A stretch of 64,000 nt of DNA, from the NCBI GenBank assembly GCA_017554305.1, contig JAFZIN010000017.1, forward strand, positions 1,919 through 65,918, in the 5' to 3' direction. The position numbers were made by a program, and so were the translations under genes. The notes under the pieces are model-generated. The model did no database searches. It worked only from the letters and a program-made list of their open reading frames with translations, and had not been told where the DNA came from. Below, piece by piece: positions 1-64,000 of this stretch; position 1 is the first letter of the stretch; each line of letters begins with the position of its first letter. The DNA is from Bacteroidales bacterium. Lineage in GTDB: Bacteria; Bacteroidota; Bacteroidia; Bacteroidales; UBA932.

Positions 1-424
1 TTCCTGCAGGGCCCAGAGCAAAAATCAGATCGTGAGTATCAAAATCCTTAACCAATTTCTTCTGGTGTTTTGTTCTGGCACACACCATCTTACCGTTGTT
101 GCCCACAACAATCATATCCTTGGTGGTAGCGTTGGTAACAACCTCCGGCTCGCTCTTTTTCTTGGCAACAGGAGTAGGCTGGAAGATGGAATCTACATCA
201 TCCGTATTGAGATGACGTTTGTTCAGTTTAATTTTTGCCAGTGCGTTTATGGCGTTTTCAAAGGTGTTTATGTCTTTGTAAGTTCCTTTGAGCTTGATGG
301 TTGTATCTCTTGGAGTAACCTTCAGAGATGGAAAGTAGGCGCAAAGGTGGTTTATGATTTTGTCATTGATTCCGTAGATATCTATAGGATCAATATTCTG
401 CAGTTGAATTTTCTTTTCCGGCAT
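1..424 (-). CDS. PhoH-family ATPase, N-terminal part (gene runs off the left edge)
   Basis: Not in the ORF track because it has no stop inside the window. My translation of the minus strand from ATG 424..422 gives MPEKKIQLQNIDPIDIYGINDKIINHL...ARTKHQKKLVKDFDTHDLIFALGPAG. This is the PhoH-type lead-in to a GPAGTGKT Walker A, cut by the window edge. Confidence 0.6.
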   Translation of the reverse strand, partial: MPEKKIQLQNIDPIDIYGINDKIINHLCAYFPSLKVTPRDTTIKLKGTYKDINTFENAINALAKIKLNKRHLNTDDVDSIFQPTPVAKKKSEPEVVTNATTKDMIVVGNNGKMVCARTKHQKKLVKDFDTHDLIFALGPAG

Positions 425-427
425 AAA

Positions 428-1555
428 TCAGTCACTTATAATCTTTATCAAATCTTTCTTAATGAGTGTTGGGTAAAAGTTTTTAAGCGTTTTGAAAGAC
501 TCTTTCTGTTTGGCGGTTTTTCCTCCCTCTTTAAACTCCTCTCCCTCCATAAACTCCTCCATTGGAACAACGGTGTAATCCTCCAGCAGCTGCCCCTTTC
601 TAAAGCACCACAGGTATTTCCAATCCGGCATAAGCATACGGAGGCTTCCCATTGCATCTCTCTCAAAATGAAGAGATACCAGAATACCGGTGTGGGTGTA
701 TCCGCTAAAGTACTGATTGGATACATAGTTGCCCAGAGAGTAGAAAACAACTCTTTGTACAGTATCTCCCTTTGCATAGATATAGCCCTCCTCCGGAACG
801 TGAGGGTGACCTCCAATTATGGCGTCAACTCCCTCGTTGAACATAAACTGCGCATACTTCTTCTGCAGCGAGGATGGCTCAGTGTGATACTCTTCACCCC
901 AGTGAGGAAGTGCAATTATAAAGTCTGCACCCTTCTTCTTTGCCTCAAGAATATGTTCCCTAATCTCTGTACTGTCTTGCAGGTTAACGTAATAGGGGCT
1001 CGGTACTGGTATTCCGTTTGTGCCGTATGTAAAGTTGAAAAGGGCAAACCTTATTCCTTTGAGTTCCACCAAAAGGAGGGAAGATGTGTCTGCCTCCTCT
1101 TTGTTGCGGTAGGCTCCAAGCCTCTGAACCTTAAGGGTATCGTAGGCATCTATGGTCTTTTTGAGTCCTGTTGCTCCTCTGTCACATATATGGTTGTTGG
1201 CCATAAGGAAGAGGTCTATCCCGCTCTCCTTTGCCTGGGTTGCAATCTCATACGGAGCGGAGAAGTAGGGGTAGCCGCTGTAAGGTTTGCATCCTACCGT
1301 AAACTCCATATTTGCAACCATATAGTCTGCCTTCTTAAACTCCTCCTCCATATAACGGAAGGTGTTGGCGTAGTTGTATGTTCCGTCTCCCTGCAGCGCC
1401 GCCCTTATCTGCCCTCCGTGCTGCATCACATCTCCGATGAAAGAGATGGTTACGGTATCCGGCTTAATCTCCTGCTGTTGAGGGGCCGGTGCGCTTGCCC
1501 CTCTGCAGGCGCTCAGAAGCAACCAGGGAACTATTAAAACTCTTATAATCTTCAT
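428..1555 (-). CDS. CapA-family metallophosphatase (poly-gamma-glutamate/capsule synthesis-like) lipoprotein
   Basis: 375-aa ORF with a lipoprotein-type signal (LLLSAC). Metallophosphatase motifs FIGDVMQHG, ANMEF, MANNHICDRG, PHWGEEY and GGHPHV are typical of CapA/PGA_cap proteins. Confidence 0.8.
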   Translation of the reverse strand: MKIIRVLIVPWLLLSACRGASAPAPQQQEIKPDTVTISFIGDVMQHGGQIRAALQGDGTYNYANTFRYMEEEFKKADYMVANMEFTVGCKPYSGYPYFSAPYEIATQAKESGIDLFLMANNHICDRGATGLKKTIDAYDTLKVQRLGAYRNKEEADTSSLLLVELKGIRFALFNFTYGTNGIPVPSPYYVNLQDSTEIREHILEAKKKGADFIIALPHWGEEYHTEPSSLQKKYAQFMFNEGVDAIIGGHPHVPEEGYIYAKGDTVQRVVFYSLGNYVSNQYFSGYTHTGILVSLHFERDAMGSLRMLMPDWKYLWCFRKGQLLEDYTVVPMEEFMEGEEFKEGGKTAKQKESFKTLKNFYPTLIKKDLIKIISD

Positions 1556-1598
1556 ATTTACAAATATAGCTTTTTTTGTGATTGGGCCATAATTTTGC

Positions 1599-1606
1599 TA
1601 AATTTG
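1599..1606 (+). promoter_or_regulatory. Bacteroidetes -7 promoter box TAaaTTTG
   Basis: TAnnTTTG match 24 nt upstream of ATG 1630. A second overlapping match, TAatTTTG, lies at 1590..1597. Confidence 0.4.
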
Positions 1607-1629
1607 TCGGTCATATAAATCAAATAGAA

Positions 1630-2049
1630 ATGGACAAAAAGCTCCTTGCCGTATTGGCTCTTTCAGCCCTTCTTTTCTCCGGCTGTGACTGGATTAGAGA
1701 GAAGTTGGATATGCCTACATCCAAGCAGATTGCGGAAAAGAAAGAGAAGATTATTGCCGCGCAGCAGGCTGCCGTCAAAAAGGATACCCTTAAGGCGGAT
1801 ACCCTGGCTGCTCCGGTTAAAACCGAGGCGGTCTACTATGTAATAGTTGGCGCCTTCAATAGTGACGAGTTGGTTCTTCTCAGTATGGAGAAGCACAAAG
1901 GAATACTGCAGGAGCCGTTTGCCTTTAAAATTCCATCGGGATTAAAACTGGTCTCAATTGGTGGCTATCAGACACTTGAAGAGGCACGCGCAGCACATCA
2001 GCAGGCACTTAAGGCAGACCCTGAGGCCTGGGTTTACAAGAAAAGATAA
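1630..2049 (+). CDS. SPOR-domain lipoprotein
   Basis: Internal ATG at 1630 gives MDKKLLAVLALSALLFSGC (lipobox). The C-terminus YYVIVGAFNSDE...LVSIGGYQTLEEARAA looks like a SPOR peptidoglycan-binding domain. The 1582 start in the ORF track is probably too long. Confidence 0.65.
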   Translation: MDKKLLAVLALSALLFSGCDWIREKLDMPTSKQIAEKKEKIIAAQQAAVKKDTLKADTLAAPVKTEAVYYVIVGAFNSDELVLLSMEKHKGILQEPFAFKIPSGLKLVSIGGYQTLEEARAAHQQALKADPEAWVYKKR

Positions 2050-2065
2050 TTAAAACAGATACACT

Positions 2066-3181
2066 ATGAAGACAACAGCTTATACTCAAAAACACATTGA
2101 ACTGGGAGCAAAGATGACTCCGTTTGCAGGCTTTAACATGCCGTTGGAATACAAAGGGATTAAGGCAGAACACATGGCTGTAAGAGAGAGCGTTGGCGTA
2201 TTTGACGTCTCTCACATGGGCGAGTTTACCGTTAAGGGTCCTAACGCTCTAAAGTTCATCCAGTACGTTACAAGCAATGACGCATCTGTTCTCTTCCCGG
2301 GTAAGGTTCAGTACTCCTGCCTTCCTAACGGAAAGGGCGGCATTGTAGATGACCTTTTGGTTTACTGCATTGATCCTGAGAACTATATGCTGGTTCCGAA
2401 TGCAGCCAACATTGAAAAGGACTTTAACCATCTCTGCCAGTTTGCACCTAAGTTCGGTCTCACTCCGGGCAAGGATTTCTGCAACATCTCAGACCAGATC
2501 AGCCAGTTGGCGGTTCAGGGTCCTAACGCAATGAAGGTTATGCAGCGCCTTTGCAAAGAGGATGTTATGGGTATGGAATATTACACCTTCAAGATTATGG
2601 AGGTTGCAGGCATTAAGGATGTAATCTTCTCAACTACAGGATATACAGGAGCAGGCGGATGTGAGATTTACGTAAAGAACGAGGATGCACTCAAACTCTG
2701 GGATGCAATCTTTGAGGCCGGAAAGCCTGAGAATATAACCCCTGCGGGACTGGGTTGCAGAGATACTCTCCGTTTGGAGATGGGCTTCTGCCTCTACGGC
2801 AACGATATAGATGATACCACCTCTCCTCTGGAGGCAAACCTGGGTTGGATTACCAAGTTCAACGATGTTAAGGGAGACTTTGTAGACAGAGACTATATGC
2901 TCAAGCAGAAGGCAGAAGGTCTTAAGAGACGCCTCTGCGGTTTTGAACTGATAGAGAGAGGAGTACCTCGCCACGGCTATGAGATCTGCAATGCCGAGGG
3001 CCGTCAGATTGGTTTTGTAACCAGCGGCGGAATGAGCCCTTGCACCAACAAGCCTATAGGTATGGGTTATGTTGAGGCACCTCTGTACAAGCTTGATACA
3101 GAGATATTTATTAAGGTCAGAGATAAGCTTTTGAAAGCGGTCGTAGTTAGACCTCCTTTCTATAAGGCTCCTCAGAACTAA
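2066..3181 (+). CDS. gcvT: Glycine cleavage system aminomethyltransferase T
   Basis: 371 aa. [29 protein letters not shown]...[10 protein letters not shown]...[11 protein letters not shown]...[17 protein letters not shown] is a full-length GcvT signature. Confidence 0.95.
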
Positions 3182-3188
3182 TTTGTAA

Positions 3189-4553
3189 ATGACATTGACT
3201 AAGAGATTTATATCTGCAATCTCCTGCATTATGGTTGCAGGATTCCTGAGTGTACTCTGCGCTCAGGAGTTGAAGTATACTGCCGCACCTCAGTCTGCAT
3301 CAACATACGCAGACAGCGTTAAGGCAAAGGTGCTCTACCTCTGTTCCCCTTCACTCAAAGGGCGTATGGCTGGAACCAAAGAGGAGAAAATAACCTCAAA
3401 GTACATCTATGATTACCTTCAGAGTGTGGGAGTTATGATGCTCTCCACAGATGAGGGTGATGACTTTGGAATGGCAGATCCTAACGGAGGAGATACCCTG
3501 CGCTCACGCAACATTGTGGGAATAATTCCGGGTTATGATCCAGCACTGAAAGGTGAGTACGTACTCATTGGAACTCACTATGACGGACCGGGTTACGAGA
3601 ACATAACGGTAGACGGCAGAAGGGAGGAGAGAATCTTTCCTGGAGCGTATGACAACGCTGCCGCCACCGCCTCCTTAATGCAGATTGCCAAGATGGTATC
3701 TGAGAACAAGTTTATGTTCCGCCGCAGCGTAATTGTAGCCTTCTTTGGTGCCGGAAGGCTGGCCTCTGCCGGCAGCTGGTATTTTATAAACCGCTCCTTT
3801 GCAGATAAGGATAAGATAACCTTTATGATAGATATCAACTGCATAGGAAGGGAGGATAACATAAATAAGTTCCAGGCATTTACGGGTGTTGGAAACAAGA
3901 GGGTGATTCAGGAGGTTCTCTCCGCATCGGAGCGTCCTTTCTCCATTGTTCCGGAGATTGCAGAACTGGAGCCGGTGGCATCAGACTACCGCAACTTCTA
4001 CTCTGCAGGCATTCCAATTACTCTCTTCTCTTCCGGAGACAACAACCAGAGAGGAACAATACATGATACTCCTAACATGCTGGATTACCTTACCTTAGGA
4101 AGAATCTGCGAGTATATCTACACCTACGCAAACCAGATTGCAAACCTCAAAGATAAGATAGGTGCGGAAGCACCTTTGGAGGTTACACCATCGGGAGAAA
4201 GAATATACTCACAGCAGGAGGTGGAAAAGAGAGCGGCCTACTTCAGAGGTGATGAGAGAAGTTTCCTCAGAGATTACGTATACAACTACGTAAAATATCC
4301 AGACAGTGCTATTGCTCAGGGAATTGAGGGAACGGAGATTGCAGAGTTTGTGGTAGATGAGAAGGGAAAGGTTAAAGATATTAAGATAACCAAGAGCCTC
4401 TCAGATGATATTGACAAAGAGGTAATTAAAGTGCTCAAGGGCTCTCCGAAATGGGTTCCTGCAGAGATTGGAGGAGAGAAGGTGAGCGTCAGAATCTCTC
4501 TTGCTATAGAGTTCATTCTTACAAAGAAATCAACAATAGGAATTAAGAAATAA
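3189..4553 (+). CDS. M28-family peptidase fused to a C-terminal TonB_C-like domain
   Basis: Signal peptide, then an M28-like core (NIVGIIPG..., [19 protein letters not shown]). The last ~90 aa, [35 protein letters not shown]...[23 protein letters not shown], match the TonB C-terminal fold pattern. Confidence 0.7.
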
Positions 4554-4563
4554 GTATCAGAAG

Positions 4564-7362
4564 ATGGATTACAATTTCAATGAAATTGAGAAAAAGTGGC
4601 AGAAGTATTGGGCAGAAAACAAGACATTCTCTGTAAAGACAGACCCCTCAAAGCCAAAGTATTATGTGCTTGATATGTTCCCTTACCCTTCAGGTGCGGG
4701 ATTGCATGTGGGCCATCCTCTAGGCTACATAGCAAGTGATATTTACACTCGCTACAAACGTCTTATGGGGTTCAACGTTCTGCACCCAATGGGCTACGAT
4801 GCATTCGGCCTTCCGGCAGAGCAGTATGCCATCCAAACGGGTCAGCATCCGAGGGTTACAACAATGGAGAACATTAATCGTTACCGTCAGCAGCTAGACC
4901 GTATTGGTTTCTCATTTGATTGGGATAGAGAGGTAAAAACCTGTGATCCTGAGTATTACAAGTGGACACAGTGGGCATTCCTTAAGATGTTCAAGAGCTG
5001 GTACAACAATGACAGCAACTCTGCAGAGCCTATAAGTGAATTGGTTGCAAGGTTTGAGGAGGAGGGTAACGCAAAGGTGAACGCCGCCTGCTCAGATGTT
5101 GAGACCTTTACCGCAGAGCAGTGGAAAAACTTCTCAGAGCAGAAGAAGAGTGATGTTCTGATGGCTTACCGTATTGCATACCAGGGAGAAACGTCTGTTA
5201 ACTGGTGCCCTCAGCTGGGAACGGTGCTTGCCAATGATGAGGTTAAGGAGGGGCTTTCCGTTCGCGGAGGCTTCCCTGTGGAGCAGAAGAAGATGAAGCA
5301 GTGGCAGCTGAGAGTCTCTGCCTACGCAGGACGCCTTTTGGATGATTTGGATTCCCTCCAGTGGAGTGATGCTCTTAAAGAGATGCAGCGCAACTGGATA
5401 GGGCGTTCTTACGGAGCGCAGATGGTATTCAAGACCGTTAATCCGGACCCTAAAGACGGCAGCAAGTTTGACCGCCACTATGATATGGAGATCTTTACCA
5501 CCAGAGCAGATACCGTATTCGGCGTAACCTTTATGGTCATTGCTCCGGAGAGTGACTGGGTAGATAAACTTACAACCCTCTCTCAGAAGGAGGAGGTTGA
5601 AAAGTACATAAATGAGGTAAAGAAGAAGACGGAGAGGGAGAGAATTGCTGAGACTCACACAGTTACGGGAGTATTCTCCGGTTCATACGCCATAAATCCT
5701 TTTACGGAGGAGAGAGTTCCTATCTGGATTTCAGAGTACGTTCTGGCCGGCTACGGAACCGGTGCAATTATGGCCGTTCCTGCTCATGACAGCAGAGACT
5801 ACGCCTTTGCTAAAAAATTCAACCTCAGAATTATACCTCTGATTGAGGGGTGCGATGTTTCCAAAGAGAGTTTTGACGCCAAAGAGGGCACAATGATAAA
5901 CAGCGGATTCTTAACCGGTTACAGCGTTAAGGAGGCCATCCCTATGGCAATTGAGGAGGTGGAAAAGAGGGGCATTGGCCACCGTATGGTAAACTATCGT
6001 CTTAGAGATGCAATCTTCTCACGTCAAAGATACTGGGGAGAGCCGTTCCCTATCTACTACAAAGACGGAGTTCCTACTCCGCTTGATGAGGATAAGCTTC
6101 CTCTGGAACTCCCTCAGATTGCAACCTTTAAACCAACCCAGGACGGAGAGCCGCCTTTGGCTCATGCAACGGATTGGAACTATGAGGGTTATCCATACGA
6201 GAAGAGCACCATGCCGGGCTTTGCAGGCAGCAGCGCCTACTATCTGAGGTATATGGATCCTCACAACAACTCCGCTCTGGTAAGCAAAGAGGCAGATAAT
6301 TACTGGAGAGATGTAGATCTCTATGTTGGTGGAACAGAGCACGCTACAGGCCACCTCATCTACTCCAGATTCTGGAACAAGTTCCTCTATGATTTGGGTT
6401 ACGTATGTGAGAACGAGCCGTTCAAAAAACTGGTTAACCAGGGAATGATTCAGGGACGCTCCAACTTCGTATACAGGGTAAAGAACACCAACACCTTTGT
6501 ATCTTTCAATCTCAAAGATAATTATGAGACCACAGAGATACACGTGGACATTAACCTTGTAAGAAATGACCGCCTGGATATTGAGGCCTTTAAGAAGTGG
6601 AGACCGGAATATGAAAGCGCAGAGTTCATTCTTGAGAACGGCGAGTACATCTGCGGATGGGCCGTTGAAAAGATGAGCAAATCTATGTTCAACGTTGTTA
6701 ATCCTGATAATATCTGCAACGATTACGGCGCAGACACCCTCCGTCTTTATGAGATGTTCCTGGGCCCTGTGGAGATGAGTAAACCGTGGGATACCAAGGG
6801 AATAGACGGAGTGCACCGCTTCTTAAGAAAGTTCTGGCGTCTCTTCTTTGGCGGCGGAGAGGGAACCGGTGAGTTCTCCCTTTCAGAAGATGAGCCAACA
6901 GCAGAGGAGCTCAAAATACTTCACAAACTCATAAACAAGGTTGAGACAGATATTGAGAACTTCTCATTCAACACCTCCGTATCTGCCTTTATGGTAGCCG
7001 TTAACGAACTCTCTGCCCTTAAGAGCAATAAGAGGAAAATTCTCCTCCCGATAGTTATCTTACTTTCACCGTTTGCTCCTCACATCTGTGAAGAGCTCTG
7101 GTCTCTGGCCGGAAACAAGGAGAGCATCTCCTTTGCTTCCTTCCCAATGTACCACGAGGAGTACACCAGAGAAGACAACGTAGAGTATCCTGTCTCCTTC
7201 AACGGTAAGACCAGATTCAAGCTCTCTCTTCCTAAGTCAATGGGTAAGAGTGATATAGAAAAGGCCGTACTTCAGGAGGAGCAGACAGCCAAGTATCTTG
7301 CAGGCAATCCTGTAAAGAAGATAATTGTTGTGCCGGGCAGAATCATCAACATTGTATTCTAA
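4564..7362 (+). CDS. leuS: Leucine--tRNA ligase
   Basis: 932 aa. HIGH-type motif [13 protein letters not shown] motif (EKMSKSMFN) and a CP1 editing insertion. Confidence 0.97.
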
Positions 7363-7378
7363 TAACAAGAGAAACTAT

Positions 7379-8350
7379 ATGCCGGACAAGAAGAAAATAT
7401 CTGTAAAGAAACTCATTGTAGATTATATCTTAATGAGTTTTGGATTGTTCTTATATGTTCTTGGTTGGCAGGGCTTTGTGGTGCCTACCGGAATATCCGG
7501 AGGCGGACTTGTAGGTCTTTCCACCGTCCTCAACTATGCAACCGGTATTCCAATTCCGCTCTTCTACGGAGTAATAAACGCAGGACTGCTGGTTGTGGGA
7601 ACCATTGTGCTGGGGCGCGGATTTGGCTTTAAGACAATCTATTGCATAATTCTTAGCACAATCCTCTTTGCCGTACTTCCCAAGTATGAGTGGCTGAGCA
7701 ACATAGGCCTTAACACCATACCTCAGGATTCTCCGGAGGCTCCGTTGCGCTATCTGGTAAACCCAATTTTGGGAGCCTTCATCTGCGCTGCGGGTATAGC
7801 CCTCATTTTCAAGCGTAAGGGAAGCACGGGAGGAACAGATATAGTTGCCCTCATAATTAACAAGTACAGAGATATTTCTCCGGGCAGAGTCTTTATGTAC
7901 ACAGACTTTATAATTGTTGCTTCAATTATACTTCTGCCAAACAAACACCTGAGTGACGTTATATTCGGTTACATATTCACCATAGCCTTCTCCTATATGA
8001 TAGATCTGCTGCTTACCGGTAACCAGCAGAGCGTTCAGATTACCATATTCTCACAGGAGTTTGACAAGGTGGCAGACGCCCTCATCTATGACCAGCATCG
8101 CGGAGTAACAGCCCTGGATTCAATTGGCTGGTACTCAAAGAAAGAGGGAAAGGTTCTGGTTGTAATCTCCCGCAAACAGCAGGTGAATGACATTACCCAC
8201 GCCGTAAGAGACGTAGATCCAAAGGCCTTCATTACGGTCTCCTCCGTCTCTGCCGTTTACGGATTGGGATTCTCTGAGATGAAGAGAAGAAGCTCCAAAT
8301 CTTCAGACAACAAAATCAAACGGATTCTTAAATGGATAGATAGCGACTAA
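7379..8350 (+). CDS. YitT-family membrane protein (DUF161/DUF2179)
   Basis: Start moved to ATG 7379 (MPDKKKIS) to avoid overlap with leuS. Multi-TM N-terminus with GSTGGTDIVALI, and a C-terminal DUF2179-like GVTALDSIGWYSKKEGKVLVVISRKQ. Confidence 0.85.
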   Translation: MPDKKKISVKKLIVDYILMSFGLFLYVLGWQGFVVPTGISGGGLVGLSTVLNYATGIPIPLFYGVINAGLLVVGTIVLGRGFGFKTIYCIILSTILFAVLPKYEWLSNIGLNTIPQDSPEAPLRYLVNPILGAFICAAGIALIFKRKGSTGGTDIVALIINKYRDISPGRVFMYTDFIIVASIILLPNKHLSDVIFGYIFTIAFSYMIDLLLTGNQQSVQITIFSQEFDKVADALIYDQHRGVTALDSIGWYSKKEGKVLVVISRKQQVNDITHAVRDVDPKAFITVSSVSAVYGLGFSEMKRRSSKSSDNKIKRILKWIDSD

Positions 8351-8352
8351 CT

Positions 8353-9270
8353 ATGAACGCACGTACAATTGTTTCAGAGGTTAAAAGTTATTTGTTAATT
8401 ACGGTGGGTCTTCTCTGCTATGTTCTTGGCTGGGTTATCTTCCTTATTCCCAACAACTTGGTGGGAGGCGGAGTAACCGGTATCTCTTCAATTGTACTCT
8501 ATGCATTCGGGGTTCCGATCAGCGTTACCTACTTTGTAATCAACGCCATCCTGCTTCTTATTGCACTAAAAGTTTTGGGCAAAGCCTTTGGTTTAAAGAC
8601 AGTTTACGCAGTTGCGGTAACCACTCTCTTCTTTCAATTTGTTCCGCAGTTCATACCTCAGGATTTTATTCAGGAGATAGCCATCTCTAACGGAAGACTT
8701 CTCTCCGCCATATTCGGAGGCGTTATGAGCGGCCTGGGAATAGGCATCAGTTTCACCCAGGGCGGAAGTACCGGAGGAACAGATATTGTGGCACTTATGG
8801 TAACCAAGTACCACAACGTTTCACCGGGCAGGGTAATCCTCTATATGGATCTTGTAATAATTGCCTCTTCACTTCTCATACCTGCAAAGGAGGTTATGGA
8901 CGCCTCCGGAGCAATGGTTAGGGAGTCATGGGGAATGCGCATAGCCACAGTACTTTACGGTTATATGCTTATAGCCTCAAGTTCACAGATTGTAGATATG
9001 GTTATGGCGGGTAAAAGGCAGTCTGTTCAGGTCTTTATCTTCTCCGCTTGTTATGATCAGATTGCAGATGCCATAACAAGCCAGCTGGGACGAGGAGTAA
9101 CGGTAATGGATGGAGAGGGCTGGTACACAAAGCAAAACAGAAAGATGCTGCTTGTTCTCATTCACAAGACGGAGACCAATAAATTATACTCCCTCATACG
9201 CAGTTTTGACAAGGAGGCCTTCATATCAATGGCTCCTGTTTCCGGAGTTTGGGGTAAGGGATTTCAATAG
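8353..9270 (+). CDS. YitT-family membrane protein, tandem paralog
   Basis: Same architecture and motifs (GSTGGTDIVALM, GVTVMDGEGWYTKQNRKMLLVLIHK) as the preceding gene. It starts 2 nt after that gene's stop. Confidence 0.85.
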   Translation: MNARTIVSEVKSYLLITVGLLCYVLGWVIFLIPNNLVGGGVTGISSIVLYAFGVPISVTYFVINAILLLIALKVLGKAFGLKTVYAVAVTTLFFQFVPQFIPQDFIQEIAISNGRLLSAIFGGVMSGLGIGISFTQGGSTGGTDIVALMVTKYHNVSPGRVILYMDLVIIASSLLIPAKEVMDASGAMVRESWGMRIATVLYGYMLIASSSQIVDMVMAGKRQSVQVFIFSACYDQIADAITSQLGRGVTVMDGEGWYTKQNRKMLLVLIHKTETNKLYSLIRSFDKEAFISMAPVSGVWGKGFQ

Positions 9271-9402
9271 AAACCCGCTAATACCGGAGTAAATTTTTCA
9301 GAATTATCCTACCAATGGGTAAATTTTTGTGACAATCTTGTAATTGTCAAAAATCTAACGACTTATAGCGGTCAACATTTGCACGCGCCCTTTATGCCAA
9401 TT

Positions 9403-9410
9403 TATTTTTG
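9403..9410 (+). promoter_or_regulatory. Bacteroidetes -7 promoter box TAttTTTG
   Basis: TAnnTTTG match 36 nt upstream of ATG 9446. Inverted repeat tgacaat-cttgta-attgtca lies ~70 nt further upstream. Confidence 0.4.
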
Positions 9411-9445
9411 TTTGTCAAACATTACAAACAAAACTAAAAAAAGGT

Positions 9446-10030
9446 ATGAAGATCCAATCATTTTTTCTAATTGCGGTTGCAGCGCTTACAATACTGCAAG
9501 TCTACCTTATTGTTACCGTTAGAAAGACGAACAAAAGGAACCGAATTAGGGGTGCAATAAGAACCCGCCCCAGACCGTATCGCCTTGCAGATGAGGAGCA
9601 TACAGGCGGTGACTACCTCTGTGAAGAGGGGTTGAAGGATATGGTTGCAGACAAAATCATTGACTACTTTGAGCGTCACAAACCCTACCTCAACCCCAAA
9701 CTCAAACTTAAAGATTTGGAGGCCGCCCTCCACACCAACAGAAATTATCTCTCACAGGCATTTAACGAGAAGCTGGAAAACAACTTTAACCGTATCTGTA
9801 ATCACTTCAGAGTGAGGGAGGCTTGCCGTCTCTATTTAAAGAATCCGCGCCTTCGCATAAAAGATTTGGCGGTCCTCTCCGGATTCAACTCCCACTCCTC
9901 ATTTTTGGGAGCCTTCAGAATTCACACCAACTACACCCCTGGCCGTTGGCAGAAAGAGGTAAAAGACCGCCTTGCAAAGAAAGAACCCGTTACCGTAGAT
10001 GATTATGTTAAAAAACTGAATTTCAAATAG
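9446..10030 (+). CDS. Membrane-anchored AraC-type HTH protein
   Basis: N-terminal TM helix (FFLIAVAALTILQVYLIVTV). The C-terminus has a dual HTH of AraC type (LKDLEAALHTNRNYLSQAFN...IKDLAVLSGFNSHSSFLGAFR). No ligand-binding domain is visible. Confidence 0.65.
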   Translation: MKIQSFFLIAVAALTILQVYLIVTVRKTNKRNRIRGAIRTRPRPYRLADEEHTGGDYLCEEGLKDMVADKIIDYFERHKPYLNPKLKLKDLEAALHTNRNYLSQAFNEKLENNFNRICNHFRVREACRLYLKNPRLRIKDLAVLSGFNSHSSFLGAFRIHTNYTPGRWQKEVKDRLAKKEPVTVDDYVKKLNFK

Positions 10031-10032
10031 AA

Positions 10033-10593
10033 ATGAAAACGATTATAGAAAAACTCATAACCAGAACAGCCGGAGCTATGCTTAAATCCGTTGGCACTCC
10101 TCCGCCCGAGCAGCCGGAAGAAGATGAGGAGCAGATGGTAATCCAGAATGAGGAGATAATTCTTTACCCGGAAGTAAAACCCAAAGAGTCCAAAGAACTC
10201 ATACTCAAAGAGATTTCATCAAAGATGGACCGCTGTATGGAGCGCCACAAACTCTTTTTGGATCCGGGGCTCAGCCTTAACAGAATTGCCAACCTTGTGG
10301 GCAGCAACCGCACCTACATTTCCAACATAATGGCCTCAAAGAACGGTTTTCACAACTATCTGAACGAATGGCGGCTGCGCTATATGGCCCAGCGTCTGAG
10401 AAAGGAACTGAACTCTCCAAAGGCACAGGAAGATATCTCAATGGTTCTTTCAGAGCCGGATGAGATAATTACTCCCACCCGTTTAACTGCACTGGTAACT
10501 GCCTGCGGCTTTGTAGATATGAGGTCATTCCGCAGAGCCCTGCATCACTCCAAGTCTGATTATGCAGAGGAGATAAAGGGTTATATCTATTAG
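10033..10593 (+). CDS. AraC-type HTH protein, tandem paralog
   Basis: Starts 2 nt after the previous stop. LNRIANLVGSNRTYISNIM...LTALVTACGFVDMRSFRRAL resembles an AraC HTH_18 pair. The N-terminus is acidic. Confidence 0.55.
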   Translation: MKTIIEKLITRTAGAMLKSVGTPPPEQPEEDEEQMVIQNEEIILYPEVKPKESKELILKEISSKMDRCMERHKLFLDPGLSLNRIANLVGSNRTYISNIMASKNGFHNYLNEWRLRYMAQRLRKELNSPKAQEDISMVLSEPDEIITPTRLTALVTACGFVDMRSFRRALHHSKSDYAEEIKGYIY

Positions 10594-10611
10594 AAAAACA
10601 AAGGCAACAGG

Positions 10612-11964
10612 TTACATAAAGAACTTATTGACCTTTGCAAGTACCTGTGGCAAAGCAAATACCACAACCCTGTCGTAAGGGGAGATCTGAGTGAAATCGT
10701 TAGGGATTATGCTCTCTTCTCCCCTTATTATTCCACCTATGATTGCCTCTTTAGGGAACTTAAGATCTTTGATAGGGGCCTTGGTTATTGCACTCTCAGG
10801 GTTAGCAATAAACTCCAGAACCTCCGCGTCTGAACCGTTCAAACATTTGATAGAGCGCACCTTGTTGCTTAGGGTAAAACGGAATATTCTGCCGGCCGTT
10901 ACAAGTTTCTTGTTAATGACCGCATCTACTCCCATATCCTCTGCAAGTTTTATGTACTCTATGTTCTCCACCTCTGCAATTACCTTTGGAACTCCCATAT
11001 TCTTAACGGCAACGCAGGAGAGAATGTTTGCCTCACTGGAAGAAGTAACCGCCACAAATGCGTCATAATTAGCCGCATCCTCCTCAACCAGCAAATCTGT
11101 GTTTCTTCCGTCTCCGTTAATAACCACAACGTTAGGGAAGGTCTCTGCCAGATACTCACAGCGCTCCTTCTTCTGCTCAATGATTTTTATATGGTCTACC
11201 TTATGGGCCATCTTGCGTGTAAGCATCTCCGCAATTCTTCCTCCTCCAATTACCATAAGGTTCTTAACGTCTATCTCATACTTTCCGGAGAAACTCATAA
11301 GTTCTGCAACTCCCTCCTTCTTGCTCACCATAAAGACAAGATCATCCTGCATAAACTTGGTATCTCCGTTAGGAATCAGAGTCTTGTTTCCTCTCTCAAT
11401 TGCAACTGCCTTGTAAGGTTTGTCAAGGTTGCTCTCCTCTCTGAGCATATTGATGGTTTTGTTTACCAGCGGAGCACCCTCCTCCAGGCGGAATACCACC
11501 ATCTGAAGTTTTCCGCGTGCAAAATCCATGAACTCAGATGTGCCGGTCTCCTTAAGAAGGTCTATGATTTCGTAAGCCGCCATCTTCTCCGGGTAAAAGA
11601 GCAAGTCTATACCCAGTTCTGTGAATATGAGCTTGTTATCATGCTCCATATACTCGTCGTTGTTAATGCGGGCCGTAACCTTCTTGGCTCCCATCTTCTT
11701 GGCGAGCATTGCAGAGATGATGTTGGTGTTTTGGGTCTGAGCCGGACCTACCGCAATGAAGAGGTCTGCCTTTTCTACCCTTGCCTCCTTAAGAACGGGA
11801 ATGGATGTAGGATCTCCCAGGACAGTTACAACGTCCGCCAGTTCAGAGAGTTTCTCCAAACGAGACTCGTCACTGTCTATGATTGTTATGTCATTGGCCT
11901 CTCTGCTGAGCATCTTGGCCAGATGGCTTCCAACCTCTCCCGCACCTGCTATTACAATGTTCAT
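10612..11964 (-). CDS. trkA: Trk potassium uptake system NAD-binding subunit TrkA
   Basis: Start set at MNIVIAGAGEVGSHLA (ATG 11964). Two Rossmann GxGxxG motifs (IAGAGEVG, VIGGGRIA) and two TrkA-C-like segments, ~450 aa. Confidence 0.9.
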   Translation of the reverse strand: MNIVIAGAGEVGSHLAKMLSREANDITIIDSDESRLEKLSELADVVTVLGDPTSIPVLKEARVEKADLFIAVGPAQTQNTNIISAMLAKKMGAKKVTARINNDEYMEHDNKLIFTELGIDLLFYPEKMAAYEIIDLLKETGTSEFMDFARGKLQMVVFRLEEGAPLVNKTINMLREESNLDKPYKAVAIERGNKTLIPNGDTKFMQDDLVFMVSKKEGVAELMSFSGKYEIDVKNLMVIGGGRIAEMLTRKMAHKVDHIKIIEQKKERCEYLAETFPNVVVINGDGRNTDLLVEEDAANYDAFVAVTSSSEANILSCVAVKNMGVPKVIAEVENIEYIKLAEDMGVDAVINKKLVTAGRIFRFTLSNKVRSIKCLNGSDAEVLEFIANPESAITKAPIKDLKFPKEAIIGGIIRGEESIIPNDFTQISPYDRVVVFALPQVLAKVNKFFM

Positions 11965-12013
11965 ATAGTTTGTTTTTACGGGGCAAAAATAATAAGAAAA
12001 GAGTAAAAAGATG

Positions 12014-12021
12014 TAAATTTG
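12014..12021 (+). promoter_or_regulatory. Bacteroidetes -7 promoter box TAaaTTTG
   Basis: TAnnTTTG match 24 nt upstream of ATG 12045, the first gene of the kinase/peptidase/PqqD/ABC cluster. Confidence 0.45.
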
Positions 12022-12044
12022 CAATTACTGACTATCTCAGCAGC

Positions 12045-12917
12045 ATGGAAAACAGAGTTTATGAAATAGGCGGACACCTTGTACGAATGGAGACAGAGAA
12101 TGCCTCGTTTTTGGATAAAATGGGCAACCTCACTCCTTTCCGTTCAGATAAAACCGGTCCGGTTATTCTGAATATAAGGCAGATAGAGGCCATAACGGAG
12201 CGTTATGACAAACCAATGATAGTCTCAGAGGAGCCCGGCTTCCCCAACATTACAGTAGGAAAGACCCCAAAAGGCAAGTGGTTCTGGGAGATGGCGCCTC
12301 TGCCTAAACTTCCCGTCTCAGGAAGGATGCTCTGTTCTGAGGATTTTTCTAACATCGAGTTCTCCGTTGTAGACCCTTCCCAGTCTCTTTTTACCGTAAA
12401 CAACGTAATGATGATAGCCTACGCTATGCGTTGCGCCCGCTTTAACACCCTCTCTTTCCACTCTTCCGTAATTAAAAAGGACGGCAGGGGGTATCTCTTT
12501 CTGGGTAAGAGCGGTACGGGAAAAAGCACTCACAGCCGCCTCTGGCTGGAGAACATTCCGGGCTGCGAACTCCTAAATGATGACAACCCAGTAGTAAGAA
12601 TACAGGAAGACGGAAGCGTAACCGTTTACGGTACCCCGTGGAGCGGTAAAACCCGCTGTTACAAGGCAGAAGAGGTTCCGGTAGGCGCCTTTGTCAGAAT
12701 AATTCAGGCACCGGAAAACAGAATCACCCGCCTCAAACTTGTTCCGGCCTACGCCAGCATCTACCCAAGTGTCTCCTCTTTCCGTCCCGATGGTCCTATA
12801 GCAGAAGGACTCCATAACTCCCTTTCTGCCGTGGCCGCCGCTGTACCTTGCTATAACCTTGAGTGCCTGCCTAATGCAGAGGCTGCAATGCTTTGTTATA
12901 ACACCGTCCATGAATAA
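12045..12917 (+). CDS. HPr-kinase-related (HprK C-terminal-like) P-loop protein
   Basis: Start set at MENRVYEIGG. P-loop FLGKSGTGKSTHSRLW followed by ELLNDDNPVV...YGTPWSGK resembles the HprK/P C-terminal kinase fold seen in RiPP-associated HprK-related kinases. Confidence 0.6.
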   Translation: MENRVYEIGGHLVRMETENASFLDKMGNLTPFRSDKTGPVILNIRQIEAITERYDKPMIVSEEPGFPNITVGKTPKGKWFWEMAPLPKLPVSGRMLCSEDFSNIEFSVVDPSQSLFTVNNVMMIAYAMRCARFNTLSFHSSVIKKDGRGYLFLGKSGTGKSTHSRLWLENIPGCELLNDDNPVVRIQEDGSVTVYGTPWSGKTRCYKAEEVPVGAFVRIIQAPENRITRLKLVPAYASIYPSVSSFRPDGPIAEGLHNSLSAVAAAVPCYNLECLPNAEAAMLCYNTVHE

Positions 12918-13335
12918 GCGAGTTGTACCTAACGAGATATTGATACCGGAAGTTGGCAAGCTTCTTGATGAGGGGAGGGAGGTTGAACTCCAGCCAAAGG
13001 GCAACAGTATGCTCCCTTTCATCCGCCAGGGAAAAGACAATGTGCTGCTTAAAAAGCAGGAGCCTAAAAAGTGGGATATTGTTCTGGCCAGAATAGCTCC
13101 GGACAGATACGTGATGCACAGGATAATAGAGGAGCAGGGCACTAACCTCACCCTTATGGGAGACGGCAATAATGCAGGATATGAGCATTGCAAAAAAGAG
13201 GATGTTTTAGGAGTTGTAATTAAAATTATTAAAAACGGAAAGAAAGAGATAACCCCGCCAGGCGGAAAGTTCTGGAGAAGACTTCTCCCCATAAGACGCT
13301 ACTTATTAGGTTTTTACCGCAGGCTCTTTCTCTAA
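12910..13335 (+). CDS. S24/S26-type serine peptidase, soluble, Ser/His (SipW/Sec11-like) signature
   Basis: ATG 12910 overlaps the upstream stop by 8 nt. Motifs GNSMLP (Ser nucleophile), VMHRII (His where LexA has Lys) and MGDGNN...VLGVV are present. No N-terminal TM helix. Confidence 0.6.
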   Translation: MNKRVVPNEILIPEVGKLLDEGREVELQPKGNSMLPFIRQGKDNVLLKKQEPKKWDIVLARIAPDRYVMHRIIEEQGTNLTLMGDGNNAGYEHCKKEDVLGVVIKIIKNGKKEITPPGGKFWRRLLPIRRYLLGFYRRLFL

Positions 13336-13378
13336 CCCCAACGCAGATAACTAAAGAGAAAAATAAGAAATTAGCAAT

Positions 13379-13648
13379 ATGAAAATTAAAACCGGTTTTA
13401 AACTCAGAACAATTGTAGGAGAACACATCATTACGGGTGAAGGTGTTGAACGTGTAAACTTCAACAAGATCATTACCCTTAATGAGACTGCTGTGTACCT
13501 TTGGGAAAACCTTGTTGGCAAGGAGTTTACAGAGGATGATGTTGTAAAGCTTCTTACAGATGAATATGAGGTAACGGAAGAGGTTGCAAGAAAAGATGTG
13601 CAGAACCTTCTCAGCAAATGGGAAGAGGCAGGCCTTTTGGACAAGTAA
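13379..13648 (+). CDS. PqqD-family (RiPP recognition element-like) protein
   Basis: 89 aa. ...IITLNETAVYLWENLVGKEFTEDDVVKLLTDEYEVTEEVARKDVQNLLSKWEEAGLL is the canonical PqqD pattern. Confidence 0.7.
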   Translation: MKIKTGFKLRTIVGEHIITGEGVERVNFNKIITLNETAVYLWENLVGKEFTEDDVVKLLTDEYEVTEEVARKDVQNLLSKWEEAGLLDK

Positions 13649-13685
13649 CCTAAAACAGGAACCAAAACAAAACCAAAATTAACCA

Positions 13686-15326
13686 ATGAAGAGTCTGGCT
13701 TATTCCATAAGGGCCGCCTGGGAGATGTCACGCCATTCAAGATGGCGGATTACCATAAGCATACTTGCAGGCTTGGTGAGAGTGGTTGCATCTCTCTCAT
13801 TTGTATGGGTTTGCCGTCTTCTGGTAGATATTGTAACAAACCACAGCAACGTTCCGCTTAACAGGGCTATCACTCTTTTGGCAGTTACTCTGGTAGTTCT
13901 GATTTCATCCAGAGTCTTCTCCTCCTGGTGGGAGAGTATGACAGAGGTTAAGACCAAGAACTACTTAAGACGCAAGTACTTTGAGCACGTGCTCAACAGC
14001 ACCTGGAACGGTACGGAAGCCTATCACAGTGCAGATACCGTAAACCGTCTGGAGGAGGATATAAGGGTTGTAACGGACATTATGTGTTTGCAGTTCCCTA
14101 ATCTGGTAGTTACTTGCTGTCAGTTGGTTGCAGCCTCCGTATTTACTCTTACTCTGGCTCCGCAACTACTTTGGATTATGGTTATTCTTATGGTCATAGC
14201 CATTGTGGGTTCCAGAATGTACTTTACCCAACTCCGCAAACTCACCAACGCCATACGTTCCAAAGACAGTGAGGCTCAGCAGGTTTTCCAGGACAACCTC
14301 CGTTCCAGAATTCTGGTTCTGATGCTCTTTGGTCCTTCCAGAGTTCTTGGCAAATTGGATAACCTCCAGACAGATATTGAGAACCTTACCCGTAAAAGAC
14401 TCAACTTCAATGCCATATCCAGAACCTTTATGGGCATTGGTTTTATGGGCGGTTATGCCGCCGCCTTCCTCTGGGGAGTTCTGGGAATAAGCAGCGGTGC
14501 GGTAACTTACGGTATGATGACCGCCATGCTCCAACTTGTTGGACAGGTGCAGCGTCCTATAAGTGAGATAGGCAGCACCATCCCTGCTTTCATTAGAGCA
14601 ATCACCTCAGTTGAAAGATTGGCAGAACTTACAGACCTTACCGTTGAGGAGCAGGGAGAACCAATCCAAGTTAAAGGTGCCCCGGGTATAAAGATGAACA
14701 AGGTAAGTTTCAGTTACCCAACCTCTTCTGAGATTCTTACAGATTTCTCATTTGATTTCAAACCCGGCAAGATAACAACCATTGTGGGCCCAACCGGAAG
14801 CGGCAAGAGCACAATGATGAAGATAATAATGGGTTTGCTCCATCCAACTAAGGGAGAGGTTGTTATGTATACTGAGGATGGAACAGAGACTCCAATCTCC
14901 GCCTCCACCCGCTGCAACTTTATGTATGTTCCGCAGGGCAAGACCCTTCTCTCCGGTACTGTCAGAGAGAACCTTCTGCTTGCAGATCCAACTGCAACGG
15001 ATGAGCGTCTTAAAGAGGTACTCTCCATTGCTGAGGCTTCCTTTGTTATGCAACTCCCTAAGGGATTGGATACTATGTGCGGAGAAGACGGCAACGGCCT
15101 TTCAGACGGACAGTGCCAGAGAATTGCCATTGCAAGAGCTTTGCTCCGCCCGGGCGGCGTGCTTCTTTTGGATGAGGCCACCAGCGCACTGGACTCCAAG
15201 ACAGAAAACCGCCTGCTTGAAAACCTCTGCAACACCTACAAGGGAAACAAGACCATTCTCTTTATCTCCCACCGTGAGACAGTTGCAAAATTTGCAGATG
15301 CTCTTCTTGAGTTTGAATCCAGATAG
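13686..15326 (+). CDS. ABC exporter, fused permease/ATPase
   Basis: 546 aa with a six-TM-like N-terminal half. Walker A GPTGSGKST, signature LSDGQCQR, Walker B LLLDEATSALD. No C39 peptidase domain. Confidence 0.9.
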   Translation: MKSLAYSIRAAWEMSRHSRWRITISILAGLVRVVASLSFVWVCRLLVDIVTNHSNVPLNRAITLLAVTLVVLISSRVFSSWWESMTEVKTKNYLRRKYFEHVLNSTWNGTEAYHSADTVNRLEEDIRVVTDIMCLQFPNLVVTCCQLVAASVFTLTLAPQLLWIMVILMVIAIVGSRMYFTQLRKLTNAIRSKDSEAQQVFQDNLRSRILVLMLFGPSRVLGKLDNLQTDIENLTRKRLNFNAISRTFMGIGFMGGYAAAFLWGVLGISSGAVTYGMMTAMLQLVGQVQRPISEIGSTIPAFIRAITSVERLAELTDLTVEEQGEPIQVKGAPGIKMNKVSFSYPTSSEILTDFSFDFKPGKITTIVGPTGSGKSTMMKIIMGLLHPTKGEVVMYTEDGTETPISASTRCNFMYVPQGKTLLSGTVRENLLLADPTATDERLKEVLSIAEASFVMQLPKGLDTMCGEDGNGLSDGQCQRIAIARALLRPGGVLLLDEATSALDSKTENRLLENLCNTYKGNKTILFISHRETVAKFADALLEFESR

Positions 15327-15348
15327 GAGCAACAATAGAATAAAATTG

Positions 15349-15356
15349 TAAATTTG
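15349..15356 (+). promoter_or_regulatory. Bacteroidetes -7 promoter box TAaaTTTG
   Basis: TAnnTTTG match 59 nt upstream of ATG 15415. Confidence 0.35.
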
Positions 15357-15414
15357 TGAGAAGAAAAACATAGAGACACTTAATACTGAAAGAAAATCCA
15401 AAAAATATACAGTT

Positions 15415-16740
15415 ATGAAAAAGATTCTATTACTCATTGCCATTTTTGCGTTTATTTGCGCTCAGGCATCAGGACAGGGTTTCTTGAACCGTCTGAAAGA
15501 TAAGGCAAAAGAGACAGCGGAGAGAAACATTGAAAGGAAAGTTGAAAAGGGCGTAGACGATGCTCTAGACGGCAACCTTGGTAAAAACAAGAAGGACAAG
15601 GATAAGAAAGACAAAGACAAAGACAAAAAGAGCAAGAAGTCTAAGAACGACGATGCTGATGATGAGGAGGCTGAGGACACCTACGATCCTCAGGCAGGTG
15701 CAGCTAAGAGCGACTTTGTGCGTGGCAGCGTGGTGATGTTCGAAGACAATATGCAGGACGAGCAAGTGGGTGAGTTCCCATCCAAGTGGGACCTCGTTCG
15801 CGGTAATGCCGAGATTGCTACCATTCAAGGTCAGAAGTGTATCGCCCTTGTGGATGGTGACGGTTGGATTACCCCGCTGGTCAAGGGAGGCATCAAGAAC
15901 TACTTAGGCGATGTCTTCACCGTAGAGTATGATATGCTCTTTGACGACCGTCCCAAGGATGGTGCGCCCCACATCGAACTCGACATCATGAACGAAAATG
16001 AGGGGCGGGATCATGAGTTGATTGAGATTCAATACTTTATGGCATACGACAGACAGAACATCGACTGTTCCTATGTGCGTCCGACGGCTGAGGGCTATAC
16101 TAGCAAGGAGGGATCCGCTACTGCCCATGAGGTTTGTGTCATCAATGATGGCCGCTGGCATCATTTCGCTTTGTCGTTCAACAAACGAGCCATCAAGTTC
16201 TATGTTGATGGAAAGCGCGTCATCAACGTGCCTAATGCCAAGTCTGGTGCAGGCTGGCTGACATTATGGTCAGGTGGTATGGATAAGCGTCCTACCTATG
16301 TGAAGAACGTAGTGATTGCCAAGGGTGCCGTTGAACTCTATGAGCGCAAGGAGACTGACATTGACGCAAAGGTTGCAGCCATTGAGAAGTCTATCGCTGA
16401 GACTGGTAAGTTTGTGACTAACAATATCTTATTTGAGACAGGCAAGGCTACATTGAAGCCTGAGTCTATGGAAGAGATTAAGAAGGTTGCAGAGTATATG
16501 AAGGCTAACCCAACCGCACGCTTTGAGGTTCAGGGACATACAGATAATCAGGGTTCAGACAAGACTAACGATCCGCTCTCACAGCAGCGTGCAGAGGCCG
16601 TTGTTAAGGCTCTGGAAGGCCTTGGTGTAGATGGCTTTAACCTCCGCGCAGTAGGTAAGGGTTCACACGAGCCTGTAGCAGACAACAAAACTGCAGAGGG
16701 CCGTGCTCAGAACCGTAGAGTTGAATTTATCAAGAAATAA
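15415..16740 (+). CDS. OmpA-family protein with K/D-rich linker and LamG/concanavalin-like middle domain
   Basis: Signal peptide, then the low-complexity run KNKKDKDKKDKDKDKKSKKSKNDDADDEE. C-terminal OmpA_C motifs NILFETGKATL...VQGHTDNQGS...NRRVEF. Confidence 0.85.
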   Translation: MKKILLLIAIFAFICAQASGQGFLNRLKDKAKETAERNIERKVEKGVDDALDGNLGKNKKDKDKKDKDKDKKSKKSKNDDADDEEAEDTYDPQAGAAKSDFVRGSVVMFEDNMQDEQVGEFPSKWDLVRGNAEIATIQGQKCIALVDGDGWITPLVKGGIKNYLGDVFTVEYDMLFDDRPKDGAPHIELDIMNENEGRDHELIEIQYFMAYDRQNIDCSYVRPTAEGYTSKEGSATAHEVCVINDGRWHHFALSFNKRAIKFYVDGKRVINVPNAKSGAGWLTLWSGGMDKRPTYVKNVVIAKGAVELYERKETDIDAKVAAIEKSIAETGKFVTNNILFETGKATLKPESMEEIKKVAEYMKANPTARFEVQGHTDNQGSDKTNDPLSQQRAEAVVKALEGLGVDGFNLRAVGKGSHEPVADNKTAEGRAQNRRVEFIKK

Positions 16741-16770
16741 CCAACTATCGGGATAAAGATAGTTCCCCTA

Positions 16771-16807
16771 ACAGCCATGCATCATCTGATGTGTGGCTGT
16801 TTTTTTT
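16771..16807 (+). terminator. Rho-independent terminator between convergent genes
   Basis: acagcca...tggctgt outer stem with inner catc/gatg pairing, followed by T7 (16800..16807). A second small hairpin, aactatc-gggataaa-gatagtt, lies at 16743..16764. Confidence 0.7.
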
Positions 16808-16838
16808 ACGCTCCACCGCAAAAAATAAAAATATGGCG

Positions 16839-17612
16839 TTAGTTGGAAAATATCCACAAAAGGCGGGCGGAGGTGTAACTTTGGGTGCAGGTTTGCTCGT
16901 GAGTCCAGCCGGCTTCTACATCCAGTTTAACCTTTGCTCCCGCAGCATTCAACTGAGAGATAAACTCTTGTACAGTGGAAACGCTCATAATGTTGTCTGA
17001 TGTTCCCATTACCGCATAAACCGCTGTTTTGGAAACCTTTGCAACATCACACTTAGAAGGGTTGCCGGCACAAGGCATAGCCGCAGCAAAGAGACTTGGA
17101 TATGAAGATATTAGATTCCACGTACCGGTTCCACCCATTGAGCCGCCCAAAACATACATCTTGGCCGTGTTAACATTGTGTGCCTGAGCGGTGGTTGTAA
17201 CCAGAGAGTTAAGAGCAGGTTGCATAGAGGCTGCATCCCAGAAAGCAGTTGACGGACACTGCGGAACTATTACAACCGCCTTGGTACCTGCATTTTTAAG
17301 ATAATTGGTAATTGAATTTACTCCGGCCTCCGTGAGTTGCTTCTCATTATCTGAGCCTTTGCAGGATCCACCGTGAAGATAGAGAACAAGAATATTTTGC
17401 CCCGTAACATTACTGTTTACCAGGGCCTTACGGTAAGGGAGAGTGACACCGGCAAAGGTGCCGCTCTCCTTACTGAAGGTTATTTGCTGTGGTTGTGGCT
17501 CACTCTTATCATCTTTTGGAATCTCCGTTTCAGGTGTTATGGATCCCTTTCCGCAAGAATGAAATGCAAGAAGAGCGAGAGCCACAAGCAAATATTTTAA
17601 AGTTGTCTTCAT
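16839..17612 (-). CDS. Alpha/beta-hydrolase esterase lipoprotein (PHB depolymerase/carboxylesterase-like)
   Basis: Lipobox LLAFHSC, oxyanion-like LYLHGGS and nucleophile elbow GGSMGG. Confidence 0.7.
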   Translation of the reverse strand: MKTTLKYLLVALALLAFHSCGKGSITPETEIPKDDKSEPQPQQITFSKESGTFAGVTLPYRKALVNSNVTGQNILVLYLHGGSCKGSDNEKQLTEAGVNSITNYLKNAGTKAVVIVPQCPSTAFWDAASMQPALNSLVTTTAQAHNVNTAKMYVLGGSMGGTGTWNLISSYPSLFAAAMPCAGNPSKCDVAKVSKTAVYAVMGTSDNIMSVSTVQEFISQLNAAGAKVKLDVEAGWTHEQTCTQSYTSARLLWIFSN

Positions 17613-17632
17613 ACAAATGTTTTAAATCTCTT

Positions 17633-18115
17633 TTAGTCCTGAGCCTGGCGAGGAGCCTTTGGAGGGCGAGGGCCTTTCATCCCCGGGCGGTGACCCTTGT
17701 TCTGCTTGTTTCTCAGTTTGTTCTGAATCTGAGATTCAATATTGAAGAAACGGCTTAACTGATCTGCATCCAACACTTTGGCAAGTTCATCTATGTAAGC
17801 AAGCTTAACCTCCTGAACTCTCTGCTGGCGTGCAACCTTCTCCTTCTCCATCTTTACGCTCTCCTCTTTTGTTTGCGGCTTCTGAGGTCTTGCACCAGGC
17901 TTGCCCTCACCGAACGCCTTGCGCATAGCGTCTGTGTAACTTCGGTAAACCTTCACAAATTCAGGTTTTTGCTCATCTGTAATGTTAAGACGGTAAACCA
18001 TCTCTCTAACCTTTGCCTGGAAGAATTTCTCCTTTGCATCTTCTCCCTTCTGATTCTGTGCTGTCATTGTAAATGAAACAAGCAGCATAGCAATAAAAAT
18101 GAAATACTTTTTCAT
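17633..18115 (-). CDS. Periplasmic Spy/CpxP-like helical protein (third gene of the ECF sigma operon)
   Basis: Signal peptide and charged helical repeats (DEQKPEFVKVYRSY..., LAKVLDADQLSRFFN). Sits directly downstream of the sigma and anti-sigma-like genes. Confidence 0.45.
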   Translation of the reverse strand: MKKYFIFIAMLLVSFTMTAQNQKGEDAKEKFFQAKVREMVYRLNITDEQKPEFVKVYRSYTDAMRKAFGEGKPGARPQKPQTKEESVKMEKEKVARQQRVQEVKLAYIDELAKVLDADQLSRFFNIESQIQNKLRNKQNKGHRPGMKGPRPPKAPRQAQD

Positions 18116-18131
18116 AACTACTTTTTTATGA

Positions 18132-18479
18132 TTAATATTCTGTTTCTTCTTCTGATTCTATAAGTTCGTCATCTACCTCATAATATGATAGTTGCATAAG
18201 CTCCTCTTCTGAGAGGCCGTTAAGATACTTATCTATTGGACTCTCCGCCTGAGCCATCAGTTCCCTGCTGTCTGAACCTCCCCAATTCCCAATGAATACA
18301 AAGAGCAGAATTGCTGCGGCCGCTGCTAAAGAAACGGCCCAATAATACGGAGCGTAACCCCTATTTTTCTCCTTTCCGCTCTCCACCGCCTTCTCCGTAA
18401 CTCTGGAGACAAGATTGTTCAGGTACTCCTCGCTTACCTCGTAAGGCATTTGTTTTGAGATGTTTTCAAACTTTTCCAT
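18132..18479 (-). CDS. Single-pass membrane protein, putative anti-sigma factor
   Basis: 115 aa with a central TM helix (YYWAVSLAAAAAILLFVFIG). Its start overlaps the sigma gene stop by 1 nt (18479). Confidence 0.45.
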   Translation of the reverse strand: MEKFENISKQMPYEVSEEYLNNLVSRVTEKAVESGKEKNRGYAPYYWAVSLAAAAAILLFVFIGNWGGSDSRELMAQAESPIDKYLNGLSEEELMQLSYYEVDDELIESEEETEY

Positions 18480-19036
18480 TATAAGTTCTCCTGTAAATAA
18501 CTTTTCACTTTTTCGTATGCGTAGTGATAATTCACCTTAAGGGTTCCCACACTTTTTCCGGTTGCCTGGGCAATCTCCTCATAACTAAGCTCATCATAGT
18601 AGCGCATATTGAACACCAACTGCTGCTGAGCGGGAAGAGAGAGCACTGCCTTTTGGAAAACAACCTCCGCTCTGTTTGCATCAAATGAAGTCTGAGCCTC
18701 TAATGTTGCTTTCAGACTCGGACTCAGAGACTCAATGCTGTGGAAGAAACCCGCCTTTTTTCTCAGAAGTTGGAGCGCCTCATTGCTTGCAATCCTGTAA
18801 ATCCAAGAGGTTATCTTTCCTTCTCCGCGATAGTTTGCAACAGAACGGAATATCTTTATACTTGTCTCTTGCAGAACATCTTCCGCATCCTCATGATCCA
18901 CCACAATTCTCCTGATATGCCAATAAAGAGCCTTGCCGTAACGCTGCATCAGCAGACGGAATCCCTGCTCCGTTTTCTGCGGATTGAGCAGCATCTCTTT
19001 TATCTCACTGTCTTGAATTGTCTCTGCCATTTTCAT
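18479..19036 (-). CDS. ECF-type RNA polymerase sigma-70 factor
   Basis: 185 aa. Region 2 (DAEDVLQETSIKIF..., WIYRIASNEAL) and region 4 HTH (LSYEEIAQATGKSVGTLKVNYHYA). Confidence 0.9.
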   Translation of the reverse strand: MKMAETIQDSEIKEMLLNPQKTEQGFRLLMQRYGKALYWHIRRIVVDHEDAEDVLQETSIKIFRSVANYRGEGKITSWIYRIASNEALQLLRKKAGFFHSIESLSPSLKATLEAQTSFDANRAEVVFQKAVLSLPAQQQLVFNMRYYDELSYEEIAQATGKSVGTLKVNYHYAYEKVKSYLQENL

Positions 19037-19126
19037 CTGTTTCCGGTAATAAGATGCTCAAAATGGCAAAAGGTTAAAAGCAGAATAAAAAAACTAGCGT
19101 GGCTAAACTTGTGTGATTAGATTGGT

Positions 19127-20584
19127 TTAGTTGGGGCGTTTGGGAACTCGCTTGGCAAGGCCTATGGCTCCGCTTGGGCAGACCAGACGGCAGAGGTGGC
19201 AGCCAACGCACTTCTTTCCAATGATATGCGGCTTGCGCTCAGTGTCAAACTCAATTGCCTGGTGTCCGCCGTCTCTGCAGGAGATGTAGCAGCGTCCGCA
19301 GCCAAGACACTTTTCTCTGTCTATAGTTGGCATTATAAAGGTTTCACGGTCCAGGAAATCCGGACGTACAAATGAAGGAAGTTCACTTCCAACTATTTCT
19401 GACAGATGTGCAATGTTGTTTTGCTGCATGTAGTTGGCCATACCATCTTTCAGATCATCTATGATTCTGTAGCCGTACTGCATAACTGCGGTACAGATCT
19501 GAGTGTTGGTGCAGCCCAACTGTAGGAACTCCAGAGCGTCTCTCCAGGTTTCAATACCTCCTATTCCGCTCACCTCAAATCCTTTCAGAAGAGGGTGCTT
19601 GGTAATATCCAACACGTGTCTTAGAGCTATTGGCTTAATGGCCTTGCCGGAGTAGCCGGAAGTTGTCTTCTTGCCGGAAACCGCTGAGCTGTTGCTCATT
19701 GTAATGGACTTTATGGTGTTGATTGCAGAGACTGCATCTGCACCGGAGAAGTAAGCCGCCTGAGCAGGGGTCATTATGTTGGTGATATTCGGAGTCATTT
19801 TTGGAATTACCGGAATCTTTACGGCCTGCTTAACATAGTGAGTATAAATGGTTACCAGCTCACTGTTCTGTCCTACGTCACTGCCCATTCCGGCATACTT
19901 CATCTGAGGGCAGGAGTAGTTAAGTTCAACCGCATCAACTCCGGCCGCCTCTGCCTTTTGTGCAAGTATTACCCACTCCTCTTCATTCTTTCCCATAATG
20001 GAAGCAATGACAACTTTGGTTGGATAGTTTTGCTTGAGTCTCTTAAGTATATCAAAATCAACCTCCGGCGGATTCTCTGAGAGCTGCTCCATATTACGGA
20101 AGCCCCAGAACTCTCCCTTTTCATCCTCCACGGAATCAAATCTTGGAGAGACCTCATTTATCTCCTCAAGGCAGATAGTCTTGTATACAACTCCTCCCCA
20201 TCCCATCTCAAAGGCATTTGCAACCATCTCATAATTAGTGCAAACGGCAGATGAGGCCAAGAAGAAAGGATTCTCACAGTGAATACCGCAGAAATCAATT
20301 GAGAGGTCTGCCTTAGGTTTTTCTTCCCTCTTTGCAACACGCTCTGCTACAGCCTTTATGCGGATAGGAAGATCATAGTGGATACATTTCTTTTCACAAG
20401 GTGCTTCACAGAGGCTGCAACCCTCATTTGAAAAGTACAATCCTGCACATTCCGTGTTGTCAAATTTAATTGCACGCAATCCGCGGGCCGGGTCTAATCC
20501 TTTGATACAAGCTTTAGTACAAGGGGCGTCATTGCAGAGAAGACATCTTGCCGCCTCTTCTTTGATTCTGATACTGTGTTCCAT
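19127..20584 (-). CDS. Dihydropyrimidine/dihydroorotate dehydrogenase-like flavoprotein with 4Fe-4S ferredoxin domains (PreA-like)
   Basis: N-terminal Cys clusters, a DHOD-like TIM barrel (VELNYSCPQ..., GGIETWRDALEF) and C-terminal CLGCGRCYISC / CVGCHLCRLVCP ferredoxin motifs. Start set at MEHSIRIKEE. The 20635 start would run into the divergent promoter. Confidence 0.8.
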   Translation of the reverse strand: MEHSIRIKEEAARCLLCNDAPCTKACIKGLDPARGLRAIKFDNTECAGLYFSNEGCSLCEAPCEKKCIHYDLPIRIKAVAERVAKREEKPKADLSIDFCGIHCENPFFLASSAVCTNYEMVANAFEMGWGGVVYKTICLEEINEVSPRFDSVEDEKGEFWGFRNMEQLSENPPEVDFDILKRLKQNYPTKVVIASIMGKNEEEWVILAQKAEAAGVDAVELNYSCPQMKYAGMGSDVGQNSELVTIYTHYVKQAVKIPVIPKMTPNITNIMTPAQAAYFSGADAVSAINTIKSITMSNSSAVSGKKTTSGYSGKAIKPIALRHVLDITKHPLLKGFEVSGIGGIETWRDALEFLQLGCTNTQICTAVMQYGYRIIDDLKDGMANYMQQNNIAHLSEIVGSELPSFVRPDFLDRETFIMPTIDREKCLGCGRCYISCRDGGHQAIEFDTERKPHIIGKKCVGCHLCRLVCPSGAIGLAKRVPKRPN

Positions 20585-20642
20585 TGGGTACTTATTTGTG
20601 GCTAGCGCCGTTACTTTCTGTTTGTAAAGATACAAAAATGAT

Positions 20643-20650
20643 TAACTTTG
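20643..20650 (+). promoter_or_regulatory. Bacteroidetes -7 promoter box TAacTTTG
   Basis: TAnnTTTG match 20 nt upstream of ATG 20670. It is the only such box I see before the five chained genes 20670..25664. Confidence 0.45.
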
Positions 20651-20669
20651 AAGTATAAACTAGAAAACG

Positions 20670-21734
20670 ATGTCCCATACCTATCATTTAGATCCTCACT
20701 GCCAGGCAATTCTGCAGGAATATAAAGACAACCGTCCCATTATAAAAGAGTATGAAGGAAAGGTTCTTGCCACTTTGAAACAGACATTGGAGGAGGCGGG
20801 AATACATCTGGCAAGTATAGAATCCAGGATTAAGACGGAAGATTCTCTTGCCGGAAAACTGGAACGTAAGGGCTTTAAATACAAGAGTCTGGCAGATATT
20901 ACAGACATTCTGGGAGTGCGTCTTATTACCTACTACATAGATGATGTAGACAAGGTTGCCACTGCCGTGGAGAGGATGTTTTCCGTAGATTGGGAAAACT
21001 CAATAGACAAGCGCAAAATACATGATATAGACAGCTTTGGATATGTTTCACTGCACTATGTCTGCTCTACGGAGGGCCTGCCGTACCGCTTTGAAATACA
21101 GATGCGTACCGTGCTTCAGCACGCCTGGGCAAATCTGGATCATGATACCGGTTACAAATCCGGCGTGGAGATTCCTAAAAGATATATGCGCTCTATGAGC
21201 CGCCTTGCGGGAATGCTGGAACTTATAGATGAGGAGTTTAGTAAGATACGCTCAGAAATTACAGACTATAGAAGAAAAATCCACAAGCTGGTTGCCTCCG
21301 GAAATCTGGATGAGGTTCCGCTGGACGGAGATTCTTTCCGCAGTTTTTTGGAACTGCAGCCGTTCAGGCAGTTGAACAAGAGGATTGCCTCCGTTAACCA
21401 GGCGGAGATTCAGGAGGTTTCCCTCATTCCTTACCTTACGGTATTCAAGGGACTTGAATGCAAAACTCTGGGTGATGTTCGCAACATTATAAATGATTGT
21501 TCTGAAGCTGCTTATCAGATTGCCTGCTACCAGATGGGACTTACAGATTTAGACATTGTTTCCTCTTCAATCGGCCCTCAGAATCTCTGTATAGCATACA
21601 TCCTAAAGAAGGGGTGGGGCAAGGGAGGCGTGCGCTATTTCTTTGATCTGCTTAACGGTAAGAAGGAGAGCAATGACACTGTTGCGGAGATGATTGTAGA
21701 ACAGGCAAAGGAACTTCCTTTTATGAACCAATAG
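20670..21734 (+). CDS. RelA/SpoT-domain small alarmone synthetase with ~170-aa C-terminal extension
   Basis: All synthetase motifs are intact: SRIKTEDSLAGKLERK, DITDILGVRLITYY, FGYVSLHYV, EIQMRTVLQHAWANLDHDTGYK. The C-terminal half (from ~aa 185) has no motif I recognise. Confidence 0.8.
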   Translation: MSHTYHLDPHCQAILQEYKDNRPIIKEYEGKVLATLKQTLEEAGIHLASIESRIKTEDSLAGKLERKGFKYKSLADITDILGVRLITYYIDDVDKVATAVERMFSVDWENSIDKRKIHDIDSFGYVSLHYVCSTEGLPYRFEIQMRTVLQHAWANLDHDTGYKSGVEIPKRYMRSMSRLAGMLELIDEEFSKIRSEITDYRRKIHKLVASGNLDEVPLDGDSFRSFLELQPFRQLNKRIASVNQAEIQEVSLIPYLTVFKGLECKTLGDVRNIINDCSEAAYQIACYQMGLTDLDIVSSSIGPQNLCIAYILKKGWGKGGVRYFFDLLNGKKESNDTVAEMIVEQAKELPFMNQ

Positions 21735-21737
21735 ACA

Positions 21738-22313
21738 ATGGCAAATAAACCGCTAGATACCAAACTTTTAGACAGGGCAATTCTGTTTGCCGTAAAGGCC
21801 CACTCCGGAACGGAGAGAAGAGGGAAGGGGTTCCCTTACATAGTTCATCCTATGGAGGCTATGGAGATTGTTGCCACTATGACTTCAGACCAGGAACTTC
21901 TGGCAGCGGCGGTATTGCATGATACAGTGGAAGATACGAGCGTTACAATTGAAGAGATAAAGCGGGAGTTTGGTGAGAGGATTGCAACTATCGTGGAAAA
22001 TGAAAGTGATAAAATAATAGAGAACAAAAGTGAGGAGGAGAGTTGGCACGAGCGCAAAAGAGCTGCTATTGAGAGGCTTGCAAAGGCACCGCATGATGCC
22101 AAGATAGTTGCTCTGGGAGACAAGCTGTCTAATATGAGAGCTATTTGGAGAGACTATAAAGTTAAGGGAGATGAGCTCTGGAAGATATTTCACGTTACGG
22201 AGAAGAAGGAGCACGAATGGCATTACAGAGGGCTTGCAGATTCTCTCAGAGAACTGCAGGACACGTTTGCTTTTAAGGAGTTCCAATCACTTATAAATGA
22301 GGTATTCAAATGA
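21738..22313 (+). CDS. HD-domain small alarmone hydrolase (SpoT/Mesh1-like)
   Basis: 191 aa. YIVHPMEAMEIV, AAVLHDTVEDT, ENESDKI and GDKLSNMR form the (p)ppGpp hydrolase HD pattern. Starts 3 nt after the synthetase stop. Confidence 0.8.
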   Translation: MANKPLDTKLLDRAILFAVKAHSGTERRGKGFPYIVHPMEAMEIVATMTSDQELLAAAVLHDTVEDTSVTIEEIKREFGERIATIVENESDKIIENKSEEESWHERKRAAIERLAKAPHDAKIVALGDKLSNMRAIWRDYKVKGDELWKIFHVTEKKEHEWHYRGLADSLRELQDTFAFKEFQSLINEVFK

Positions 22314-23143
22314 AACCAATAAAGATTTCCCTTTCAGATTATGTACTCACCGGCGGAGGCGCCAACGGGGAGAGTTATGACCACAAGACAGATCCGTCTG
22401 TGATGCTCAAACTCTACTTCCCCGGAAAGATTTCACAGCCTCTGGATGAGATGCAAATGGCCCGCAAGGTTTACAACCTGGGTATTCCAACTCCGGAGCC
22501 GGGAGACTATGTTGTAACTGAAGACGGACGCTACGGCATTCGCTTTAAGAAAATTATTGGCAAAAGTTCTTACTCCAGAGCCATTGGAGAGCACCCGGAG
22601 AAGATACCTCAGTATGCAAGGGAGTTTGCAGATATGTGCCTGAACCTCCATAAGATAGAGCTCAATCCTAAAGAGTTTGAGGATGTGAAAGAGCGCTACT
22701 ACCGCCTGCTGGAAGAGAACCCGTTCTTCTCTGTAGGGGAAAAGGATAAGCTGGGAAAATTCATTGCAGATGTGCCCGATGAAAACACCGCTCTGCACGG
22801 AGACCTTCAGTACAGCAATGCTATTTTTACTCCGCAAGGGGAGCGGTATTTCATAGACCTGGGAGATTTCTGCCGGGGCAACCGCCTCTTTGATATTGGA
22901 ATGGTTTACCTCTGCTGCTACCTCAGCAGTGAGGAGTTCATAGAAGAAACCTACCACATGCCAAAGCCTGTGGCAATGAAGTTCTGGGACACTTTTGCTC
23001 CATTGTACTTTGGAGAAGGCATTGATTTAAAGGAGATTGAAGAGACGGTTCTGCCATACGCCGGACTTAAGACGCTTCTTATTGAGAAGAACACTCAATG
23101 CCCAATGCCTGAATTCAGAGCAGCACTAAAATCTGTATTATGA
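22310..23143 (+). CDS. APH/choline-kinase-like phosphotransferase
   Basis: 277 aa. Catalytic loop HGDLQYSNAIF and metal-binding IDLGDF. ATGA start/stop overlap with the HD gene at 22310..22313. Confidence 0.7.
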   Translation: MKPIKISLSDYVLTGGGANGESYDHKTDPSVMLKLYFPGKISQPLDEMQMARKVYNLGIPTPEPGDYVVTEDGRYGIRFKKIIGKSSYSRAIGEHPEKIPQYAREFADMCLNLHKIELNPKEFEDVKERYYRLLEENPFFSVGEKDKLGKFIADVPDENTALHGDLQYSNAIFTPQGERYFIDLGDFCRGNRLFDIGMVYLCCYLSSEEFIEETYHMPKPVAMKFWDTFAPLYFGEGIDLKEIEETVLPYAGLKTLLIEKNTQCPMPEFRAALKSVL

Positions 23144-25332
23144 ATCTGAAAGAGCACACAAAAAAACTTGCGGAAAAAGAGGAGAAGAGACGTTCCAAGT
23201 GGACCGGCCTTCTTCTGATACTTATTGCCGTGGCTTTTCTGGAAGCCATCTCTGTAGTGCAGGCCTTTTATGCGCAAAAGGGAATTAGAAGTGAGGCTCA
23301 GACCAAGGCGGAAAGCCAGCTCAACTCAATTAAAAGCGGAATCTTAAATGTTGTAAATCAGGCAGAAAGCGCGGTTAGAAACAATGTCTGGCTGGCGCAA
23401 TGGTCTCTTATGGTCCCCGATAGTTTAGCAAACATCCCTAAACTGATTGTAAACAACAATCCAATAGTAGCCGGCTCTACAATTGCCATGGTTCCAAACT
23501 ATTACAAGAAGAGACCTCTTTACTCCCCATACACTGCAATAACAAACGGAGAGATTATTGAAACCTCCCTTGCAACAGAGGAGTATGACTATCCGTCTCA
23601 GGAGTGGTTTACAAAACCTATAGAACTGGATAGGGGCTATTGGTCTGAACCATACATAGATACGGGCGGCGGAGAGATTTTGATGACCACCTATTCCGTT
23701 CCTGTTAAAGACAACAAGGGACGCATTGCCGCAGTGCTTACCGCAGACATTGACCTTGAGTGGCTTAAGGCACTTGTAAATGATATACAGATTTACCCGG
23801 GAGCGTTCAGTACGGTTGTAAGCCGCACGGGCCGTCTTATGGTAAGCCCGGAGGACAGCCTTATAATGAACACTACCATAGACGAATACGCCTCCAAGGT
23901 AGAAGATACCGCCTCATTTAACGCTCTCAACAGGGCAATGCTCAGCAGAAAGAGCGGCAGCATTCGGGTAACTCAGAACGGAAAAAAGAACATGGTCTAT
24001 TATACCCCTATAGATAAGACCGGATGGGCCATGAACATCATAATACCGGAAAAAGAGATGTTTGCAGGCCTTAAGAAACTGAATAATCTCATTAGGCTGC
24101 TGCAACTCTTAGGCCTTCTTCTTATAGTTCTCATCTTCCGTTCCATAGCCAAAAGTCAGCTCAGGTTTAAGAGTATATCTGATAAGAAGGAGAAGATGGA
24201 AAATGAGCTCAAGATTGCAAGTGACATACAGATGTCTATGATTCCTAAGACTTTCCCGCCGTTCCCGGAAAGGGAAGACATAGATCTCTCCGCCGCCCTG
24301 GTTCCTGCAAAGGAGGTAAGCGGAGACCTGTATGACTTTTTTATCAGAGATGAAAAACTCTTTTTCTGCATAGGAGATGTTTCCGGAAAGGGAGTTCCCG
24401 CCTCTTTGCTTATGGCGGTTACAAGAAGCCTGTTCCGCAGTGTAGGTGCACATAACAACAACCCTAATGAGATTGTTTCCACTATGAACAACTCTCTCTC
24501 AGATATGAATGAGAGCAATATGTTTGTTACCTTCATCTGCTGTGTGTTAGACCTTAAGACGGGAAAGATGCAGTACAGCAACGCAGGTCACAACGCTCCT
24601 CTGCTGTTTACGGACAGGATGAGCGAACTGCCTGTAAATCCAAATCTTCCGCTGGGCGTAATACGCAACTGGGAATACTCCGTTCAGGAGGTAACTCTCC
24701 GTTATGATGATGCTATCTTCCTCTATACAGACGGTATAACGGAGGCGGAAAACATTAACCATGAACTCTTTGGAATTGAGAGGCTTAAAAAGACGCTCTC
24801 CGGAAAGAAGGCGGCTCAGGCTCATCTGAACAATGTAAAGAAGGCGGTTGCAGAATTTGTGGGAGAGGCCCCGCAAAGTGATGATCTTACCATGCTCTTC
24901 TTCCACTTTCTGAACGCTTCTGCTAAGGGCGGAGGTGAGCAAAGCATAACATTGGAAAACAATGTAAACGAGATTCGTAAACTTGAAAAGTTTATAAGTG
25001 AAGTTGCTCAGCAGATGCAACTTGCAGAGTCTGTAAAAACGAGCTTGAATCTTGCAATGGAAGAGGCTGTCTCCAATGCTATTTTGTATTCCGGTTCAAA
25101 AACCGTAGAGGTTGCCGCCCAAACAGGCAAGGATGAAATTACCTTTACCATAACAGACAGCGGCAAACCGTTTGACCCAACCGCCGTTCCGGAAGCCGAT
25201 GTAAACCAGGATGCTGCAGAGCGTCCTATAGGAGGATTAGGCATATTCCTTTACAGGAAGATTATGGACAGCGTTACCTACAAACGCCTAAATGACAAGA
25301 ATATACTCACTCTTACAAAGAGACTCAACTAA
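23140..25332 (+). CDS. Sensor protein: Cache-like periplasmic domain, SpoIIE/PP2C phosphatase and RsbW-like HATPase kinase domain
   Basis: 730 aa. Two TM helices flank a ~280-aa Cache-like region. PP2C motifs GDVSGKGVPASLLMA, TDGITEA, DDLTML. C-terminal N-box EEAVSNAILY, G1 DSGKPFD, G2 GGLGIFL. ATGA overlap with the upstream gene at 23140..23143. Confidence 0.85.
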   Translation: MNLKEHTKKLAEKEEKRRSKWTGLLLILIAVAFLEAISVVQAFYAQKGIRSEAQTKAESQLNSIKSGILNVVNQAESAVRNNVWLAQWSLMVPDSLANIPKLIVNNNPIVAGSTIAMVPNYYKKRPLYSPYTAITNGEIIETSLATEEYDYPSQEWFTKPIELDRGYWSEPYIDTGGGEILMTTYSVPVKDNKGRIAAVLTADIDLEWLKALVNDIQIYPGAFSTVVSRTGRLMVSPEDSLIMNTTIDEYASKVEDTASFNALNRAMLSRKSGSIRVTQNGKKNMVYYTPIDKTGWAMNIIIPEKEMFAGLKKLNNLIRLLQLLGLLLIVLIFRSIAKSQLRFKSISDKKEKMENELKIASDIQMSMIPKTFPPFPEREDIDLSAALVPAKEVSGDLYDFFIRDEKLFFCIGDVSGKGVPASLLMAVTRSLFRSVGAHNNNPNEIVSTMNNSLSDMNESNMFVTFICCVLDLKTGKMQYSNAGHNAPLLFTDRMSELPVNPNLPLGVIRNWEYSVQEVTLRYDDAIFLYTDGITEAENINHELFGIERLKKTLSGKKAAQAHLNNVKKAVAEFVGEAPQSDDLTMLFFHFLNASAKGGGEQSITLENNVNEIRKLEKFISEVAQQMQLAESVKTSLNLAMEEAVSNAILYSGSKTVEVAAQTGKDEITFTITDSGKPFDPTAVPEADVNQDAAERPIGGLGIFLYRKIMDSVTYKRLNDKNILTLTKRLN

Positions 25333-25361
25333 CAGATAATAAGAATAAAACAGTATAAAAA

Positions 25362-25664
25362 ATGAAAACAAAAGTCACAAAAGAAGAGGGGAAGATTACC
25401 ATAGCCTTTATAGGCCGTTTAGACACCCCTGCTGCTCAGGAAGTTAATCCTGTAATTAACGAGCTTATGGAAGAGGCAGATAAGACCATCATTATAGACT
25501 GCAAAGAGATGGCCTACATCTCCAGTTCCGGACTTAGAATATTCCTTACCCTCAGAAAGGCCGCAGAAGACAAGAAAGGCAAGGTAATCATTGAGAACAT
25601 CAATGATGAAATCCGCAGCGTCTTTATGATGACCGGCTTCCTGAATCTCTTTGAAATCAGATAA
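25362..25664 (+). CDS. STAS-domain anti-sigma-factor antagonist
   Basis: 100 aa. FIGRLDTPAAQEV...IIDCKEMAYISSSGLRIFL carries the conserved phosphorylatable Ser context. Confidence 0.9.
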   Translation: MKTKVTKEEGKITIAFIGRLDTPAAQEVNPVINELMEEADKTIIIDCKEMAYISSSGLRIFLTLRKAAEDKKGKVIIENINDEIRSVFMMTGFLNLFEIR

Positions 25665-25673
25665 CTGCTTTTC

Positions 25674-25728
25674 GGGTTGGATTTTGTCAAAAATCCCCAT
25701 GTTTTAGGGTTGGATTTTGTCAAAAATC
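25674..25728. repeat. Two copies of a 22-bp motif GGGTTGGATTTTGTCAAAAATC (25674..25695 and 25707..25728)
   Basis: Perfect 22/22 direct repeat, start-to-start spacing 33 bp. Each copy contains the imperfect palindrome GGATTTT-GTC-AAAAATC. Located between the STAS stop and the -7 box of the next gene. Confidence 0.9.
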
Positions 25729-25730
25729 AC

Positions 25731-25738
25731 TACATTTG
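25731..25738 (+). promoter_or_regulatory. Bacteroidetes -7 promoter box TAcaTTTG
   Basis: TAnnTTTG match 22 nt upstream of ATG 25760, immediately after the second 22-bp repeat. Confidence 0.45.
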
Positions 25739-25759
25739 TACTAAAAGAACAACCGAGAT

Positions 25760-27124
25760 ATGGCATACTATACTAGAAAAATAGACGAAAGGCTCCTCAC
25801 TTGGAGAAATGATCCTAAACACAAACCGCTCCTTGTTCGTGGTGCTAGACAGGTAGGGAAGTCCACTGCCGTTCGAAAGTTAGGTGAAACTTTCAGGTAC
25901 TTTGTTGAGATTAATCTTGAGAAACAGCCCAGCCTCAAGACACTGTTTCCGGAGAATATTGATGTCAAGAAGACGTGTAGTGACCTAAGTGCAACCGTGG
26001 GCATTCCTATTATACCGGGAGAAACGCTGCTATTTATTGACGAAATCCAGGATTGCATACCGGCCATTATGTCACTTCGTTATTTCAAGGAAGATTATCC
26101 TGAACTTCATGTAATTGCCGCAGGATCTTTGTTGGAATTCGCTTTGGAGGAAATACCGTCATTCGCCGTAGGAAGAATCCGCTCCTTGTATATGTATCCT
26201 TTCTCGTTTGAGGAGTTTATGAGTGCTCAGGGGTTGGATTTGCAACTGGATGCCGTCCGGAGAGCATCACCCAATCAACCGCTTTTTGAACCACTCCATA
26301 AACAACTGACCAATCAGGTTCGTAGTTTTATGCTGGTCGGCGGCATGCCTGAAGCAGTTTCCACTTGGGTGGAAACACACGACTATCTTGCATGTGCACG
26401 TGTCCACAATGACATTATGGATACATACCAGGATGACTTCTACAAGTACAAGAAGCGCATCTCACCAGAGCTTCTGACCAAAGTACTACGCTCGGTTGCC
26501 CGACAGTGCGGCACAAAATTCATCTATAATCGAGCCGATGAAGAAAGCCGCAACGAAAAGGTAAAGCAGGCCCTCCATAAACTTTCTCTTGCCGGTTTGG
26601 TGACACCTGTGACACATACCACAGCAGACGGAATACCTCTTGGCGCGCAGGTAAATGAACGAAGCATCAAATATCTCTTTCTGGATACAGGCCTTCTTCT
26701 TACTTGGCAAGGTATCCCAGCCAGCGATATCCTCTTGTCATCAGATATAGACCTCGTAAACAAAGGACTGGTAGCCGAAGTTTTAGCCGGACTTGAAATG
26801 ATAAAAAACAAAGATTGCTTCCAACGCGCTGAGATGTTTTACTGGCAGCATGAAAGTAAGAATGGCAATGCTGAAGTAGATTATCTGGGAGTCTATGGCG
26901 GCATCGTACTTCCAATAGAGGTGAAGGCAAGCACCAAGGGCACGATGCAAAGTCTCTATCTGTTCATGCACAAAAAACGCCTTCATGCCGCAGTCAGAAC
27001 ATCTCTAGAGAACTTTGGGGCCTATGACTATATTGATCCGCAACCCGAAAAAGACGATATAAGCTCCATCAGGCATATCGACGTCTACCCTTTATACGCA
27101 CTAAGCAACCTTTTTAGGAACTAG
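25760..27124 (+). CDS. AAA+ ATPase with C-terminal PD-(D/E)xK-like module (AAA_14/DUF4143-type)
   Basis: Walker A GARQVGKST, Walker B LLFIDEIQ. C-terminal NAEVDYLGVYGGIVLPIEVKAS gives a D...E-x-K nuclease-like motif. Confidence 0.8.
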   Translation: MAYYTRKIDERLLTWRNDPKHKPLLVRGARQVGKSTAVRKLGETFRYFVEINLEKQPSLKTLFPENIDVKKTCSDLSATVGIPIIPGETLLFIDEIQDCIPAIMSLRYFKEDYPELHVIAAGSLLEFALEEIPSFAVGRIRSLYMYPFSFEEFMSAQGLDLQLDAVRRASPNQPLFEPLHKQLTNQVRSFMLVGGMPEAVSTWVETHDYLACARVHNDIMDTYQDDFYKYKKRISPELLTKVLRSVARQCGTKFIYNRADEESRNEKVKQALHKLSLAGLVTPVTHTTADGIPLGAQVNERSIKYLFLDTGLLLTWQGIPASDILLSSDIDLVNKGLVAEVLAGLEMIKNKDCFQRAEMFYWQHESKNGNAEVDYLGVYGGIVLPIEVKASTKGTMQSLYLFMHKKRLHAAVRTSLENFGAYDYIDPQPEKDDISSIRHIDVYPLYALSNLFRN

Positions 27125-27305
27125 ATACCTAAAATATTCCAGTGTTCTCTATTTCAAATCTATTTGCAAGATAGGTTAATAATGAACCCATTAATTACTT
27201 AATAATGTTTGAATCCTAATTTATTTTAACTACATTCGTATTGTAATACACCGCATTATGGCACCTCAAAGTCATATAACTGCATCATCTTTTATTCCGT
27301 CTAAT

Positions 27306-27314
27306 GGGGGGGGG
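27306..27314. repeat. G9 homopolymer
   Basis: ctaatGGGGGGGGGtaatc. Nine consecutive G in an otherwise AT-rich 304-nt intergenic region, 115 nt upstream of ATG 27429. Confidence 0.95.
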
Positions 27315-27353
27315 TAATCAACTAATAGTTAATAACTTACATAAATATTCAAC

Positions 27354-27388
27354 AGCACGTTGCGCATGTAAGCATCGTGCTTTTTTTT
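27354..27388 (+). terminator. Rho-independent terminator-like hairpin plus T8 in an intergenic leader
   Basis: agcacg-t-tgc[gcatgtaa]gca-t-cgtgct followed by tttttttt. It lies 230 nt after the ATPase stop and 41 nt before ATG 27429. Confidence 0.65.
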
Positions 27389-27428
27389 ATATGAGCCTGT
27401 CAAATTTTAAAAGCAAATAACTCATACA

Positions 27429-30158
27429 ATGAAAAAACAAATATTTCTTTTATGTCTAATTTCCTCTGTTATAATCACCTTAATTGGGTGCGTAAAAGAG
27501 GATGAGACTCCAATAGATAAAACAGGTCTTCTTGAAGAGGAAGATTTGCATGAAGTAGTTTTCCACGCTGGTTGGGCTCAAGAGACAAAAACAGTTCTTA
27601 AGGAGGATGGAAGTGTCTGGTGGACTCCGGGAGATTCAATAGCCTTATTTATGGTAGGCGGATCAGGGATAAAAAAGTATTGTTTAAAAGCGGATTGTAA
27701 AGAGCCTGCGCAAACTACAAACTTCATTGGTAAAATTGGTGAAGAGAGTGGCACCTATTATGCTATCTACCCTTACAATAATGCTGGAGAATGGTTATCT
27801 CGCTTCACCATTCCTATGGTCCAATATGCAAAAGCAGGAGGTTTTGCTCCTGGTCAATTTGTCAGTTTTACAAGGTCTGATAATAAAGACCTTACTTTCT
27901 ACAATGTGTGTGCTGGCATCAAGTTTTCAGTAGCTCACGAAGGCATTTCAAAAGTCGTCTTCAAAAGCAGACAAAATAGTTATCCTATTATTACGGGAGA
28001 AATGGGAATCCCGTTCTACACTCAGTTCCCTGATACTCCGGATATAGTCCCGGTCTTTAACTCTGATGACCCAAGTGTATCGGAATCCGATGTGTCAAAT
28101 ACGTTGACGGTGTATCCTGCAGAGGGTAAATATTTTATTCCCGGAGAGTATTACTATGCCTCTATAAGACCTGGTTACACGTCACTTGTTGTATCGTTTT
28201 ATACGGATGAACAAGTGGCAACGACCTCGCTTCCAGGCGGGATTATTGAAAGATCCAAAATTGCCGTCCTTCAAGAAAAAGACAAGGACCTCACTTTTGA
28301 GCAGGATTATAACTATTCTTATTCATTATTAGGTCCGGATATTCTTCCTGAAGGAATTGAGAAAACCGCTATCCGAGATGTTATCTTCCACACATCGAGT
28401 GATGTGACAACCTCAACAGTAGTTCCAAGTTCTATCCCATCTGTTGATGGTCGCATCTGGCAAGATTATATCCCTGTTTATTTTGAATTGAAAGGTACAA
28501 CAGCACACTACTATTCCAAGGCCGAGCGATATCTGATGACGGGACCGGAATGTATCTCATTCCAGGGATGGAGGGAACTTCGCTCTGTTGATCTTTCTAT
28601 GTTTTGTACTAATCAAGTTACAGATTTCTCGTACATGTTCAATAGTTGTGTCAAACTGGAAAGTGTCAATTTATCAAGTTTTAATACAAGTAGTGCACAG
28701 CGAATGACCGGTATGTTTAGTGATTGTAAAAGCCTTAAGGGTTTAGATCTACGTAGTTTCTCTTCAAGAAGCTTAGTTGGTTTTGAACCGGCAGCACAAT
28801 TATTCGCTCAATGTTATGATTTGGTTAAATTGGACTTGGGGAACTTTGATCTTTCTAATTGCGATCATTTTGGTGCGATGATATGGTTTGCTAAGTTCAG
28901 CAAGAATTGTGCGATTCGTTGTAATGCGGCAACGCGTTTAAAATTAAGCGATTCTGATTCTCAACTTGGATCAAGTGCTGATTATATCACATGGGTGCTT
29001 CCAGAAGAAGATATTCCAGATTTAGAGCCAATTGTAGATCCTACTTTATACACCAGTACGGACTATAGTAAAGACAAAACTGTTAGAATCCTTCATCAAG
29101 CTACTAAAGGGAATGGCGTTGATATTGTTCTTTTGGGCGATGGCTATTCTGACAGGATGATTGCAGATGGTACTTATGATGCAGATATGGAATTGGCTAT
29201 GAATGCCATACTTAAAGATGAACCATACGCCTCATTTAAGGACTACATCAATGTGTATACGGTATATGCAGTTTCCAAGAATGAAATTCCATTTAGTACT
29301 CGTACTGCATTTGATGTATCAATTAATCAGTGGGACCCCGTAGCCGGAATTATTTGTAGTAGGGATGAGTATGAGGTTTACCGATATGCATCTATTGCGT
29401 TTCCAAATAAAGACTTGGAAGACATAGCCATGATTATCATTATCAATCAAGCAGAAGGAGATGGAGATTCGTTTACAGACGGCGTGGCCGTCTCTGAAGG
29501 GTGGTGGAGTAATGATGATTACTTAGATTACGCCGCTCATGCCAAATCTATTGGAATGATTAATAGGAGAGACCGTTCTCAGACAAAAACTTTTTCAGAA
29601 ATAGTTGCACATGAATTTGGCCATGTTTTCGCAAAACTAGGAGATGAATACGTCATGTTTAACGGTAGTCAAATACCTGATTGGGAGAGAAACGCTATTG
29701 TTGATGCTGCAATACATGTTGGTTGGTGGAGTAATATTGATGTCACAAATGATCCTCAAAAGATAAAATGGAAAAGATTTCTGGAAGATGAACGATATTC
29801 AGGGACTGGTATTGGCATATTTGCAGGAGGCTATACATACTCAGATGGCGTATGGCATCCATCTGAAAACAGTATTATGAGATTCAACACCGGAGGGTTT
29901 AATGCCCCGTCTAGAGAGGTGATTTATAAAAGAATACACAAGCTTGCGTTAGGTAAAGATTGGCAATATGACTACGAAACATTCGTAGAATATGACCAAA
30001 AGAACATTGAAGCGGAAAAAGCTGCTCAAACAGCACAAGTTTCACAAAGCACTGCGAAAATCCCATATCCGGCAAGGGTTAATAGGAAGCATCTCTTTAA
30101 GATGGAGGAGTCCACCACTGCAGACGGAAAAAAGAAGGTAACCGTCATAATGAATTAA
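27429..30158 (+). CDS. Chimeric surface lipoprotein: N-terminal Ig/fimbrillin-like region, DUF285/BspA-type leucine-rich repeats, C-terminal M64 (IgA-protease-like) zinc metallopeptidase
   Basis: Lipobox ITLIGC. Repeated F..C..L..(V/L)(N/D)LSSF units (MFNSCVKLESVNLSSFNTSS..MFSDCKSLKGLDLRSFSS..). C-terminal VLLGDGYS...HEFGHVFAKLGDEY matches the M64 pattern. Confidence 0.75.
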   Translation: MKKQIFLLCLISSVIITLIGCVKEDETPIDKTGLLEEEDLHEVVFHAGWAQETKTVLKEDGSVWWTPGDSIALFMVGGSGIKKYCLKADCKEPAQTTNFIGKIGEESGTYYAIYPYNNAGEWLSRFTIPMVQYAKAGGFAPGQFVSFTRSDNKDLTFYNVCAGIKFSVAHEGISKVVFKSRQNSYPIITGEMGIPFYTQFPDTPDIVPVFNSDDPSVSESDVSNTLTVYPAEGKYFIPGEYYYASIRPGYTSLVVSFYTDEQVATTSLPGGIIERSKIAVLQEKDKDLTFEQDYNYSYSLLGPDILPEGIEKTAIRDVIFHTSSDVTTSTVVPSSIPSVDGRIWQDYIPVYFELKGTTAHYYSKAERYLMTGPECISFQGWRELRSVDLSMFCTNQVTDFSYMFNSCVKLESVNLSSFNTSSAQRMTGMFSDCKSLKGLDLRSFSSRSLVGFEPAAQLFAQCYDLVKLDLGNFDLSNCDHFGAMIWFAKFSKNCAIRCNAATRLKLSDSDSQLGSSADYITWVLPEEDIPDLEPIVDPTLYTSTDYSKDKTVRILHQATKGNGVDIVLLGDGYSDRMIADGTYDADMELAMNAILKDEPYASFKDYINVYTVYAVSKNEIPFSTRTAFDVSINQWDPVAGIICSRDEYEVYRYASIAFPNKDLEDIAMIIIINQAEGDGDSFTDGVAVSEGWWSNDDYLDYAAHAKSIGMINRRDRSQTKTFSEIVAHEFGHVFAKLGDEYVMFNGSQIPDWERNAIVDAAIHVGWWSNIDVTNDPQKIKWKRFLEDERYSGTGIGIFAGGYTYSDGVWHPSENSIMRFNTGGFNAPSREVIYKRIHKLALGKDWQYDYETFVEYDQKNIEAEKAAQTAQVSQSTAKIPYPARVNRKHLFKMEESTTADGKKKVTVIMN

Positions 30159-30173
30159 TAGAACAGATAGAAT

Positions 30174-31058
30174 ATGAAAACACTCAAAATATTATTTGTA
30201 ATTACTCTTACTTCTGTTGTATATTCTTGCGGTGGAGGTGGTGGTGCAGATAAACCGGACGGTCCAATAACTCCGGCTGTTGTATCAGTTACTTCTATCT
30301 CCCTTTCAAAGACATCAGCAGAACTCGCCATTGGCAAGACTCTTCAGCTAACAGCAACGGTAAGTCCGTCTAATGCCACAGATAAAACTGTAACATGGAG
30401 TTCTTCAAGTACTACAGTGGCTTCAGTATCTCCGACTGGACTTGTAACTGCCATAGCAGAAGGCTCTTCAAACATCACAGCCTCTTGTGGTGGGAAAATC
30501 GCAACTTGCAAGATTACAGTGGTAAAACCAACTGTTGCTGTAACTTCCGTTGAACTGGATCAGACAGACATCACTTTGAAGAAGGGCGATTCCCAAACAC
30601 TGAAGGCAACCGTAAAACCGGATAATGCTACAGACAAAAATGTCACTTGGACGTCTTCCAAGACGGACGTTGCCACCGTTGACAACGCAGGTAAAGTTAC
30701 AGCTGTTGCAAAGGGAGTTTCCACTATCACAGCGTCTTGCAGCGGTAAGACGGCCACCTGTAAGGTGAATGTTACCGTTCCGGTAGAATCTGTTACGCTG
30801 AGTCAGACTTCTGCATCATTGAAAGTCAATGAAACTGTAACCCTTACGGCAACGGTTAAACCGGACGATGCTACAGACAAGACCGTAACATGGAGTACCT
30901 CAGATGGTTCCGTAGCAACCGTAAGCAATGGCGTTGTTACAGCGAAGAAAGTAGGAACTGCAACCATAACAGCAAAAGCGGGCGATAAAACAGCAACCTG
31001 TGAAATTACGGTAATAGTTTCGGGAGGTCACGAGGGTTTTACTGAAGAGGATTGGTAG
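30174..31058 (+). CDS. Lipoprotein with three tandem Big_2 (bacterial Ig-like) domains
   Basis: Lipobox VVYSCGGGGG. Three ~80-aa repeats of V.S(V/I).L....(L)...T..L.ATV.P..ATDK.VTW.SS...VATV...G.VTA...G...ITA....KTATC.(I/V).V. Confidence 0.85.
   Translation: MKTLKILFVITLTSVVYSCGGGGGADKPDGPITPAVVSVTSISLSKTSAELAIGKTLQLTATVSPSNATDKTVTWSSSSTTVASVSPTGLVTAIAEGSSNITASCGGKIATCKITVVKPTVAVTSVELDQTDITLKKGDSQTLKATVKPDNATDKNVTWTSSKTDVATVDNAGKVTAVAKGVSTITASCSGKTATCKVNVTVPVESVTLSQTSASLKVNETVTLTATVKPDDATDKTVTWSTSDGSVATVSNGVVTAKKVGTATITAKAGDKTATCEITVIVSGGHEGFTEEDW
30285..31010. repeat. Three diverged tandem coding repeats (~240 bp each, Big_2 domains)
   Basis: The protein-level repeat is seen directly in the translated ORF 30174..31058. 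Boundaries are approximate. Confidence 0.7.
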
Positions 31059-31101
31059 TATTGCCTTTTTCTCTTTTTTGCTCAAAAGCGGCATGTATCT
31101 A

Positions 31102-31129
31102 TTTCGCATTTTGCGTTTCGCATTTTGCG
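31102..31129. repeat. Perfect tandem duplication of 14 bp TTTCGCATTTTGCG
   Basis: Copies at 31102..31115 and 31116..31129. The second copy extends into the hairpin/palindrome ttcgca-ttt-tgcgaa. Lies 18 nt upstream of the -7 box at 31147. Confidence 0.9.
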
Positions 31130-31146
31130 AAATGAAAAAGAATATA

Positions 31147-31154
31147 TATATTTG
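31147..31154 (+). promoter_or_regulatory. Bacteroidetes -7 promoter box TAtaTTTG
   Basis: TAnnTTTG match 18 nt upstream of ATG 31172. Confidence 0.45.
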
Positions 31155-31171
31155 TGGAAAATTAAAAAGAT

Positions 31172-32296
31172 ATGAATCCTTTTTACTTGATTCCACATAC
31201 GCCTGAGCCATATTTCTGCGATAGGAAGAAAGAGACGGAAGATCTGGTTCACTTTCTTGAAAATGGACAAAATGTTACCCTAATTGCCCCTCGCAGATAT
31301 GGGAAAACGGGTCTTATTTACCATGTTTTTGATAAATTAGCGAAGAAAAAGGGCCGCATGGAGTTATTCTATGTGGATATCTATGCTACCAGCAGTGTTG
31401 ATGATTTTATAGCCGTCTTTGCAGAATCAATTGCAAAGGTGCTGAAGAAAAAATCTTTGGTGAAATCGTTTCTGAAATTCCTTAGCCGTATCCGACCGGT
31501 AATAAGCCAAGATCCATTCAGCGGCGAACCCAAGTTTTCTTTTACTCTGGATACGGATGCAGACCGCCGCTATTCACTTAAAACACTGCTTGATTATCTG
31601 GAACACAGACCAACCAAAGTTATTGTGGCCATTGACGAATTTCAGCAAATCCGCGAATATGATGGCATGTCCATGGAGGCTCTACTTAGGACTTATATAC
31701 AGCCTCTTACCAATGTTCAGTTTATCTTCTCCGGCAGCCGGAAGCACATGATGTCTGAAATGTTTACATACGAGAAGAGCCCCTTTTATGAAAGTGCCTC
31801 GCTATACTATTTGGATAAAATAGACAGAGTTGTCTATGCATCTTTCATCAAAGAACAGTTTGAAAAAGAGAAGAAGCATATAACAGAAGATGCCATAGAC
31901 TATATATTGGAATGGACACGTTGTCATACTTTCTATACTCAATCCTTATGCAACCGAGTTTTTTCAAACGTTCGGAAAGAAGCCAGCATTGTAAATGTTT
32001 TTATGGCAGCAGATGCTTTACTATCAGAGAATTATGAAACTTTTCTTGAACGGCGTTCACTTCTTACGCCCAGGCAATGGAAGTTCCTCATAGCAGTTGC
32101 CAAGGAGGGTATTGTGAACGAACCAACAGGAGCTGCTTTCCTGCAGAAATATAACCTAGGAGCTCCCTCAACGGTCTCCAGATTGCTCTCTGCTCTTACG
32201 GAAAAAGAATTACTCCTGGAAACCAAGTCTTTGGAAGGCAGTTCTTACTGTGTTTATAATGTTTTCTTATCCAGATGGTTGGAAAGACTGGGATAG
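31172..32296 (+). CDS. AAA+ ATPase (archaeal-ATPase/DUF234-type, C-terminal wHTH-like)
   Basis: Walker A APRRYGKTGL, Walker B VIVAIDEFQ, sensor-like FIFSGSRKH. The C-terminal ~90 aa (RQWKFLIAVAKEG...STVSRLLSALTEKELL) look like a winged helix. Confidence 0.75.
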   Translation: MNPFYLIPHTPEPYFCDRKKETEDLVHFLENGQNVTLIAPRRYGKTGLIYHVFDKLAKKKGRMELFYVDIYATSSVDDFIAVFAESIAKVLKKKSLVKSFLKFLSRIRPVISQDPFSGEPKFSFTLDTDADRRYSLKTLLDYLEHRPTKVIVAIDEFQQIREYDGMSMEALLRTYIQPLTNVQFIFSGSRKHMMSEMFTYEKSPFYESASLYYLDKIDRVVYASFIKEQFEKEKKHITEDAIDYILEWTRCHTFYTQSLCNRVFSNVRKEASIVNVFMAADALLSENYETFLERRSLLTPRQWKFLIAVAKEGIVNEPTGAAFLQKYNLGAPSTVSRLLSALTEKELLLETKSLEGSSYCVYNVFLSRWLERLG

Positions 32297-32305
32297 CTGA
32301 GATTC

Positions 32306-32845
32306 TCAAATAATCTTGAGAGTGTGGTTGGTGGAGGGGAGGTATTTTTGGAGGAGGTCTGCGGTGGAGATTTTTACAAAGCAGGTGGCGGTGCCGTCCG
32401 TGCAGGCAAACTCACTGCTCTCTGCAATGCTCTTATCCATAATCAGATGCACATCTTTGCAGGAGGGCAGAACGGCGCTTAAGATGGTAGTTGCGCCAAC
32501 TTTTACTCCGGTGAGGTTCCATAAACTATCGGGAGAAGAAAAGGAGACTCTCGGTATCTGAAGGGCTCCGCAGAACTCTCTGGTTACAAAGGGTTTGTCA
32601 TCTGTTGTTACATAGAGGTAGAACTCCGTTTGCTGGCGGTTGCAGAGGAAGAGGGTCTTAACAATGCGGCAACCTATTTTGGCATCAATATGCTGGCAGT
32701 CCTCCATTGTGATGCCGGGGTCCGTATCTACTCTCTGATAGGGGATACTGAGCTTTGCAAAGGTCTCATAGACAAGCCTCCTGAGCTCTGTTTCAAACTC
32801 AGGAGGTGGTGTTGTCATAAGATTGCTTACCTTAAATTCACTCAT
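32306..32845 (-). CDS. YbaK/ProX-like aminoacyl-tRNA editing domain protein
   Basis: 179 aa. Overall similarity to prolyl-tRNA-synthetase-associated (YbaK-fold) proteins (…KTLFLCNRQQTEFYLYV…GATTILS…), recognised from memory only. Confidence 0.55.
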   Translation of the reverse strand: MSEFKVSNLMTTPPPEFETELRRLVYETFAKLSIPYQRVDTDPGITMEDCQHIDAKIGCRIVKTLFLCNRQQTEFYLYVTTDDKPFVTREFCGALQIPRVSFSSPDSLWNLTGVKVGATTILSAVLPSCKDVHLIMDKSIAESSEFACTDGTATCFVKISTADLLQKYLPSTNHTLKII

Positions 32846-33354
32846 TAGTTAGCCGGCTGTACGTAGGTGGTATCTCTTCTTATGGCGTCAAACATAACTA
32901 CGCCGTCTTTAACGAATGCAGAAACTATGTTTCTGAACCAGGTGCCTCCGTCTACTCCTTCATAGTAGAACTCACCGTTCTTCTTTACAACCTCCACTAC
33001 TCTGTCATCCTCTCCGCCTCCGTCATTGCTGTCTGAACGGAACTCCCAAAATGCATAACCCTCGCCGTCATACTCGTAATCATCTTTGAGTTGCTTTAGA
33101 AGTTTTGGAGTGCAGTGTTTTTCCAACCATTCAACTTCCCAATAGAGATCCTTCTCGTACATCTCCTTTATGTAGTTCATAATCAGCTCATCATCTGCGG
33201 TTAAGGTGTCTGTTTGAGGAGTTGTTTCCTGTGCCGCGGTTGCCACTGTGTCCTTAGTTTGAGGCTCACTTTCTGCTGCTTTTTGATTGTTTTTGCAGGA
33301 GAAAACAAGTGTTGCGAAAAGGCAAATTGTAAAAAGTAAGGTTATCTTTTTCAT
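32845..33354 (-). CDS. Hypothetical lipoprotein
   Basis: Lipobox LVFSC, then a T/Q/E-rich linker and a small globular domain. Its stop overlaps the next gene's start by 1 nt. Confidence 0.6.
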   Translation of the reverse strand: MKKITLLFTICLFATLVFSCKNNQKAAESEPQTKDTVATAAQETTPQTDTLTADDELIMNYIKEMYEKDLYWEVEWLEKHCTPKLLKQLKDDYEYDGEGYAFWEFRSDSNDGGGEDDRVVEVVKKNGEFYYEGVDGGTWFRNIVSAFVKDGVVMFDAIRRDTTYVQPAN

Positions 33355-33386
33355 ATTGATAAATATTTAATTTCAATGAGTTAGCG

Positions 33387-35189
33387 TTACATTGGATAGA
33401 GAAGGTTTACAACTGTAAGGTTTACAGCAAGTATGATGAAGTTCATACAAACGCCTATCTTTAAGAAGTCTGAGAATCTGTAGCCGCCCGGACCGTAAAC
33501 CAGCATGTGTGTTGGTGAGCCTATAGGTGTTGCAAAACTGCATGATACGGCAATCATAAGTGAGATGATAAACGGCAGCGGATTTACGCCTAATGATACA
33601 GCCGTCTGGTAAACAATAGGATAGAAGATTGTACCTGCGGCCGTGTTGGATATGAATTCCGTTAGGAAGGTTGCCGCAAAACACATCATAGTCATTACCA
33701 GAAGAGGACGGTCATTGCAGAGGGAGAGCATACCGTTTGCAATTGCCTCTGCTATACCGGTTTTCTGTATGGCCGTTCCAATTACAACACTTCCGGCAAA
33801 GACCATAAGTATATTCCAGTCTATTGCCTTCATTGCCTGAGAAGGGGTGCAGCAGCGGAAGATCAGCATTGCCGCAGCGGCAAGGAATGCACTCTGAAGC
33901 AATGTCATAATCTTAAGGCTGGAGAGCACAATCATCCCCACCATAATCAGGCTGGAAATGAGCGTCTTAACGCCTATGCGAGGGATGACGGAATCATTCT
34001 CCACAAACTGAAGTCCGCGTATCTGATACAGAGGGTTGGAGGGGTTTGAACGGTGGGTTACCGGAGAACACTCCAAAAGAAGTGAATCTCCAACCTTCAG
34101 TTCTATATCTCTGGGAGCCTGGCTTATGCGCTCTCCACGGCGGGCTACTGCAACCAGTGTGAACTGATTGTCATTCTCTATTGTTGTCTCTGAAAGTCTC
34201 TTTCCAACCAGATTGCATTCCGGCATTATGTAAGCTGTAACAAGCTGCCTTCTGGTATCCAACTCGCTTACGGTAAAAACCGGATGGTCTGCGCTCACAA
34301 GGTGGTGAGTCTTGCGCAGTTCCAGTATGTCCTCCAGGTTGCCGGAGAATACCAGGCGGTCTCCGCCCATCAGAAACTCATCCTGCGGAACGGGGCTAAT
34401 CACCTCACGGTCAAAGCGAACAATCTCAATCAGCTGACCTCCTTCTACTTTTGTAAGGCCCGCCTCCTGAACGGTCTTACCAATATGGGGGCAGTCTGCA
34501 GGAATCAGAAGTTCTTCTGTGTACTCATTTGTCTTTTCAAAAGACTCCTCAGCACTGCGCCTGTCCGGCAAAAGTTTTCTTAATGCAATGATGGATAGCA
34601 CGCCTACTCCCAGACAGGCCAAACCCGGAATTGTGGTGGAAAATATGTTTAGGCTTATGCCTGTATCTTCTGCGTAAAGACCAGATATGATGAGGTTTGG
34701 AGGAGTTCCTATAAGGGTGCAGACTCCGCCAAGACCGGAGGCGTAACTAAGAGGAATGAGCAGTTTGGAGGGAGAAATGTGTAACTTCCTTGCCCATATC
34801 TTTACTATATTTACAAAGAGCGCTACAACCGTAGTGTTGCTCAAAACGGAGCTGAGTCCGGCAACCGGAAGCATAAGTCTTACAACTGCGGAAGAATAGC
34901 GTTTAGGTGTTCCAAGCAGGTGACGCACAATCCATTGCAGCACTCCTGTGTGGATAAGCCCGGCAAGGACGGCAAACAAAACGCCAATAACAACTACGGA
35001 AGATGAGGAGAAGCCTCCAAGAGCCTCCTTGGTGTCAAGTACGCCGGTAAGCAGAAGAATGGCAATAACTCCCAAAAAGGCAACATCCTCCCTCAATTTT
35101 GTCAGCAGCAAACACAAAAACATTGCGAGCACTGTAACTATTGTTATCCATGCTCCAAGATTTAATCCAAGTAAGACTATATCACTCAT
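33387..35189 (-). CDS. SLC13/DASS-family permease with two central TrkA-C domains
   Basis: 600 aa. Multi-TM halves flank two RCK_C-like segments (…IPADCPHIGKTVQEAGL…, …PECNLVGKRLSETTI…). Confidence 0.8.
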   Translation of the reverse strand: MSDIVLLGLNLGAWITIVTVLAMFLCLLLTKLREDVAFLGVIAILLLTGVLDTKEALGGFSSSSVVVIGVLFAVLAGLIHTGVLQWIVRHLLGTPKRYSSAVVRLMLPVAGLSSVLSNTTVVALFVNIVKIWARKLHISPSKLLIPLSYASGLGGVCTLIGTPPNLIISGLYAEDTGISLNIFSTTIPGLACLGVGVLSIIALRKLLPDRRSAEESFEKTNEYTEELLIPADCPHIGKTVQEAGLTKVEGGQLIEIVRFDREVISPVPQDEFLMGGDRLVFSGNLEDILELRKTHHLVSADHPVFTVSELDTRRQLVTAYIMPECNLVGKRLSETTIENDNQFTLVAVARRGERISQAPRDIELKVGDSLLLECSPVTHRSNPSNPLYQIRGLQFVENDSVIPRIGVKTLISSLIMVGMIVLSSLKIMTLLQSAFLAAAAMLIFRCCTPSQAMKAIDWNILMVFAGSVVIGTAIQKTGIAEAIANGMLSLCNDRPLLVMTMMCFAATFLTEFISNTAAGTIFYPIVYQTAVSLGVNPLPFIISLMIAVSCSFATPIGSPTHMLVYGPGGYRFSDFLKIGVCMNFIILAVNLTVVNLLYPM

Positions 35190-35284
35190 TCTATATTTAT
35201 TCTGTAATCCAAATTGCTATTTCAAAGGTACACAAAAGAACTCTCACTTAATCTCTTCCTATTGGATTTTTGAGCAGTTTAATA

Positions 35285-35292
35285 TAACTTTG
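35285..35292 (+). promoter_or_regulatory. Bacteroidetes -7 promoter box TAacTTTG
   Basis: TAnnTTTG match 36 nt upstream of ATG 35328. Confidence 0.4.
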
Positions 35293-35327
35293 TAAGGATT
35301 AATATTAACAACCTAAAAATCAACCTT

Positions 35328-35849
35328 ATGGCAAACGCACTTCCTCAATTGGATTTTATGCAGGCAATTAAGCTTGCTTACAGCCGTTTAACGGACACTA
35401 AGGGCCGTTCACGCAGATCAGAGTTCTGGTGGGCAATGCTGGTTCTCTGTGTTGGCGGTGGTATTATTGCAGCTATCCTCAAGGGAATCCCTTATGTAGG
35501 ATTCTGGCTCTATCTTATTATTACAGTTGCTACCCTGATTATCTCTCTGCCTCTTATGATGCGCCGTATGCATGACATAGGCAAAGGAGACGGACTGGTA
35601 AAGGCTTATGCAATTATTTATGCCGTTTACCTCCTTGTTGCCTTCCTAACCTGGTTATTCTTCCATTTAGGATGGGTATCTACTCTCATTACAGGAGTTT
35701 TGACAGTGCTTGTTTGGATTGCATTGGGAGTAATTGCTATTATCCTGATTGTTTTCTGCGCTCAGGACGGAGTTCCTCAGAGCAACGAGTGGGGCCCATC
35801 TCCAAAGTATGTTGACGGACCTGCTGCTCCTCAGAATCCTGCACAGTAA
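35328..35849 (+). CDS. DUF805-family inner membrane protein
   Basis: GRSRRSEFWW motif, several TM helices and RRMHDIGK. Confidence 0.8.
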   Translation: MANALPQLDFMQAIKLAYSRLTDTKGRSRRSEFWWAMLVLCVGGGIIAAILKGIPYVGFWLYLIITVATLIISLPLMMRRMHDIGKGDGLVKAYAIIYAVYLLVAFLTWLFFHLGWVSTLITGVLTVLVWIALGVIAIILIVFCAQDGVPQSNEWGPSPKYVDGPAAPQNPAQ

Positions 35850-35871
35850 TTTCTGATAGAGGAGAAAGAGA

Positions 35872-35909
35872 AGAGGATGGCTTTCATTGAGCCATCCTCT
35901 TTGTTTTTT
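35872..35909 (+). terminator. Rho-independent terminator
   Basis: 10-bp stem agaggatggc / gccatcctct with a 9-nt loop, followed by ttgtttttt. Overlaps the 3' end of the convergent EamA gene. Confidence 0.7.
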
Positions 35910-36807
35910 CACTATTTACCAGCCCTACACCGGTGAAAACCAGTATTGTAGCAAAGACCTTCAGAGCATTTAAAGTATCCAGGCCCAGGATAAGGGCTAT
36001 TACCATCGCGATGACCGGTTGCACATAACTGTACATACAGACCACTACCGGGCGGAGTCTTTTTTGCCCTATCGGGATAAGAAAATATGCTATAAATGTG
36101 GAACCTACAACAACATAGAGCACATGCCAGATTATATTGGCAGGAAGTGCTGTGAGGTTGGAGGCTGCAAACGATCTGAAAGAGAGGGGGATAGCCATAA
36201 GAGATGAGAAGAGGAACATCCATTTCATAAAGGTTACCACCGAGTATTTTTGAATCAGAGGTTTGAAGATTCCTACGTAAGAGGCAAAGCTTAAGGTGTT
36301 TACAAGCATTGCCAGGATACCGGTAAGAGAAGAAGAGTCTGCTCCGGTGCTAAGTGAAACACAGTTGAAAATCAGTATCAGAACTCCTACAAGGCTGAGG
36401 CCTATGCCCGCAACTCCGCTCCAGGTAATCTTCTCATTTATAACAATTACAGAGATTATGAGTGTCATAATGGGACTCAGCGTACTCATTATGGAAGCAT
36501 CTATGGCGGTGGTCTTGGTTATGGCATAAAGGAAGGAGACCTGAGTCATAAAAAGCCCAAGGAATGAGGCAATAAACACCTTCCCCATATCTCTGAGTTC
36601 TATCTTCTCCTTTGGTGCGGTAAAGAGAGACCATATCCAAAAGAGAGCGGTTGCACCAAAAGCACGGAGGCAGAACAGGGCCATTGGAGTCAGATTACCG
36701 TCCAGCGCTATATACTTGCAACTGACTATGTTAAAGCCAAAGATCATATAGGCCGCAAGGCAGGCCATATTCCCCACAAATATACCGTTGCTTTTTGCTG
36801 AAGTCAT
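35884..36807 (-). CDS. EamA/DMT-family transporter
   Basis: 307 aa, ~10 TM helices in two EamA-like halves. Confidence 0.8.
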   Translation of the reverse strand: MTSAKSNGIFVGNMACLAAYMIFGFNIVSCKYIALDGNLTPMALFCLRAFGATALFWIWSLFTAPKEKIELRDMGKVFIASFLGLFMTQVSFLYAITKTTAIDASIMSTLSPIMTLIISVIVINEKITWSGVAGIGLSLVGVLILIFNCVSLSTGADSSSLTGILAMLVNTLSFASYVGIFKPLIQKYSVVTFMKWMFLFSSLMAIPLSFRSFAASNLTALPANIIWHVLYVVVGSTFIAYFLIPIGQKRLRPVVVCMYSYVQPVIAMVIALILGLDTLNALKVFATILVFTGVGLVNSEKTKRMAQ

Positions 36808-36879
36808 TACCCTGATTATTGGGAGGCGAAAATAAGAAAAAACTGATTACCTTCATTTGCATTATTCCAATTCAATCCT

Positions 36880-36901
36880 TAATTTTGTACATTATAATGT
36901 A
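36880..36901 (+). promoter_or_regulatory. -7 box TAatTTTG followed by a perfect 14-bp palindrome TACATTATAATGTA (putative TA operator)
   Basis: TAnnTTTG at 36880..36887. The self-complementary 14-mer at 36888..36901 ends 7 nt before ATG 36909. Confidence 0.55.
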
Positions 36902-36908
36902 CTTAAAT

Positions 36909-37175
36909 ATGGTTGTCATAAGTTCTGCAGAGTTAAGAAGCAATATGAAGAAGTACCTGGATATTGCCAAACGAGAACAGGTACTAATTCAGCGCGGAAA
37001 AAACGAAACATTCGTTCTTTCCTTGCAACAAAATTCTATTGAATATGATCTTTCAAGGTCAATAACAGTAGATAAGGTTATAGAAAAGGTACGCCAAGGG
37101 CTTACTGAAATGTTTGAAAAAAAAGAAACTTTAAGAGGTAGACGGGATGAGGGTGATGTTTCTTCCAGAGGTTAG
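36909..37175 (+). CDS. Phd/YefM-type antitoxin
   Basis: Start set at MVVISSAELRSNMKKYLDIAKREQVLIQRGKNETFVLSL, the classic Phd/YefM N-terminus. The 36819 start in the track adds an implausible hydrophobic leader across the promoter. Confidence 0.65.
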   Translation: MVVISSAELRSNMKKYLDIAKREQVLIQRGKNETFVLSLQQNSIEYDLSRSITVDKVIEKVRQGLTEMFEKKETLRGRRDEGDVSSRG

Positions 37176-37353
37176 TCAACAGTTTATAGAACTGGCTGAA
37201 ATTCTTTATAATAAGGGTTATATGAATTTTCTGGATACTGCTCTGGAGTATTCGGAAAGTCTGTTTCGAGATATTCAGATTAATTTGCCGCTGAAGGTAC
37301 ACAGAAAGGCACCGGCATGGTTCGACCGCATAGGTAAAGATACATTATTTTGA
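37147..37353 (+). pseudogene. Putative toxin partner, probably truncated or frameshifted
   Basis: 68-aa ORF MRVMFLPEVSQQFIELAEILYNKGY... overlaps the antitoxin 3' end by 29 nt. It is followed by ~180 nt with no convincing ORF. Toxins paired with Phd-type antitoxins are normally ~90-110 aa. Confidence 0.35.
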
Positions 37354-37531
37354 TTCCATGCAAGTTTTTTATCAACTCTTTGAACGTCAGATGCCACTGT
37401 TATCATTCGGAATGGGTGATTTGGGAAAAAAAACAAGCCACTCTTTCTAAAGATATCAGAGAGCACTCGTTGAGAGGTTACCCCAGTTCGGGATAAGAAA
37501 GTCGCATAAAAAGCTGTCATCTGTCAAGACA

Positions 37532-38590
37532 TCATGGTGAATCTGATGACATTTTGCATTCAGTCCGAAGGTCTTCGAGGGCTTTAAAATCAGCAGGATA
37601 ATATTTCACGATAGGGGCGATGGTCATTCTTGCCAGCTTCCCTAATTTCTTCTCAAGAATTTTATATTCTTCGTATTGAGAGAGAATTAATGCCTTATTT
37701 TCCTTCGTCAAAGGAAGATCTTTCACCAGACCTGATTCCCTAATCATTACCCTGCTCTTAGCAGCTACCGACAACTCCACATGCAATTGCACATAACAGA
37801 TAATGTCGAAAAAGTCCTCAGGAGGAAATTTCTCTTTAATAGACACTAAGAAGATGCCTGTTTGGGTGTTGTCCAACTGACCGCTCTTGATGGAGTCAAG
37901 CAAAGCGAGCTGTTTGTCGAGACCTTTGTCAATCCAACGGTGGATCATATCTACATCGTAGTAATAAGTCCACATCAGAAGCCCGCCCAAAGTGCCGAAT
38001 ACGAAAATGAACTGCACCAGCGGCATGAAATGGAAGGCATTGTGGAACACGTGCAGCACAGGTGCTTCCAATAACAGAAATATAGACATTCCTATATCGC
38101 TCTTTTTGAGGCCTAATCGAGAACGGGAACGTTCAATGATACGAACTGCCAGCATAAGTCCGGCAGCGACGATGGCACTGCATCCCATGTGGACAAGGGC
38201 CACCTCCAAACCTCGGAACAGTACGGTTCCAAGGCTCATTCCATTGCCCAACAGCAGGTAGAAGATGTTCTCAAGGATGGAGAACCCACCACCTACGGCA
38301 GCACCGCAGATGACACTGTCGATGAAGAACACGATCTTCTTTCGGGTGGCTAACCAAAGGAGTGGGAGGGCCTTGACGATCTCTTCCAAAACAGGATTGA
38401 AGAATTCAGACTGGTTCTCGGAGAGGATAGACCCAGTTAACTGGAACAAGCCGAAGCAGACCAATGCCGCTACCATACCACACAGCACCTGCAAGAGGAG
38501 GTTCTTCACGCTGATGAGTGAGAAATTGTCAATCTTATAGACTACAAAGATGTAGATGACAACAGGGAGGATGGCAGCGACAAATAACAT
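37532..38590 (-). CDS. PrsW-like intramembrane protease with ~150-aa cytoplasmic C-terminal extension
   Basis: 352 aa. Polytopic N-terminus with EEIVKALP, FSILENIFY and ALVHMGCSAIV motifs in successive TM helices, as in PrsW/CPBP-type proteases. Its ATG overlaps the upstream stop (TAATG, 38588..38592). Confidence 0.65.
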   Translation of the reverse strand: MLFVAAILPVVIYIFVVYKIDNFSLISVKNLLLQVLCGMVAALVCFGLFQLTGSILSENQSEFFNPVLEEIVKALPLLWLATRKKIVFFIDSVICGAAVGGGFSILENIFYLLLGNGMSLGTVLFRGLEVALVHMGCSAIVAAGLMLAVRIIERSRSRLGLKKSDIGMSIFLLLEAPVLHVFHNAFHFMPLVQFIFVFGTLGGLLMWTYYYDVDMIHRWIDKGLDKQLALLDSIKSGQLDNTQTGIFLVSIKEKFPPEDFFDIICYVQLHVELSVAAKSRVMIRESGLVKDLPLTKENKALILSQYEEYKILEKKLGKLARMTIAPIVKYYPADFKALEDLRTECKMSSDSP

Positions 38591-41586
38591 TACAACAATT
38601 TGAGTGAAATCATAAATTCATTGTTTCCACGTCGTCCTCCGTCAAATCCTGCTGGTGCAAACAGATGACCGTAACCAATAGACAGTGTAGTCTTGAGATA
38701 ATTCAGGAACACCAGTTCGATAGTCACCTGAAAACCTGTGCTGTAATACATCTTGTGGGCTGCGTGGGGATTCCAGGCGGAGAGCCCTGTTCCGAAGAGC
38801 GAACACTGGATCCACGTCGGATAGCAGAACAGCGCACCAAAGTTGTTGAGCCGTAGCGGACGCAGGTTGAGCTCTGCCGTCGCCTTGGCAAAGGAGTGCG
38901 CCGGGATGGCATCGATGGCGGCACCGGGCATCGCCAAGGTCGTACGATATTGGAAGGCGTTCCTATAGTCGACATAGTTATTGCGGAAACCTCCGAAATA
39001 GGTATTGCCGAACACAGACTCTTCATCTCCGAAGTTGTGACCTGCTGCCGTACGGAGCCAGAACGAGGTGTTTCTGTCAAAGGGCACCAGTGTGCCGAAG
39101 TTGCCTGTAGCCTCTACAGAGGGGTAGACTCGTCCGCCAGCCAGATAGCCGTAGCCTTCAATGCCTAACTCGTAGCCCTGCTCTTTCATCACACCGCCCA
39201 ATGAGGTGCGGATCTTTGACCACTTCCCGTAAACCGATGCTGTCTGCATCGACCTGACATCTTGCACCTCAATCTCCTGATACAAGGGCAGTGCGTCCAT
39301 GTCGCCGTAGGCAGCCACCGAGAAGCCCCATGATTTGTCGTACGGCGTAACTAATGAATTGGAATAGTCGTAGGCCAGCTGCACCACATAACCTTTACGG
39401 CTTCTGCGCATCGGACCGAAGAGGTCGTAGAAGTCTGTATGGTTCCAGGCGGCCTTGAGGTTCCAGAAATAGTATTTCCAGTCGAAGTCGATATGGAATT
39501 TGTTCTTCCAGTCGTTGTTACTCCAAGGGGAGAGGCCGACTGATAGTTTCATGCTGCTCAGTCCCACGGGATCGTTCACATTGAAATGATAGCCTAACAC
39601 GGGGGTCATGTGATTCCAGGCTTTGGAATCGGTAAAACCGCTGATGATAGGATAGGCTCCTGCGAACCTCATCTCTTTAATGACATTGTAGGATGTGATG
39701 TTGTTATATACATCGCCAAAGTTCTTCCTGGGCAGCGAATTTCTGAGCAGACCGACCTGTTCCATCGCCTCCTTGTTGTTCTCATAGGCGAGCTGACCAT
39801 AAAGGTTCACTGCATTGGCATCCTTCACTACCTCACGGGAGAGCAAGACGGGTTGCAGTCCGTCGCGCTTGAACTGGAGTGCTAGCAGCTGGCCGGGCGT
39901 AATCTCCAATGGTGCGAAAAGGCCGATGTCGGTATTGGTAAGCATCTCCATCTCGCGTGTCTCTATGTTGATCTGCCAGAGGTTGGAGACACCAGTATAG
40001 TAGGAGCTGCCAATCAGGTACTTGTCGTCGAGTGAGAAGCGGAATTGTCCTAAGTTGCTGTCTTTCCAGGTTATCAGTTTCACAGGCTTGAAGATGGCCT
40101 TAGCCAGTTCCTCGGTATTGTATAGCAAAAGTGTGTGCTCGCCGTTGTCGCCTTGGCTGGTGAGCGACAGCCATTTGCCGTCGTGACTGATATCCGTGTC
40201 GAACACGCTGACACCAAACGGGAAGGCATAGATCATTTCAGGATTCTCCAAATCGCGGTCCAGACGCACAATCGACTGTGTGCCGCCGTTGGAGAACAGG
40301 CCGTAGAGACAATCGTGGGTATTGTCATACACGATATTGCCGATGCGCTGGTACTTCTTTTTCTTCACCACCTTCTTCTGTCGGATGTCATAGATTTCCA
40401 AACCGCGCATCTTCGAATTGTTCGAGGTATAGATGAGGCGCTGGCCTTTACGGTCAAGTGCTACGTAAGCAGGGTCATAGAGCTGGATGCCGTAGATGTC
40501 GTTCAGCCTCTTCTGCTCGCCCGTCTGCAGGTCGATTTCCGTCATGTGTGCAAAGTCACCGGGAGCATTCATGGCAGCATAGGCCTTTTGGGTAGCAGGG
40601 TCATAGACGAATGGCGACACAGACCCCAGCGGTTCTTTGGTCAGTGGCTTGGTCTTTGTGATGGGATATTGGCGGATGGCAGCGAGGTTCTCTTCCTGAT
40701 GCTTATTCTCGTCCTCCTTCCAGTCGTTCCATACTTTTCTGAGCGACTGCCCATAGACCTTCTTGAACTGTTTGCCGAAGAAGGTGCGACTGTCAGCCGT
40801 TCTGTTATAGAACTGAATCATCTTCTCGTAGCCATAGGTCTTGGTGAGGTAGTTCACGAAACGCGTACCGTAGAGATAGGCATTGGCGCCCACTTGGAAG
40901 TCCTTTGTGGAGCCTTCCGTTTCCAGGCCCACCACTGAGTAGAGCTTGTCGCCTTCGTTGATGATACTGCGGAAATACATCTCATCGTAGCCCCCTAAGG
41001 CACGTCCGACACCACCGCCGAGCCAGGTCTCCATGAAGCAGGCGATACCCTCGTGATACCAACGGGGCGAATACCAACGGGGCACGCTCAGATAGCTCCA
41101 TAGGGCTGAGATTGGCTGAGAATTGTCGGTGTCCACCTTCGTACCAAAGAAACGTCGCCAGTTGAGGTCGCGACGATTGTACTTGTCAGTCATGACGATG
41201 TGCGTAAATTCATGCTTGAACAACTGACTGTATCGTTCGCCTGCGGGGTTGATGTAATACGACATGTTCAGCGGAGCCATGCCGATCTGTATAAAAGAAC
41301 GCGGTAATGGCGATGCTCCGCCATTACCGTCGTCCTCCCAGTCTGTCAATAACAGCAAGGGTGCTTCTGGCTGATAGATGGAATCACTGGTCCATATCTG
41401 CTGATGAAGCGCTTTGCCGTTCTGGTACATGCGTATCATGTGAGGGATGTAGCGCGAGAGGTTCTTGTCAAAGAACACCAGCGTGGCCTCGTCCGTCTTA
41501 TACTGGTAATAGGTCTGGTTCTGCCCCCTGGATATACAGGGAATCATCGACAGCAGAAGAACAGCAATCCAGTTACGCATATACAA
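38590..41586 (-). CDS. 998-aa secreted protein: HExxH metallopeptidase-like N-domain, TolB/PD40-like beta-propeller, C-terminal beta-barrel-like region
   Basis: Signal peptide MRNWIAVLLLSMIPCISRGQ. HEFTH plus downstream WYHEGIACFME (gluzincin-like). PD40-like repeats (LIYTSNNSKMRGLEIYD, ISHDGKWLSLTSQGDNGEHTLLLYN, FSLDDKYLIGSSYYTGVSNLW). The last ~400 aa have amphipathic beta-strand periodicity. Confidence 0.6.
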   Translation of the reverse strand: MYMRNWIAVLLLSMIPCISRGQNQTYYQYKTDEATLVFFDKNLSRYIPHMIRMYQNGKALHQQIWTSDSIYQPEAPLLLLTDWEDDGNGGASPLPRSFIQIGMAPLNMSYYINPAGERYSQLFKHEFTHIVMTDKYNRRDLNWRRFFGTKVDTDNSQPISALWSYLSVPRWYSPRWYHEGIACFMETWLGGGVGRALGGYDEMYFRSIINEGDKLYSVVGLETEGSTKDFQVGANAYLYGTRFVNYLTKTYGYEKMIQFYNRTADSRTFFGKQFKKVYGQSLRKVWNDWKEDENKHQEENLAAIRQYPITKTKPLTKEPLGSVSPFVYDPATQKAYAAMNAPGDFAHMTEIDLQTGEQKRLNDIYGIQLYDPAYVALDRKGQRLIYTSNNSKMRGLEIYDIRQKKVVKKKKYQRIGNIVYDNTHDCLYGLFSNGGTQSIVRLDRDLENPEMIYAFPFGVSVFDTDISHDGKWLSLTSQGDNGEHTLLLYNTEELAKAIFKPVKLITWKDSNLGQFRFSLDDKYLIGSSYYTGVSNLWQINIETREMEMLTNTDIGLFAPLEITPGQLLALQFKRDGLQPVLLSREVVKDANAVNLYGQLAYENNKEAMEQVGLLRNSLPRKNFGDVYNNITSYNVIKEMRFAGAYPIISGFTDSKAWNHMTPVLGYHFNVNDPVGLSSMKLSVGLSPWSNNDWKNKFHIDFDWKYYFWNLKAAWNHTDFYDLFGPMRRSRKGYVVQLAYDYSNSLVTPYDKSWGFSVAAYGDMDALPLYQEIEVQDVRSMQTASVYGKWSKIRTSLGGVMKEQGYELGIEGYGYLAGGRVYPSVEATGNFGTLVPFDRNTSFWLRTAAGHNFGDEESVFGNTYFGGFRNNYVDYRNAFQYRTTLAMPGAAIDAIPAHSFAKATAELNLRPLRLNNFGALFCYPTWIQCSLFGTGLSAWNPHAAHKMYYSTGFQVTIELVFLNYLKTTLSIGYGHLFAPAGFDGGRRGNNEFMISLKLL

Positions 41587-41594
41587 CGCCGTGA

Positions 41595-42629
41595 TTATGG
41601 CACAATTTTGGGGCCTTTGTTCAGCTTTACACTATTGTTTGCTGCTGCAGTCTGACGGATTACGTTGCCAATCATCAATGCATTATAGGAATCGATCTTA
41701 CGGTGAGCAAGAACTTCCTGCTGGGCATTGTGGGGATTGATCTTACGGCCAGCAAGAACCTCCTTCTGAGCATTGTGGGGATTGATCTTACGGCCAGCAA
41801 GAATTTCCTTCTGAGCAAGGAGAACCGAACTGATTTCACTTTCGAGAACCTTTGGCCGAATTTTGCCTCCAATCGTGTTGGGAAGCTTCATGCTCTGGGC
41901 CAACTCGCAGCTTTGCAGCACAACTATACGCTCAGCAATATCGAAATTAGCTACGGCAGCAAGAGCCTTTTCGCCACTAAGCAGGTTACCCTTCTTTGCC
42001 AAAGCCTCAGCACTTGCCTTGTCACCCTCAAGGGCAGCAGTCATCTGCTGGTAATCCAACCACTGGTCGCGGACCAGTTTCAATTTGTCATCACCCTGGG
42101 CTGTCTCCAGATACTTGTCGGTGGTCTCAATGAAACGGTTGGCCAAATTGTTCTGCTTCTGCAGCGTGGTGTAAGCCAGTGAGGCGTTGATGGTAGACTG
42201 GGCCAAGTCGGGACACTCCTCACCTCCAAGGGCGGCATTCAGTTTTTCGGCTGACTCTGCCAGCGAGCTGGCAACGTTGTCCACCATCTCACGGCTGGCG
42301 TTCATCTCCTTAAGCACCTCGGCAAATGCGGGGATGTTGCCGGCTACCTCATTTGACATGTCAACCAACGTGCCAAACTGGGCGGCGCGTGTCTGCATCA
42401 CCACCTGGGCTACCACGATATCATCCCTGAAGGCTGAGTCGGTCTGAAGGAGTTCTTCCATATTAGTAAGCTTCTCGGAAACTTTCTCACGAGAGAATTT
42501 AGCAGCCTTGGCGATATCGCCATCTGCCTCATTGAGACCCACTGGCCAATCAACAAAATAAGAGGTGATTAACCCTATGGCGAATATAGCTGCAACCGAA
42601 CACAAGATAAGAATACTTTTCTTTTTCAT
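41595..42629 (-). CDS. N-terminally anchored helical protein with C-terminal 15-aa tandem repeats
   Basis: TM anchor KKKSILILCSVAAIFAIGLI, an A/E/L-rich helical body and 3 x Q(K/Q)E(I/V)LA(G/H)RKI(N/D)(P/S)(H/Y)NA. Its stop lies 8 nt before the next gene's start. Confidence 0.6.
   Translation of the reverse strand: MKKKSILILCSVAAIFAIGLITSYFVDWPVGLNEADGDIAKAAKFSREKVSEKLTNMEELLQTDSAFRDDIVVAQVVMQTRAAQFGTLVDMSNEVAGNIPAFAEVLKEMNASREMVDNVASSLAESAEKLNAALGGEECPDLAQSTINASLAYTTLQKQNNLANRFIETTDKYLETAQGDDKLKLVRDQWLDYQQMTAALEGDKASAEALAKKGNLLSGEKALAAVANFDIAERIVVLQSCELAQSMKLPNTIGGKIRPKVLESEISSVLLAQKEILAGRKINPHNAQKEVLAGRKINPHNAQQEVLAHRKIDSYNALMIGNVIRQTAAANNSVKLNKGPKIVP
41679..41813. repeat. 3 x 45-bp in-frame tandem repeat
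   Basis: Units at 41769..41813, 41724..41768 and 41679..41723 (minus-strand order) encode QKEILAGRKINPHNA / QKEVLAGRKINPHNA / QQEVLAHRKIDSYNA. Confidence 0.9.
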
Positions 42630-42697
42630 AAGCCTAATAATATAAGTTCTTATTCTTTTCTCTGACGCTAAATGTCATTTTATGACATCGATGTTGT

Positions 42698-42705
42698 CAA
42701 ATATA
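42698..42705 (-). promoter_or_regulatory. Bacteroidetes -7 promoter box (TAtaTTTG on the minus strand)
   Basis: Plus-strand CAAATATA, 68 nt upstream of ATG 42629. Hairpin atgtcat-ttt-atgacat sits between the box and the start. Confidence 0.4.
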
Positions 42706-42854
42706 CAACATATTTTGTTTCCATCCAAACTTTTTTGTATTTTTTGTATATTTGAACTTAAATAACTGAAAAAGCAACATGGAAAATCTTAGCGATTTGT
42801 CCATGCTGCCTATTTTCAATCCGTTACGCTAAATCAATGCGTAATTGAATGATC

Positions 42855-42873
42855 AATACTCATCCTCGTTGAA
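42855..42873. repeat. attL-like direct repeat AATACTCATCCTCGTTGAA
   Basis: Matches 50417..50435 at 18/19 positions. On the minus strand it reads ...LFNEDEY-stop, a displaced remnant of the DUF2795 3' end. Confidence 0.85.
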
Positions 42874-42932
42874 GAGATTTTTGGTACTTATAAACTATTT
42901 ATAATCAGTGTAATAATTTTTTAACATAGCAT

Positions 42933-42943
42933 AATAGACAAGG
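42933..42943. repeat. Arm-type site candidate AATAGACAAGG (left end copy)
   Basis: The same 11-mer, in the same orientation, recurs at 50243..50253 and 50297..50307 next to the other element end. Confidence 0.6.
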
Positions 42944-42949
42944 ATATTT

Positions 42950-42995
42950 GTGTAAAAATTAAGGGAATTTGAGAATATCTATCTCTAATTCCCTT
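42950..42995 (-). terminator. Terminator-like hairpin after the Xis-like gene
   Basis: 9-bp arms aagggaatt / aattccctt (42961..42969 and 42987..42995). On the minus strand the hairpin is followed by aattttt. Confidence 0.5.
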
Positions 42996-43009
42996 TCTTT
43001 TTCAAGCAC

Positions 43010-43240
43010 TTACGCAACGTTCTCAACTTTCGGATAAAAGTTTGTTTTGTCATTCAAAAAGTCCAACAGGTGTTGGTGTTGAATGTAGATTTTGCTGCTG
43101 CCTGGAACTTGCGAATAACTAATCAATCCATTTCTAATCCACCTTCTAAATGTATTGTCTCCAATATCGAGTAGTTTTTTAACGTCATTCGCAGTATAAA
43201 CAGGTTTCCATAAATTGCTCTCGCTTCCATCTGCAACCAT
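43010..43240 (-). CDS. Excisionase/MerR-type HTH DNA-binding protein
   Basis: 76 aa. YTANDVKKLLDIGDNTFRRWIRNGLISYSQVPGSSKIYIQHQHLLDFL is the Xis-type HTH_17 pattern. It is the first gene inside attL. Confidence 0.7.
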   Translation of the reverse strand: MVADGSESNLWKPVYTANDVKKLLDIGDNTFRRWIRNGLISYSQVPGSSKIYIQHQHLLDFLNDKTNFYPKVENVA

Positions 43241-43676
43241 ACTAAATGATTTATTCTCTTATTCGCTTTTCAGCCCCTTGTTGTTCCTAACAAAGTTTGG
43301 AGTAGCCAGGGAAAACTTCGAACCCCATTTTTGTAAATATACAAAAAAAATCTGAGAAAGCCAAAGTCATCAGCACCAGTGCGATTGAGCAACCTATGAA
43401 ACTTGTCCGCCCTCTCTATTTTGTGATAATTCTGAAATCGTACGAAAAATTGTAGAATTAGCAGGCACTTTTGGATAATCTTGAAATTTGTCCGCCCTGC
43501 TTGCAAAAGGCAGTTGGTGTGCTACTTACATAAGTCTAAAGTGGAAAGTGAAACCTCAGCAACGGGCTAAAAATCTATCGTACTGAATTAGTGTGATTTG
43601 TATATTTCACTTCTGCGAGAGGTGATACACCAAAAAAAAACACTACCTTTGAGTGCAAGTATTCAAATTTACATCA

Positions 43677-44969
43677 ATGGAAAGTATCCGTTTTATTGAC
43701 TTGTTCGCAGGAATGGGGGGAATTCGGCTTGGATTACAACAAGCCTGCATAGATTTGGGCATTCATTCTCATTGTGTCTTTACAAGTGAGATTAAGTCAG
43801 CGGCGATAAGTGTTTATAAGCAAAATTTCCCATCGGACGTTATTTCAGGAGATATAACAAAGATTTCATCAGACGATATTCCTGATTTTGATATTCTCCT
43901 TGCGGGTTTCCCGTGCCAAGCGTTTTCTTATGCGGGCAATAGGGATGGTTTTGCTGATGCTACAAGGGGAACTTTATTCTTTGACGTTTTGAGAATTTTA
44001 CGAGAAAAGAAACCTATGGGTTTTATTCTTGAAAATGTTGAGGGCTTGGTTTCACACGACGGAGGACGTACATTCAAAACAATCATTTCAAGTTTAGAGG
44101 AACAATACAAAGTTTCTTATAGCATCCTTAATGCAAAGAGTTTCGGTGTTCCGCAAGATAGGAAGCGAATATACATTGTCGGAGTTAAAAAGAATAAGAG
44201 AAAAGTCAGCCTTGAAAATTTTTCCGCCTCCGGCGCAAAAATCGGAGACATCCTTGAAAAAGGACTTCCTATCAGCAAAACTCCTTTTATGAAAAAACTA
44301 CTATCTCATTATTCCGTTGAGGAATTAGAGGGGAAGAAAATTAAAGATAAGAGAGGCGGTTCGGACAATATCCATAGTTGGGATATGGAGTTAAAAGGGC
44401 GTGTTTCAAAAGAACAAAAGGAATTGTTAAACGAAATGTTGAAAGCCCGCAGACAACATAAGTGGGCAGAGGAATGGGGAATTGATTGGATGGACGGAAT
44501 GCCATTAACCGAGACTCAAATTAGTACATTTTACTCCCATCCGCGACTTGGGAGTATGTTGGAGGACTTGACAAAGAAAGGTTATTTGGTTTATGAATAC
44601 CCTAAAAAGAAAGTGGTTTCATCATCAGTCGTTTCTGGAAGAGAAGTTAAAATAAGCAGACGTGTTCCCGACGAGACAAAACCGAAAGGTTATAATATCG
44701 TTGCAGGAAAATTGTCTTTTGAGGTATCTGAAATTCTTTCACGTAAATCTATTGCTCCTACATTGGTGGCAATGGATATGCACAGAATACACGTAGTGGA
44801 TGGCACTGGCGTAAGAAAGTTGTCTTTGAGAGAAGGATTAAGGCTGTTTGGTTATCCCGACAATTATAAGTTCAGCATTACAGAGAAGGAAGGTTATGAC
44901 TTGTTAGGTAATACGGTAGTTGTCCCTGTAATTAAAGCGGTTGCTAAAAGATTAATATCATCCTTGTAA
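43677..44969 (+). CDS. DNA (cytosine-5)-methyltransferase
   Basis: Start set at ATG 43677 (MESIRFIDLFAGMGG). Motifs I FAGMGG, IV GFPCQAFS, VI ENVEGL, VIII QDRKRIYIVG, IX REGLRLFGYPDNY, X GNTVVVPV. Long variable region between VIII and IX. Confidence 0.93.
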   Translation: MESIRFIDLFAGMGGIRLGLQQACIDLGIHSHCVFTSEIKSAAISVYKQNFPSDVISGDITKISSDDIPDFDILLAGFPCQAFSYAGNRDGFADATRGTLFFDVLRILREKKPMGFILENVEGLVSHDGGRTFKTIISSLEEQYKVSYSILNAKSFGVPQDRKRIYIVGVKKNKRKVSLENFSASGAKIGDILEKGLPISKTPFMKKLLSHYSVEELEGKKIKDKRGGSDNIHSWDMELKGRVSKEQKELLNEMLKARRQHKWAEEWGIDWMDGMPLTETQISTFYSHPRLGSMLEDLTKKGYLVYEYPKKKVVSSSVVSGREVKISRRVPDETKPKGYNIVAGKLSFEVSEILSRKSIAPTLVAMDMHRIHVVDGTGVRKLSLREGLRLFGYPDNYKFSITEKEGYDLLGNTVVVPVIKAVAKRLISSL

Positions 44970-44970
44970 T

Positions 44971-45687
44971 ATGAAGATTAGCATAGACAGAATGTTTCAA
45001 GTCTTGAAAGACGAACTTGAAAATGACAATACAGGTAAAATCACATTCTCGCTAGCAGAAGTTGAAATTGTTGTGAAGCAGAATAATGTTGTTGGAAATA
45101 TCATTGAAGAATGGTTGGATAGTTGGATTACAAAGCACGATTACGAACACATCTATAATCACGGGCAATGCTCTCCTGACTTTTGGTTTGACATAAACAA
45201 TTTGAATAAAGATTGGCTTGAAGTCAAGTCTTTTACAGGCTCTGCTAATTTTGACATAGCGAACTTTATGTCGTTCATCAATGAAATCGTAGATAAGCCT
45301 TGGAAACTTGACGCGAAATATCTTTGCATTGAATATTCAATGGAAGAGGCATCTGGTATTGTCTCCATTGATAATGTATGGCTTAAAAATGTTTGGGAGA
45401 TTTCTTGTCCAAGCAGAAAATGGGCGTTGAAGGTTCAAGATAAAAAGGGTGTAATCTATAACCTTCGTCCTGCATCGTGGTATTCAGATAGAAGTGATTA
45501 TTGTCCTTTCAGAACACTTGAACATTTTTTATCTGCCCTTGACTATGTTGTAAAGACATATCCACCGACATCACACATAGGGCTGACATTTAGGAATAGA
45601 TTGGAAGCGGCTCTCTCTGCTCACAAGGGCACTCAATTTCATATTCCGCTCTGGCAAGATATAGCGGAACAATATGACTGGGAATAA
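44971..45687 (+). CDS. Type II restriction endonuclease (PD-(D/E)xK)
   Basis: Starts 1 nt after the methyltransferase stop. CSPDFWFDINNLNKDWLEVKSF gives PD...E-V-K. Size 238 aa. The family and specificity are not recognisable by eye. Confidence 0.7.
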   Translation: MKISIDRMFQVLKDELENDNTGKITFSLAEVEIVVKQNNVVGNIIEEWLDSWITKHDYEHIYNHGQCSPDFWFDINNLNKDWLEVKSFTGSANFDIANFMSFINEIVDKPWKLDAKYLCIEYSMEEASGIVSIDNVWLKNVWEISCPSRKWALKVQDKKGVIYNLRPASWYSDRSDYCPFRTLEHFLSALDYVVKTYPPTSHIGLTFRNRLEAALSAHKGTQFHIPLWQDIAEQYDWE

Positions 45688-45690
45688 GGT

Positions 45691-45921
45691 TTATATTGCA
45701 ATTAAATCTCCTTTCAAAACCACCCTTGTTGAGCCGAGAGCCCAACGCCAATTTAAGTCTTTGACAAGACACCTGTCGCTGTCCTCTCCATAGTCATCAA
45801 TGACAAGCATTCGGACACTTTCATCGCCTGGGTCAATTACTTCCCGAAACTTAACATACATCCCTGTAAGGATTGGTTCATCTTGTATATCGCTCATATC
45901 CTTAAAATTGTAAATCATCAT
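45691..45921 (-). CDS. Hypothetical protein (76 aa)
   Basis: Overlaps the stop of the upstream short recombinase gene by 20 nt. No motif recognised. Confidence 0.4.
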   Translation of the reverse strand: MMIYNFKDMSDIQDEPILTGMYVKFREVIDPGDESVRMLVIDDYGEDSDRCLVKDLNWRWALGSTRVVLKGDLIAI

Positions 45922-46501
45922 ATACTTCCCCGAGTTCCTGCTGGCGTAAGCCGATATATCTGCGGGTAATTGACGGGGAGGTATGGTTCATTATCTCACT
46001 CAATTTCAATAGGGCTAATTCTCCTCGTCCTACATTGTTTTCCCGCTCCCATATCTGCCTTGCCCAAGTCTTTCGGAGTGTGTGGGTGCTAAAATTAGCG
46101 ATTTTAAGACAATACTGCACTCTCATCCACTTGAAATGCCTATTTATCATTTGAATAGTGGTTGTAGAGCCGAAACGATTAAGGAAACAAGGTTCATCCA
46201 TATCATCCGCCCCGATACCAAGAGCCTCAGCACAATCCTTAATGTGTCCCTGATAGCCTCTATTTATTCGTACAACCCTCCTTTTTTGGGTTTTCTGTTC
46301 GGTAATGACAAATTCCTCGGCATTGAGAATTTGACGCCAAGATAGAGCCAATAAATCGGAAATTCGTAAGCCAAAGAAACACCCGCATCCTACAAGTAAG
46401 GAAAGACGATATTTGCCATCCTTGTAGAGTTTGCGGACAAGGCTCATTGCGGTTTCCCAAGGCAAGTAATCGGCAGTTGTATAACTATGTTTAGCACTCA
46501 T
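45902..46501 (-). CDS. Short tyrosine recombinase (catalytic domain only)
   Basis: 199 aa. GLRISDLLAL (Arg), THTLRKTWA (His-x-x-Arg), MNHTSPSITRRYIG (His...Tyr). No N-terminal arm- or core-binding domain. Confidence 0.7.
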   Translation of the reverse strand: MSAKHSYTTADYLPWETAMSLVRKLYKDGKYRLSLLVGCGCFFGLRISDLLALSWRQILNAEEFVITEQKTQKRRVVRINRGYQGHIKDCAEALGIGADDMDEPCFLNRFGSTTTIQMINRHFKWMRVQYCLKIANFSTHTLRKTWARQIWERENNVGRGELALLKLSEIMNHTSPSITRRYIGLRQQELGEVYDDLQF

Positions 46502-46613
46502 ATTTCAAATCTTTTAATAAGGAATAAAACTGATATGTTTATTTGTATTTGTCAATATATTTGCTTGATTTTAAGGCAATATGCTACTTCTCGTATAGGT
46601 GGGATATGGAACA

Positions 46614-46955
46614 TTAAGCCCCATATCCGATAAACGAGCCAATCCTCATTGATTTCCACTTTCCGCACTCACAATCTATGAAAGGAATTTGTCCGTAGCG
46701 GAGTTTTGGTTGTGTGCCAATCCGAGACGCTGTTTTTGCCTCAGCGAGAGAGGGTTTTGTTGTTCCCCAAAACTCACGAATAGAGCCATCAACCTTCTGA
46801 AAGTAGCCATGTACGATACCGCTTCTTAGACGAAAGACAAGTTCATTGCACTTTGACATTTGCAAAGCAGCAACAAATGTATCAATGCTTCTCATAGCGG
46901 AATACTTTGCTATTGTAAGTTCCTGATTACTAACTGTCATAATCTGTGTTTTCAT
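46614..46955 (-). CDS. DUF2693-like (SH3 beta-barrel) phage/plasmid-associated protein
   Basis: 113 aa. ...LVFRLRSGIVHGYFQKVDGSIREFWGTT...RYGQIPFIDCECGKWKSMRIGSFI resembles the DUF2693 pattern as I remember it. Confidence 0.45.
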   Translation of the reverse strand: MKTQIMTVSNQELTIAKYSAMRSIDTFVAALQMSKCNELVFRLRSGIVHGYFQKVDGSIREFWGTTKPSLAEAKTASRIGTQPKLRYGQIPFIDCECGKWKSMRIGSFIGYGA

Positions 46956-47110
46956 ATCCTGATACTTATTGGTTGTTTATATTATCTAATTTGTCTCTCT
47001 CTTTCAACGGTACAAAGATATGACAAATAAGCCTTATATGCAAACTTTTTATGACTTTTTAGTCTTTTTTGTCATATTATTTTAAATTTTCTCTAATTTT
47101 GTCTCTTGTT

Positions 47111-47353
47111 ATGAAGAAAACTAAGTTTGAAAAGAAGGTTATTCACCTTACTATCAAGGGCGAAACCCGTGAAGAGGACATTCATTCCTACTACGGGAGC
47201 GTTGCTTGTATCTACGACTATTATGACGCCGAGGATATTGGCATAACTTACGGCTCACTAAGAAATTACGGGCTATCTGAAAATAAATTTTATGAAAATT
47301 CAAAAGTTATAATTAGGCAAGGTAAGTTATTTACAAAAGATAGGAGTGTCTAA
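47111..47353 (+). CDS. Hypothetical protein (80 aa)
   Basis: Start set at MKKTKFEKKV. No motif recognised. Convergent with the Rep-like gene. Confidence 0.4.
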   Translation: MKKTKFEKKVIHLTIKGETREEDIHSYYGSVACIYDYYDAEDIGITYGSLRNYGLSENKFYENSKVIIRQGKLFTKDRSV

Positions 47354-47450
47354 AAGTAAAGTCAAGTTTTTTCTTGTAAAGTCCTTGAGATTGTTAGTAT
47401 TAACTCAAGAACTACTGTTATGGTGGGGGATATTGTTATTCTACCCCCTG

Positions 47451-48305
47451 TCACGACATTCTCAATAAGTCTATCCACTGAATTCTTTCTCGGTTTCGTT
47501 TAAAGCGGATAACTGACGAGAGGTGGTAAATAAAAATCTCCTTAAGAGTATCGTTATCAAAGAGCATGTCTGCTGTTGGAACGATATTCCTATTGCCGAA
47601 ATAATCCTTTAATTCTTGATATGGTAGGCGTACTTCCATACGATATAACCTCTTGGGTTTCTGATAGTAATCAAGGATATACTGCTTGTCTGAGGAGTTC
47701 TCTATTTCAGCCAATTTATCGTATGCTTGAACAACAATGCCAGCGTTCTTGTAACGTTGTGCTTTGCGTTGTTTTATCGTTATGGTAGGGTGCTTTAACC
47801 GCTCCAGGTTAGTAGAATACTCAAAATATATTTCGCTGAGAATTTTCTTTCTATCTTGAACTGCTTTGCCGTTTATTATTGTAGTAACCTCGGCATCACG
47901 CATCATCTTCTTTACCAAGGACGGAATGTTAAAACTGGCATCAAAGGCAATATCTATTGATGTTATGTTGTTGATGATAAATCCAAGAGTGTCAGGTAGT
48001 TTTAAGACGGTGTGGAGTAGTTTAGGGTTATAGAATACAGGGTTCATAACCTTAAAATACGTATGTATGATTTCATCGTCGTTATCCGTGTAATGCCCAA
48101 ATTTTAGTTGTGCTACTTGCTCGTTAAACATAAGTATATCAAAACAATAGCGAAACCTATCGTTGAGTATTCTATAAAAGGAAAAGTCGCCTATTTCAAT
48201 ATGTTCTCCTACTTCAACATTCTCAAATCGTTGTATATCAGCGTTGTTTGCAAGATAACAAATTCGTAGTTCATCTATTACAAATCTATGTTCACTGACT
48301 TTCAT
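47451..48305 (-). CDS. Rep_trans-like rolling-circle replication initiation protein
   Basis: 284 aa. Hallmarks in the right order: N-terminal IDELRICY, ITSIDIAFD, VVQAYDKLAEI, LYRMEVRL. Confidence 0.55.
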   Translation of the reverse strand: MKVSEHRFVIDELRICYLANNADIQRFENVEVGEHIEIGDFSFYRILNDRFRYCFDILMFNEQVAQLKFGHYTDNDDEIIHTYFKVMNPVFYNPKLLHTVLKLPDTLGFIINNITSIDIAFDASFNIPSLVKKMMRDAEVTTIINGKAVQDRKKILSEIYFEYSTNLERLKHPTITIKQRKAQRYKNAGIVVQAYDKLAEIENSSDKQYILDYYQKPKRLYRMEVRLPYQELKDYFGNRNIVPTADMLFDNDTLKEIFIYHLSSVIRFKRNRERIQWIDLLRMS

Positions 48306-48505
48306 GGTTTTTCATTGTTATTGGAATTATTGTTCTTCTCGTCATTACTATCTGGACGATGAGGTACTGTCTGCCAATAGTCCAACATCGCTTGGCGGAT
48401 GTGCTCTTTATGCCATTCGCTTTTCTTTTTGCCTTTACTTGTTTGGCTGATTTTCTGTTTTGTCTCATCGGGTATCTCCCGATATTGTCTCTTGTATTCT
48501 GTCAT
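48302..48505 (-). CDS. Small NUMOD3-like DNA-binding protein
   Basis: 67 aa. IPDETKQKISQTSKGKKKSEWHKEHIRQAM matches the NUMOD3 repeat pattern, with an N/S-rich tail. Its stop overlaps the Rep start (ATGA-type, 48302..48305). Confidence 0.5.
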   Translation of the reverse strand: MTEYKRQYREIPDETKQKISQTSKGKKKSEWHKEHIRQAMLDYWQTVPHRPDSNDEKNNNSNNNEKP

Positions 48506-48831
48506 AGTCTTATCTTTTTCTAATAAATAGTAGTAGGTTTAGAAAAAGTTGAAAGAGTAGTAGAATTTTTTTTTAGAGATTGGCAGATAGACTACGTTTA
48601 CCAAACTAATTGATGCCTACCTTTGATACTATTCGACACCATTTGAGAGGGGGATAACGTCTTAAAAAACAGATAAATTGGGGAGTGTGGGGTGGGGATA
48701 AGAAAAACGGCTTGCTGTGCTGTTCAGAAAGTGATTTCTTGTCTAAAACGAAAACGTCTTATAGAGAACAGAGCGTTTTAGGCGTTTTATTTTTGGGAAT
48801 TAACTCTCGAAATTAGACTTGGTAAAAATTG

Positions 48832-50196
48832 CTAGAAATCAGGCAAAAATGAGTAGTTGAGTTTGGATAGTTCTTTTTCAAGAGAGGTTTGTGTGTATTC
48901 CGAATAAACTTGCTCGGTAATATCGGTAGAACTATGCCCAAGCATACGGCTAACGACAGAAAGGCTCATGCCATCGTTGAGGGCACGACAGGCAAATGAA
49001 TGCCTGGCAAGGTGGAAATGGAGTTTGAAAGGTAGTCCCATCTTCTCCCCGACAACATCTAATGCTTGGTTAATCTTCTTGTTGCAAGAGTTGCGGGTTG
49101 AGTATAAGAGTTCCTGGTTGTTAATGTCAAAATCATCGCTGACTAGGTCAAAGACAAATTTCTTCCTGCGGTTCTTTGCCTTCCATCTTTCAAGAATTTT
49201 AATAGCGGCATCGCTGAGGGGTATGGTGTGGCGCGGCTTATGCCCCTTGGCGGTTTTGATTAGGATTTTCTTCAATTCTTTCTTCTCAAAATTGATATTG
49301 CTCCACATCAGGGTAAGGGTATCCACAAGCCTCAGCCCGCCAGCGTGAAATGCAAATAAGAACATTTCAATATACTCTTTTCTGCGTGGCTCGGTGTCGT
49401 TGTTGTAAAACTCTACTAACTTGTTTAACTGCTCTTTGGTTAAGTCCTTTCCGTCGTAAGTTTCACTATCAAGGTTCGGGGTTTCCTCCACCCTGCAATC
49501 CTTAATTTGAGCATACACGCTGCCTTCTATAAGTCCCTCATCTTTTGCCCTTTCGCAAGCGTTTATGATTGGTGTTAGGGCATGGTTGATTGTGGCATCG
49601 GAATTCTTTTCATCCCGTCGGTATTGGATATACTCATCTATGAGAGCCAATGAAATATCCCCGAGATACAATGCGGACTTATCGTTGTAAGTTCCTTTCT
49701 TCTTTGCTTTTAGGAACTTGGCAAATCCGTTCATACAACTAATCCCGTTCTCATAGCGGCTCTTACCGATTTTGCCTCGGGTGTATTTGGATTTGAGATT
49801 GTCAAGAACATATTGGATAAAATCCTTACCCCCATCCTTCCTTGTAAGTGGGGCATCGTTGAGGATACCCCTGATTACGCTCAATGTCATTTGGTGGGGG
49901 TGCTTCTGACTATATTCTTGGAGGCAGGTATCGTAATGGCTAAGTTTTCCGTGCAGGAGGTTATTCTGCCGTTGATAGTCTCTTCCATAGGAGGCACGGA
50001 GTTCTCCCTTTCCCGAGGAACCCTTCTCGTTCCAATCGTCTACCCTTACCCTTATCCCCGTATCTTTTCGGATAGGGGCGGCATCAAGCCAAGTGTATTC
50101 AAAGTAAAGCGTGTATGTCTTTGTCTTATCGTAGCCGTTTTTGGGATACTTTAACCTTAGTTTTCCATTGGGATATTCCCGCCTGTGCCTACCCAT
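48832..50196 (-). CDS. Tyrosine-type site-specific integrase (Bacteroidetes long form)
   Basis: 454 aa. N-terminal arm-binding-like region, SAM-like core-binding region and catalytic GGLRLVDTLTL, HLARHSFACRAL, LGHSSTDITEQVYSEY. Confidence 0.9.
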   Translation of the reverse strand: MGRHRREYPNGKLRLKYPKNGYDKTKTYTLYFEYTWLDAAPIRKDTGIRVRVDDWNEKGSSGKGELRASYGRDYQRQNNLLHGKLSHYDTCLQEYSQKHPHQMTLSVIRGILNDAPLTRKDGGKDFIQYVLDNLKSKYTRGKIGKSRYENGISCMNGFAKFLKAKKKGTYNDKSALYLGDISLALIDEYIQYRRDEKNSDATINHALTPIINACERAKDEGLIEGSVYAQIKDCRVEETPNLDSETYDGKDLTKEQLNKLVEFYNNDTEPRRKEYIEMFLFAFHAGGLRLVDTLTLMWSNINFEKKELKKILIKTAKGHKPRHTIPLSDAAIKILERWKAKNRRKKFVFDLVSDDFDINNQELLYSTRNSCNKKINQALDVVGEKMGLPFKLHFHLARHSFACRALNDGMSLSVVSRMLGHSSTDITEQVYSEYTQTSLEKELSKLNYSFLPDF

Positions 50197-50241
50197 TGTT
50201 TGTGTGTTTTAATATGTACGAGGATTTCCACAAAGGTACAA

Positions 50242-50307
50242 AAATAGACAAGGAAATCGCTCCTCAAAAAGCAAAATGTGCCACAGGGGTATCGGAAATA
50301 GACAAGG
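50242..50307. repeat. Two 12-bp direct repeats AAATAGACAAGG (50242..50253 and 50296..50307)
   Basis: Perfect copies 54 bp apart, between the integrase start and attR. An 11/12 copy lies near attL. Confidence 0.7.
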
Positions 50308-50324
50308 TTATATGCCACTTTTTT

Positions 50325-50372
50325 AAGCAAAAAAGAGTGGAACAAGGAAATTCTCCATTGTCCCACTCTTTT
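50325..50372 (-). terminator. Terminator supplied by the element for the DUF2795 gene
   Basis: 10-bp arms aaaagagtgg / ccactctttt (50331..50340 and 50363..50372). On the minus strand the hairpin is followed by ttgctt. It lies 43 nt downstream of the DUF2795 stop, inside the element. Confidence 0.55.
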
Positions 50373-50414
50373 AATTTTCAGTCTTTTACTTAAAGAAAAA
50401 GGTTCTCTTTTTGC

Positions 50415-50636
50415 CTAATACTCGTCCTCGTTGAAAAAGAAGTCTTCTTTGCTAGGGTAGTCTGGCCACAGCTCTTCTATGCTGTCATAAACCTCCTCTT
50501 CATCTTCAATATCGTTGAGGTTCTCAATAACCTCATCCGGAGCTCCGGAACGTACGGCGTAATCAAGTAATTCACTTTTGGTAGCAGGCCATGGTGCGTC
50601 CTCAAGTTTTGATGCTAATTCTAGGGTCCAATACAT
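50415..50636 (-). CDS. DUF2795-family small acidic protein
   Basis: 73 aa. MYWTLELASKLEDAPWPATKSELLDYAVRSGAP...EDFFFNEDEY is the conserved Bacteroidetes DUF2795 pattern. Confidence 0.8.
   Translation of the reverse strand: MYWTLELASKLEDAPWPATKSELLDYAVRSGAPDEVIENLNDIEDEEEVYDSIEELWPDYPSKEDFFFNEDEY
50417..50435. repeat. attR-like direct repeat AATACTCGTCCTCGTTGAA
   Basis: Partner of 42855..42873. Forms the last codons (FNEDEY) and part of the stop of the intact DUF2795 gene. Confidence 0.85.
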
Positions 50637-50658
50637 ATCCTTTCCTTTTTTGGGGGGG

Positions 50659-50666
50659 CAAATATA
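50659..50666 (-). promoter_or_regulatory. Bacteroidetes -7 promoter box (TAtaTTTG on the minus strand) followed by C7A6
   Basis: Plus-strand CAAATATA. On the minus strand it is followed directly by CCCCCCC AAAAAA GGAAAGG ATATG (start at 50636). Confidence 0.45.
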
Positions 50667-50678
50667 ATACTATTTTCT

Positions 50679-51257
50679 TTATGGCAACCAAAATTCTTCA
50701 GGAGTATTTGTAATTGTGCAAAAATAGCGTGCAAGTGTGAATAAATAGTCTGAAAGGCGGTTCAGATAGCTCTTACAACTTGCCAGGTTTTTCTCAAGTT
50801 GAGGCTCTGTGGAGTGGATATTTATGCTGTGACGTTCGCAGCGGCGGCACACCGTTCTTGCCACGTGGCAGATGGCTGCCTGAATTGGGGCACCCGGAAT
50901 TACAAAGGCCTTTTGAGGCGGCATCTGGCCCGTCATCTTATCTATCTCCTCCTCCAGGAAGGTGATTTCATTATCATCAAAATCTTTGAGCTTTTTGCCT
51001 GTTCCCTCCTCCGGCATTGCAAAGAAGGCGGAGAGGCACATAAGCTGCTGCTGAATGCGGAGCAAATCTTTACGTATCTGAGTTGCTGTCTTTGTGGTAT
51101 TTGCAGGGTTTTCACTCTCTGCAATAATGAGACCTATGTTGGAGATGAGTTCATCTGCATCTCCGTAAGCCTCCACTCTGGGATCATTTTTAAAGACTCT
51201 TTTACCCCCTACAAGGGATGTTGTTCCCTGGTCTCCTTTCTTTGTGTAAATCTTCAT
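50679..51257 (-). CDS. PduO-type ATP:cob(I)alamin adenosyltransferase
   Basis: MKIYTKKGDQGTTSLVGG N-terminus and a helical-bundle length of 192 aa. Confidence 0.85.
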   Translation of the reverse strand: MKIYTKKGDQGTTSLVGGKRVFKNDPRVEAYGDADELISNIGLIIAESENPANTTKTATQIRKDLLRIQQQLMCLSAFFAMPEEGTGKKLKDFDDNEITFLEEEIDKMTGQMPPQKAFVIPGAPIQAAICHVARTVCRRCERHSINIHSTEPQLEKNLASCKSYLNRLSDYLFTLARYFCTITNTPEEFWLP

Positions 51258-51279
51258 ATTCTATGTTTTTGAGTGGGTT

Positions 51280-52002
51280 CTACTTCTTCTCAAGTGTTGG
51301 GTTTGGGTTGAGGTTGTCACTCTCAATCTGACCGTCTCTTAAGCGTACAATCCTTCTTGCAAAGCGTGAGATATCTTCCTCATGGGTTACCAGAATTATT
51401 GTATTACCCTGAGAGTAAATCTTTTCAAAGATATTCATAATCTCCACGGAGGTCTTGGTATCAAGGTTTCCGGTTGGCTCGTCTGCAAGTATGATGGTTG
51501 GGTTGTTTATGATGGCTCTTGCAATGGCAACTCTCTGCCTCTGACCTCCGGAGAGTTCATTTGGTTTGTGATCCATTCTGTCTGCAAGACCAACCGTCTC
51601 CAACGCTTTAACCGCCATCTCTCTCCTCTCATTTGCAGGAAGACCGGAGTAGATAAGCGGCAGAGCTACATTCTCCAATGCGCTGTAACGCGGGAGCAGG
51701 TTAAATGACTGAAACACAAAGCCTATCTGCTTGTTTCTTACATCTGCCAACTCACCGTCTTCCATCTGGCTCACATCTGTTCCGCCCAGAATATATCTGC
51801 CGGAAGTTGGGGTGTCTAAACATCCCAGGATGTTCATCATTGTACTCTTGCCGCTTCCCGATGGACCCATTATGGCAAGATAATCGTTCTTGTTTATGGA
51901 GAGAGAAACTCCGTCCAGCGCATTTACCTGCTGAGAGCCAAGCTGGTAAATCTTGTATAGATTCTCAATCCTTATTACTTCTTTATTACTGTTTCCTTCC
52001 AT
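51280..52002 (-). CDS. ABC transporter ATP-binding protein (MacB/LolD-like)
   Basis: Walker [10 protein letters not shown], signature [14 protein letters not shown], Walker [12 protein letters not shown]. Confidence 0.9.
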
Positions 52003-52031
52003 CTCTTTTCTCCTTCAGTTAAGATTGAGGG

Positions 52032-52736
52032 TTATCCTTTGTGCTGATTCTCAATAAATTGTCTGAAGAACTCCTTGCAGGCCTCCTTTAGGGATTCCAA
52101 TGCAAGAGGTGTGTTCCATTTTGAAGGATCCTCCTCACCCACAGCGTTTGAAACAGTACGCAGTTCCATAAACTTTACATACTCGTTAAGGCAGGTGTAG
52201 AAGAAAGCTGCCCCCTCCATACTCTCTATCTGAGGGTTGTACTTCTTCTTAATCTCTTCAATCATAGCCTTTTCTGCGGTTATGGTCTGAACCGTAACAC
52301 CTACAGCTTTTTTGTATGTGTTGGCAATGTCATTGAAGAAATCAGGCAGCTGAGTCATCTGCAAAGTGCCGTCTTTGAAAGGGAAGAGGTTGGCATCCAG
52401 TGCGTAAGAATCAAAGAGAGTTTGGAATCCCGATGGGGTTCTGAATCCCAGGTCTCCAAAGTACTCTTTCTCTATAAGAGCGGTTGTTCCAATAGGGAAC
52501 GCATTGAGGTCATAACTTCCTGCTATGCCTATATTTACAGCCAGTGCGTATGGGTTGCCTTCTGCCTCCGCTTCAACCAATTTTTTGGTGAGACGGTAAC
52601 AGGTTGAGGTGGTGCCTATTCCGGTTAACATAAAATCTACCTGGGCCTTGCCGGCAATCTGACTCTCATGAAGTCTCAGTGCCTGAAGGGCGCAATCCAG
52701 CTCCTCTTGTTCTGCAGCACAAAATAGTAATCTCAT
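52032..52736 (-). CDS. PNP_UDP_1-family nucleosidase (futalosine hydrolase/MTA nucleosidase-like)
   Basis: 234 aa. MRLLFCAAEQEE...GIGTTSTCYRL...ESMEGAAFF matches the nucleoside phosphorylase-I fold pattern. The exact substrate cannot be inferred. Confidence 0.55.
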   Translation of the reverse strand: MRLLFCAAEQEELDCALQALRLHESQIAGKAQVDFMLTGIGTTSTCYRLTKKLVEAEAEGNPYALAVNIGIAGSYDLNAFPIGTTALIEKEYFGDLGFRTPSGFQTLFDSYALDANLFPFKDGTLQMTQLPDFFNDIANTYKKAVGVTVQTITAEKAMIEEIKKKYNPQIESMEGAAFFYTCLNEYVKFMELRTVSNAVGEEDPSKWNTPLALESLKEACKEFFRQFIENQHKG

Positions 52737-52747
52737 AATCTCTTGTA

Positions 52748-53347
52748 TTAGTGTAGGTCTGAACCTATAAGTCTCATAAACTCCTCTCTGGTCTTACGGT
52801 TGTTGAGGAAAGCACCTGTGAATGCGGAGGTTGTAGTAACGGAGTTCTGCTTCTGTACTCCTCTGATTTGCATACACATGTGAGCGGCCTCAATAACTAC
52901 TGCAACACCCAGCGGATGGAGCGTGTTCTGTATGCAGTCTCTTATCTGAACCGTTAAGCGCTCCTGAACCTGAAGGCGTCTTGCAAAGGCGTCTACCACT
53001 CTTGGAATCTTGCTAAGGCCTGTGATATAGCCGTTTGGAATGTAGGCCACGTGTGCCTTTCCGTAAAACGGAAGCAGGTGGTGCTCACACATTGAGTAGA
53101 GTTCTATATCCTTAACCAGCACAATTTGCTGATACTCTTCCTTAAACATTGCAGATTTGAGAATCTTTACCGGATCTATCTCATAGCCCTGAGTAAGAAA
53201 CTGCATGCTCTTGGCAACTCTCATTGGGGTTTTTCTAAGCCCCTCTCTCTTTGAATCCTCTCCCAGAAGTTCCAAAATTCTTCTATAGTGGTCAGATAAC
53301 TCCTTTGTGGTTTTTGGAGTAAATATTTCCTCTTTCTTGTAAGACAT
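52748..53347 (-). CDS. folE: GTP cyclohydrolase I
   Basis: Start set at MSYKKEEIF (ATG 53347). Motifs [18 protein letters not shown] and [12 protein letters not shown]. Confidence 0.93.
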
Positions 53348-53423
53348 ATCAATCTCTCTGTTGTTCAAATCGGGCACTAAGTTAAGAATTTTAGTATATT
53401 TGTCCCAATCAGATTTTATTACT

Positions 53424-54203
53424 ATGGAAGATGTAAAGGGCAAAGCCAAGATTCTTGTTGTAGATGATGAGGAGGATATCTGTGAAATCCTCCAGTATAA
53501 TTTGGAGAAAGCCGGCTATCTGGTTAAAAGTGTGATGAGTGCGGAGGATGCACTCTCCGTTATATCAGATGAAAAATTTGATCTTCTGATGCTGGACATT
53601 ATGTTGGGAGGAATTAGCGGATTAAGGTTGGCTCAGCTTCTTAGAGAGGATTACAAGAGTACCATTCCAATTATCTTTGTTACCGCTCTGGATACGGAAA
53701 CTGATATCCTTAAGGGCTTTAAGACAGGCGGAGATGATTATATCTCCAAGCCTTTCTCCGTTAACGAGGTGGTTGCCAGAGTGGGTGCCGTACTTGCAAG
53801 GTGCGGAATCCGCAAAGAGATGCCTACATCTTCTACCTCCTGGAACCGTTCTGCAGAGAGCGGTGCGGTTACTGCCGCTCCGGTTAAGGATAACAAGAAA
53901 GAGGAGCCTAACGAGTATGACTTTGGAGTTCTCTACATAAACCCTGCAGATAAGCGTGTTATGGTGGAAGGAGAGGAGGTATTCCTCACCAAGAAGGAGA
54001 TGGAGATTCTTTTGCTTCTGGCCCGCAGTGCAGGTCATGTTTTCTCCAGAGAAGAGATACTGCGCCTGGTTTGGAAAGATGACGGCTACGTTCTGCAAAG
54101 AACTGTAGATGTTCATATTGCAAGACTCCGTAAGAAACTTGGCAAGGCTGGAGATCTCATTCTCAACCGCTCCGGTTACGGCTACTCTCTTGTAACCAAA
54201 TAG
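53424..54203 (+). CDS. OmpR/PhoB-family response regulator
   Basis: Start set at [19 protein letters not shown] (ATG 53424). REC domain ([11 protein letters not shown], ..KPF) and wHTH ([13 protein letters not shown]). The inter-domain linker is unusually long, ~40 aa. Confidence 0.9.
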
Positions 54204-54207
54204 AGAT

Positions 54208-55641
54208 TTGATGAAACAACTCGCTCTCAAATACAGATACCGTCTGCAGATCTATCTGTTTGTTCTGCTGGCACTTGCCGCGCTCTTCTTTGTACTTTTT
54301 TTAACGCGTCAGAGCAAGGGTTACAGCGTCTCTTCACTTCAGAGTGAATTGAAGGCTGCAATTGGAACGGTGGAGGAGCAGTTGAAAATGGCTGATAATC
54401 AGAGTAATCTTGAGAATATTGTTCTACCGGACAAGATAAACTTCACACTGGCAGATACTTTGGGTAATGTCTATTATGACTCCAAGCAGAAAGAGATATC
54501 CGTGCCGGACAACATTCTGATTTTTGCAGAGGTTGTAAATGCCTCACAGGCAGGAGAGGGGAGTGCTATGAGATCATCTATCGGGGAGGAAGATGAAGAA
54601 AATCTTTATTATGCAAAGAAGACAGATAACGGTTTTATAAGAACATACGTAAAGTTCCGTACGGCAAAGCCGGCCCAGTTGGAGAAAGATAATGTTTATC
54701 TGTTTATGATATCCATTCTGCTGGTGGCGCTAATTGGCTCATTTATATATATTTCCGGAAGGCTATCTAAACCTGTTAAGACCTACAGCCAACTGGTGAG
54801 CGCCATTAGAGATGATGAGAGTAAACTTAGCAATATAGAGTTTGGACATGACGAATTCGGCAATGTGGGAAGAGAGATTGCAGATACTTTCCAGCAACTG
54901 GAGAGGGCAAAGAAGTACAAGCAGCAGATGAGCCACAACATTGCTCACGAACTCAAGACTCCGCTTACGGGAATCAAGGCCTATCTGGAGACTATTATGC
55001 AGTCTGAGGATATGCCTGAAGATCAGATACGTAAGTTTGTTGGGAAGGCCTATACCCAGACGCTCCGTCTTACAGATTTGGTGAGCGAGGTTTCCACTCT
55101 GAACAAGCTTGACGAATCTTCTGAACTTAAGAAGGGAGATGAGAGCGTTTATCAGATTGAGGAGGTGAACATTAAGAAACTTCTGCAGGAAATCATTGGG
55201 GAGATTGGTTACAAGTTGGAGAAGAACAACGTTAAATTCTCTCCAAGAATTAGCAGCCAGCTTAAGATAAACGGAAGTTATACGCTTATTTACTCCCTGT
55301 TCAAGAACCTGATAGACAATTCAATAGAGCACGGCGGAAAAGATATTGAAATTACCCTTGTTGCGGGAATTGACCAGGTTTCCGGAGAGGGCGGATACAA
55401 GATAAACTTCACCTATACAGATACCGGACAGGGCGTTCCGCCTGAGGCTCTGGAGAGAATCTTTGAGAGATTCTACAGAGTGGAAGAGGGGAGAACAAGA
55501 AAGACCGGTGGTTCCGGTCTTGGTCTTGCTATTGTGAAGAATGCGGTTGCATTCCATAAAGGTACTATCAAAGCCTCTCTGCGTCCGGGCGGAGGAATTA
55601 TCTTTAAGTTCTCTCTATCTTCCTTGCCTAAAGAGAGTTAG
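54208..55641 (+). CDS. Sensor histidine kinase
   Basis: Two TM helices, H-box SHNIAHELKTPLT, N-box DNSIEHG, G1 DTGQGVP, G2 GGSGLGLAIV. Confidence 0.9.
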   Translation: MMKQLALKYRYRLQIYLFVLLALAALFFVLFLTRQSKGYSVSSLQSELKAAIGTVEEQLKMADNQSNLENIVLPDKINFTLADTLGNVYYDSKQKEISVPDNILIFAEVVNASQAGEGSAMRSSIGEEDEENLYYAKKTDNGFIRTYVKFRTAKPAQLEKDNVYLFMISILLVALIGSFIYISGRLSKPVKTYSQLVSAIRDDESKLSNIEFGHDEFGNVGREIADTFQQLERAKKYKQQMSHNIAHELKTPLTGIKAYLETIMQSEDMPEDQIRKFVGKAYTQTLRLTDLVSEVSTLNKLDESSELKKGDESVYQIEEVNIKKLLQEIIGEIGYKLEKNNVKFSPRISSQLKINGSYTLIYSLFKNLIDNSIEHGGKDIEITLVAGIDQVSGEGGYKINFTYTDTGQGVPPEALERIFERFYRVEEGRTRKTGGSGLGLAIVKNAVAFHKGTIKASLRPGGGIIFKFSLSSLPKES

Positions 55642-56459
55642 AACCAGATATCTATTCTGCCAACCTCTTCTCCCTTGGCTCCGTCCTGAACAACTACAAC
55701 CTTCTTTCCGGTTTTGCTGCTCACTATTGCAGGCTCTGTTATGAAGGTGTGGCTGTGTCCTCCAATAATGATGTCTACTCCCTCAGTGTTGGCTGCAATG
55801 AGTTGGTCATCCGGCTTCTGTTCACGCCCTCCCTTAAAACCGCAGTGGGTGAGGAGGATAACAAGGTCACACTTCTCATCCTTGCGCAGTTTGCGGGCCA
55901 GTTTGTTTACAATTTTGTAAGGGTGGCTGTACTTGATATCTCCTGTTCTCTTGGGATTTACAAGCCCCTGAAGATTTATGCAGAGTCCTATTACGCCAAT
56001 TCTCTTTTCTCCTCTTTCAATTACGGTGTATGGTTTAATTATCTCTTTCAGAGGGTTTTTTGAGACGTCATAGTTTGCATTGACTACGGGGAATTCCGCC
56101 TTGGAGAGTTTCTGGGCAAGAGCATCCACTCCGTTGTCAAATTCGTGGTTGCCAAAGCAGGCTGCATCTACTCCCAGTGCGTTCATTAGTTCTATCTCCA
56201 CATCTCCCTTAAAGAGAGAGAAATACGGAGTTCCCTGGAAGAAGTCTCCGGCATCAAGAAGTATGACGTAAGGGTTCTCCTCTCTTATCTGATTTATATA
56301 CTTTTCTCTTCTTACAATTCCGCCCAGACCTTTCCATTCTCCGGAGGAGATAGGTTCTATCTGGCTGTGGGTATCATTGGTGTGAAGTATCACAAGATCC
56401 TGAGCGTAAGAGGCTAAGCAGAAGAGCGCCATTGCCGCTGTAAGTAAAACTTTTTTCAT
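55638..56459 (-). CDS. 5'-nucleotidase/metallophosphatase, N-terminal catalytic half (secreted)
   Basis: Signal peptide. Motifs HTNDTHS, DAGDFFQG, GNHEFD, GGHSH. Confidence 0.85.
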   Translation of the reverse strand: MKKVLLTAAMALFCLASYAQDLVILHTNDTHSQIEPISSGEWKGLGGIVRREKYINQIREENPYVILLDAGDFFQGTPYFSLFKGDVEIELMNALGVDAACFGNHEFDNGVDALAQKLSKAEFPVVNANYDVSKNPLKEIIKPYTVIERGEKRIGVIGLCINLQGLVNPKRTGDIKYSHPYKIVNKLARKLRKDEKCDLVILLTHCGFKGGREQKPDDQLIAANTEGVDIIIGGHSHTFITEPAIVSSKTGKKVVVVQDGAKGEEVGRIDIWF

Positions 56460-56460
56460 A

Positions 56461-57300
56461 CTACTTCCTCCTGTTTACTACTTTGCAACGCTCGTCAACA
56501 AAGGCTTCTATGTTGGCGCCTCTTGCTGTAAGTCCTTCAATATAAGAGATGAAGAGATCCATCAGTTTAACCTCTGTTCTTATTACCCAGTCTGCCTCCT
56601 TCATTACGTAAAGGTTGTCTCCTCCGTCTACCAGAAAATCTATGGTTGCAATTACATAGTTCTTGTCATCCTCTATAGGTTTTCCGTTTACGGTGCACTC
56701 CTTAACTCTGTAACCATCTACAACCAATCTCACTCCGGCGCTCATTGCCTGCGGATAGGTTCTGCAGAAGAACTCTATGAGTTCCTTGAGTTTACGGCCG
56801 TTTAACTGTACGTAGGTGAGGTAGTTGTCAAAGGGAAAGATGGAGAGTATGTCATACTTGGAGACGTTGCCTTTTGGCATCTCTGTTCGCATTCCGCCAA
56901 AGTTCATAAGGGAGAAATCTACCTTTAAACTATCGGGGAACTTAATAATCCTGCTGGTATCTGCAAAGTTGCGGGCATACTCCAAAAAGGCATCGGTTGC
57001 CCAGCAGGACATTGGGCCGCAAGGGGATTTTCTCTCCAATCCGGTGGGACAGAAGCCAATAGGCTCATTGAATTTATCTACCTCCGGTTTGTACTTTGCC
57101 AGCACCTCCAGGGTTTTGAGTTTCTCACCCGGAGCGGGGTTGTATGTGGAATCCATACGCACCGTTGTCCAGGTGATTAAACTTATGGAGTGGTTGGATA
57201 GTTCAGAGGAGGTATAGGCAGACTTCTCTACTCTCTGCGCACTCAACTCCGTAAAGGAGAGCGGCAGGGCAAGAAGCAATACCGTTAAAACTCTTCTCAT
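56461..57300 (-). CDS. 5'-nucleotidase C-terminal (substrate-binding) domain protein (secreted)
   Basis: Start set at MRRVLTVLLLALPL, giving it its own signal peptide. NFGGMRTEMPKGNV..DILSIFPFDN matches the 5_nucleotid_C pattern. Confidence 0.75.
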   Translation of the reverse strand: MRRVLTVLLLALPLSFTELSAQRVEKSAYTSSELSNHSISLITWTTVRMDSTYNPAPGEKLKTLEVLAKYKPEVDKFNEPIGFCPTGLERKSPCGPMSCWATDAFLEYARNFADTSRIIKFPDSLKVDFSLMNFGGMRTEMPKGNVSKYDILSIFPFDNYLTYVQLNGRKLKELIEFFCRTYPQAMSAGVRLVVDGYRVKECTVNGKPIEDDKNYVIATIDFLVDGGDNLYVMKEADWVIRTEVKLMDLFISYIEGLTARGANIEAFVDERCKVVNRRK

Positions 57301-57302
57301 AC

Positions 57303-58682
57303 TTAGTCTTTGAATTTCAGCCACTTAAAGATGTCTTTCCAGCCGGCCTTCTTTCCGTATGAGAGTATTCCTATTCTGTAAATCTTACTGCTTACCCATC
57401 CCATAAAGAGGAAGGTTCCAAATAACAGAGCCAGTGAGAGGAAGTACTGCCACATTGGGACTCCGTAGGCGAATCGGGCCACCATAACCATCGGTGAAGT
57501 AAAAGGTATTATTGAACCCCAGACTGCTATGGTAGAGTGCGGATTCTGGAAGGCGCTCAGCATAATGAAGAGGCCTATGATCAGAGGAATTGTTATTGGC
57601 AGCATAAGTGACTGAGTATCTGCCTGGTTGTCTACACAGGCTCCAACCGCCGCAAACATGCTGGCATAGAGCAGATAACCCAGTATGAAGTAGAGCAGGA
57701 AGGTTACAACTATTCCTATAATGTTCATACTCTTGAGGGTGTTGAGTACCGGTCCTATTACGCTCATAGGAGAGGAGTCTTCACCGTTATCCGGCGCAAT
57801 CTCATCCATTGCTACGGCTGCGGCATCACCGCCCATTCCCATTGTAACGTTCTGAACCTGAGCGGCGTTATCCATTACCTTGCTGCCTCCGGTGGCCAGA
57901 GTTACTCCGGTTACAATGAGGAAGGTAAGAACAATCCACGCTGCAAACTGGGTGAGGGCAACAAGGGCAATTCCCACAATCTTGCCAATCATCAGCTGCA
58001 TAGGCTTAACGGATGATACAATCACCTCAATAATTCTGTTGTTCTTCTCCTCAATTACACCCTGCATAACCATTCCGCCAAACATAAAGATGAACATATA
58101 GATTAGGAAGCTGGAGATGTAACCTATTACCATATAGGCTCCTACCTCGGTCTGCTTCTCTTCCTCCTCGTTCTCTTTTACCTGGAATGTCTTAACGCTG
58201 GATTTGTTCTCCATATTTTTGAGCACATCGTCCAGGTTAGGAATGTCATACGATGTAAGTTTGTTTGCAGAGAGAATATCGTTTACCTCACCCTGAATCT
58301 GATTCTTAAGGGAGAGGTTAACCTGCTCGTTAGCATAGATGGAAATTTCTGCGTTGTTCAATGAATCAAGCGGAGAAATTTTAAGCAGTCCGTAATAGGC
58401 GTCACTCTTTGCCAGATCTTTTCTAACATCCTCAGCAGTAGCGGGATCTATAACTGTGTAGTTAACCGTTTTGCTGTTTTCCAACTTCTCTGCAACAACT
58501 CCGCTCTCATCAGATACTGCAATGTTGTAGGTCTTGTTGTCTGATGAGAACATTGCAATAAGCATAGGCACTACAATCATCATTGCCAACAGGAACGGCA
58601 CCAAAAAAGTACTTATGATGAAGGACTTTTTCTTTACTCTTGTTGAGTATTCTCTAGATATGATAATTCCAATCTTGCTCAT
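57303..58682 (-). CDS. ABC-2-type transporter permease (NatB-like)
   Basis: Start set at MSKIGIIISREY, directly after the ATPase stop. One TM helix, a large extracytoplasmic loop and five C-terminal TM helices. Confidence 0.8.
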   Translation of the reverse strand: MSKIGIIISREYSTRVKKKSFIISTFLVPFLLAMMIVVPMLIAMFSSDNKTYNIAVSDESGVVAEKLENSKTVNYTVIDPATAEDVRKDLAKSDAYYGLLKISPLDSLNNAEISIYANEQVNLSLKNQIQGEVNDILSANKLTSYDIPNLDDVLKNMENKSSVKTFQVKENEEEEKQTEVGAYMVIGYISSFLIYMFIFMFGGMVMQGVIEEKNNRIIEVIVSSVKPMQLMIGKIVGIALVALTQFAAWIVLTFLIVTGVTLATGGSKVMDNAAQVQNVTMGMGGDAAAVAMDEIAPDNGEDSSPMSVIGPVLNTLKSMNIIGIVVTFLLYFILGYLLYASMFAAVGACVDNQADTQSLMLPITIPLIIGLFIMLSAFQNPHSTIAVWGSIIPFTSPMVMVARFAYGVPMWQYFLSLALLFGTFLFMGWVSSKIYRIGILSYGKKAGWKDIFKWLKFKD

Positions 58683-58683
58683 C

Positions 58684-59676
58684 TTACTTTCCTCCATGTG
58701 CTTTTCTGTAATCATCTATGCTCTGGGAAGTTGCGCCTCCGCTCTCTCCCACCAGCTTAATAAATATCTCACTCATCTTAGGCATCAGTTTCTGGTATGA
58801 ATCCAGGTTTACCTGCTTAATGAGAGCGCTCATAACATCATTATGAGTTACACCGGGAGCAAGTTCCAAAACGGAGCGGAACTCATCCTTAACTTTCTCT
58901 GTTGAGAGGACGGTGAAGAGACCTTCTACGTCTTTAGGTGCCTGGTTTTCAGCCTCTGCGACAGCTTCACCTACAGCACCGGAGAAGAGAATCTCCACGC
59001 GGTTGTGGCCGTACTCGCTGCGAATCTTGTCTACGCTTCCGGAGATAACCAGCTTGGCCTTGTTAATGAGTGCAATCTCATCACAGAGTTCCTCAACAGA
59101 CTCCATATTGTGAGTTGAGAGGATGATGGAGCAGCCCTCATCTTTCATTCTAAGTATCTCGTCCTTAATGAGATTCACGTTTATTGGGTCAAAGCCGGAG
59201 AACGGCTCGTCCAGTATGAGAAGTTTTGGATTGTGGAGTACGGTTGTGATGAACTGAATCTTCTGAGCCATACCTTTGGAGAGCTCTTCAACCTTGCGGT
59301 TCCACCACGGTTGTATTCCAAACTTCTGAAACCATTTCATCAGTTCACGGGTAGCCTCGCCTTTTGAGAGTCCCTTAAGCATAGCAAGGTATACGGCCTG
59401 CTCGCCCACCTTCATCTTTTTGTACAGACCTCTCTCTTCCGGGAGGTAACCAATCTTCTCAATATCACTGAGTCTCAGCTCTTTGCCATTGAACAGCACC
59501 TGCCCCTCAGTAGGGAGGGTAATGCGGTTGATAATCCTAATCAGAGTGGTTTTGCCCGCTCCGTTAGGACCCAAAAAGCCAAAGATCTTGCCCTCAGGGA
59601 TATCAAGGTTGATGTTGTCAAGAGCGGTAAAATTGCCGAACTTCTTAACCACATTAGTGCAAGTGATAAGTCCCAT
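58684..59676 (-). CDS. ABC transporter ATP-binding protein (NatA-like)
   Basis: Walker A GPNGAGKTT, signature LSKGMAQK, Walker B LILDEPFSGFD, plus a C-terminal accessory domain. Confidence 0.9.
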   Translation of the reverse strand: MGLITCTNVVKKFGNFTALDNINLDIPEGKIFGFLGPNGAGKTTLIRIINRITLPTEGQVLFNGKELRLSDIEKIGYLPEERGLYKKMKVGEQAVYLAMLKGLSKGEATRELMKWFQKFGIQPWWNRKVEELSKGMAQKIQFITTVLHNPKLLILDEPFSGFDPINVNLIKDEILRMKDEGCSIILSTHNMESVEELCDEIALINKAKLVISGSVDKIRSEYGHNRVEILFSGAVGEAVAEAENQAPKDVEGLFTVLSTEKVKDEFRSVLELAPGVTHNDVMSALIKQVNLDSYQKLMPKMSEIFIKLVGESGGATSQSIDDYRKAHGGK

Positions 59677-59715
59677 ATTTCTTCAATTTTTTTTCCGGTC
59701 CCAAAGGTAATAATT

Positions 59716-61050
59716 TTATGGTTCTATTACGTATGGTTTGAGCTTCTCGGCGGCCTCCGGGGAGAGGATGTTGTTCTTCACGAGGTTGGATAGGGTGCAG
59801 CTGTCTTTGCCCATTGCCTCAGCAAAGAGCGCTATCCCCCGTGCATTGTAAGCCCCTATGTAGGGGTGCCGGGCAAGGAACCTTTTATCTGCCTCAGTTA
59901 GTTTGAATCTTTTTATTCCCGATGGATGAACAAATACCTGCCCCTTTATCCTTTCAAACTTCTCTTCATCCATTCCTTTGATTTCCAGCAGTTGATGGGT
60001 GCTTGCAAAACTTCCAAGCCGCTCCCTTAACTCCAAAATCTTCTTACAGAAGTAGGGCCCAATTCCCTTTACCTCAATAAGCGCCGCACTGTCTGCCTCA
60101 TTCAGATCTACCTGCACGCCCCAACTCTCCTGATACCCACTCTTTTGCCCAGCTGGCCTTCTTTGCCTAGCCTGCCTTGCCAGCCCATCTTGCGCCTGGC
60201 CGGTTTGCCTTGTTAGTGCGGTTTGATAATTTTTTCCTCCTGCCATCTGATTTTCATTGGATGAATCGGAGTTAAAGATGTTTTTTGTATTTTCTTTTCC
60301 GATAGAGTTAGCATTAGTAAATCTATTGGAATTCAGGCCATTGGAATTATTGTATTGCTTGTCCTGCCCTGTTGAAAATTGTTTGGATTGTGGGGGTGGG
60401 ATGTTGATATTGGTGTTGTTGTTGGTGGTGGTGGCGTGGGCAGTAGTGGGGAGGGTGATGTAGGGGTAGAGGCGCTCGTACATCTCTGGGCTGACGGTGT
60501 AGATTTTGGCAAGGTCTTCCTTGCGGCGGAAGCGGCCGCCCTTCTCTCTGTAACGGAGTATTGTCTGCGCCTGCTTTACACTGAATCCCAGCAGTGTAAG
60601 GGAATCTAATGATACCGTGTTAGGATTAAACGGAAACAGCTGAGCGCTTTCTTTTCCCCGCCCGCTGCCGTACTTTCCATTGCTATTGTACTTCCCATTG
60701 CGGTTGTACTTGCCGTTGTTGTTGTACCTGCTGTAATTGCTTGAGTTACTGCTGTAACCATTACCATAACGATTATTGCCATAACCACGGGTGTTATAGT
60801 TGTTAGGGTAGGGGTTATTGCCAGAAGCCGACGAGGTGTTGTTGGCGCTGGCGGCTGGAGCGTCCTGCCCACGGGAGCACTTGTGGATGGTGAAGGTAAC
60901 TGCCTGAAATGCAAGCAGAAGAAACATCATCCCTATGATGCCTCTTGCCAGTGTTGGATTGATTTCAGATTCTTTACTCTTTGAACTTTTTTCTGAAGGA
61001 AGCCTTGTTATCTTCTCTTTCTCCTCTTTCGTTTTCCAAATCTTTCTCAT
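59716..61050 (-). CDS. ComEA-like protein with two helix-hairpin-helix modules and N/G/Y-rich low-complexity spacers
   Basis: TM anchor IIGMMFLLLAFQAV. HhH modules LDSLTLLGFSVKQAQTILRYREKGGRF and LNEADSAALIEVKGIGPYFCKKILELRERLGSF. The start is uncertain (61050 overlaps rsmI by 77 nt; the alternative ATG is 60930). Confidence 0.7.
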   Translation of the reverse strand: MRKIWKTKEEKEKITRLPSEKSSKSKESEINPTLARGIIGMMFLLLAFQAVTFTIHKCSRGQDAPAASANNTSSASGNNPYPNNYNTRGYGNNRYGNGYSSNSSNYSRYNNNGKYNRNGKYNSNGKYGSGRGKESAQLFPFNPNTVSLDSLTLLGFSVKQAQTILRYREKGGRFRRKEDLAKIYTVSPEMYERLYPYITLPTTAHATTTNNNTNINIPPPQSKQFSTGQDKQYNNSNGLNSNRFTNANSIGKENTKNIFNSDSSNENQMAGGKNYQTALTRQTGQAQDGLARQARQRRPAGQKSGYQESWGVQVDLNEADSAALIEVKGIGPYFCKKILELRERLGSFASTHQLLEIKGMDEEKFERIKGQVFVHPSGIKRFKLTEADKRFLARHPYIGAYNARGIALFAEAMGKDSCTLSNLVKNNILSPEAAEKLKPYVIEP

Positions 61051-61732
61051 AATCTTTCTCTCTCCCCCCTATGATGACAACAATTTCTCCTTTTGGCTCA
61101 TTCTCCGAATACCACTCAATGAGCTCTTTTAGAGTGCCTCTTTTGCACTCGTAATGAATTTTGCTAATTTCCCTGCAGACAGCAGCTTCCCTATCCTGCC
61201 CCGCAAACTCAGCAAGCGCGGCAAGCATCTTTACAAGTCTGTAAGGAGACTCGTAAATGATTGTGGTTACGGGATTTTCTGCAACTGCTTTAAGTCTTGT
61301 CTGCCTTCCTTTCTTTTGCGGAAGGAAGCCCTCAAAGCAGAATCTGTCTGACGGCAGGCCTGAAACGGTAAGTGCAGGAACAAAGGCCGTGGCGCCAGGA
61401 AGTGCCTCAACCTCAATACCTTTCTCTATGCACTCTCTGGTGAGCAGGAACCCCGGGTCAGATATTCCCGGAGAGCCGGCATCTGTAATGAGAGCCGCAT
61501 TTTCTCCCTTAAGAATTCTATCACAGATGGAGTCTGCCTTTTTGTGTTCGTTGAACTTGTGGTAGCTCTCCATGTGAGTGGATATCTCATAACGCTTTAG
61601 CAGTAAGCTGCTTGTGCGTGTGTCCTCTGCATAGATGATATCTACGCTCTTGAGCATCTCAATTGCTCTCAGCGTAATATCTCCAAGATTTCCTACGGGA
61701 GTTGGTATCAGATATAATTTGCCTGCAGCCAT
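60974..61732 (-). CDS. rsmI: 16S rRNA (cytidine1402-2'-O)-methyltransferase
   Basis: LYLIPTPVGNLGDITLRAIEML..IIYAEDTR..DAGSPGISDPG tetrapyrrole-methylase-fold RsmI pattern. Confidence 0.9.
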   Translation of the reverse strand: MAAGKLYLIPTPVGNLGDITLRAIEMLKSVDIIYAEDTRTSSLLLKRYEISTHMESYHKFNEHKKADSICDRILKGENAALITDAGSPGISDPGFLLTRECIEKGIEVEALPGATAFVPALTVSGLPSDRFCFEGFLPQKKGRQTRLKAVAENPVTTIIYESPYRLVKMLAALAEFAGQDREAAVCREISKIHYECKRGTLKELIEWYSENEPKGEIVVIIGGREKDYEKDLENERGEREDNKASFRKKFKE

Positions 61733-61740
61733 AAAGTCTT

Positions 61741-62415
61741 CTATTTACGGAATTTACGGCGGACGTGCATATAGAACCTGTAAACGGTATCACTCTCTTC
61801 ATCCCAATTAGGGTGAGTCTGCCTCATATAACTTACAATGGTCTTAAAGTTTGGAAGCTGGTCTATATGCTGCATATCTCTCTCAAATTCAACGGAATTG
61901 GAATTGAAAAGCTCTCTTATAAACTCCAGGCGGTCATTGATGCCCATGCTCCCAACCAGATCCTCTACATACTCAGCCGGGTAGTCATACTCCCAGTCAT
62001 ACCAATCTCTCTTCTTCTCCTCAACGGGTTCTCCAACCTCCTCATCTCCAGTCTCTTCAATAGCAGGCTCCTCTCCGTCAGCATCCTCTTCAACTTCTTC
62101 TTCCGGCTCATCCTCAACCTCATCCTCCTCCGGTCCTTCATCTTCCTCCTCAGGCTCCTCCTCTTCAGGCTCCGCAGCAGCCTCTTCCTCCTCATACTGC
62201 AGTTCCTCCGCAGCAGCTTCTTCCTTCTCAAACTCCTCTTCATCTATCGGGAACTCAACAAGGTCTTGCTCTGCGCTGTCATCCTCAAGCTGTGCAAGGT
62301 GAGGGGCGGCAGGGAAGCTCTTTTCCTCAAGGGCATCCAGGCGGCTCAGGATTAAATCTACCTTCTCAGAGAGTTCTGTGAGCTTATTTGCAATCTCGTT
62401 TAGCTTCTCTTCCAT
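61741..62415 (-). CDS. Hypothetical protein with a long poly-acidic (E/D) central tract
   Basis: 224 aa. Coiled N-terminus, ~90 aa of almost pure E/D/A/P, then a conserved-looking C-terminus ([16 protein letters not shown]...[11 protein letters not shown]). Confidence 0.6.
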
Positions 62416-62423
62416 ATTTTTAT

Positions 62424-62431
62424 TAAATTTG
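62424..62431 (+). promoter_or_regulatory. Bacteroidetes -7 promoter box TAaaTTTG
   Basis: TAnnTTTG match 24 nt upstream of ATG 62455. Confidence 0.45.
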
Positions 62432-62454
62432 TCTACTGTACAAAAATAGCAAAA

Positions 62455-63054
62455 ATGTTTCTGGAAAGTGCAAAACAGTCTGGTTGGCTAGAAGTTATCT
62501 GCGGTTCTATGTTCTCCGGTAAGACGGAAGAACTCATCAGGCGTCTGAAAAGGGCAAATTTTGCCCATCAGAGGGTGCAGATTTTTAAGCCTGCCCTGGA
62601 TGTGCGCTATTCTGAAACCGATGTTGTATCTCACGACAGTAACTCAATCCAATCTATTGCGGTAGACTCTTCTCAGAACATTTTGCTCTATGCAACTGAT
62701 GTAGATGTTGTTGGAATTGATGAGGTGCAGTTCTTTGACGATGGAATTGTAGAGGTCTGCAATATCTTGGCAGATAGGGGAGTAAGAGTTATCTGCGCAG
62801 GACTGGATATGGATTATCTGGCAAAGCCGTTCGGTCCTATGCCGGCGCTTCTGGCAAGAGCAGAGCACGTTACAAAGGTTCATGCAATCTGCGTAAGGTG
62901 CGGCCAGCCGGCTCAGCACTCTCACCGTCTGCCAACAGTATCGGGAGCAGGAAAGGATGAGCAGGTTCTGCTGGGTGAGATGGATAAGTACGAGCCGCTC
63001 TGCCGTCACTGCTTCAATAAAGCCTTAAAAGAAGAGGGCAAAACCCCTGTTTAA
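62455..63054 (+). CDS. tdk: Thymidine kinase
   Basis: P-loop [23 protein letters not shown], and zinc ribbon CVRCG...CRHC. Confidence 0.95.
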
Positions 63055-63120
63055 AAAGGCACGTCAGTGCCCTGTGCTGGAAGCACAGTAATACCCCTTT
63101 AGGGGTGCCGAAGGCGGGGT

Positions 63121-63173
63121 TTAAAAGAAAAGATTAAATAAATAGGATAATCATTGATTATCCTATTTATTTA
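63121..63173 (-). terminator. Rho-independent terminator of the minus-strand permease gene
   Basis: 17-bp perfect inverted repeat taaataaataggataat / attatcctatttattta (63135..63151 and 63157..63173) with a 5-nt loop. On the minus strand it is followed by atcttttctttt. The stop codon lies inside the stem. Confidence 0.6.
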
Positions 63174-64000
63174 TATATCTGTAAGATAGGCAGGCCGTTA
63201 CAAAGTAAACAATTACCTGTATCCAGAGCGCTATAAACTCCTTGCTTATGAGTGCAAAGTCTGCACCGCAGCAGTTCAGTTTTACAAATCCCTGAACACC
63301 GAATGTTGCCGGGAATATGTATGAGAAGTACTTCCAGAAGGCAGGGAAACTGCTTACAGGCCAGGTAAGTCCGCTTAGGAAGAGCAGTATGATACTGAAG
63401 AAGAGGAACATAACCATACCGGTCTCACGGTTGCGGATAAAGATGGCCCAGGTTTGTGAGAAGAAGATTACCGCAAGAAGGAACGGCAGCAAAAATCTGT
63501 AAACATCCCAGGCTGAGGCATAATGCGGCAGACCGAATATTCTTGGCACAAACATAAGTATGTATGTTCCTATGATTGCATAGATAAAGAAATATGCGGC
63601 TCCCTGTCCTATTATGTATCTGTAAACCTTCTTTTTAGATGGATCCTCCTCTGTACTGAGTTTCCTGTTTTCATTCTCCTCTCTTCTGGTTCCGGTCATC
63701 ATTCCTATTGCCAGGAAGATGAGCTGGTGGATTATAAGGACTATCACTCCCGGAACAAAGAAACTTGCAAAACCGTTTCCCGGATTGAAGAGTATGGTCA
63801 TCCTGTTAGGTACCGGTTCTACCGCAACAAGAGATTCATGCTCCGTAAGTCCCTGAGCAGAACAGCGTTGTATGGCTATATTCTTACCTTCATCCAGCAT
63901 TACATAGTTGCAGGCCAGAGCTATGTTCTTGTAGATGAAGAAGGTGGCCATGTTAATGTAAAGGGATACGGTTGTCTGCCTTCCGCTTCCTATCCTTTGA
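63163..64000 (-). CDS. ABC-2-type transporter permease, C-terminal part (gene runs off the right edge)
   Basis: Several TM helices of YbhS/YhhJ-like appearance. The reading frame stays open upstream of the tracked ATG 63951 to the window end (…QRIGSGRQTTVSLYINM…), so the true start is probably outside the window. Confidence 0.65.
   Translation of the reverse strand, partial: QRIGSGRQTTVSLYINMATFFIYKNIALACNYVMLDEGKNIAIQRCSAQGLTEHESLVAVEPVPNRMTILFNPGNGFASFFVPGVIVLIIHQLIFLAIGMMTGTRREENENRKLSTEEDPSKKKVYRYIIGQGAAYFFIYAIIGTYILMFVPRIFGLPHYASAWDVYRFLLPFLLAVIFFSQTWAIFIRNRETGMVMFLFFSIILLFLSGLTWPVSSFPAFWKYFSYIFPATFGVQGFVKLNCCGADFALISKEFIALWIQVIVYFVTACLSYRYINK

Follow-up and report, generated by a model that had tools for sequence, protein, structure and literature searches.

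What might a RiPP-like gene cluster do that encodes a kinase, a peptidase, a PqqD protein and an ABC exporter, with no visible precursor or cyclase? This question is raised by a four-gene locus in a 64-kb stretch of Bacteroidales DNA (hereafter the window), which a sequence-only reading had labelled uncharacterised. That label no longer holds, as the same gene set is found in the LPP (linear polyphosphorylated peptide) RiPP family, first described by Popov et al. (Nat Commun 2026; PMC13381572) and shown experimentally in Paenibacillus. The LPP core comprises the SpI-like peptidase LppS, the discrete RRE LppB, the HprK-like kinase LppK and the MsbA-like transporter LppD, with LppN (NTP_transf_5) as an optional component; these clusters are devoid of a macrolactam cyclase and have a signal-peptidase-like enzyme in place of the lasso B2 protease (PMC13381572). 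We consider it likely that the four genes constitute an LPP-type RiPP maturation and export module. The cluster appears to represent a Bacteroidales form of the LPP pathway, divergent and very widespread, whose product we infer. As LPPs have been stated to be restricted to Bacillota (PMC13381572), such a variant would extend the family beyond that phylum.

Gene organization and genomic surroundings

All four genes lie on the forward strand: the kinase-like gene (12045-12917, 290 aa), the peptidase-like gene (12910-13335, 141 aa), the PqqD gene (13379-13648, 89 aa) and the ABC gene (13686-15326, 546 aa). The first two share an 8 nt overlap (ATGAATAA), and the gaps that follow measure 43 nt (peptidase to PqqD) and 37 nt (PqqD to ABC). 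A Bacteroidetes-type -7 promoter box, TAAATTTG, is seen on the same strand at 12014-12021, 23 nt 5' of the kinase ATG (12045). Direct inspection of the sequence and the ORF list thus bear out the earlier description of a box followed by four tightly spaced genes. The location of the box is suggestive of a promoter for the cluster; given that the window shows only a mild excess of TANNTTTG matches (67 versus 48 +/- 7 expected), a lone box is weak promoter evidence. Another box, TATTTTTG, lies on the minus strand at 11984-11991 facing the divergent trkA gene, and a second, identical copy of TAAATTTG (15349-15356) is situated directly 5' of the OmpA gene. The window has no terminator between the ABC and OmpA genes, and since the sole strong terminator-like hairpin sits 3' of OmpA (16770-16801), transcription might read through from the cluster into OmpA.

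Precomputed Pfam assignments for the neighboring genes place TrkA, an AraC-type regulator, YitT and LeuS on the upstream side of the cluster; on its downstream side they give OmpA, DLH and an ECF sigma factor. No asparagine-synthetase-like, transglutaminase-like or radical-SAM genes are among them. The gaps within the cluster are too short to accommodate a precursor ORF and none is present there, so that the neighbor assignments and ORF list agree with the earlier observation that a cyclase, B2 protease, radical-SAM enzyme and precursor are all missing nearby. Neither a precursor-like ORF nor an NTP_transf_5 gene was detected in the entire 64-kb window, and neither turned up in about 10 kb past its 5' end, which was scanned with a relaxed YxxP pattern. 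On account of the absence of both genes from the window, the function of the module in this genome stays putative. The four genes themselves are intact, and are 99-100% identical across several independent metagenome assemblies.

Domain affinities and conserved residues

The first protein is predicted to be an LppK-like P-loop kinase with the PEPCK/HprK fold, belonging to the Pfam ScmC family (PF27840), its likeness to LppK being drawn via shared family models. ScmC is its top match in both NCBIfam and Pfam, and the best NCBIfam models are TIGR04249 (ScmC, 1e-5), TIGR04352 (HprK_rel_A, 2e-3) and TIGR04355, accompanied by a sub-threshold match to PEPCK_ATP. The models of the TIGR04352/TIGR04355 type that had been singled out for checking are indeed among the best, although all of them score below their cutoffs. 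Foldseek searches with an AlphaFold2 model of the kinase (pLDDT 95) recovered ATP-PEPCK (E 4e-7) and HprK/P (E 1e-4), the whole-length model being nearer to PEPCK than to HprK. An alignment of 80 homologues shows an invariant H139, a GKSGTGKST P-loop (K160), a D179-D180 pair and an SPWSGKT.CYK motif. With matches at E <= 1e-30 clustered at 50% identity, the family numbers 873 clusters, and it is present in at least 532 GTDB species; its members include fusions of the kinase to the peptidase.

The second protein is probably an LppS-like soluble leader peptidase of the S24/S26 class, of the archaeal/ER type with a Ser-His active site. Family models recover it at sub-threshold values (PF00717, 9e-4; TIGR02228 archaeal-type signal peptidase I, 2e-4), and direct comparison with LppS (WP_029196374.1) yielded 29% identity over 93 aa in BLASTP (E 2e-9) and a probability of 96.9 in hhalign (E 1.7e-10). 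In the alignment, S33 and H70 correspond to the catalytic S29 and H68 of LppS. Both family alignments display invariant S33, H70-R71, G84, G86-N87 and E92, whereas D85 is invariant in one and at least 90% conserved in the other. The catalytic D93 of LppS aligns with Y91 (Thr in the consensus), which is not acidic; the adjoining invariant E92 could be its only possible stand-in. The AlphaFold2 model adopts the LexA/UmuD/signal-peptidase fold, carries one helix at the N terminus (8-20) and a basic one at the C terminus (119-140), and lacks an N-terminal membrane anchor.

The PqqD protein, a predicted LppB-like discrete RiPP recognition element (RRE), is a clear match to PF05402 (E 8e-18), and its nearest solved structure is the lasso RRE TfuB1 (E 2.9e-5). 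Its profile match to LppB is weak (hhalign E 1e-4, probability 57), and the alignment pairs N35 with N33 and D73 with D70 of LppB, through which LppB engages the Pro and Tyr of its YxxP leader (PMC13381572). Both are invariant or at least 90% conserved across the family. The ABC protein is predicted to be an exporter, an LppD-like half-transporter of the MsbA type with ABC_membrane and ABC_tran domains and, as judged by domain searches, no C39 peptidase domain; it matches TIGR02203 (MsbA) at E 4e-64, below the cutoff. Every family model other than that of PqqD misses its curated cutoff.

Contextual analysis of related loci

To place the cluster in its wider context we assembled 83 non-redundant related Bacteroidales loci. 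The peptidase gene adjoins the kinase gene in 82/83 and the PqqD gene is adjacent in 77/83; the three occur in constant order, nearly always contiguously, with an ABC exporter 3' of the PqqD gene in 63/83. Co-conservation, set beforehand as a test, thus holds, with the four genes keeping one order throughout. NTP_transf_5 is encoded in 23/83 loci, and the genes flanking the module vary from locus to locus. The sequence-only reading would have been undermined by a cyclase in every homologous cluster, but a cyclase, B2 protease or radical-SAM enzyme is found in 0/83. The commonest form, in about 58 of the 83 loci, consists of kinase, peptidase, PqqD and exporter with no adjacent precursor. The catalytic and binding residues are invariant across proteins that are only 40-55% identical, which argues for purifying selection on this precursor-less form.

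In 15/83 loci we found a 35-50 aa ORF immediately 3' of the NTP_transf_5 or ABC gene, with a conserved leader (MKKMNKxYEAPxAEVIEM...LM) followed by a hypervariable, Gly-rich acidic core. Such ORFs go together with NTP_transf_5, being present in 13 of the 23 loci that encode it versus 2 of the 60 that do not (Fisher p = 1.7e-7). A profile search with this family recovered 626 matches, the best 120 of which were used for column statistics. Among these 120, the columns up to a conserved Met have entropies of no more than 1.5 bits, apart from one at 1.9, and values exceed 3 bits starting three residues further on; a Ser lies two residues past the Met in 81%, and Gly makes up 28% of the core and Asp/Glu 20%, with Lys/Arg essentially nil. 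The leader and near-invariant Ser appear to echo the YxxP leader of LPP and lasso precursors and Ser3 of LppA, the core residue that Paenibacillus LppK has been shown experimentally to polyphosphorylate (PMC13381572). In hhalign comparisons with LPP leaders the probability is 12, only the N-terminal MKKxYxAP being common and HQxIxFET missing. A relaxed YxxP expression run over all loci gave no matches beyond the precursor family, and about three quarters of the related loci, the window included, have no precursor within +/-10 kb.

A proposed pathway and its alternatives

The gene content, order and tight coupling, the conserved catalytic and leader-binding residues, the co-conservation in Bacteroidales and the precursor family of some relatives are seen directly; the chemistry (phosphorylation, cleavage site and export) would follow by analogy, and we model it by homology on the lpp system of Paenibacillus alginolyticus. 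The LppB-like PqqD protein would bind a small precursor by a YxxP-type motif in its leader, upon which the LppK-like PEPCK/HprK-fold kinase might phosphorylate, possibly repeatedly, a Ser close to the core start. The LppS-like Ser-His S24/S26 peptidase may then dock via its N-terminal helix on the RRE-leader complex and remove the leader, comparable to LppS (S29, H68, D93), which cleaves only with LppB present (PMC13381572). Finally, the LppD-like MsbA-type transporter would export the linear phosphopeptide. A cyclase is unnecessary in this scheme because the product remains linear, and the absence of a B2 protease is explained by a signal-peptidase-like enzyme serving as leader peptidase. We infer that the precursor, and perhaps NTP_transf_5, is encoded in this genome beyond the window. 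Co-conservation, the fusions and the leader-plus-core genes of some homologous loci support the earlier reading of a RiPP-like modification and export system whose substrate is encoded elsewhere.

The shortage of linked precursors also invites other explanations. The module here might be an orphan, the outwardly intact yet substrate-less remnant of a cluster with kinase, peptidase, PqqD, NTP_transf_5 and precursor genes (K-S-B-N-A) that lost its precursor and NTP transferase, as the precursor is strongly tied to loci with NTP_transf_5 and the window has neither. We regard this as unlikely, given that the precursor-less form is the commonest, with invariant residues, that the genes are intact and near-identical in independent assemblies, and that precursors and RREs of LPPs are sometimes unlinked in Bacillota (PMC13381572). 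It is quite unlikely that the module acts on a larger protein, such as the downstream K/D-rich OmpA/LamG protein or another leader-bearing protein. In most related loci a small precursor is indeed lacking within +/-10 kb, LPP precursors reach 200 aa in Bacillota (PMC13381572), no terminator precedes OmpA in the window, and OmpA/LamG homologues occur near the module in the closest clade. Such homologues are missing from its other genomic contexts and, where found, often lie on the opposite strand with other genes between; the OmpA gene of the window is preceded by a TAAATTTG box of its own, and the protein bears an ordinary Sec-type signal peptide with no YxxP seen in its N-terminal region. OmpA as substrate, as once suggested, is therefore unsupported, the visible candidate being the 35-50 aa peptide of the 15 loci.

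A non-peptide role, with the PEPCK-like kinase acting on a small molecule or a lipid/glycan intermediate, an MsbA-like flippase and regulatory PqqD and S24-like proteins, would accord with the proximity of the kinase model to PEPCK, the MsbA-like transporter and the location of Bacillota LPP clusters within capsular polysaccharide loci (PMC13381572). Nevertheless, the conserved leader-binding residues of the RRE, the conserved Ser-His peptidase homologous to a proven leader peptidase, and the leader-plus-core family embedded in related loci make it very improbable. Derivation from a paeninodin-type lasso cluster that decayed through loss of the cyclase (C), B2 protease and precursor can hardly be entertained, even though the kinase, PqqD-type B1, exporter and NTP_transf_5 of the relatives are parts of paeninodin/pseudomycoidin-type clusters and a lasso B1 protein comes closest among RREs of solved structure. 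The comparative data effectively refute it: no asparagine-synthetase-like cyclase or transglutaminase-like B2 occurs in any of the 83 loci, the S24/S26 peptidase is never missing and in some cases forms one protein with the kinase, and the same architecture forms an independent functional family in Bacillota.

Comparison with known systems

The preferred LPP-type module resembles the paeninodin PadeK and pseudomycoidin PsmK/PsmN systems in having an HprK-homologous kinase, which in the latter phosphorylates a precursor Ser, a PqqD B1-type RRE for [Y/W]xxP leaders and an ABC exporter; a PF14907-type nucleotidyltransferase is common to phosphorylated/phosphoglycosylated lasso systems and the relatives of the window cluster. 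Unlike those systems, it has no lasso cyclase or transglutaminase-like B2, here or in the 83 loci, and an S24/S26 serine peptidase is the predicted leader remover. SynChlorMet (ScmC TIGR04249/ScmD TIGR04248) and HPr-rel-A (TIGR04352/TIGR04353) likewise pair an ScmC/HprK-related kinase with a PqqD-family peptide chaperone. Their models score far under cutoff (25 bits versus 125; 17.6 versus 200), and the ScmE/ScmF radical-SAM genes of SynChlorMet have no counterpart in the window cluster. To our knowledge, an S24/S26 peptidase is not a named component of the ScmC/ScmD or HPr-rel-A models.

RRE-linked SpI-like peptidases have also been grouped in SSN clusters 4 (Dehalobacter/Anaerocolumna "peptidase S24"), 8 (Paludibacter/Porphyromonadaceae) and 9 (Ruminococcus), whose precursors and other genes are recorded as not determined (PMC13381572 Supplementary Data 1). 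By eye, the peptidases and RREs (MKIKEGF/Y...) of clusters 4 and 9 are nearer to the window proteins than LppS/LppB, sharing an N-terminal helix, GNSMxPF, HR and a C-terminal W..L.P.R...YR helix. Cluster 8 shows peptidase-RRE linkage in Bacteroidales, but with the peptidase fused to an ABC transporter (about 745 aa).

With respect to the LPP family itself, the window order is K-S-B-D rather than A-K-B-S-D-N, and the proteins are highly divergent (29% identity to LppS, family models sub-threshold save PqqD). The position matching LppS D93 has not kept the Asp, the Bacteroidales leader has no HQxIxFET half and ends in hydrophobic-Met versus Thr, and NTP_transf_5 and the precursor are missing from the window and most related loci. 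The Bacteroidales module lies among housekeeping genes, apparently syntenic within clades, whereas LPPs are patchy and reside in capsule loci. On the other hand, the domain classes used for LPP (TIGR02228, PqqD, TIGR04249/04352/04355 "HprK kinase", the exporter TIGR02203 and NTP_transf_5; PMC13381572) include those that the window proteins match best or nearly so, and the extra gene of the related loci is NTP_transf_5, as in the LPP set. The YxxP-binding RRE residues are kept, and the precursors of related Bacteroidales loci open their leader with MKKxYxAP and carry a conserved Ser where the hypervariable, Gly-rich core starts. Like lppA-K-B-S-D-N of Paenibacillus alginolyticus DSM5050, the cluster combines the same protein set with neither cyclase nor B2 protease.

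Organization of the four-gene cluster

The plus-strand cluster at 12045-15326 probably encodes a maturation and export module of the type described for Linear Polyphosphorylated Peptides (LPPs) and not a lasso-peptide pathway, which would account for its 'missing' cyclase and protease. The LPPs, a RiPP family to which we were led by a literature search on the YxxP leader motif, were defined by Popov et al., Nat Commun 2026 (PMC13381572). Their core comprises the archaeal-type SpI-like peptidase LppS, the discrete RRE LppB, the HprK-like kinase LppK, the MsbA-like exporter LppD and the NTP transferase LppN (PMC13381572).

The cluster begins with a kinase gene (12045-12917, plus strand, 290 aa), which overlaps by 8 nt with a peptidase gene (12910-13335, plus strand, 141 aa), such that the ATG of the latter sits across the TAA stop of the former. 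These are followed, after a gap of 43 nt, by a PqqD gene (13379-13648, plus strand, 89 aa) and, after a further 37 nt, by an ABC transporter gene (13686-15326, plus strand, 546 aa); the gaps are too small to house a precursor gene. Reading of the sequence places a box, TAAATTTG, at 12014-12021, with the kinase ATG at 12045 lying 23 nt further on. The sequence-only reading of four tightly spaced same-strand genes behind one box is thus borne out by the sequence and the ORF list. As the TANNTTTG motif is mildly enriched across the window (67 matches versus 48 +/- 7 in shuffled sequences), the box at 12014-12021 is suggestive of a promoter at most.

The upstream neighbor of the cluster is a divergent trkA gene. 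The downstream gene (15415-16740), preceded by a second, identical TAAATTTG box at 15349-15356, encodes an OmpA-domain protein that combines a LamG-like region with a long low-complexity linker rich in K and D. The single strong terminator-like hairpin (16770-16801, 14-bp stem) is found 3' of this OmpA gene; the ABC and OmpA genes have no terminator between them, so that the latter might be co-transcribed with the cluster. A Pfam analysis of the neighbors recovered no asparagine-synthetase-like, transglutaminase-like or radical-SAM genes near the cluster; together with the HMM and regex scans for a precursor, this agrees with the earlier statement that cyclase, B2 protease, radical-SAM enzyme and precursor are all missing nearby. 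Searches of the whole window with Rfam (at gathering thresholds) and ARAGORN detected no RNA elements.

Other features of the window

A packed same-strand run at 20670-25332 codes for a RelA/SpoT-like small synthetase (20670-21734), an HD-domain protein (21738-22313), an APH-type kinase (22310-23143) and a Cache-sensor SpoIIE phosphatase with a HATPase_c_2 domain (23140-25332), and may represent an alarmone or partner-switching signalling operon. A GC-rich block (0.51) on the minus strand at 37532-42629 contains a 998-aa ORF (38590-41586) and a 344-aa ORF (41595-42629), both without a Pfam match at E <= 1e-5, adjoined by a homologue of PrsW-family intramembrane proteases (37532-38590). The block at 42630-50200 is of low GC content (0.38-0.40 versus a typical 0.45) and is probably a mobile island. 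It encodes a type II restriction-modification pair, namely a C-5 cytosine methylase (43653-44969) and an NgoBV-like endonuclease (44971-45687), and a phage-type integrase (48832-50196); in its first ~1 kb (42630-43650) no ORF reaches 110 aa, and neither Rfam nor tRNA searches gave a match.

Sequence and structure analysis of the four proteins

The best NCBIfam model for the kinase is TIGR04249 (ScmC), followed by TIGR04352, TIGR04355 and PEPCK models, all below cutoff, and its precomputed Pfam match is likewise ScmC (PF27840). With TIGR04249, TIGR04352 and TIGR04355 as its top kinase-family matches, the protein corresponds, on these family models, to the kinase class of the LPPs. An AlphaFold2 model generated from 80 homologues (pLDDT 95) matches ATP-dependent PEP carboxykinase (E 4e-7, query-normalised TM-score ~0.45-0.5) along most of the chain and the catalytic domain of HPr kinase/phosphorylase with E 1e-4, the latter match being confined to the P-loop half. 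The invariant columns include H139, the P-loop GKSGTGKST (K160), D179-D180 and the motif SPWSGKT.CYK, which we take to correspond to the His, P-loop and Asp-Asp motifs of PEPCK and HprK. Given this correspondence of motifs, the kinase looks like an active phosphotransferase.

The peptidase family belongs to the S24/S26 clan: 18 of 20 members match PF00717 (best E 1.3e-8), and a PDB search with the family profile recovers LexA C-terminal domains. The AlphaFold2 model (pLDDT 81) similarly matches UmuD', the C-terminal domains of lambda cI and LexA, and type I signal peptidases, and the best NCBIfam model is that of the archaeal-type signal peptidase I (TIGR02228; E 2e-4, below cutoff). The conserved motifs G-x-S33-M-L-P, H70-R71 and G84-D85-G86-N87 presumably follow the ER/archaeal-type (Sec11/SipW) pattern, in which His stands in for the bacterial Lys. 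The peptidase can be aligned with LppS (BLASTP 29% identity over 93 residues, E 2e-9; hhalign probability 96.9), with S33 and H70, both invariant in the family alignments, corresponding to S29 and H68 of LppS. LppS D93 aligns with Y91 (Thr in the family consensus), while E92, which is aligned with LppS E94, is invariant and D85 of the GDGN motif is nearly so; judging by this conservation, the third catalytic residue could be E92 or D85, the sole candidates. A polar, amphipathic helix at residues 8-20 and a basic helix at residues 119-140 form the two termini. The N-terminal helix is not membrane-spanning, and the protein has no N-terminal transmembrane anchor. We also considered a housekeeping signal peptidase of the SipW/Sec11 type, in which such an anchor holds the catalytic domain outside the membrane and a dedicated RRE partner is lacking. 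It was rejected on the absence of the anchor, on the PqqD gene that adjoins the peptidase gene in 77 of the 83 loci, and on the existence of fusions to the cytoplasmic kinase.

The third protein matches the PqqD family (PF05402, E 8e-18), and the best solved structure recovered with its family profile is the lasso leader-binding protein TfuB1 (E 2.9e-5). The same profile matches LppB with E 1e-4, a weak match overall (probability 57), in which N35 and D73 are equivalent to N33 and D70 of LppB. These two residues are invariant in an alignment of 19 sequences and at least 90% conserved in 78 sequences. The ABC protein is a half-transporter of the MsbA/CydCD/type-I-secretion kind, matching TIGR02203 (MsbA) with E 4e-64, under the equivalog cutoff; a domain search detected no C39 peptidase domain in it.

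Conservation and architectures of the module in Bacteroidales

A word-indexed search recovered over 7,500 protein clusters homologous to the kinase, and an exhaustive search 873 representatives at 50% identity (E <= 1e-30); the kinase is encoded by at least 532 GTDB species representatives. The best 80 loci are almost all from metagenome-assembled Bacteroidales genomes, most with rumen or gut sample names; the lineages named include Cryptobacteroides, Limimorpha, Muribaculaceae, Rikenellaceae and Bacteroidaceae, a few records bear other taxon labels, and identity to the window kinase is at most 54%.

In the comparison set of 83 non-redundant loci the peptidase gene directly follows the kinase gene in 82 and the PqqD gene comes next in 77, contig ends cutting off most of the loci without an adjacent peptidase or PqqD gene. 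An ABC exporter is encoded within 1.5 kb 3' of the PqqD gene in 63 loci, and a gene for an NTP_transf_5 protein (PF14907) is found in 23, where it precedes the kinase gene, separates the PqqD gene from the ABC gene or replaces the latter. The flanking genes vary by clade, one context having YebC upstream and a phosphate-selective porin downstream, which indicates that the four genes form a module and are not associated through chance synteny. Natural kinase-peptidase fusions of 433-515 aa occur in several of the 50%-identity clusters (proteins P0242, P0253, P0348 and P0359), which supports the two proteins working as a single complex. Apparent fusions of the kinase to IspG (loci L086 and L087) and TruB (P0340) look like read-through of adjacent ORFs, arising in longest-ORF or automated gene calls, and were set aside as uninformative. 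No lasso cyclase, B2 protease or radical-SAM enzyme is encoded in any of the 83 loci.

A precursor peptide family associated with NTP_transf_5

Clustering of the small intergenic ORFs around these modules uncovered a family of 35-50 aa ORFs that are conserved at the N-terminus and variable at the C-terminus, present in 15 of the 83 loci. In 11 surveyed loci the ORF is immediately 3' of the NTP_transf_5 gene; elsewhere it occurs right after the ABC gene (L041), 1.7 kb 3' of the module (L078), upstream of the kinase in divergent orientation (L038) or 9 kb off (L084). The family tracks the NTP_transf_5 gene, being found in 13 of 23 loci with it and 2 of 60 without it (Fisher p = 1.7e-7). In one recurrent order the kinase, peptidase and PqqD genes are followed by NTP_transf_5, the precursor and an unannotated protein of ~330 aa, and here the precursors were annotated by independent gene callers. 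A relaxed regex (N-terminal [YW]xxP followed by [ED]-hydrophobic) run over all loci matched only members of this family. Every locus of this order that was examined (L030, L032, L048, L059, L075, L090, L092 and L094) has, 3' of the precursor ORF, a protein of 330-344 aa with a lipoprotein-like signal peptide (e.g. L090, 7215-8207). This protein has no Pfam or NCBIfam match and may be a further component of this architecture, for example in a receptor, immunity or surface-anchoring role.

A search with a profile of the family recovered 626 proteins (~38-54 aa among those listed, best E 3.5e-17), the best 120 of which were used for the following statistics. From the start to a conserved Met, column entropy stays at or below ~1.5 bits, apart from one column with 1.9, and the leader consensus is MKKMNKxYEAPxAEVIEMQMPxVLM; from three residues beyond this Met, entropy exceeds 3 bits. 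The second residue after it, i.e. core position 2, is Ser in 81% of the sequences. The variable part consists of 28% Gly and 20% Asp/Glu, with Lys/Arg accounting for one of 2,217 residues and Cys for none. Such a conserved-then-variable sequence profile is the signature of a predicted RiPP leader and core.

HMM and regex scans of the 64-kb window found no precursor ORF, and tblastn with family members found no NTP_transf_5 gene in it. The ~10 kb beyond the 5' end of the window (L096) code for PhoH, an amidohydrolase, ApbE, LemA, a TPM phosphatase, a peptide chain release factor and fumarase. Neither an NTP_transf_5 gene nor, by the relaxed YxxP regex, a precursor is present in this stretch. 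An ORF at 9394-9522 (MPIYF...YEDPIIF...), a loose YxxP match, was rejected as a candidate, as it overlaps an AraC-type gene and is conserved in contigs of the same species only.

Functional prediction and alternative explanations

The observed anatomy, homologies, residue conservation and co-conservation of the module, its natural fusions and the precursor family of its relatives are consistent with a pathway in which we infer every chemical step. By homology, the PqqD protein would capture the YxxP-type leader of a small precursor, and the kinase would phosphorylate a Ser at the start of the core. The Ser-His peptidase, recruited through the RRE-leader complex, might then remove the leader, and the ABC transporter would export a linear, acidic phosphopeptide. 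Where encoded, NTP_transf_5 probably decorates the phosphate, as does PsmN in pseudomycoidin. The precursor would be encoded elsewhere in this genome; as the window lacks one, the function of the module in this genome stays putative. The RiPP-like modification and export system proposed in the sequence-only reading was essentially right, given the LPP gene set, the co-conservation and the precursor family in relatives.

The lack of a precursor in the window could also mean an orphan module without a substrate, but the kinase-peptidase-PqqD-exporter form is intact and widely conserved, and we regard this as unlikely. The substrate might alternatively be a larger protein, for which the K/D-rich OmpA/LamG protein had been put forward earlier, and its possible co-transcription with the cluster would suit such a role. 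However, its gene is no conserved neighbor, adjoining the module in the closest clade of the window only and there mostly on the opposite strand. We have accordingly dropped it as the main model, and any larger protein substrate appears distinctly unlikely. A non-peptide substrate is very improbable. A decayed lasso cluster is effectively refuted by the comparative data. The earlier reading itself would have yielded had homologous clusters always included a cyclase or had the genes not been co-conserved, yet a cyclase is found in none of the 83 loci, and in most of them the kinase, peptidase and PqqD genes are adjacent and in order. A defence function was also rejected, as PADLOC gave no match for the kinase, peptidase and PqqD proteins and only generic ABC/ATPase matches for the transporter.

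We tentatively raise the possibility that gut and rumen Bacteroidales inherit the LPP-like module vertically, as a near-core system. The module might act on unlinked precursors in trans, or on an unrecognised class of substrates, making acidic Gly-rich phospho(glyco)peptides for the cell envelope or signalling and not a sporadic antibiotic-type product. If true, such inheritance would set it apart from the LPP clusters of the Bacillota, which are patchy and horizontally transferred.

Comparison with LPPs and other known systems

Lasso-peptide clusters require the asparagine-synthetase-like cyclase C and the transglutaminase-like leader peptidase B2, both of which are missing in the window and in all related loci. 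The SynChlorMet cassette is also a poor fit, with 25 bits against a cutoff of 125 for TIGR04249, 17 against 100 for TIGR04248, and no radical-SAM gene nearby to stand for its two radical-SAM/SPASM enzymes, ScmE and ScmF.

LPP clusters are without a macrolactam cyclase, and their precursors combine a conserved leader, YxxPxVLxHQxIxFETxxS, with variable C-termini (PMC13381572). LppB holds the Pro and Tyr of the YxxP motif through N33 and D70, and LppS is modelled to dock on the LppB-leader sheet with its N-terminal helix (PMC13381572). LppK adds one to four phosphates to Ser3 of the core, and LppS takes off the leader in an LppB-dependent manner, with the unphosphorylated precursor being a poor substrate and the S29A, H68A and D93A variants inactive; deletion of LppN left the products detected in a heterologous host unchanged (PMC13381572). 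The domain classes of these proteins are TIGR02228, PqqD, TIGR04249/04352/04355, TIGR02203 and NTP_transf_5 (PMC13381572).

These classes are the best or near-best models of the window proteins, with NTP_transf_5 as an accessory in relatives. Further likenesses are the gene for a SpI-like Ser-His peptidase beside that of a discrete PqqD RRE, 43 nt apart in the window, and the lack of both macrolactam cyclase and B2 protease in the window neighborhood and the related loci. Precursors and RREs 'elsewhere in the genome' are recorded for LPPs (PMC13381572, Supplementary Data 1), so that an unlinked precursor has precedent. In contrast, the window cluster lacks the NTP transferase and precursor genes, its gene order is unlike that of LPPs, and Y91 of its peptidase stands at the position of LppS D93. 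The full LPP leader consensus is also missing, the Bacteroidales leaders instead reading MKKMNKxYEAPxAEVIEMQMPxVLM-xS. The two kinds of leader align over the first ~10 residues only (MKKxYxAP; hhalign probability 12, E 2.4e-3), a match too weak to sustain homology between Bacteroidales and Bacillota precursors, and we dropped this claim.

RRE-linked SpI-like peptidases outside the main LPP cluster were listed without further analysis as SSN clusters 4, 8 and 9, and a Paludibacter/Porphyromonadaceae peptidase fused to an ABC transporter (~745 aa) is included in Supplementary Data 1 (PMC13381572). The 'peptidase S24' proteins of Dehalobacter and Anaerocolumna and the peptidases of Ruminococcus, together with the RREs of all three, appear closer to the Bacteroidales proteins than LppS and LppB are.

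Genes of this kind are called 'hypothetical protein', 'S24/S26 family peptidase' or 'PqqD family protein' by lasso-centred or threshold-based annotation, and a whole RiPP class is thereby overlooked in a dominant gut phylum. The Bacteroidales loci offer new material for study, namely short precursors in which leader and core are sharply delimited, a Ser is conserved and the core is Gly-rich and acidic, natural fusions, and three architectures for comparison (K-S-B-D, N-K-S-B-D-A and K-S-B-N-A, where K, S, B, D, N and A denote kinase, peptidase, PqqD, ABC exporter, NTP transferase and precursor). The LPP family was stated to be 'restricted to the Bacillota' (PMC13381572). With the LPPs already published in 2026 (PMC13381572), the module is not categorically new. 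Rather, it represents a variant from another phylum that is strongly divergent and far more widely spread than the published LPP set. It has a precursor family of its own and natural fusions of kinase and peptidase, and its dominant architecture leaves precursor and NTP transferase unlinked. The Bacteroidales hold a second, much larger LPP-like lineage, found in at least 532 GTDB species and with a kinase family of 873 clusters at 50% identity.

Follow-up and report, generated by a model that had tools for sequence, protein, structure and literature searches.

Recurrent clustering of an alarmone synthetase with a partner-switching module in gut and rumen bacteria

Our analysis of a 64,000-nucleotide stretch of a rumen Bacteroidales genome (the window) identified an alarmone synthetase (SAS) gene linked to genes for a partner-switching module, a combination shared by hundreds of species from the gut and rumen in two phyla. 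Because the genes travel together over hundreds of species, through changes of gene order and into a second phylum, comparative evidence argues strongly that the switch and the alarmone enzymes belong to a single functional unit that includes no sigma factor. On balance, we lean toward the reading that the switch depends on phosphorylation and has as its output a dedicated alarmone synthetase in place of a sigma factor. A literature search found no description of this combination of SAS and partner switch, and the recurrent cluster suggests a new way to switch alarmone ((p)ppGpp-type) synthesis on and off.

The operon and its five predicted products

The cluster consists of five ORFs, all on the + strand, encoding the SAS (20670-21734, 354 aa), a small alarmone hydrolase (SAH; 21738-22313, 191 aa), an APH-like kinase (22310-23143, 277 aa), a sensor/PP2C/kinase fusion (23140-25332, 730 aa) and a STAS protein (25362-25664, 100 aa). 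Direct reading of the sequence and the ORF list reproduced the arrangement given in an earlier note on this DNA, including the 3-nt gap between SAS and SAH (TAG-aca-ATG), the ATGA overlaps that join SAH to the kinase gene (22310-22313) and the kinase gene to the fusion gene (23140-23143), and the 29-nt gap between the fusion and STAS genes; Pfam and NCBIfam profile scores returned every domain assigned there. The five genes are probably co-transcribed, and a Bacteroidetes-type -7 promoter box, TAACTTTG (20643-20650, + strand), located 19 nt 5' of the SAS ATG, probably acts as the operon promoter. This box was found where the earlier note had placed it, but it is not the single one described, as TAnnTTTG also occurs within the fusion gene (TATGTTTG at 24519, + strand). 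A further match, TACATTTG at 25731, lies ahead of the next downstream gene, and the window as a whole contains slightly more matches than expected (67 versus 48.4). The position of the upstream box nevertheless appears conserved, since in 56 of 79 related loci a match lies no more than 120 nt ahead of the cluster's first gene.

By sequence and predicted fold, the SAS catalytic domain (about residues 1-204) is RelQ/RelP-like. RelA_SpoT (PF04607) matches residues 52-165 (71.8 bits, E 7e-20), phmmer aligned residues 3-201 with Bacillus subtilis YjbM/RelQ (5ded, E 4.8e-14), and a phmmer search of the PDB with E up to 1 recovered only RelQ/RelP chains and no toxSAS. In Foldseek comparisons the AF2 model (pLDDT 90.9) matched 5ded with E 4e-10, and the best RelQ/RelP matches had target-normalised TM scores of 0.73-0.82. 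All pyrophosphokinase motifs of RelQ/RelP (5ded, 6fgk, 6ewz) are present, and R53, K55, S59, D79, G82 and R84, as well as Y125, S127, H129, E142 and Q144, are invariant in 81/81 orthologues. Unlike RelQ/RelP, the SAS carries 150 extra C-terminal residues (205-354; 21282-21731, + strand) and is encoded in a signaling operon. RelQ/RelP enzymes respond to transcriptional control, pppGpp, RNA or metal ions and are not known to be governed by a protein switch of their own. This mostly helical, family-specific region is predicted with high confidence (pLDDT 94.5, pTM 0.89) and is kept in relatives of 31-48% identity; it gave no match in Pfam or NCBIfam, among PDB structures (best E 3.0, TM <0.33) or in BFVD (best E 2.1). 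We regard it as a candidate regulatory or docking domain. ppGpp, pGpp, ppApp and a pyrophosphorylated RNA end are all candidate products.

The SAH is an HD_4 protein (PF13328, 75.3 bits, E 5.8e-21) that phmmer matched to chains of small HD-domain hydrolases (7qoe, 7qoc and 4yf1; E 4e-21 to 2e-19), and its R27-R28, H37, H61-D62, E65-D66, D128 and N132 are invariant in 76/76 sequences. The next protein has an APH fold (PF01636, 51.6 bits, E 1.4e-13) and scores slightly below the cut-off of TIGR02172 (218.3 versus 228.2 bits); with K34, H163, D165, N170, D183 and D186 invariant in 74/74, it is a putative accessory small-molecule kinase.

Two hydrophobic segments of the fusion (TM1, residues 19-46; TM2, residues 313-341) enclose a periplasmic dCache sensor (residues about 47-312; Pfam MCP-like_PDC_1/dCache_1) and are followed by a PP2C/SpoIIE phosphatase (residues 404-589; SpoIIE, 169 bits) and an RsbW-like serine kinase (residues 607-727; HATPase_c_2, 86 bits). 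Phosphatase residues D396, D399, D413, D581 and D582 are kept in 59/59 sequences and D531 in 58/59, as are kinase residues N646, D673, G675 and G698-G701 (58/59). The sensor is the fastest-diverging part (mean distance 0.53 versus 0.41 for the catalytic part) and is replaced in other clades by Cache+HAMP, by 5TM-5TMR_LYT or by nothing; to judge by these sequences, it is an exchangeable part. The STAS protein is a single domain (PF01740, 58 bits, E 8.5e-16; TIGR00377, 67.5 bits, over its cut-off). Its predicted phospho-acceptor, Ser55 (codon 25524-25526), aligns with the first serine of the D-S-T/S-G-L motif in RsbV (6m36) and SpoIIAA (1th8), which we take to be the phosphorylated one, and the surrounding YISSSGLR is invariant in 60/60.

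Conservation of the cluster

SAS relatives are encoded in at least 555 species genomes, and conservation was counted over the 67 genome loci whose flanking DNA sufficed. Of these, 59 have the full set of five genes, 64 have STAS and 63 have the fusion. The cluster genes share one strand, with gaps mostly below 50 nt, and occur in at least eight orders among variable flanking genes; a SAS-SAH-APH alarmone module and a fusion-(antiporter)-STAS switch module are shuffled with respect to each other, never apart. Across the five proteins, the residues needed for catalysis or for accepting phosphate show virtually no variation. The earlier note had tied its proposal to synteny in related genomes, and the five genes proved syntenic across hundreds of species, so that an objection on this ground failed.

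In a Clostridia-like clade the SAS is 35-42% identical, and SAS, SAH and STAS are kept. STAS and an HD_4 hydrolase were present in all five distinct contexts and a SpoIIE-HATPase_c_2 protein, with a different sensor or none, in four; at one Clostridia-like locus STAS is present with no fusion within reach. A metagenome sample likewise had STAS and SAH in 4/4 adequate Clostridia-like loci. The APH-like kinase is missing from this clade and also from a Bacteroidales subclade (L081 type) that keeps the fusion, STAS and SAS without SAH, and the SAS is therefore the constant partner. STAS is doubled in L081-L083. As far as gene content tells, SAS, STAS and the PP2C/kinase form the conserved core, to which SAH, the APH-like kinase and an RCK_C-containing (Pfam TrkA_C) cation/proton antiporter are accessories. 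Where the earlier note had proposed either the alarmone enzymes or the APH-like kinase as output of the switch, these data make the kinase unlikely as main output, because both SAH and the kinase are missing from whole subclades.

No fusion or STAS gene was found near the SAS in three adequate Bacteroidales genome loci (L030, L038, L065), and neither was found near it in one metagenome locus (L212). Among distant SAS relatives, four contexts read directly gave no STAS/PP2C match, 32 relatives on viral contigs stand alone with no such match, and in the metagenome sample STAS or SAH was found in 0/7 adequate loci from other clades. The link is thus confined to particular clades and does not come with the domain as such.

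Possible control of the synthetase

We propose that the periplasmic dCache domain senses an extracytoplasmic ligand, which would set the balance between the PP2C phosphatase and the RsbW-like serine kinase within the fusion, both acting on Ser55 of STAS. In one of its two phosphorylation states, by analogy the unphosphorylated state, STAS would bind the SAS, most likely at its unique C-terminal helical domain or the preceding long helix, and thereby start or stop the transfer of pyrophosphate from ATP to a purine nucleotide. The co-encoded HD hydrolase would clear the product, so that the output would be a pulse and self-poisoning would be prevented. Accessory or downstream roles may fall to the APH-like kinase and, in relatives, to a cytidylate-kinase-like protein and the RCK_C (TrkA_C) antiporter. 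We infer the STAS-SAS contact, the direction of signaling and the identity of the nucleotide. Linkage of genes does not tell which way a signal runs: the antiporter, SAH or the kinase could be the target of STAS, and the alarmone could instead act on the partner switch.

In the SiaABCD and HsbR/HsbA/HsbD systems, a small partner whose phospho-state is set by a PP2C phosphatase and a kinase binds a second-messenger synthase (PMC8457831, PMC7647112, PMC5085249). The siaABCD operon of Pseudomonas aeruginosa likewise combines a sensor-PP2C, a kinase, a small phospho-partner and a second-messenger synthase, and the partner, when unphosphorylated, binds the synthase and activates it, with no sigma factor involved (PMC8457831, PMC7647112). 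Its output, however, is a GGDEF diguanylate cyclase making c-di-GMP, whereas here it would be a RelA/SpoT-type synthetase with its own hydrolase; moreover, phosphatase and kinase are fused here and the partner matches Pfam STAS. The fusion is not a SiaA orthologue, since the SiaA model scores 54.6 bits against a cut-off of 700. HsbR of the Pseudomonas HptB-HsbR-HsbA-HsbD pathway is a fused PP2C and HATPase acting on the STAS protein HsbA, which works with the second-messenger synthase HsbD (PMC5085249, PMC6482189), but HsbR is fed by a phosphorelay via its receiver domain and not via a periplasmic Cache domain, and the Hsb outputs are c-di-GMP, FlgM and RpoS, with no alarmone enzyme.

A variant of this model with a different physiological meaning, which we consider unlikely, is that the SAS is a growth-arresting toxSAS-type toxin, acting by overproduction of ppApp/ppGpp or pyrophosphorylation of tRNA 3' ends, with SAH as type IV antitoxin and the switch timing the brake, possibly in a defense or dormancy response. 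A SAS gene followed directly by a SAH gene able to degrade its product is also the layout of FaRel-ATfaRel (PMC7229694). Stand-alone SAS relatives, part of which have an alignable, related C-terminal region, include one in a Bacillus mycoides island with restriction-modification, integrase and KAP-NTPase genes, one adjoining DUF1508 and HTH/Peptidase_M78 genes, and the 32 on viral contigs, and the catalytic core matches the PADLOC candidate PDC-S33 (E 5.8e-16, core only). However, toxSAS loci comprise two or three genes, often on phages or mobile elements, whereas this chromosomal signaling cluster has five to seven, including a periplasmic ligand sensor and transporters, with no mobile-element genes seen around it. 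No viral-contig relative exceeds 49% identity, the PDB sequence matches name no toxSAS, and the subclade entirely lacking SAH is unexpected for a lethal toxin.

It is also improbable, in our view, that the alarmone is an input or parallel signal and ion transport the real output, with STAS, or a nucleotide acting through RCK_C, gating the antiporter encoded in about half of related clusters; the window's version would then have lost the transporter or use one encoded elsewhere. STAS domains are native to SulP anion transporters and in some cases bind guanine nucleotides, and c-di-AMP is a ligand of RCK_C domains in cation transporters. In 34 of the 67 adequate loci the cluster includes a gene for a Na_H_Exchanger + TrkA_C protein (~500 aa), which occupies three different positions but always adjoins the fusion or STAS, and a CitMHS + TrkA_C transporter takes its place in the L081 type. 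Yet the antiporter is absent from the window, its nearest clade (L001-L010, L064) and the Clostridia-like loci; the SAS is constant and the antiporter is not.

The earlier note had stated that no sigma factor gene lies in or next to the operon. This stands for the conserved cluster, in which neither tblastn with the window's ECF sigma over 80 genome loci nor the Pfam labels of the contexts read from two phyla revealed a sigma gene, but an ECF sigma gene (18479-19036, - strand) does lie 1.6 kb upstream in the window, beyond a divergent PreA-like gene. Bacteroidota are not known to have sigma-B/F/RpoS-type sigmas. The ECF sigma, which is not of a kind that RsbW-type kinases are known to hold, is found with the cluster in the nearest genome (L001) alone, where it is inverted, and has its own putative anti-sigma, taken to be the 115-aa product of a small gene overlapping its stop (18132-18479). 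The Bacillus RsbU/RsbV/RsbW-sigma B and SpoIIE/SpoIIAA/SpoIIAB-sigma F modules share the three domain families and the phospho-Ser motif in STAS, but here kinase and phosphatase form one membrane protein and the conserved neighbor is an alarmone synthetase. That a sigma factor from elsewhere in the genome is bound by the HATPase_c_2 domain and freed by unphosphorylated STAS, with SAS, SAH and kinase merely co-expressed cargo or regulon members, is therefore very doubtful despite this canonical module, the ECF gene and the part of HsbR in post-translational RpoS control (PMC6482189), as it leaves SAS linkage through eight gene orders and sensor swaps unexplained.

In an exploratory mirror-tree comparison, whose pairs are not independent of each other, STAS distances tracked those of the SAS best (r 0.78, partial 0.55), compared with 0.21 for the fusion's catalytic part, lowered by exchange of the fusion between clades, and 0.07 for SAH.

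Conservation and reach of the five-gene linkage

An earlier note on this sequence proposed that the five + strand genes at 20670-25664, encoding a small alarmone synthetase (SAS), a small alarmone hydrolase (SAH), an APH-like kinase, a membrane protein that joins a sensor to a phosphatase and a kinase (the fusion) and a STAS protein, constitute a partner switch whose output, without a sigma factor, is the alarmone enzymes or the APH-like kinase. Synteny across relatives, which that note had named as a check, supports this interpretation: all five genes are present in 59 of the 67 loci with enough flanking DNA (adequate loci), and taken singly STAS and SAH each occur in 64 of these loci and the fusion and APH-like kinase each in 63. 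SAS relatives were detected in at least 555 genomes in a scan of one genome per species, and in a comparable number of metagenome stretches; the best 80 of these at least 555 genome loci, with SAS identities of 67-99%, were kept. The cluster genes are co-stranded, with intergenic gaps that are almost always <50 nt. The PreA-like gene, ECF sigma factor gene and AAA_14 ATPase gene that flank the cluster in the window are not conserved in relatives.

At least eight gene orders were counted among the relatives, including SAS-SAH-APH-fusion-STAS, fusion-antiporter-STAS-SAS-SAH-APH, SAS-fusion-antiporter-STAS-SAH-APH and SAS-SAH-fusion-STAS-APH. The "alarmone module" and the "switch module" have been reordered against each other, yet they are kept together. 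Linkage that survives rearrangement is a classical signature of functional coupling, and the gene orders point to such coupling here. Some clusters contain two fusion genes, and of these some have two STAS genes as well; the extra copies lie in tandem or on the opposite strand (L058, 6704-9192; L059, 14984-17435; L083, 832-6536) and suggest that several sensors feed one synthetase.

Genes for an antiporter, an NMT1/THI5-like binding protein and a cytidylate-kinase-like protein, none of which is present in the window, accompany the cluster in relatives. The antiporter (~500 aa, Na_H_Exchanger with a C-terminal TrkA_C, or RCK_C, domain) lies inside the cluster in 34 of the 67 adequate loci, always adjoining the fusion or STAS gene and in three different positions (e.g., 6668-8170 in L011 and 12482-13957 in L034), and its place is taken by a CitMHS + TrkA_C transporter in loci of the L081 type. 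The NMT1/THI5-like protein is encoded directly 5' of the fusion gene in 11 loci, and the cytidylate-kinase-like protein adjoins SAS in 9. This last gene (Cytidylate_kin2, E 1.8e-47), which adds a second nucleotide-related kinase to the cluster and occurs in the window's nearest clade, lies directly before SAS or between SAS and SAH (9354-9995 in L005-L010, except 9072-9713 in L007; 3312-3968 in L033).

Proteins that share the SAS and its C-terminal extension form a large family, with 1056 clusters at 50% identity (E ≤1e-30). In a Clostridia-like clade, whose SAS proteins are 35-42% identical, STAS and HD_4 hydrolase genes adjoin SAS in 5 of 5 different contexts, and a SpoIIE-HATPase_c_2 protein with a 5TM-5TMR_LYT sensor, or with none, is encoded in 4 of the 5; STAS and SAH were also present in 4 of 4 adequate Clostridia-like loci of the metagenome sample. 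A Bacteroidales subclade (SAS 52% identical) has the order fusion, NMT1, fusion, CitMHS/TrkA_C transporter, STAS, STAS, SAS, GerE-type regulator, with neither SAH nor the APH-like kinase in the locus, and this SAH-less, APH-less pattern was found again in seven metagenome loci. On the basis of cluster content across clades, the conserved core consists of SAS, STAS and PP2C/kinase, which refines the output proposed in the note: the synthetase stays the likely output, and the APH-like kinase, by its distribution a Bacteroidales-specific accessory, is unlikely to be it. SAH is nearly always encoded in the linked loci compared here.

More distant SAS relatives stand alone in the four contexts read, which are a restriction/integrase island of Bacillus mycoides and loci of Flavobacterium, of an Oxalobacteraceae strain and of a phage-like contig; the 32 SAS relatives on viral contigs are likewise stand-alone, and of 7 adequate metagenome loci from other clades none has STAS or SAH. 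A crude, exploratory neighbour-joining tree, with deep branches too short to separate one from two origins of linkage, placed the linked SAS genes in two clades (133 leaves, 110 linked and 4 alone; 23 leaves, 17 linked and 0 alone) and the stand-alone genes outside them. The C-terminal region is alignable in part of the stand-alone relatives (L098, L101 and L102-L133), which lie in the restriction-modification/integrase/KAP-NTPase island of B. mycoides, beside DUF1508 and HTH/Peptidase_M78 genes and on the 32 viral contigs. The wider SAS family may include defence or toxin members.

Two of the Clostridia-like loci have further features. In L087, the hydrolase carries a fused Amidohydro_1 domain (10073-11956), and a PAS + Guanylate_cyc gene, which would give this gene run another nucleotide messenger enzyme, lies directly 3' of STAS (14312-15742), with a cNMP-binding protein encoded farther down. 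A protein of ~320 aa with a C-terminal hydrophobic tail and no Pfam match is encoded 5' of SAS in L087 (8014-8976) and L090 (932-1888), and the two copies are 48% identical to one another.

Domains and diagnostic residues of the cluster proteins

Profile searches of all five proteins bore out every domain call in the earlier note, and diagnostic residues were checked in 59-81 orthologues per protein. The SAS matches PF04607 at 71.8 bits (cut-off 27), and its RxKxxxS, DxxDxxGxR, YxSxH and ExQxRT motifs are invariant in 81 of 81 sequences. Its catalytic half is RelQ/RelP-like by sequence (E 5e-14), and its predicted fold (pLDDT 90.9) is that of RelQ/RelP, which gave the best Foldseek matches (E 4e-10; TM 0.73-0.82); no toxSAS or Tas1 chain was found among sequence matches at E ≤1. 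At 354 aa, and with a separate, confidently folded C-terminal domain, the protein falls outside the usual single-domain size of ~200-250 aa, and it scores 61 bits against the YjbM/RelQ equivalog model, for which the cut-off is 320. Residues 205-354 modelled alone also gave a confident fold (pLDDT 94.5), with no Pfam family and, in Foldseek, no match of significance to PDB chains (best E 3.0) or viral models (best E 2.1). A sigma-factor mimic or other known fold was rejected for this domain because nothing significant was returned by Foldseek.

The SAH (191 aa) is a stand-alone HD_4 protein (PF13328, 75 bits) that is closest in sequence, among PDB entries, to chains of small HD-domain hydrolases, and its His-Asp metal site and ED and DxxxN motifs are invariant in 76 of 76 orthologues. 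The APH-fold protein (277 aa) aligns over the full length of TIGR02172 at 218.3 bits, just below the cut-off of 228.2, and this near miss marks it as a close relative of that family; its motif residues K34, H163, D165, N170 and D183 are intact across orthologues.

By profile, the 730-aa fusion consists of an MCP-like PDC/dCache domain, a SpoIIE (PP2C) domain and an HATPase_c_2 domain. Hydrophobic segments at residues 19-46 and 313-341 bracket the Cache domain, which should therefore face the periplasm. In the PP2C domain (PF07228, 169 bits), D396, D399, D413, D581 and D582 are conserved in 59 of 59 orthologues and D531 in 58 of 59; in the GHKL kinase domain (PF13581, 86 bits), N646, D673, G675 and G698-G701, representing the N, G1 and G2 boxes, are conserved in 58 of 59. 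Equivalog model scores far below their cut-offs indicate that the kinase is a member of the RsbW/SpoIIAB family and not an orthologue. The STAS protein, a single domain of 100 aa, scores above the cut-offs of both PF01740 and TIGR00377. In alignments with RsbV and SpoIIAA, its Ser55 falls on the first Ser of their conserved D-S-T/S-G-L motif, the Ser that is phosphorylated in those proteins, and the stretch YISSSGLR that includes Ser55 is invariant in 60 of 60 sequences.

Judged from these domains and residues, the anatomy is that of a partner switch, in which one membrane protein would provide both phosphatase and kinase for the STAS protein and the sensor is exchangeable. The conserved neighbour of this predicted switch is an alarmone synthetase with its own extra domain, not a sigma factor. 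No sigma factor gene was seen in the conserved cluster, either by tblastn of the 80 genome loci with the window's ECF sigma factor or among the Pfam labels in the contexts read.

A candidate alarmone output and its alternatives

Beyond the gene linkage and the intact residues, we infer the steps of a mechanism. Ligand binding at the Cache domain would alter the phosphatase/kinase balance of the fusion, the resulting phosphorylation state of Ser55 would decide whether the STAS protein binds the SAS, and the SAH would reset the signal. The cluster may then represent a cross-phylum family of ligand-gated alarmone switches, in which a phosphorylation-controlled STAS protein binds the C-terminal domain of a dedicated RelQ-like synthetase directly and turns it on or off; we give this full reading a little less than an even chance. 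In a mirror-tree comparison, STAS distances correlated most strongly with those of the SAS (r = 0.78, partial 0.55) and less with those of the APH-like kinase (r = 0.71, partial 0.41), the fusion's catalytic part (r = 0.68, partial 0.21) and the SAH (r = 0.50, partial 0.07), a pattern that fits STAS-SAS wiring and that, as an exploratory result, carries little weight.

The closest described wiring, on whose analogy the proposed steps are modelled, is that of SiaABCD and HsbR/HsbA in Pseudomonas. In the former, the diguanylate cyclase SiaD becomes active when unphosphorylated SiaC binds to it (PMC8457831, PMC7647112), and in the latter the fused PP2C-HATPase protein HsbR acts on a STAS protein, HsbA, that partners the cyclase HsbD (PMC5085249). 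The likeness to SiaABCD is in wiring only, however, as the fusion reaches 54.6 bits on the SiaA model, for which the cut-off is 700, and the cluster contains no GGDEF gene.

A different reading, suggested by the toxSAS-like adjacency of SAS and SAH that holds in most loci, is that the SAS is a growth brake of the toxSAS type and the SAH its antitoxin. Stand-alone SAS relatives do occur in phage and defence contexts, and PADLOC partly matched the SAS core alone to candidate PDC-S33, with nothing for the other four cluster proteins. The size and content of the cluster speak against such a brake, since toxSAS loci have two or three genes whereas the conserved unit here has five to seven, and the Bacteroidales subclade without SAH weakens the toxSAS reading further. 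The target of the switch may instead be a sigma factor whose gene lies elsewhere, given that HsbR has a part in RpoS control (PMC6482189), but no sigma factor gene lies in the cluster in any context examined. The RCK_C domains of the in-cluster antiporters would suggest that the true output is ion transport, or that the alarmone is the input; neither the window nor the Clostridia-like loci, however, encode these antiporters. The idea of a phage-borne or defence-island cluster was rejected, as the viral-contig scan yielded no more than distant, stand-alone relatives at ≤49% identity and PADLOC no more than the partial SAS-core match.

We rate the cluster as a candidate partner switch whose class of output would be new. 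Control of small alarmone synthetases is mostly attributed to transcription or small ligands, and partner switches without a sigma factor are mostly orphan modules. What extra SAS and SAH genes are for is a puzzle (PMC7229694), and to it, as to that of sigma-less partner switches, the cluster would offer a concrete, widespread answer. A 2011 survey of RSH proteins listed no SAS for Bacteroidia, and a 2020 toxSAS paper, in which Bacteroidetes are absent from the main text, chose only two- and three-gene loci for study. In full-text literature searches of incomplete coverage, no paper with this arrangement came up when alarmone or SAS terms were paired with those for partner switches, STAS, PP2C or anti-sigma antagonists, nor did one when partner switching was paired with Bacteroides, SpoIIE and STAS; given that coverage, this silence is absence of evidence.

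If the alarmone reading is true, the cluster would be without precedent on two counts, as a partner-switching system that acts on an alarmone synthetase and as a protein switch dedicated to a small alarmone synthetase. Gut and rumen anaerobes could then answer extracellular cues with a (p)ppGpp- or (p)ppApp-type pulse, independently of ribosome-sensed starvation and possibly coupled to cation/proton transport. Alarmones would join the few second messengers that partner switches control, of which c-di-GMP is the known case, the cluster would point to non-starvation signals behind the growth rate of the dominant Bacteroidales and Clostridia of rumen and gut, and the conserved 150-residue SAS domain without a solved relative would gain a function.

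Operon structure and surroundings in the window

The five ORFs lie exactly where the earlier note had placed them, and direct reading of the DNA gave the same junctions: genes 1 and 2 meet as TAG-aca-ATG, the two ATGA overlaps occupy 22310-22313 and 23140-23143, and the last gene starts after a gap of 29 nt. The single promoter box described for the operon fared less well. The sequence TAACTTTG is present at 20643-20650, but it is not unique on the + strand, where TATGTTTG occurs at 24519 within the fusion gene and TACATTTG at 25731 ahead of the next gene after the operon. The TAnnTTTG motif is mildly enriched in the window (67 found versus 48.4 expected), and in 56 of 79 related loci a box of this type is present within the 120 nt that precede the first gene of the cluster. 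No known RNA or riboswitch was matched around the operon (17000-28000; Rfam, gathering thresholds), and no intrinsic terminator was found 3' of the STAS gene on the + strand. A perfect 21-nt direct repeat, GGTTGGATTTTGTCAAAAATC, lies between the STAS gene and the TACATTTG box (25675-25695 and 25708-25728, 33 nt apart), has no further copies in the window (0.01 expected by chance) and could be an operator or an insertion scar.

An ECF sigma factor is encoded at 18479-19036 on the - strand, 1.6 kb upstream of the operon and past the divergent PreA-like gene, so the statement that no sigma factor lies next to the operon is not literally right. The sigma factor gene is overlapped at its stop codon by a small gene for a putative anti-sigma factor. 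The closest public sequence, from a water-buffalo rumen Bacteroidales MAG (contig JAFZUX010000013.1, L001), encodes a SAS that is 99% identical, and its DNA matches the window collinearly at ~95% identity, starting at 19128 and ending precisely with the STAS stop codon (25664). Relative to L001, the segment 17632-19102, which holds the ECF sigma factor gene, the overlapping small gene and a 160-aa gene, is inverted, with ~96% identity over the segment and no convincing long inverted repeats flanking it. This ECF sigma factor was rejected as the target of the switch, being inverted in L001 and not conserved with the cluster.

The first gene past the operon (25760-27124) encodes an AAA_14/DUF4143 ATPase that matches the PADLOC candidate defence family PDC-S01 (E 1.5e-132). 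Because this gene was not found in L001 and collinearity ends at the STAS stop codon, it looks like a strain-specific insertion. On the other side of the operon, the stretch 16809-17631, which contains a 257-aa ORF (16839-17612, - strand), has no counterpart in L001, where the matches flanking it are separated by ~390 bp.

Follow-up and report, generated by a model that had tools for sequence, protein, structure and literature searches.

What three adjacent minus-strand genes do together, and whether they were acquired horizontally, is the question raised by positions 37532-42705 of the window, which is the whole 64,000-nucleotide stretch of DNA analysed here. A sequence-only reading had proposed a horizontally acquired proteolytic signalling system linking the outer membrane, periplasm and inner membrane. 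The present analysis indicates that the trio is probably an uncharacterised envelope-stress proteolysis system, because the three genes are kept together across phyla and a stress sigma factor accompanies them in about one third of the relatives. The more specific reading, in which the products A, B and P of genes g1, g2 and g3 form the trans-envelope proteolysis module of an envelope-stress (ECF sigma-type) circuit, is given a probability of about 0.5.

Organization of the locus

All three genes are read from the minus strand. In the ORF list g1 (A) occupies 41595-42629 (344 aa) and g3 (P) 37532-38590 (352 aa), while g2 (B) covers 38590-41580 with 996 aa from its ATG, or 998 aa from an in-frame TTG at 41586. 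The g2 homologues (994-996 aa) begin at the ATG (41580), two codons downstream of the TTG, and the g1-g2 gap is therefore 14 nt, correcting the 8 nt given earlier. The TAATG overlap of g2 and g3 at 38588-38592 follows from the coordinates, as had been described.

The promoter consensus of the Bacteroidetes type consists of a -33 and a -7 element. The -7 box TATATTTG (TAnnTTTG; 42698-42705, minus strand) is conserved in relatives, and a motif search found it to be the sole TAnnTTTG on the minus strand between 36784 and 42698, in agreement with the earlier claim of a single box ahead of the three genes; the motif is short and matches 67 times in the window, where chance predicts 48. A TTTG -33 element (42726-42729, minus strand) lies 20 nt upstream of the box, and the block AAAAAGTTTGGA in the -33 region is conserved in relatives. 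The 5' UTR carries a 17-nt palindrome, ATGTCAT-AAA-ATGACAT (42672-42688, minus strand), which belongs to a conserved leader reading ATGACAyTTGACATCAGAGAAAAGAA in relatives; an Rfam search of the leader and palindrome gave no match.

Comparison by blastn with nine related loci of other Prevotellaceae revealed a conserved 5.2-kb cassette (37552-42745, minus strand) comprising promoter, 5' UTR, g1, g2 and g3. In most relatives the aligned stretch begins near 37552-37555 and stops near 42745, with a nucleotide identity of 82-92%, and the flanks are all different; at loci L037 and L008 the matches end at contig ends. The repeat region of g1 is the only part of the cassette that does not align.

The anchored protein A and the predicted outer-membrane protein B

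The g1 product shows an N-terminal membrane anchor, a conserved domain of about 220 aa predicted to be periplasmic and a variable repeat tail. The putative anchor ILILCSVAAIFAIGLITSYFV (residues 6-26; 42552-42614, minus strand) would place A in the inner membrane. A lipobox at this site was considered and rejected, since Leu stands at -1 and relatives do not share the Cys. The tail contains three 45-nt (15-aa) repeats, AQKE(I/V)LAGRKINPHN, of 80% identity (residues 272-316; about 41680-41816, minus strand). The anchor and repeats are as first described; at the tail position relatives bear unrelated repeats, a different tandem repeat in each lineage. The long helical body proposed earlier is suggested by composition, with two prolines in residues 31-230. 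No match to g1 was found in Pfam, NCBIfam, PADLOC or PDB.

The g2 product begins with a signal peptide (residues 1-19; 41524-41580, minus strand), modelled as a helix over residues 2-21, and the probable cleavage site would leave Gln20, present in at least 90% of the sequences, as the mature N-terminus. Conservation, Pfam and the model together delimit a zinc-metalloprotease domain (residues 20-302; 40675-41523, minus strand) of alpha/beta fold with pLDDT mostly 80-96. Both motifs reported for this protein were located: the zinc motif HEFTH at residues 123-127 (41200-41214, minus strand) and YHEGIACFME at residues 175-184, within which E177 (41050-41052, minus strand) is the candidate third ligand. 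Across 110 relatives, some as distant as 33% identity, H123, E124, H127 and E177 show little or no variation. The Pfam match to Peptidase_MA_2 (E=3.6e-5) is below the curated cut-off.

The AlphaFold model of g2 (overall pLDDT 87.9, pTM 0.88) and Foldseek agree on the TolB-like repeats and C-terminal barrel that had been left to structure prediction. Residues 310-581 (39838-40653, minus strand) form a six-bladed beta-propeller of 24 strands in six groups of four, for which TolB structures rank first in the PDB (E=6e-9 to 1e-7, probability 1.0); PD40 matches in Pfam occur in 9 of 28 relatives. The likeness to TolB of the Tol-Pal system, the closest fold, is one of fold only, at 13-16% identity, and the N-terminal domain of TolB is absent from g2. 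Residues 638-996 (38593-39669, minus strand) make up a barrel of 16 DSSP strands with pLDDT mostly 85-97 and a long conserved loop, FGGF(R/G)NNYVD, between strands 11 and 12. This barrel matched Deinococcus radiodurans BamA (8xnb, E=6e-6), and Omp85_2 exceeds the Pfam cut-off in homologues of 82-83% identity. The confident model thus describes g2 as a predicted outer-membrane protein in which an Omp85/BamA-like barrel is joined to an HExxH...E zinc protease and a TolB-like propeller.

This architecture has been catalogued before. The 'WD40-like' Omp85 subfamily was listed in 2014 by Heinz and Lithgow, with neither function nor gene neighbours, and their fold-recognition table gives BamA-barrel, TolB-propeller and M1-aminopeptidase-type matches and no POTRA for this group (PMC4104836). 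It is alike to g2 in architecture, on which the comparison is based, and the catalogue does not mention the A partner, the PrsW partner or a link to ECF sigma and anti-sigma factors (PMC4104836).

B might instead be a self-exporting surface protease of the type Vd-like autotransporter kind, whose barrel carries protease and propeller to the cell exterior, where they would degrade protein or serve nutrition in the rumen, with A and PrsW as maturation factors. Such a role would suit the host, which we take to be a rumen Prevotella with many secreted hydrolases. The arrangement of an N-terminal enzyme before a C-terminal Omp85 barrel is also that of PlpD as first interpreted (PMC4104836). However, the enzyme domain of PlpD, likewise fused to a 16-strand Omp85 barrel, is now shown to stay in the periplasm (PMC11116518), and by this analogy the B protease would be periplasmic too; PlpD differs in bearing a patatin lipase and one POTRA, where g2 has a metalloprotease, a propeller and no POTRA. 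A 16-strand barrel would hardly let a folded six-bladed propeller through, both conserved partners belong to the inner membrane, and the sigma/anti-sigma link described below suits sensing more than feeding. Surface export was judged improbable.

The PrsW-family protease P

The g3 product matched the PrsW-protease family PF13367 (E=4e-16, 59.5 bits against a cut-off of 23.5), and its close homologues are named 'PrsW family glutamic-type intramembrane protease' in the source databases. Motif conservation defines a polytopic core (residues 1-212; 37955-38590, minus strand) with EExxK (E69, E70, K73; 38372-38386, minus strand), FxxxEN (residues 103-108), H134 and HxxxN (residues 180-184; 38039-38053, minus strand). 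Conservation of these residues is 90% or higher among 71 cluster-associated PrsW proteins, and 37 close ones show no variation at them. The core is followed by a helical tail (residues 213-352; 37535-37954, minus strand), conserved like the core across the 71 sequences (W219, G237, G245, D262, C265, E272, E285, E308, P326) and modelled at pLDDT 70-90; the membrane core is modelled poorly (pLDDT 55). The core and soluble tail noted earlier were thereby recovered, the tail at about 140 aa. It is probably cytoplasmic, given the positive-inside rule applied to the RIIERSRSRLGLKK loop and the two helices after it.

PrsW is the site-1 protease of RsiW (PMC3482391), and g3 has the same conserved family motifs as PrsW of the B. 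subtilis sigma-W/RsiW/PrsW system. Orthology with the B. subtilis protein was rejected, as g3 scores 18.6 bits on the NCBIfam equivalog, whose cut-off is 225. The g3 protein differs by its extra conserved 140-aa tail, by a host with an outer membrane and by the linkage of PrsW to the envelope proteins A and B.

Conservation of the trio and its link to sigma factors

Linkage was counted over the 46 species-level loci whose flanks were long enough. Of these, 43 contain A and 42 PrsW; A adjoins B in 40, the tightest link, and A and PrsW are both present in 41. The linkage, which the earlier reading had left to be checked across relatives, spans several bacterial phyla and occurs in the orders A-B-P, P-A-B, P-S-R-A-B and S-R-A-B-P (S, sigma; R, anti-sigma). 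The permuted order argues for selection on linkage rather than inherited synteny, and the co-conservation supports the view that g1, g2 and g3 form a functional unit.

Genes for an ECF sigma factor, assigned by Pfam, and an RsiW-like anti-sigma factor lie within the cluster, between PrsW and g1-g2, in 15 loci (about one third), which backs the suggested signalling role. The gene after the sigma gene encodes a cytoplasmic N-terminus of about 95 aa with (I/L)DGxLT, one transmembrane helix and a periplasmic part of about 130 aa, as predicted; these 15 loci thus pair PrsW with an ECF sigma factor and a single-pass anti-sigma factor of RsiW topology, as in B. subtilis. A bipartite motif of the ECF promoter type, CCAACTTTT-N13-14-TAwTT, was found ahead of the sigma gene in 12 of 19 cases and ahead of nine A genes, two of them in loci without a sigma gene in the flanks fetched, compared with 0 of 58 for PrsW genes and 3 of 360 for all others. 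The sigma/anti-sigma pair is missing from the cluster in about two thirds of the sampled loci, where the motif is likewise absent ahead of A and P. The cluster studied here differs from the B. subtilis system in this respect: it holds neither a sigma nor an anti-sigma gene, no anti-sigma gene of the cluster type was found in the 64-kb window, and the sole ECF sigma gene in the window (18479-19036), 19 kb from the trio, shows generic similarity only.

The same data bear on an unlikely alternative, in which A-B is a structural or biogenesis device: an inner-membrane stalk docked on an Omp85-type outer-membrane protein, laid out like TamB-TamA or TolA-TolB/Pal, would assemble or quality-control OMPs with a BepA/DegP-like protease role, PrsW would only turn over A, and the ECF sigma factor would be a regulator and not the output. 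The Omp85 barrel and TolB-like propeller of B, the A-B adjacency and the placing of A-B under a sigma-dependent promoter, like stress-regulon effectors, would all fit, and Heinz and Lithgow likened the family to a BamA-BamB fusion (PMC4104836). Yet B lacks a POTRA domain, the small helical A does not resemble TamB, the trio clusters examined contain no Tol, Pal or Bam gene, and PrsW is retained more often than a housekeeping turnover role would lead one to expect.

Composition and origin of the cassette

The compositional deviation first noticed by hand counting held in windowed statistics, the four 1-kb windows at 38-42 kb having the highest GC of all 64 (0.50-0.52; window mean 0.445). GC3 of g2 is 0.668 (+2.9 sd, 49 ORFs), and that of g1 (0.562) and g3 (0.567) only +1.2 sd. 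All three genes avoid AGA (0-0.10 vs 0.39 background) and favour CGT, and C-ending codons, ACG and CGT are enriched; GCG and CCG, also on the earlier codon list, are not. Codon usage of 37552-42745 is foreign to the window and typical of the genomes that hold the nearest relatives.

Horizontal acquisition of the trio is plausible but unproven. It is favoured by the foreign codon usage, the sharp ends and the context varying across the nine Prevotellaceae loci; against it, the block contains no mobility gene, searches of 72,556 plasmids and 50,697 phages gave no full-length homologue, and across the family composition tracks the host. The atypical codons, the changing context and the adjoining integrases, HTH_17 gene and type II restriction-modification pair could suggest that a mobile or defence island carries the trio as cargo, the genes being an accessory conflict system that arrived with the restriction-modification element. 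This is very improbable. An insertion separate from the trio, the integrase/restriction element is flanked by direct repeats of its own (19 nt; 42855-42873 and 50417-50435), outside which the trio lies; g1, g2 and g3 gave no PADLOC match, the plasmids and phages lack full-length homologues, and ordinary housekeeping genes flank the cassette in relatives.

Proposed mechanism

The predicted locations cover outer membrane, periplasm and inner membrane, consistent with the envelope-spanning layout first proposed. In the envelope-stress circuit, for which we infer the topology of the B domains and of the PrsW tail, which protein cleaves which, and the stimulus, B would insert in the outer membrane through its 16-strand Omp85-type barrel with the zinc metalloprotease and six-bladed TolB-like propeller facing the periplasm, where the propeller may admit only unfolded or extended polypeptides. 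From its anchor in the inner membrane, A would reach toward B with its helical domain and fast-evolving repeat tail, as partner, tether or substrate. P would cut a single-pass membrane protein at the outer face of the inner membrane; in clusters with a gene for an RsiW-like anti-sigma factor, this factor is the likely substrate, and its cleavage would release the ECF sigma factor for transcription of the sigma gene and A-B. A cannot itself be the anti-sigma factor because it has almost no cytoplasmic part.

In the E. coli sigma-E/RseA/DegS system the state of the outer membrane is sensed and relayed by proteolysis of a single-pass anti-sigma factor. By analogy the proposed logic is the same, but the trio clusters differ from sigma-E and Tol-Pal in having no DegS/RseP-type protease, TolQRA or Pal gene. 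The literature yielded no description of the trio or of its sigma link; the system as such appears undescribed, and the earlier statement to that effect stands for the trio and not for the architecture of g2, catalogued in 2014. In this Prevotella, A-B-P would be uncoupled from sigma genes and placed under a housekeeping-type promoter, which is the best reading for the Prevotellaceae; with neither a sigma nor an anti-sigma gene in the cluster and with such a promoter, the target of PrsW would here be A or an anti-sigma factor encoded elsewhere.

Gene organization and promoter

The ORF listing placed the three genes on the minus strand: g1, encoding the anchored repeat protein A (344 aa, 41595-42629), g2, encoding the protease-propeller-barrel protein B (38590-41586, 998 aa when counted from a TTG codon) and g3, encoding the PrsW-family protease P (352 aa, 37532-38590). 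The g2 stop and the g3 start have one base in common (TAATG). This layout and a single TAnnTTTG box bear out the three-gene operon proposed earlier in a sequence-only reading of this DNA. That reading had identified the right genes with an 8-nt spacer between g1 and g2; the homologues of g2 are 994-996 aa long and start at the ATG at 41580, and therefore the spacer is 14 nt.

The -7 box TATATTTG (42705-42698, minus strand) was the sole TAnnTTTG match on the minus strand between 36784 and 42698, with a TTTG element 20 nt further upstream. These two elements, together with the leader sequence, are kept in related loci. TAnnTTTG is a short motif that occurs 67 times in the window, where 48 occurrences are expected; the promoter call for g1 takes its weight from the position and conservation of the box and not from its occurrence. 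The sequence after g3 showed no intrinsic terminator, and the Rfam search of 36800-43700 found no element. A perfect 17-nt palindrome (ATGTCAT-AAA-ATGACAT, 42672-42688) lies just downstream of the -7 box in the g1 5' UTR, within the leader kept across Prevotellaceae cassettes, and could act as an operator or an RNA hairpin.

Domain architecture of the three proteins

The structure of g2 was modelled with AlphaFold on 110 sequences, and the model was confident (pLDDT 87.9, pTM 0.88). It revealed an N-terminal signal-peptide helix, an alpha/beta domain carrying HEFTH (residues 20-302), a propeller of 24 strands in six groups of four (residues 310-581), a linker of three short helices (residues 582-637) and a barrel of 16 long strands (residues 638-996). 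The best PDB structural matches of the model were TolB propellers (E=6e-9), and the barrel matched Deinococcus BamA (E=6e-6). The residues H123, E124, H127 and E177 were invariant in the 110 sequences, with identity down to 33%, and because of this invariance the protease site looks competent; E177 is the candidate third zinc ligand. The result is in accordance with the protease, propeller and barrel first read from the sequence.

Pfam profiles recognised g2 weakly. Peptidase_MA_2 reached 24.1 bits, below its curated cut-off of 32.4, and no Omp85-type Pfam profile matched the g2 of the window. Omp85_2 matched 4/28 relatives; in homologues of 82-83% identity it scored 24.0-24.4 bits, above its cut-off of 23.1, and PD40, like Omp85_2, matches some g2 relatives only. 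No profile match indicated a POTRA domain before the barrel, which is consistent with the non-POTRA 'WD40-like' Omp85 group. The profile of the protease domain found no solved relative in the PDB, and PDB sequence searches with g1, g2 and g3 returned nothing significant. At 50% identity the family falls into 1,939 clusters. Its matches among species-representative genomes number at least 590, and its hosts include Bacteroidota, Ignavibacteriota, Acidobacteriota, KSB1, Latescibacteria, Gemmatimonadota and Marinimicrobia, among others; the database names of the homologues are hypothetical or 'PD40 domain-containing' throughout.

The g1 protein had no match in Pfam, NCBIfam, PADLOC or PDB. The single anchor and the three 15-aa repeats noticed earlier were found: the N-terminal anchor is followed by a helix-favouring region of about 200 aa with a conserved juxtamembrane motif (G37, K41), and the repeats lie in the C-terminal tail. 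The first ~220 residues are conserved in relatives, and the tail consists of short tandem repeats that differ from lineage to lineage, such as NVQKMS, ESAANLFG, about 25 copies of NTPGLN, NQNLVVNQNEVA or FTDAEKLG. Homologues, including those of the loci L001, L013, L021, L045 and L049, range from 316 to 482 aa, and the repeat copy number varies between close relatives. The tail is a fast-evolving, low-complexity part of an otherwise conserved protein.

The g3 protein matched the Pfam PrsW-protease family PF13367 over residues 30-194 (59.5 bits against a cut-off of 23.5, E=4e-16). It was rejected as an equivalog of B. subtilis PrsW, scoring 18.6 bits against the cut-off of 225 for NCBIfam NF033739, and is a family member only. 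In 71 PrsW proteins from the related clusters the residues E69 E70 K73, F103 E107 N108, H134 and H180 N184 were at least 90% conserved, and they include the PrsW motifs EExxK, FxxxE and HxxxN/D of the membrane helices. Four conserved motifs have been described for the family (PMC3482391). The tail of 140 aa is conserved as strongly as the core in these 71 sequences and is predicted to be helical (pLDDT 70-90); judging from a strongly basic loop with two membrane helices after it, the tail is probably cytoplasmic. The PrsW-like core with a soluble tail was recovered as first described. The model of g3 was built on a shallow alignment (sequences of at least 81% identity), its membrane core was poor (pLDDT 55), and Foldseek with it gave no match below E=0.1. 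An anti-sigma-like identity for the tail found no support, as hhalign detected no similarity to the anti-sigma, sigma or A families; the Pfam, Foldseek and hhalign comparisons gave no resemblance for it. Fusions of PrsW domains to cytoplasmic signalling domains were noted earlier and interpreted as 'signaling peptidases' (PMC3482391).

Conserved neighbourhood and sigma factor linkage

The gene neighbourhood was analysed by fetching 80 species-level loci, calling their genes and applying iterated profiles for A, B and P; counts were restricted to the 46 loci whose flanks extended at least 6 kb upstream and at least 3 kb downstream. A was present in 43/46 and adjoined B in 40/46, PrsW was present in 42/46, and both A and PrsW accompanied B in 41 of the 46, so the co-conservation of the three genes held. 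The order is A-B-P in Prevotellaceae and relatives, and elsewhere P-A-B, P-S-R-A(-A)-B or S-R-A-B-P, where S denotes an ECF sigma gene and R an anti-sigma gene. An ECF sigma factor and a membrane protein lay between PrsW and A in 15/46 loci. The sigma factor of these 15 loci was confirmed by Pfam (Sigma70_r2 and r4_2). The membrane protein, encoded after the sigma factor, is predicted to have about 95 residues with (I/L)DGxLT in the cytoplasm, a single transmembrane helix and some 130 residues in the periplasm, which by sequence is an RsiW-type anti-sigma layout. The earlier proposal that the three genes form one system is supported by these data and extended by the sigma/anti-sigma link.

For each gene class in the related loci, the upstream regions were searched for the bipartite motif CCAACTTTT-N13-14-TAwTT. 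It preceded 12/19 ECF sigma genes and nine A genes (two of which had no sigma gene in the fetched flanks), against 0/58 PrsW genes and 3/360 other genes. As judged from its occurrence upstream of sigma and g1-like genes (loci L040-L084), the motif is a candidate ECF promoter. Its presence before sigma and A genes and not before PrsW places A-B in the transcription unit or regulon of the sigma factor, and PrsW outside it. The ATG of the sigma gene directly follows the second motif element in several loci, which suggests leaderless sigma transcripts there.

The Prevotellaceae form, including that of the window, lacks this motif and has the -33/-7 promoter instead. The window cluster has no ECF sigma or membrane anti-sigma gene, and an anti-sigma gene of the cluster family is absent from the whole window. 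The sole ECF sigma gene of the window (18479-19036, minus strand), 19 kb from the trio, was considered as its sigma factor and rejected, having 24-35% identity to the cluster sigmas and an unrelated context. It is followed, within 16839-19036, by genes for a secreted 160-aa Lys/Gln-rich protein and a 257-aa lipoprotein-like protein. The sigma gene beside the trio in L045 was likewise rejected as ECF, since it encodes a 286-aa RpoD-type housekeeping sigma factor.

Downstream of the g2 homologue, two types of neighbour are seen repeatedly in L049, L052-L054, L056 and L064, L066, L069, L070, L074. The first type is a partner-switching set (Cache-SpoIIE phosphatase, RsbW-like kinase and STAS protein) and the second is an RND efflux pump (HlyD and AcrB); either shared synteny or a functional link may lie behind them.

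Composition and origin of the cassette

The GC content was 0.50-0.52 in the four 1-kb windows at 38-42 kb, the highest four of 64 (mean 0.445). The GC3 of g2 was 0.668 compared to 0.487 ± 0.063 for 49 ORFs; g1 (0.562) and g3 (0.567) were at the upper edge of this range. All three genes avoid AGA (0-0.10 against a background of 0.39) and prefer CGT. The compositional deviation pointed out in the sequence-only reading was thus reproduced, with g2 as the sole clear GC3 outlier among the three genes; the listed preference for CGT stood, while GCG and CCG were not enriched. The flanking genes in the genomes holding its nearest homologues favour the arginine codons that the trio uses, and therefore the trio resembles those genomes and not this one.

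Nine related Prevotellaceae loci were compared by blastn, two of them ending at contig ends; most matched the window from ~37552-37555 to ~42745 at 82-92% identity and then ended, and only the repeat part of g1 was unaligned within the cassette. The flanks differ in every related locus compared. These sharp ends, the differing flanks and the foreign-looking arginine codons favour the horizontal acquisition claimed earlier. Against it, the block contains no mobility gene, the plasmid and phage searches gave no full-length copy of the trio proteins, and g2 GC3 tracks the host across the whole family (range 0.25-0.89). The amino acid identity to Xylanibacter ruminicola is also 46-75% for the trio and a similar 60-66% for two other genes shared with the window. 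In the same-species contigs the trio is at one and the same place in all, with no presence/absence polymorphism. Transfer of the cassette among rumen Prevotellaceae is no more than plausible.

Related to the origin is the explanation that the trio is mobile or defence cargo. The plasmid and phage searches did not support it, and the PADLOC defence models gave no match to the trio at E<0.01 (the only match of g2 was SWIM_XIII, E=0.044), whereas the methyltransferase and restriction enzyme nearby were matched. The limits of the element carrying these two genes leave the trio outside, and the explanation is considered highly improbable.

This separate integrative element of about 7.6 kb (42855-50435) lies upstream of the trio, bracketed by the 19-nt direct repeat AATACTC(A/G)TCCTCGTTGAA at 42855-42873 and 50417-50435. 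It contains an HTH_17 gene (43010-43243, minus strand), a C5 cytosine methyltransferase (43653-44969), an NgoBV-like type II restriction enzyme (44971-45687), a truncated integrase (45902-46501), an unknown 284-aa gene (47451-48305) and a full integrase (48832-50196). Its GC is 0.36-0.40, and its insertion is ~150 nt upstream of the promoter of the trio. On the other side, small plus-strand genes occupy 36819-37520 between g3 and an EamA transporter gene. One is Phd/YefM-like antitoxin by Pfam (E=4e-4, below cut-off) and the next is a 68-aa ORF called in same-species contigs; they are probably a type II toxin-antitoxin pair. A second compositional outlier of the window, with low GC, was seen at 27429-32296 and encodes a 909-aa DUF285 protein (GC3 0.33), a 294-aa Big_2 protein (GC3 0.35) and an ATPase; the DUF285 gene has the most deviant codon usage among the long genes outside the mobile element.

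Proposed mechanism and relation to known systems

PrsW-type proteases are common, and to our knowledge the B. subtilis enzyme cleaving RsiW is the sole one with a well-defined substrate. The g3 protein is a PrsW family member with an extra domain. The architecture of g2 equals that of the 'WD40-like' Omp85 subfamily, with a TolB-like propeller and an aminopeptidase-like domain N-terminal to the barrel. Heinz and Lithgow in 2014 tabulated BamA, TolB and M1-aminopeptidase fold hits for these members and went no further than likening them to a BamA-BamB fusion (PMC4104836). The search of 8 million full texts, with subscription journals outside it, returned no description of a PrsW-Omp85 link, of the trio or of its sigma link. 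The earlier statement that no system with this gene trio is described accordingly stands; the g2 architecture itself was catalogued in 2014 (PMC4104836). The trio combines protein families that are known into a system that is widely conserved and appears to be undescribed.

The reading preferred here is a regulated-proteolysis circuit across the envelope, taken as a family of mechanisms, to which a probability of about 0.5 is given. PrsW would be a constitutive inner-membrane protease cutting the anti-sigma factor, as in sigma-W/RsiW, and the sigma factor, once released, would activate its own operon, which includes A-B. B may be a gated protease at the outer membrane, and A its inner-membrane-anchored partner, tether or substrate. 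A-B might either feed back on PrsW as a sensor or only repair damage as an effector. The module of this Prevotella has lost its coupling to sigma genes, and the target of PrsW here may therefore be A or a factor encoded elsewhere.

An alternative weighed against this circuit, and judged unlikely, is that the trio serves structure or biogenesis in the way of TamA-TamB or Tol-Pal and that PrsW is there for turnover. The g2 propeller matches that of TolB in Tol-Pal; however, the TolB N-terminal domain is absent and there are no tolQRA/pal neighbours. It is more improbable still that B, with its protease domain and barrel, is a self-exported surface protease, since both the precedent of PlpD (PMC11116518) and the location of its partners A and P in the inner membrane speak against it.

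A bolder form of the proteolysis circuit is offered tentatively, as rather unlikely: the trio may lie at the heart of a signalling pathway that crosses the envelope of diderm bacteria and is both widespread and undescribed. The Omp85-embedded protease/propeller would report the state of the outer membrane, through an inner-membrane-anchored stalk with a fast-evolving repeat tail, to a PrsW with a cytoplasmic effector domain, and PrsW would then release an ECF sigma factor. If true, diderms would have in the trio their equivalent of sigma-W/RsiW/PrsW, equipped with its own sensor in the outer membrane. Hosts in culture are available (Xylanibacter ruminicola D31d and Prevotella sp. P6B4), and the predicted sigma-dependent promoter is a ready reporter. 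The 'WD40-like' Omp85 proteins have been without a function since they were catalogued in 2014. The PrsW and Omp85 families are here genetically locked with a third protein, often together with an ECF sigma/anti-sigma pair, and this linkage suggests for both families a role, open to testing, in sensing envelope stress or in quality control at the outer membrane.
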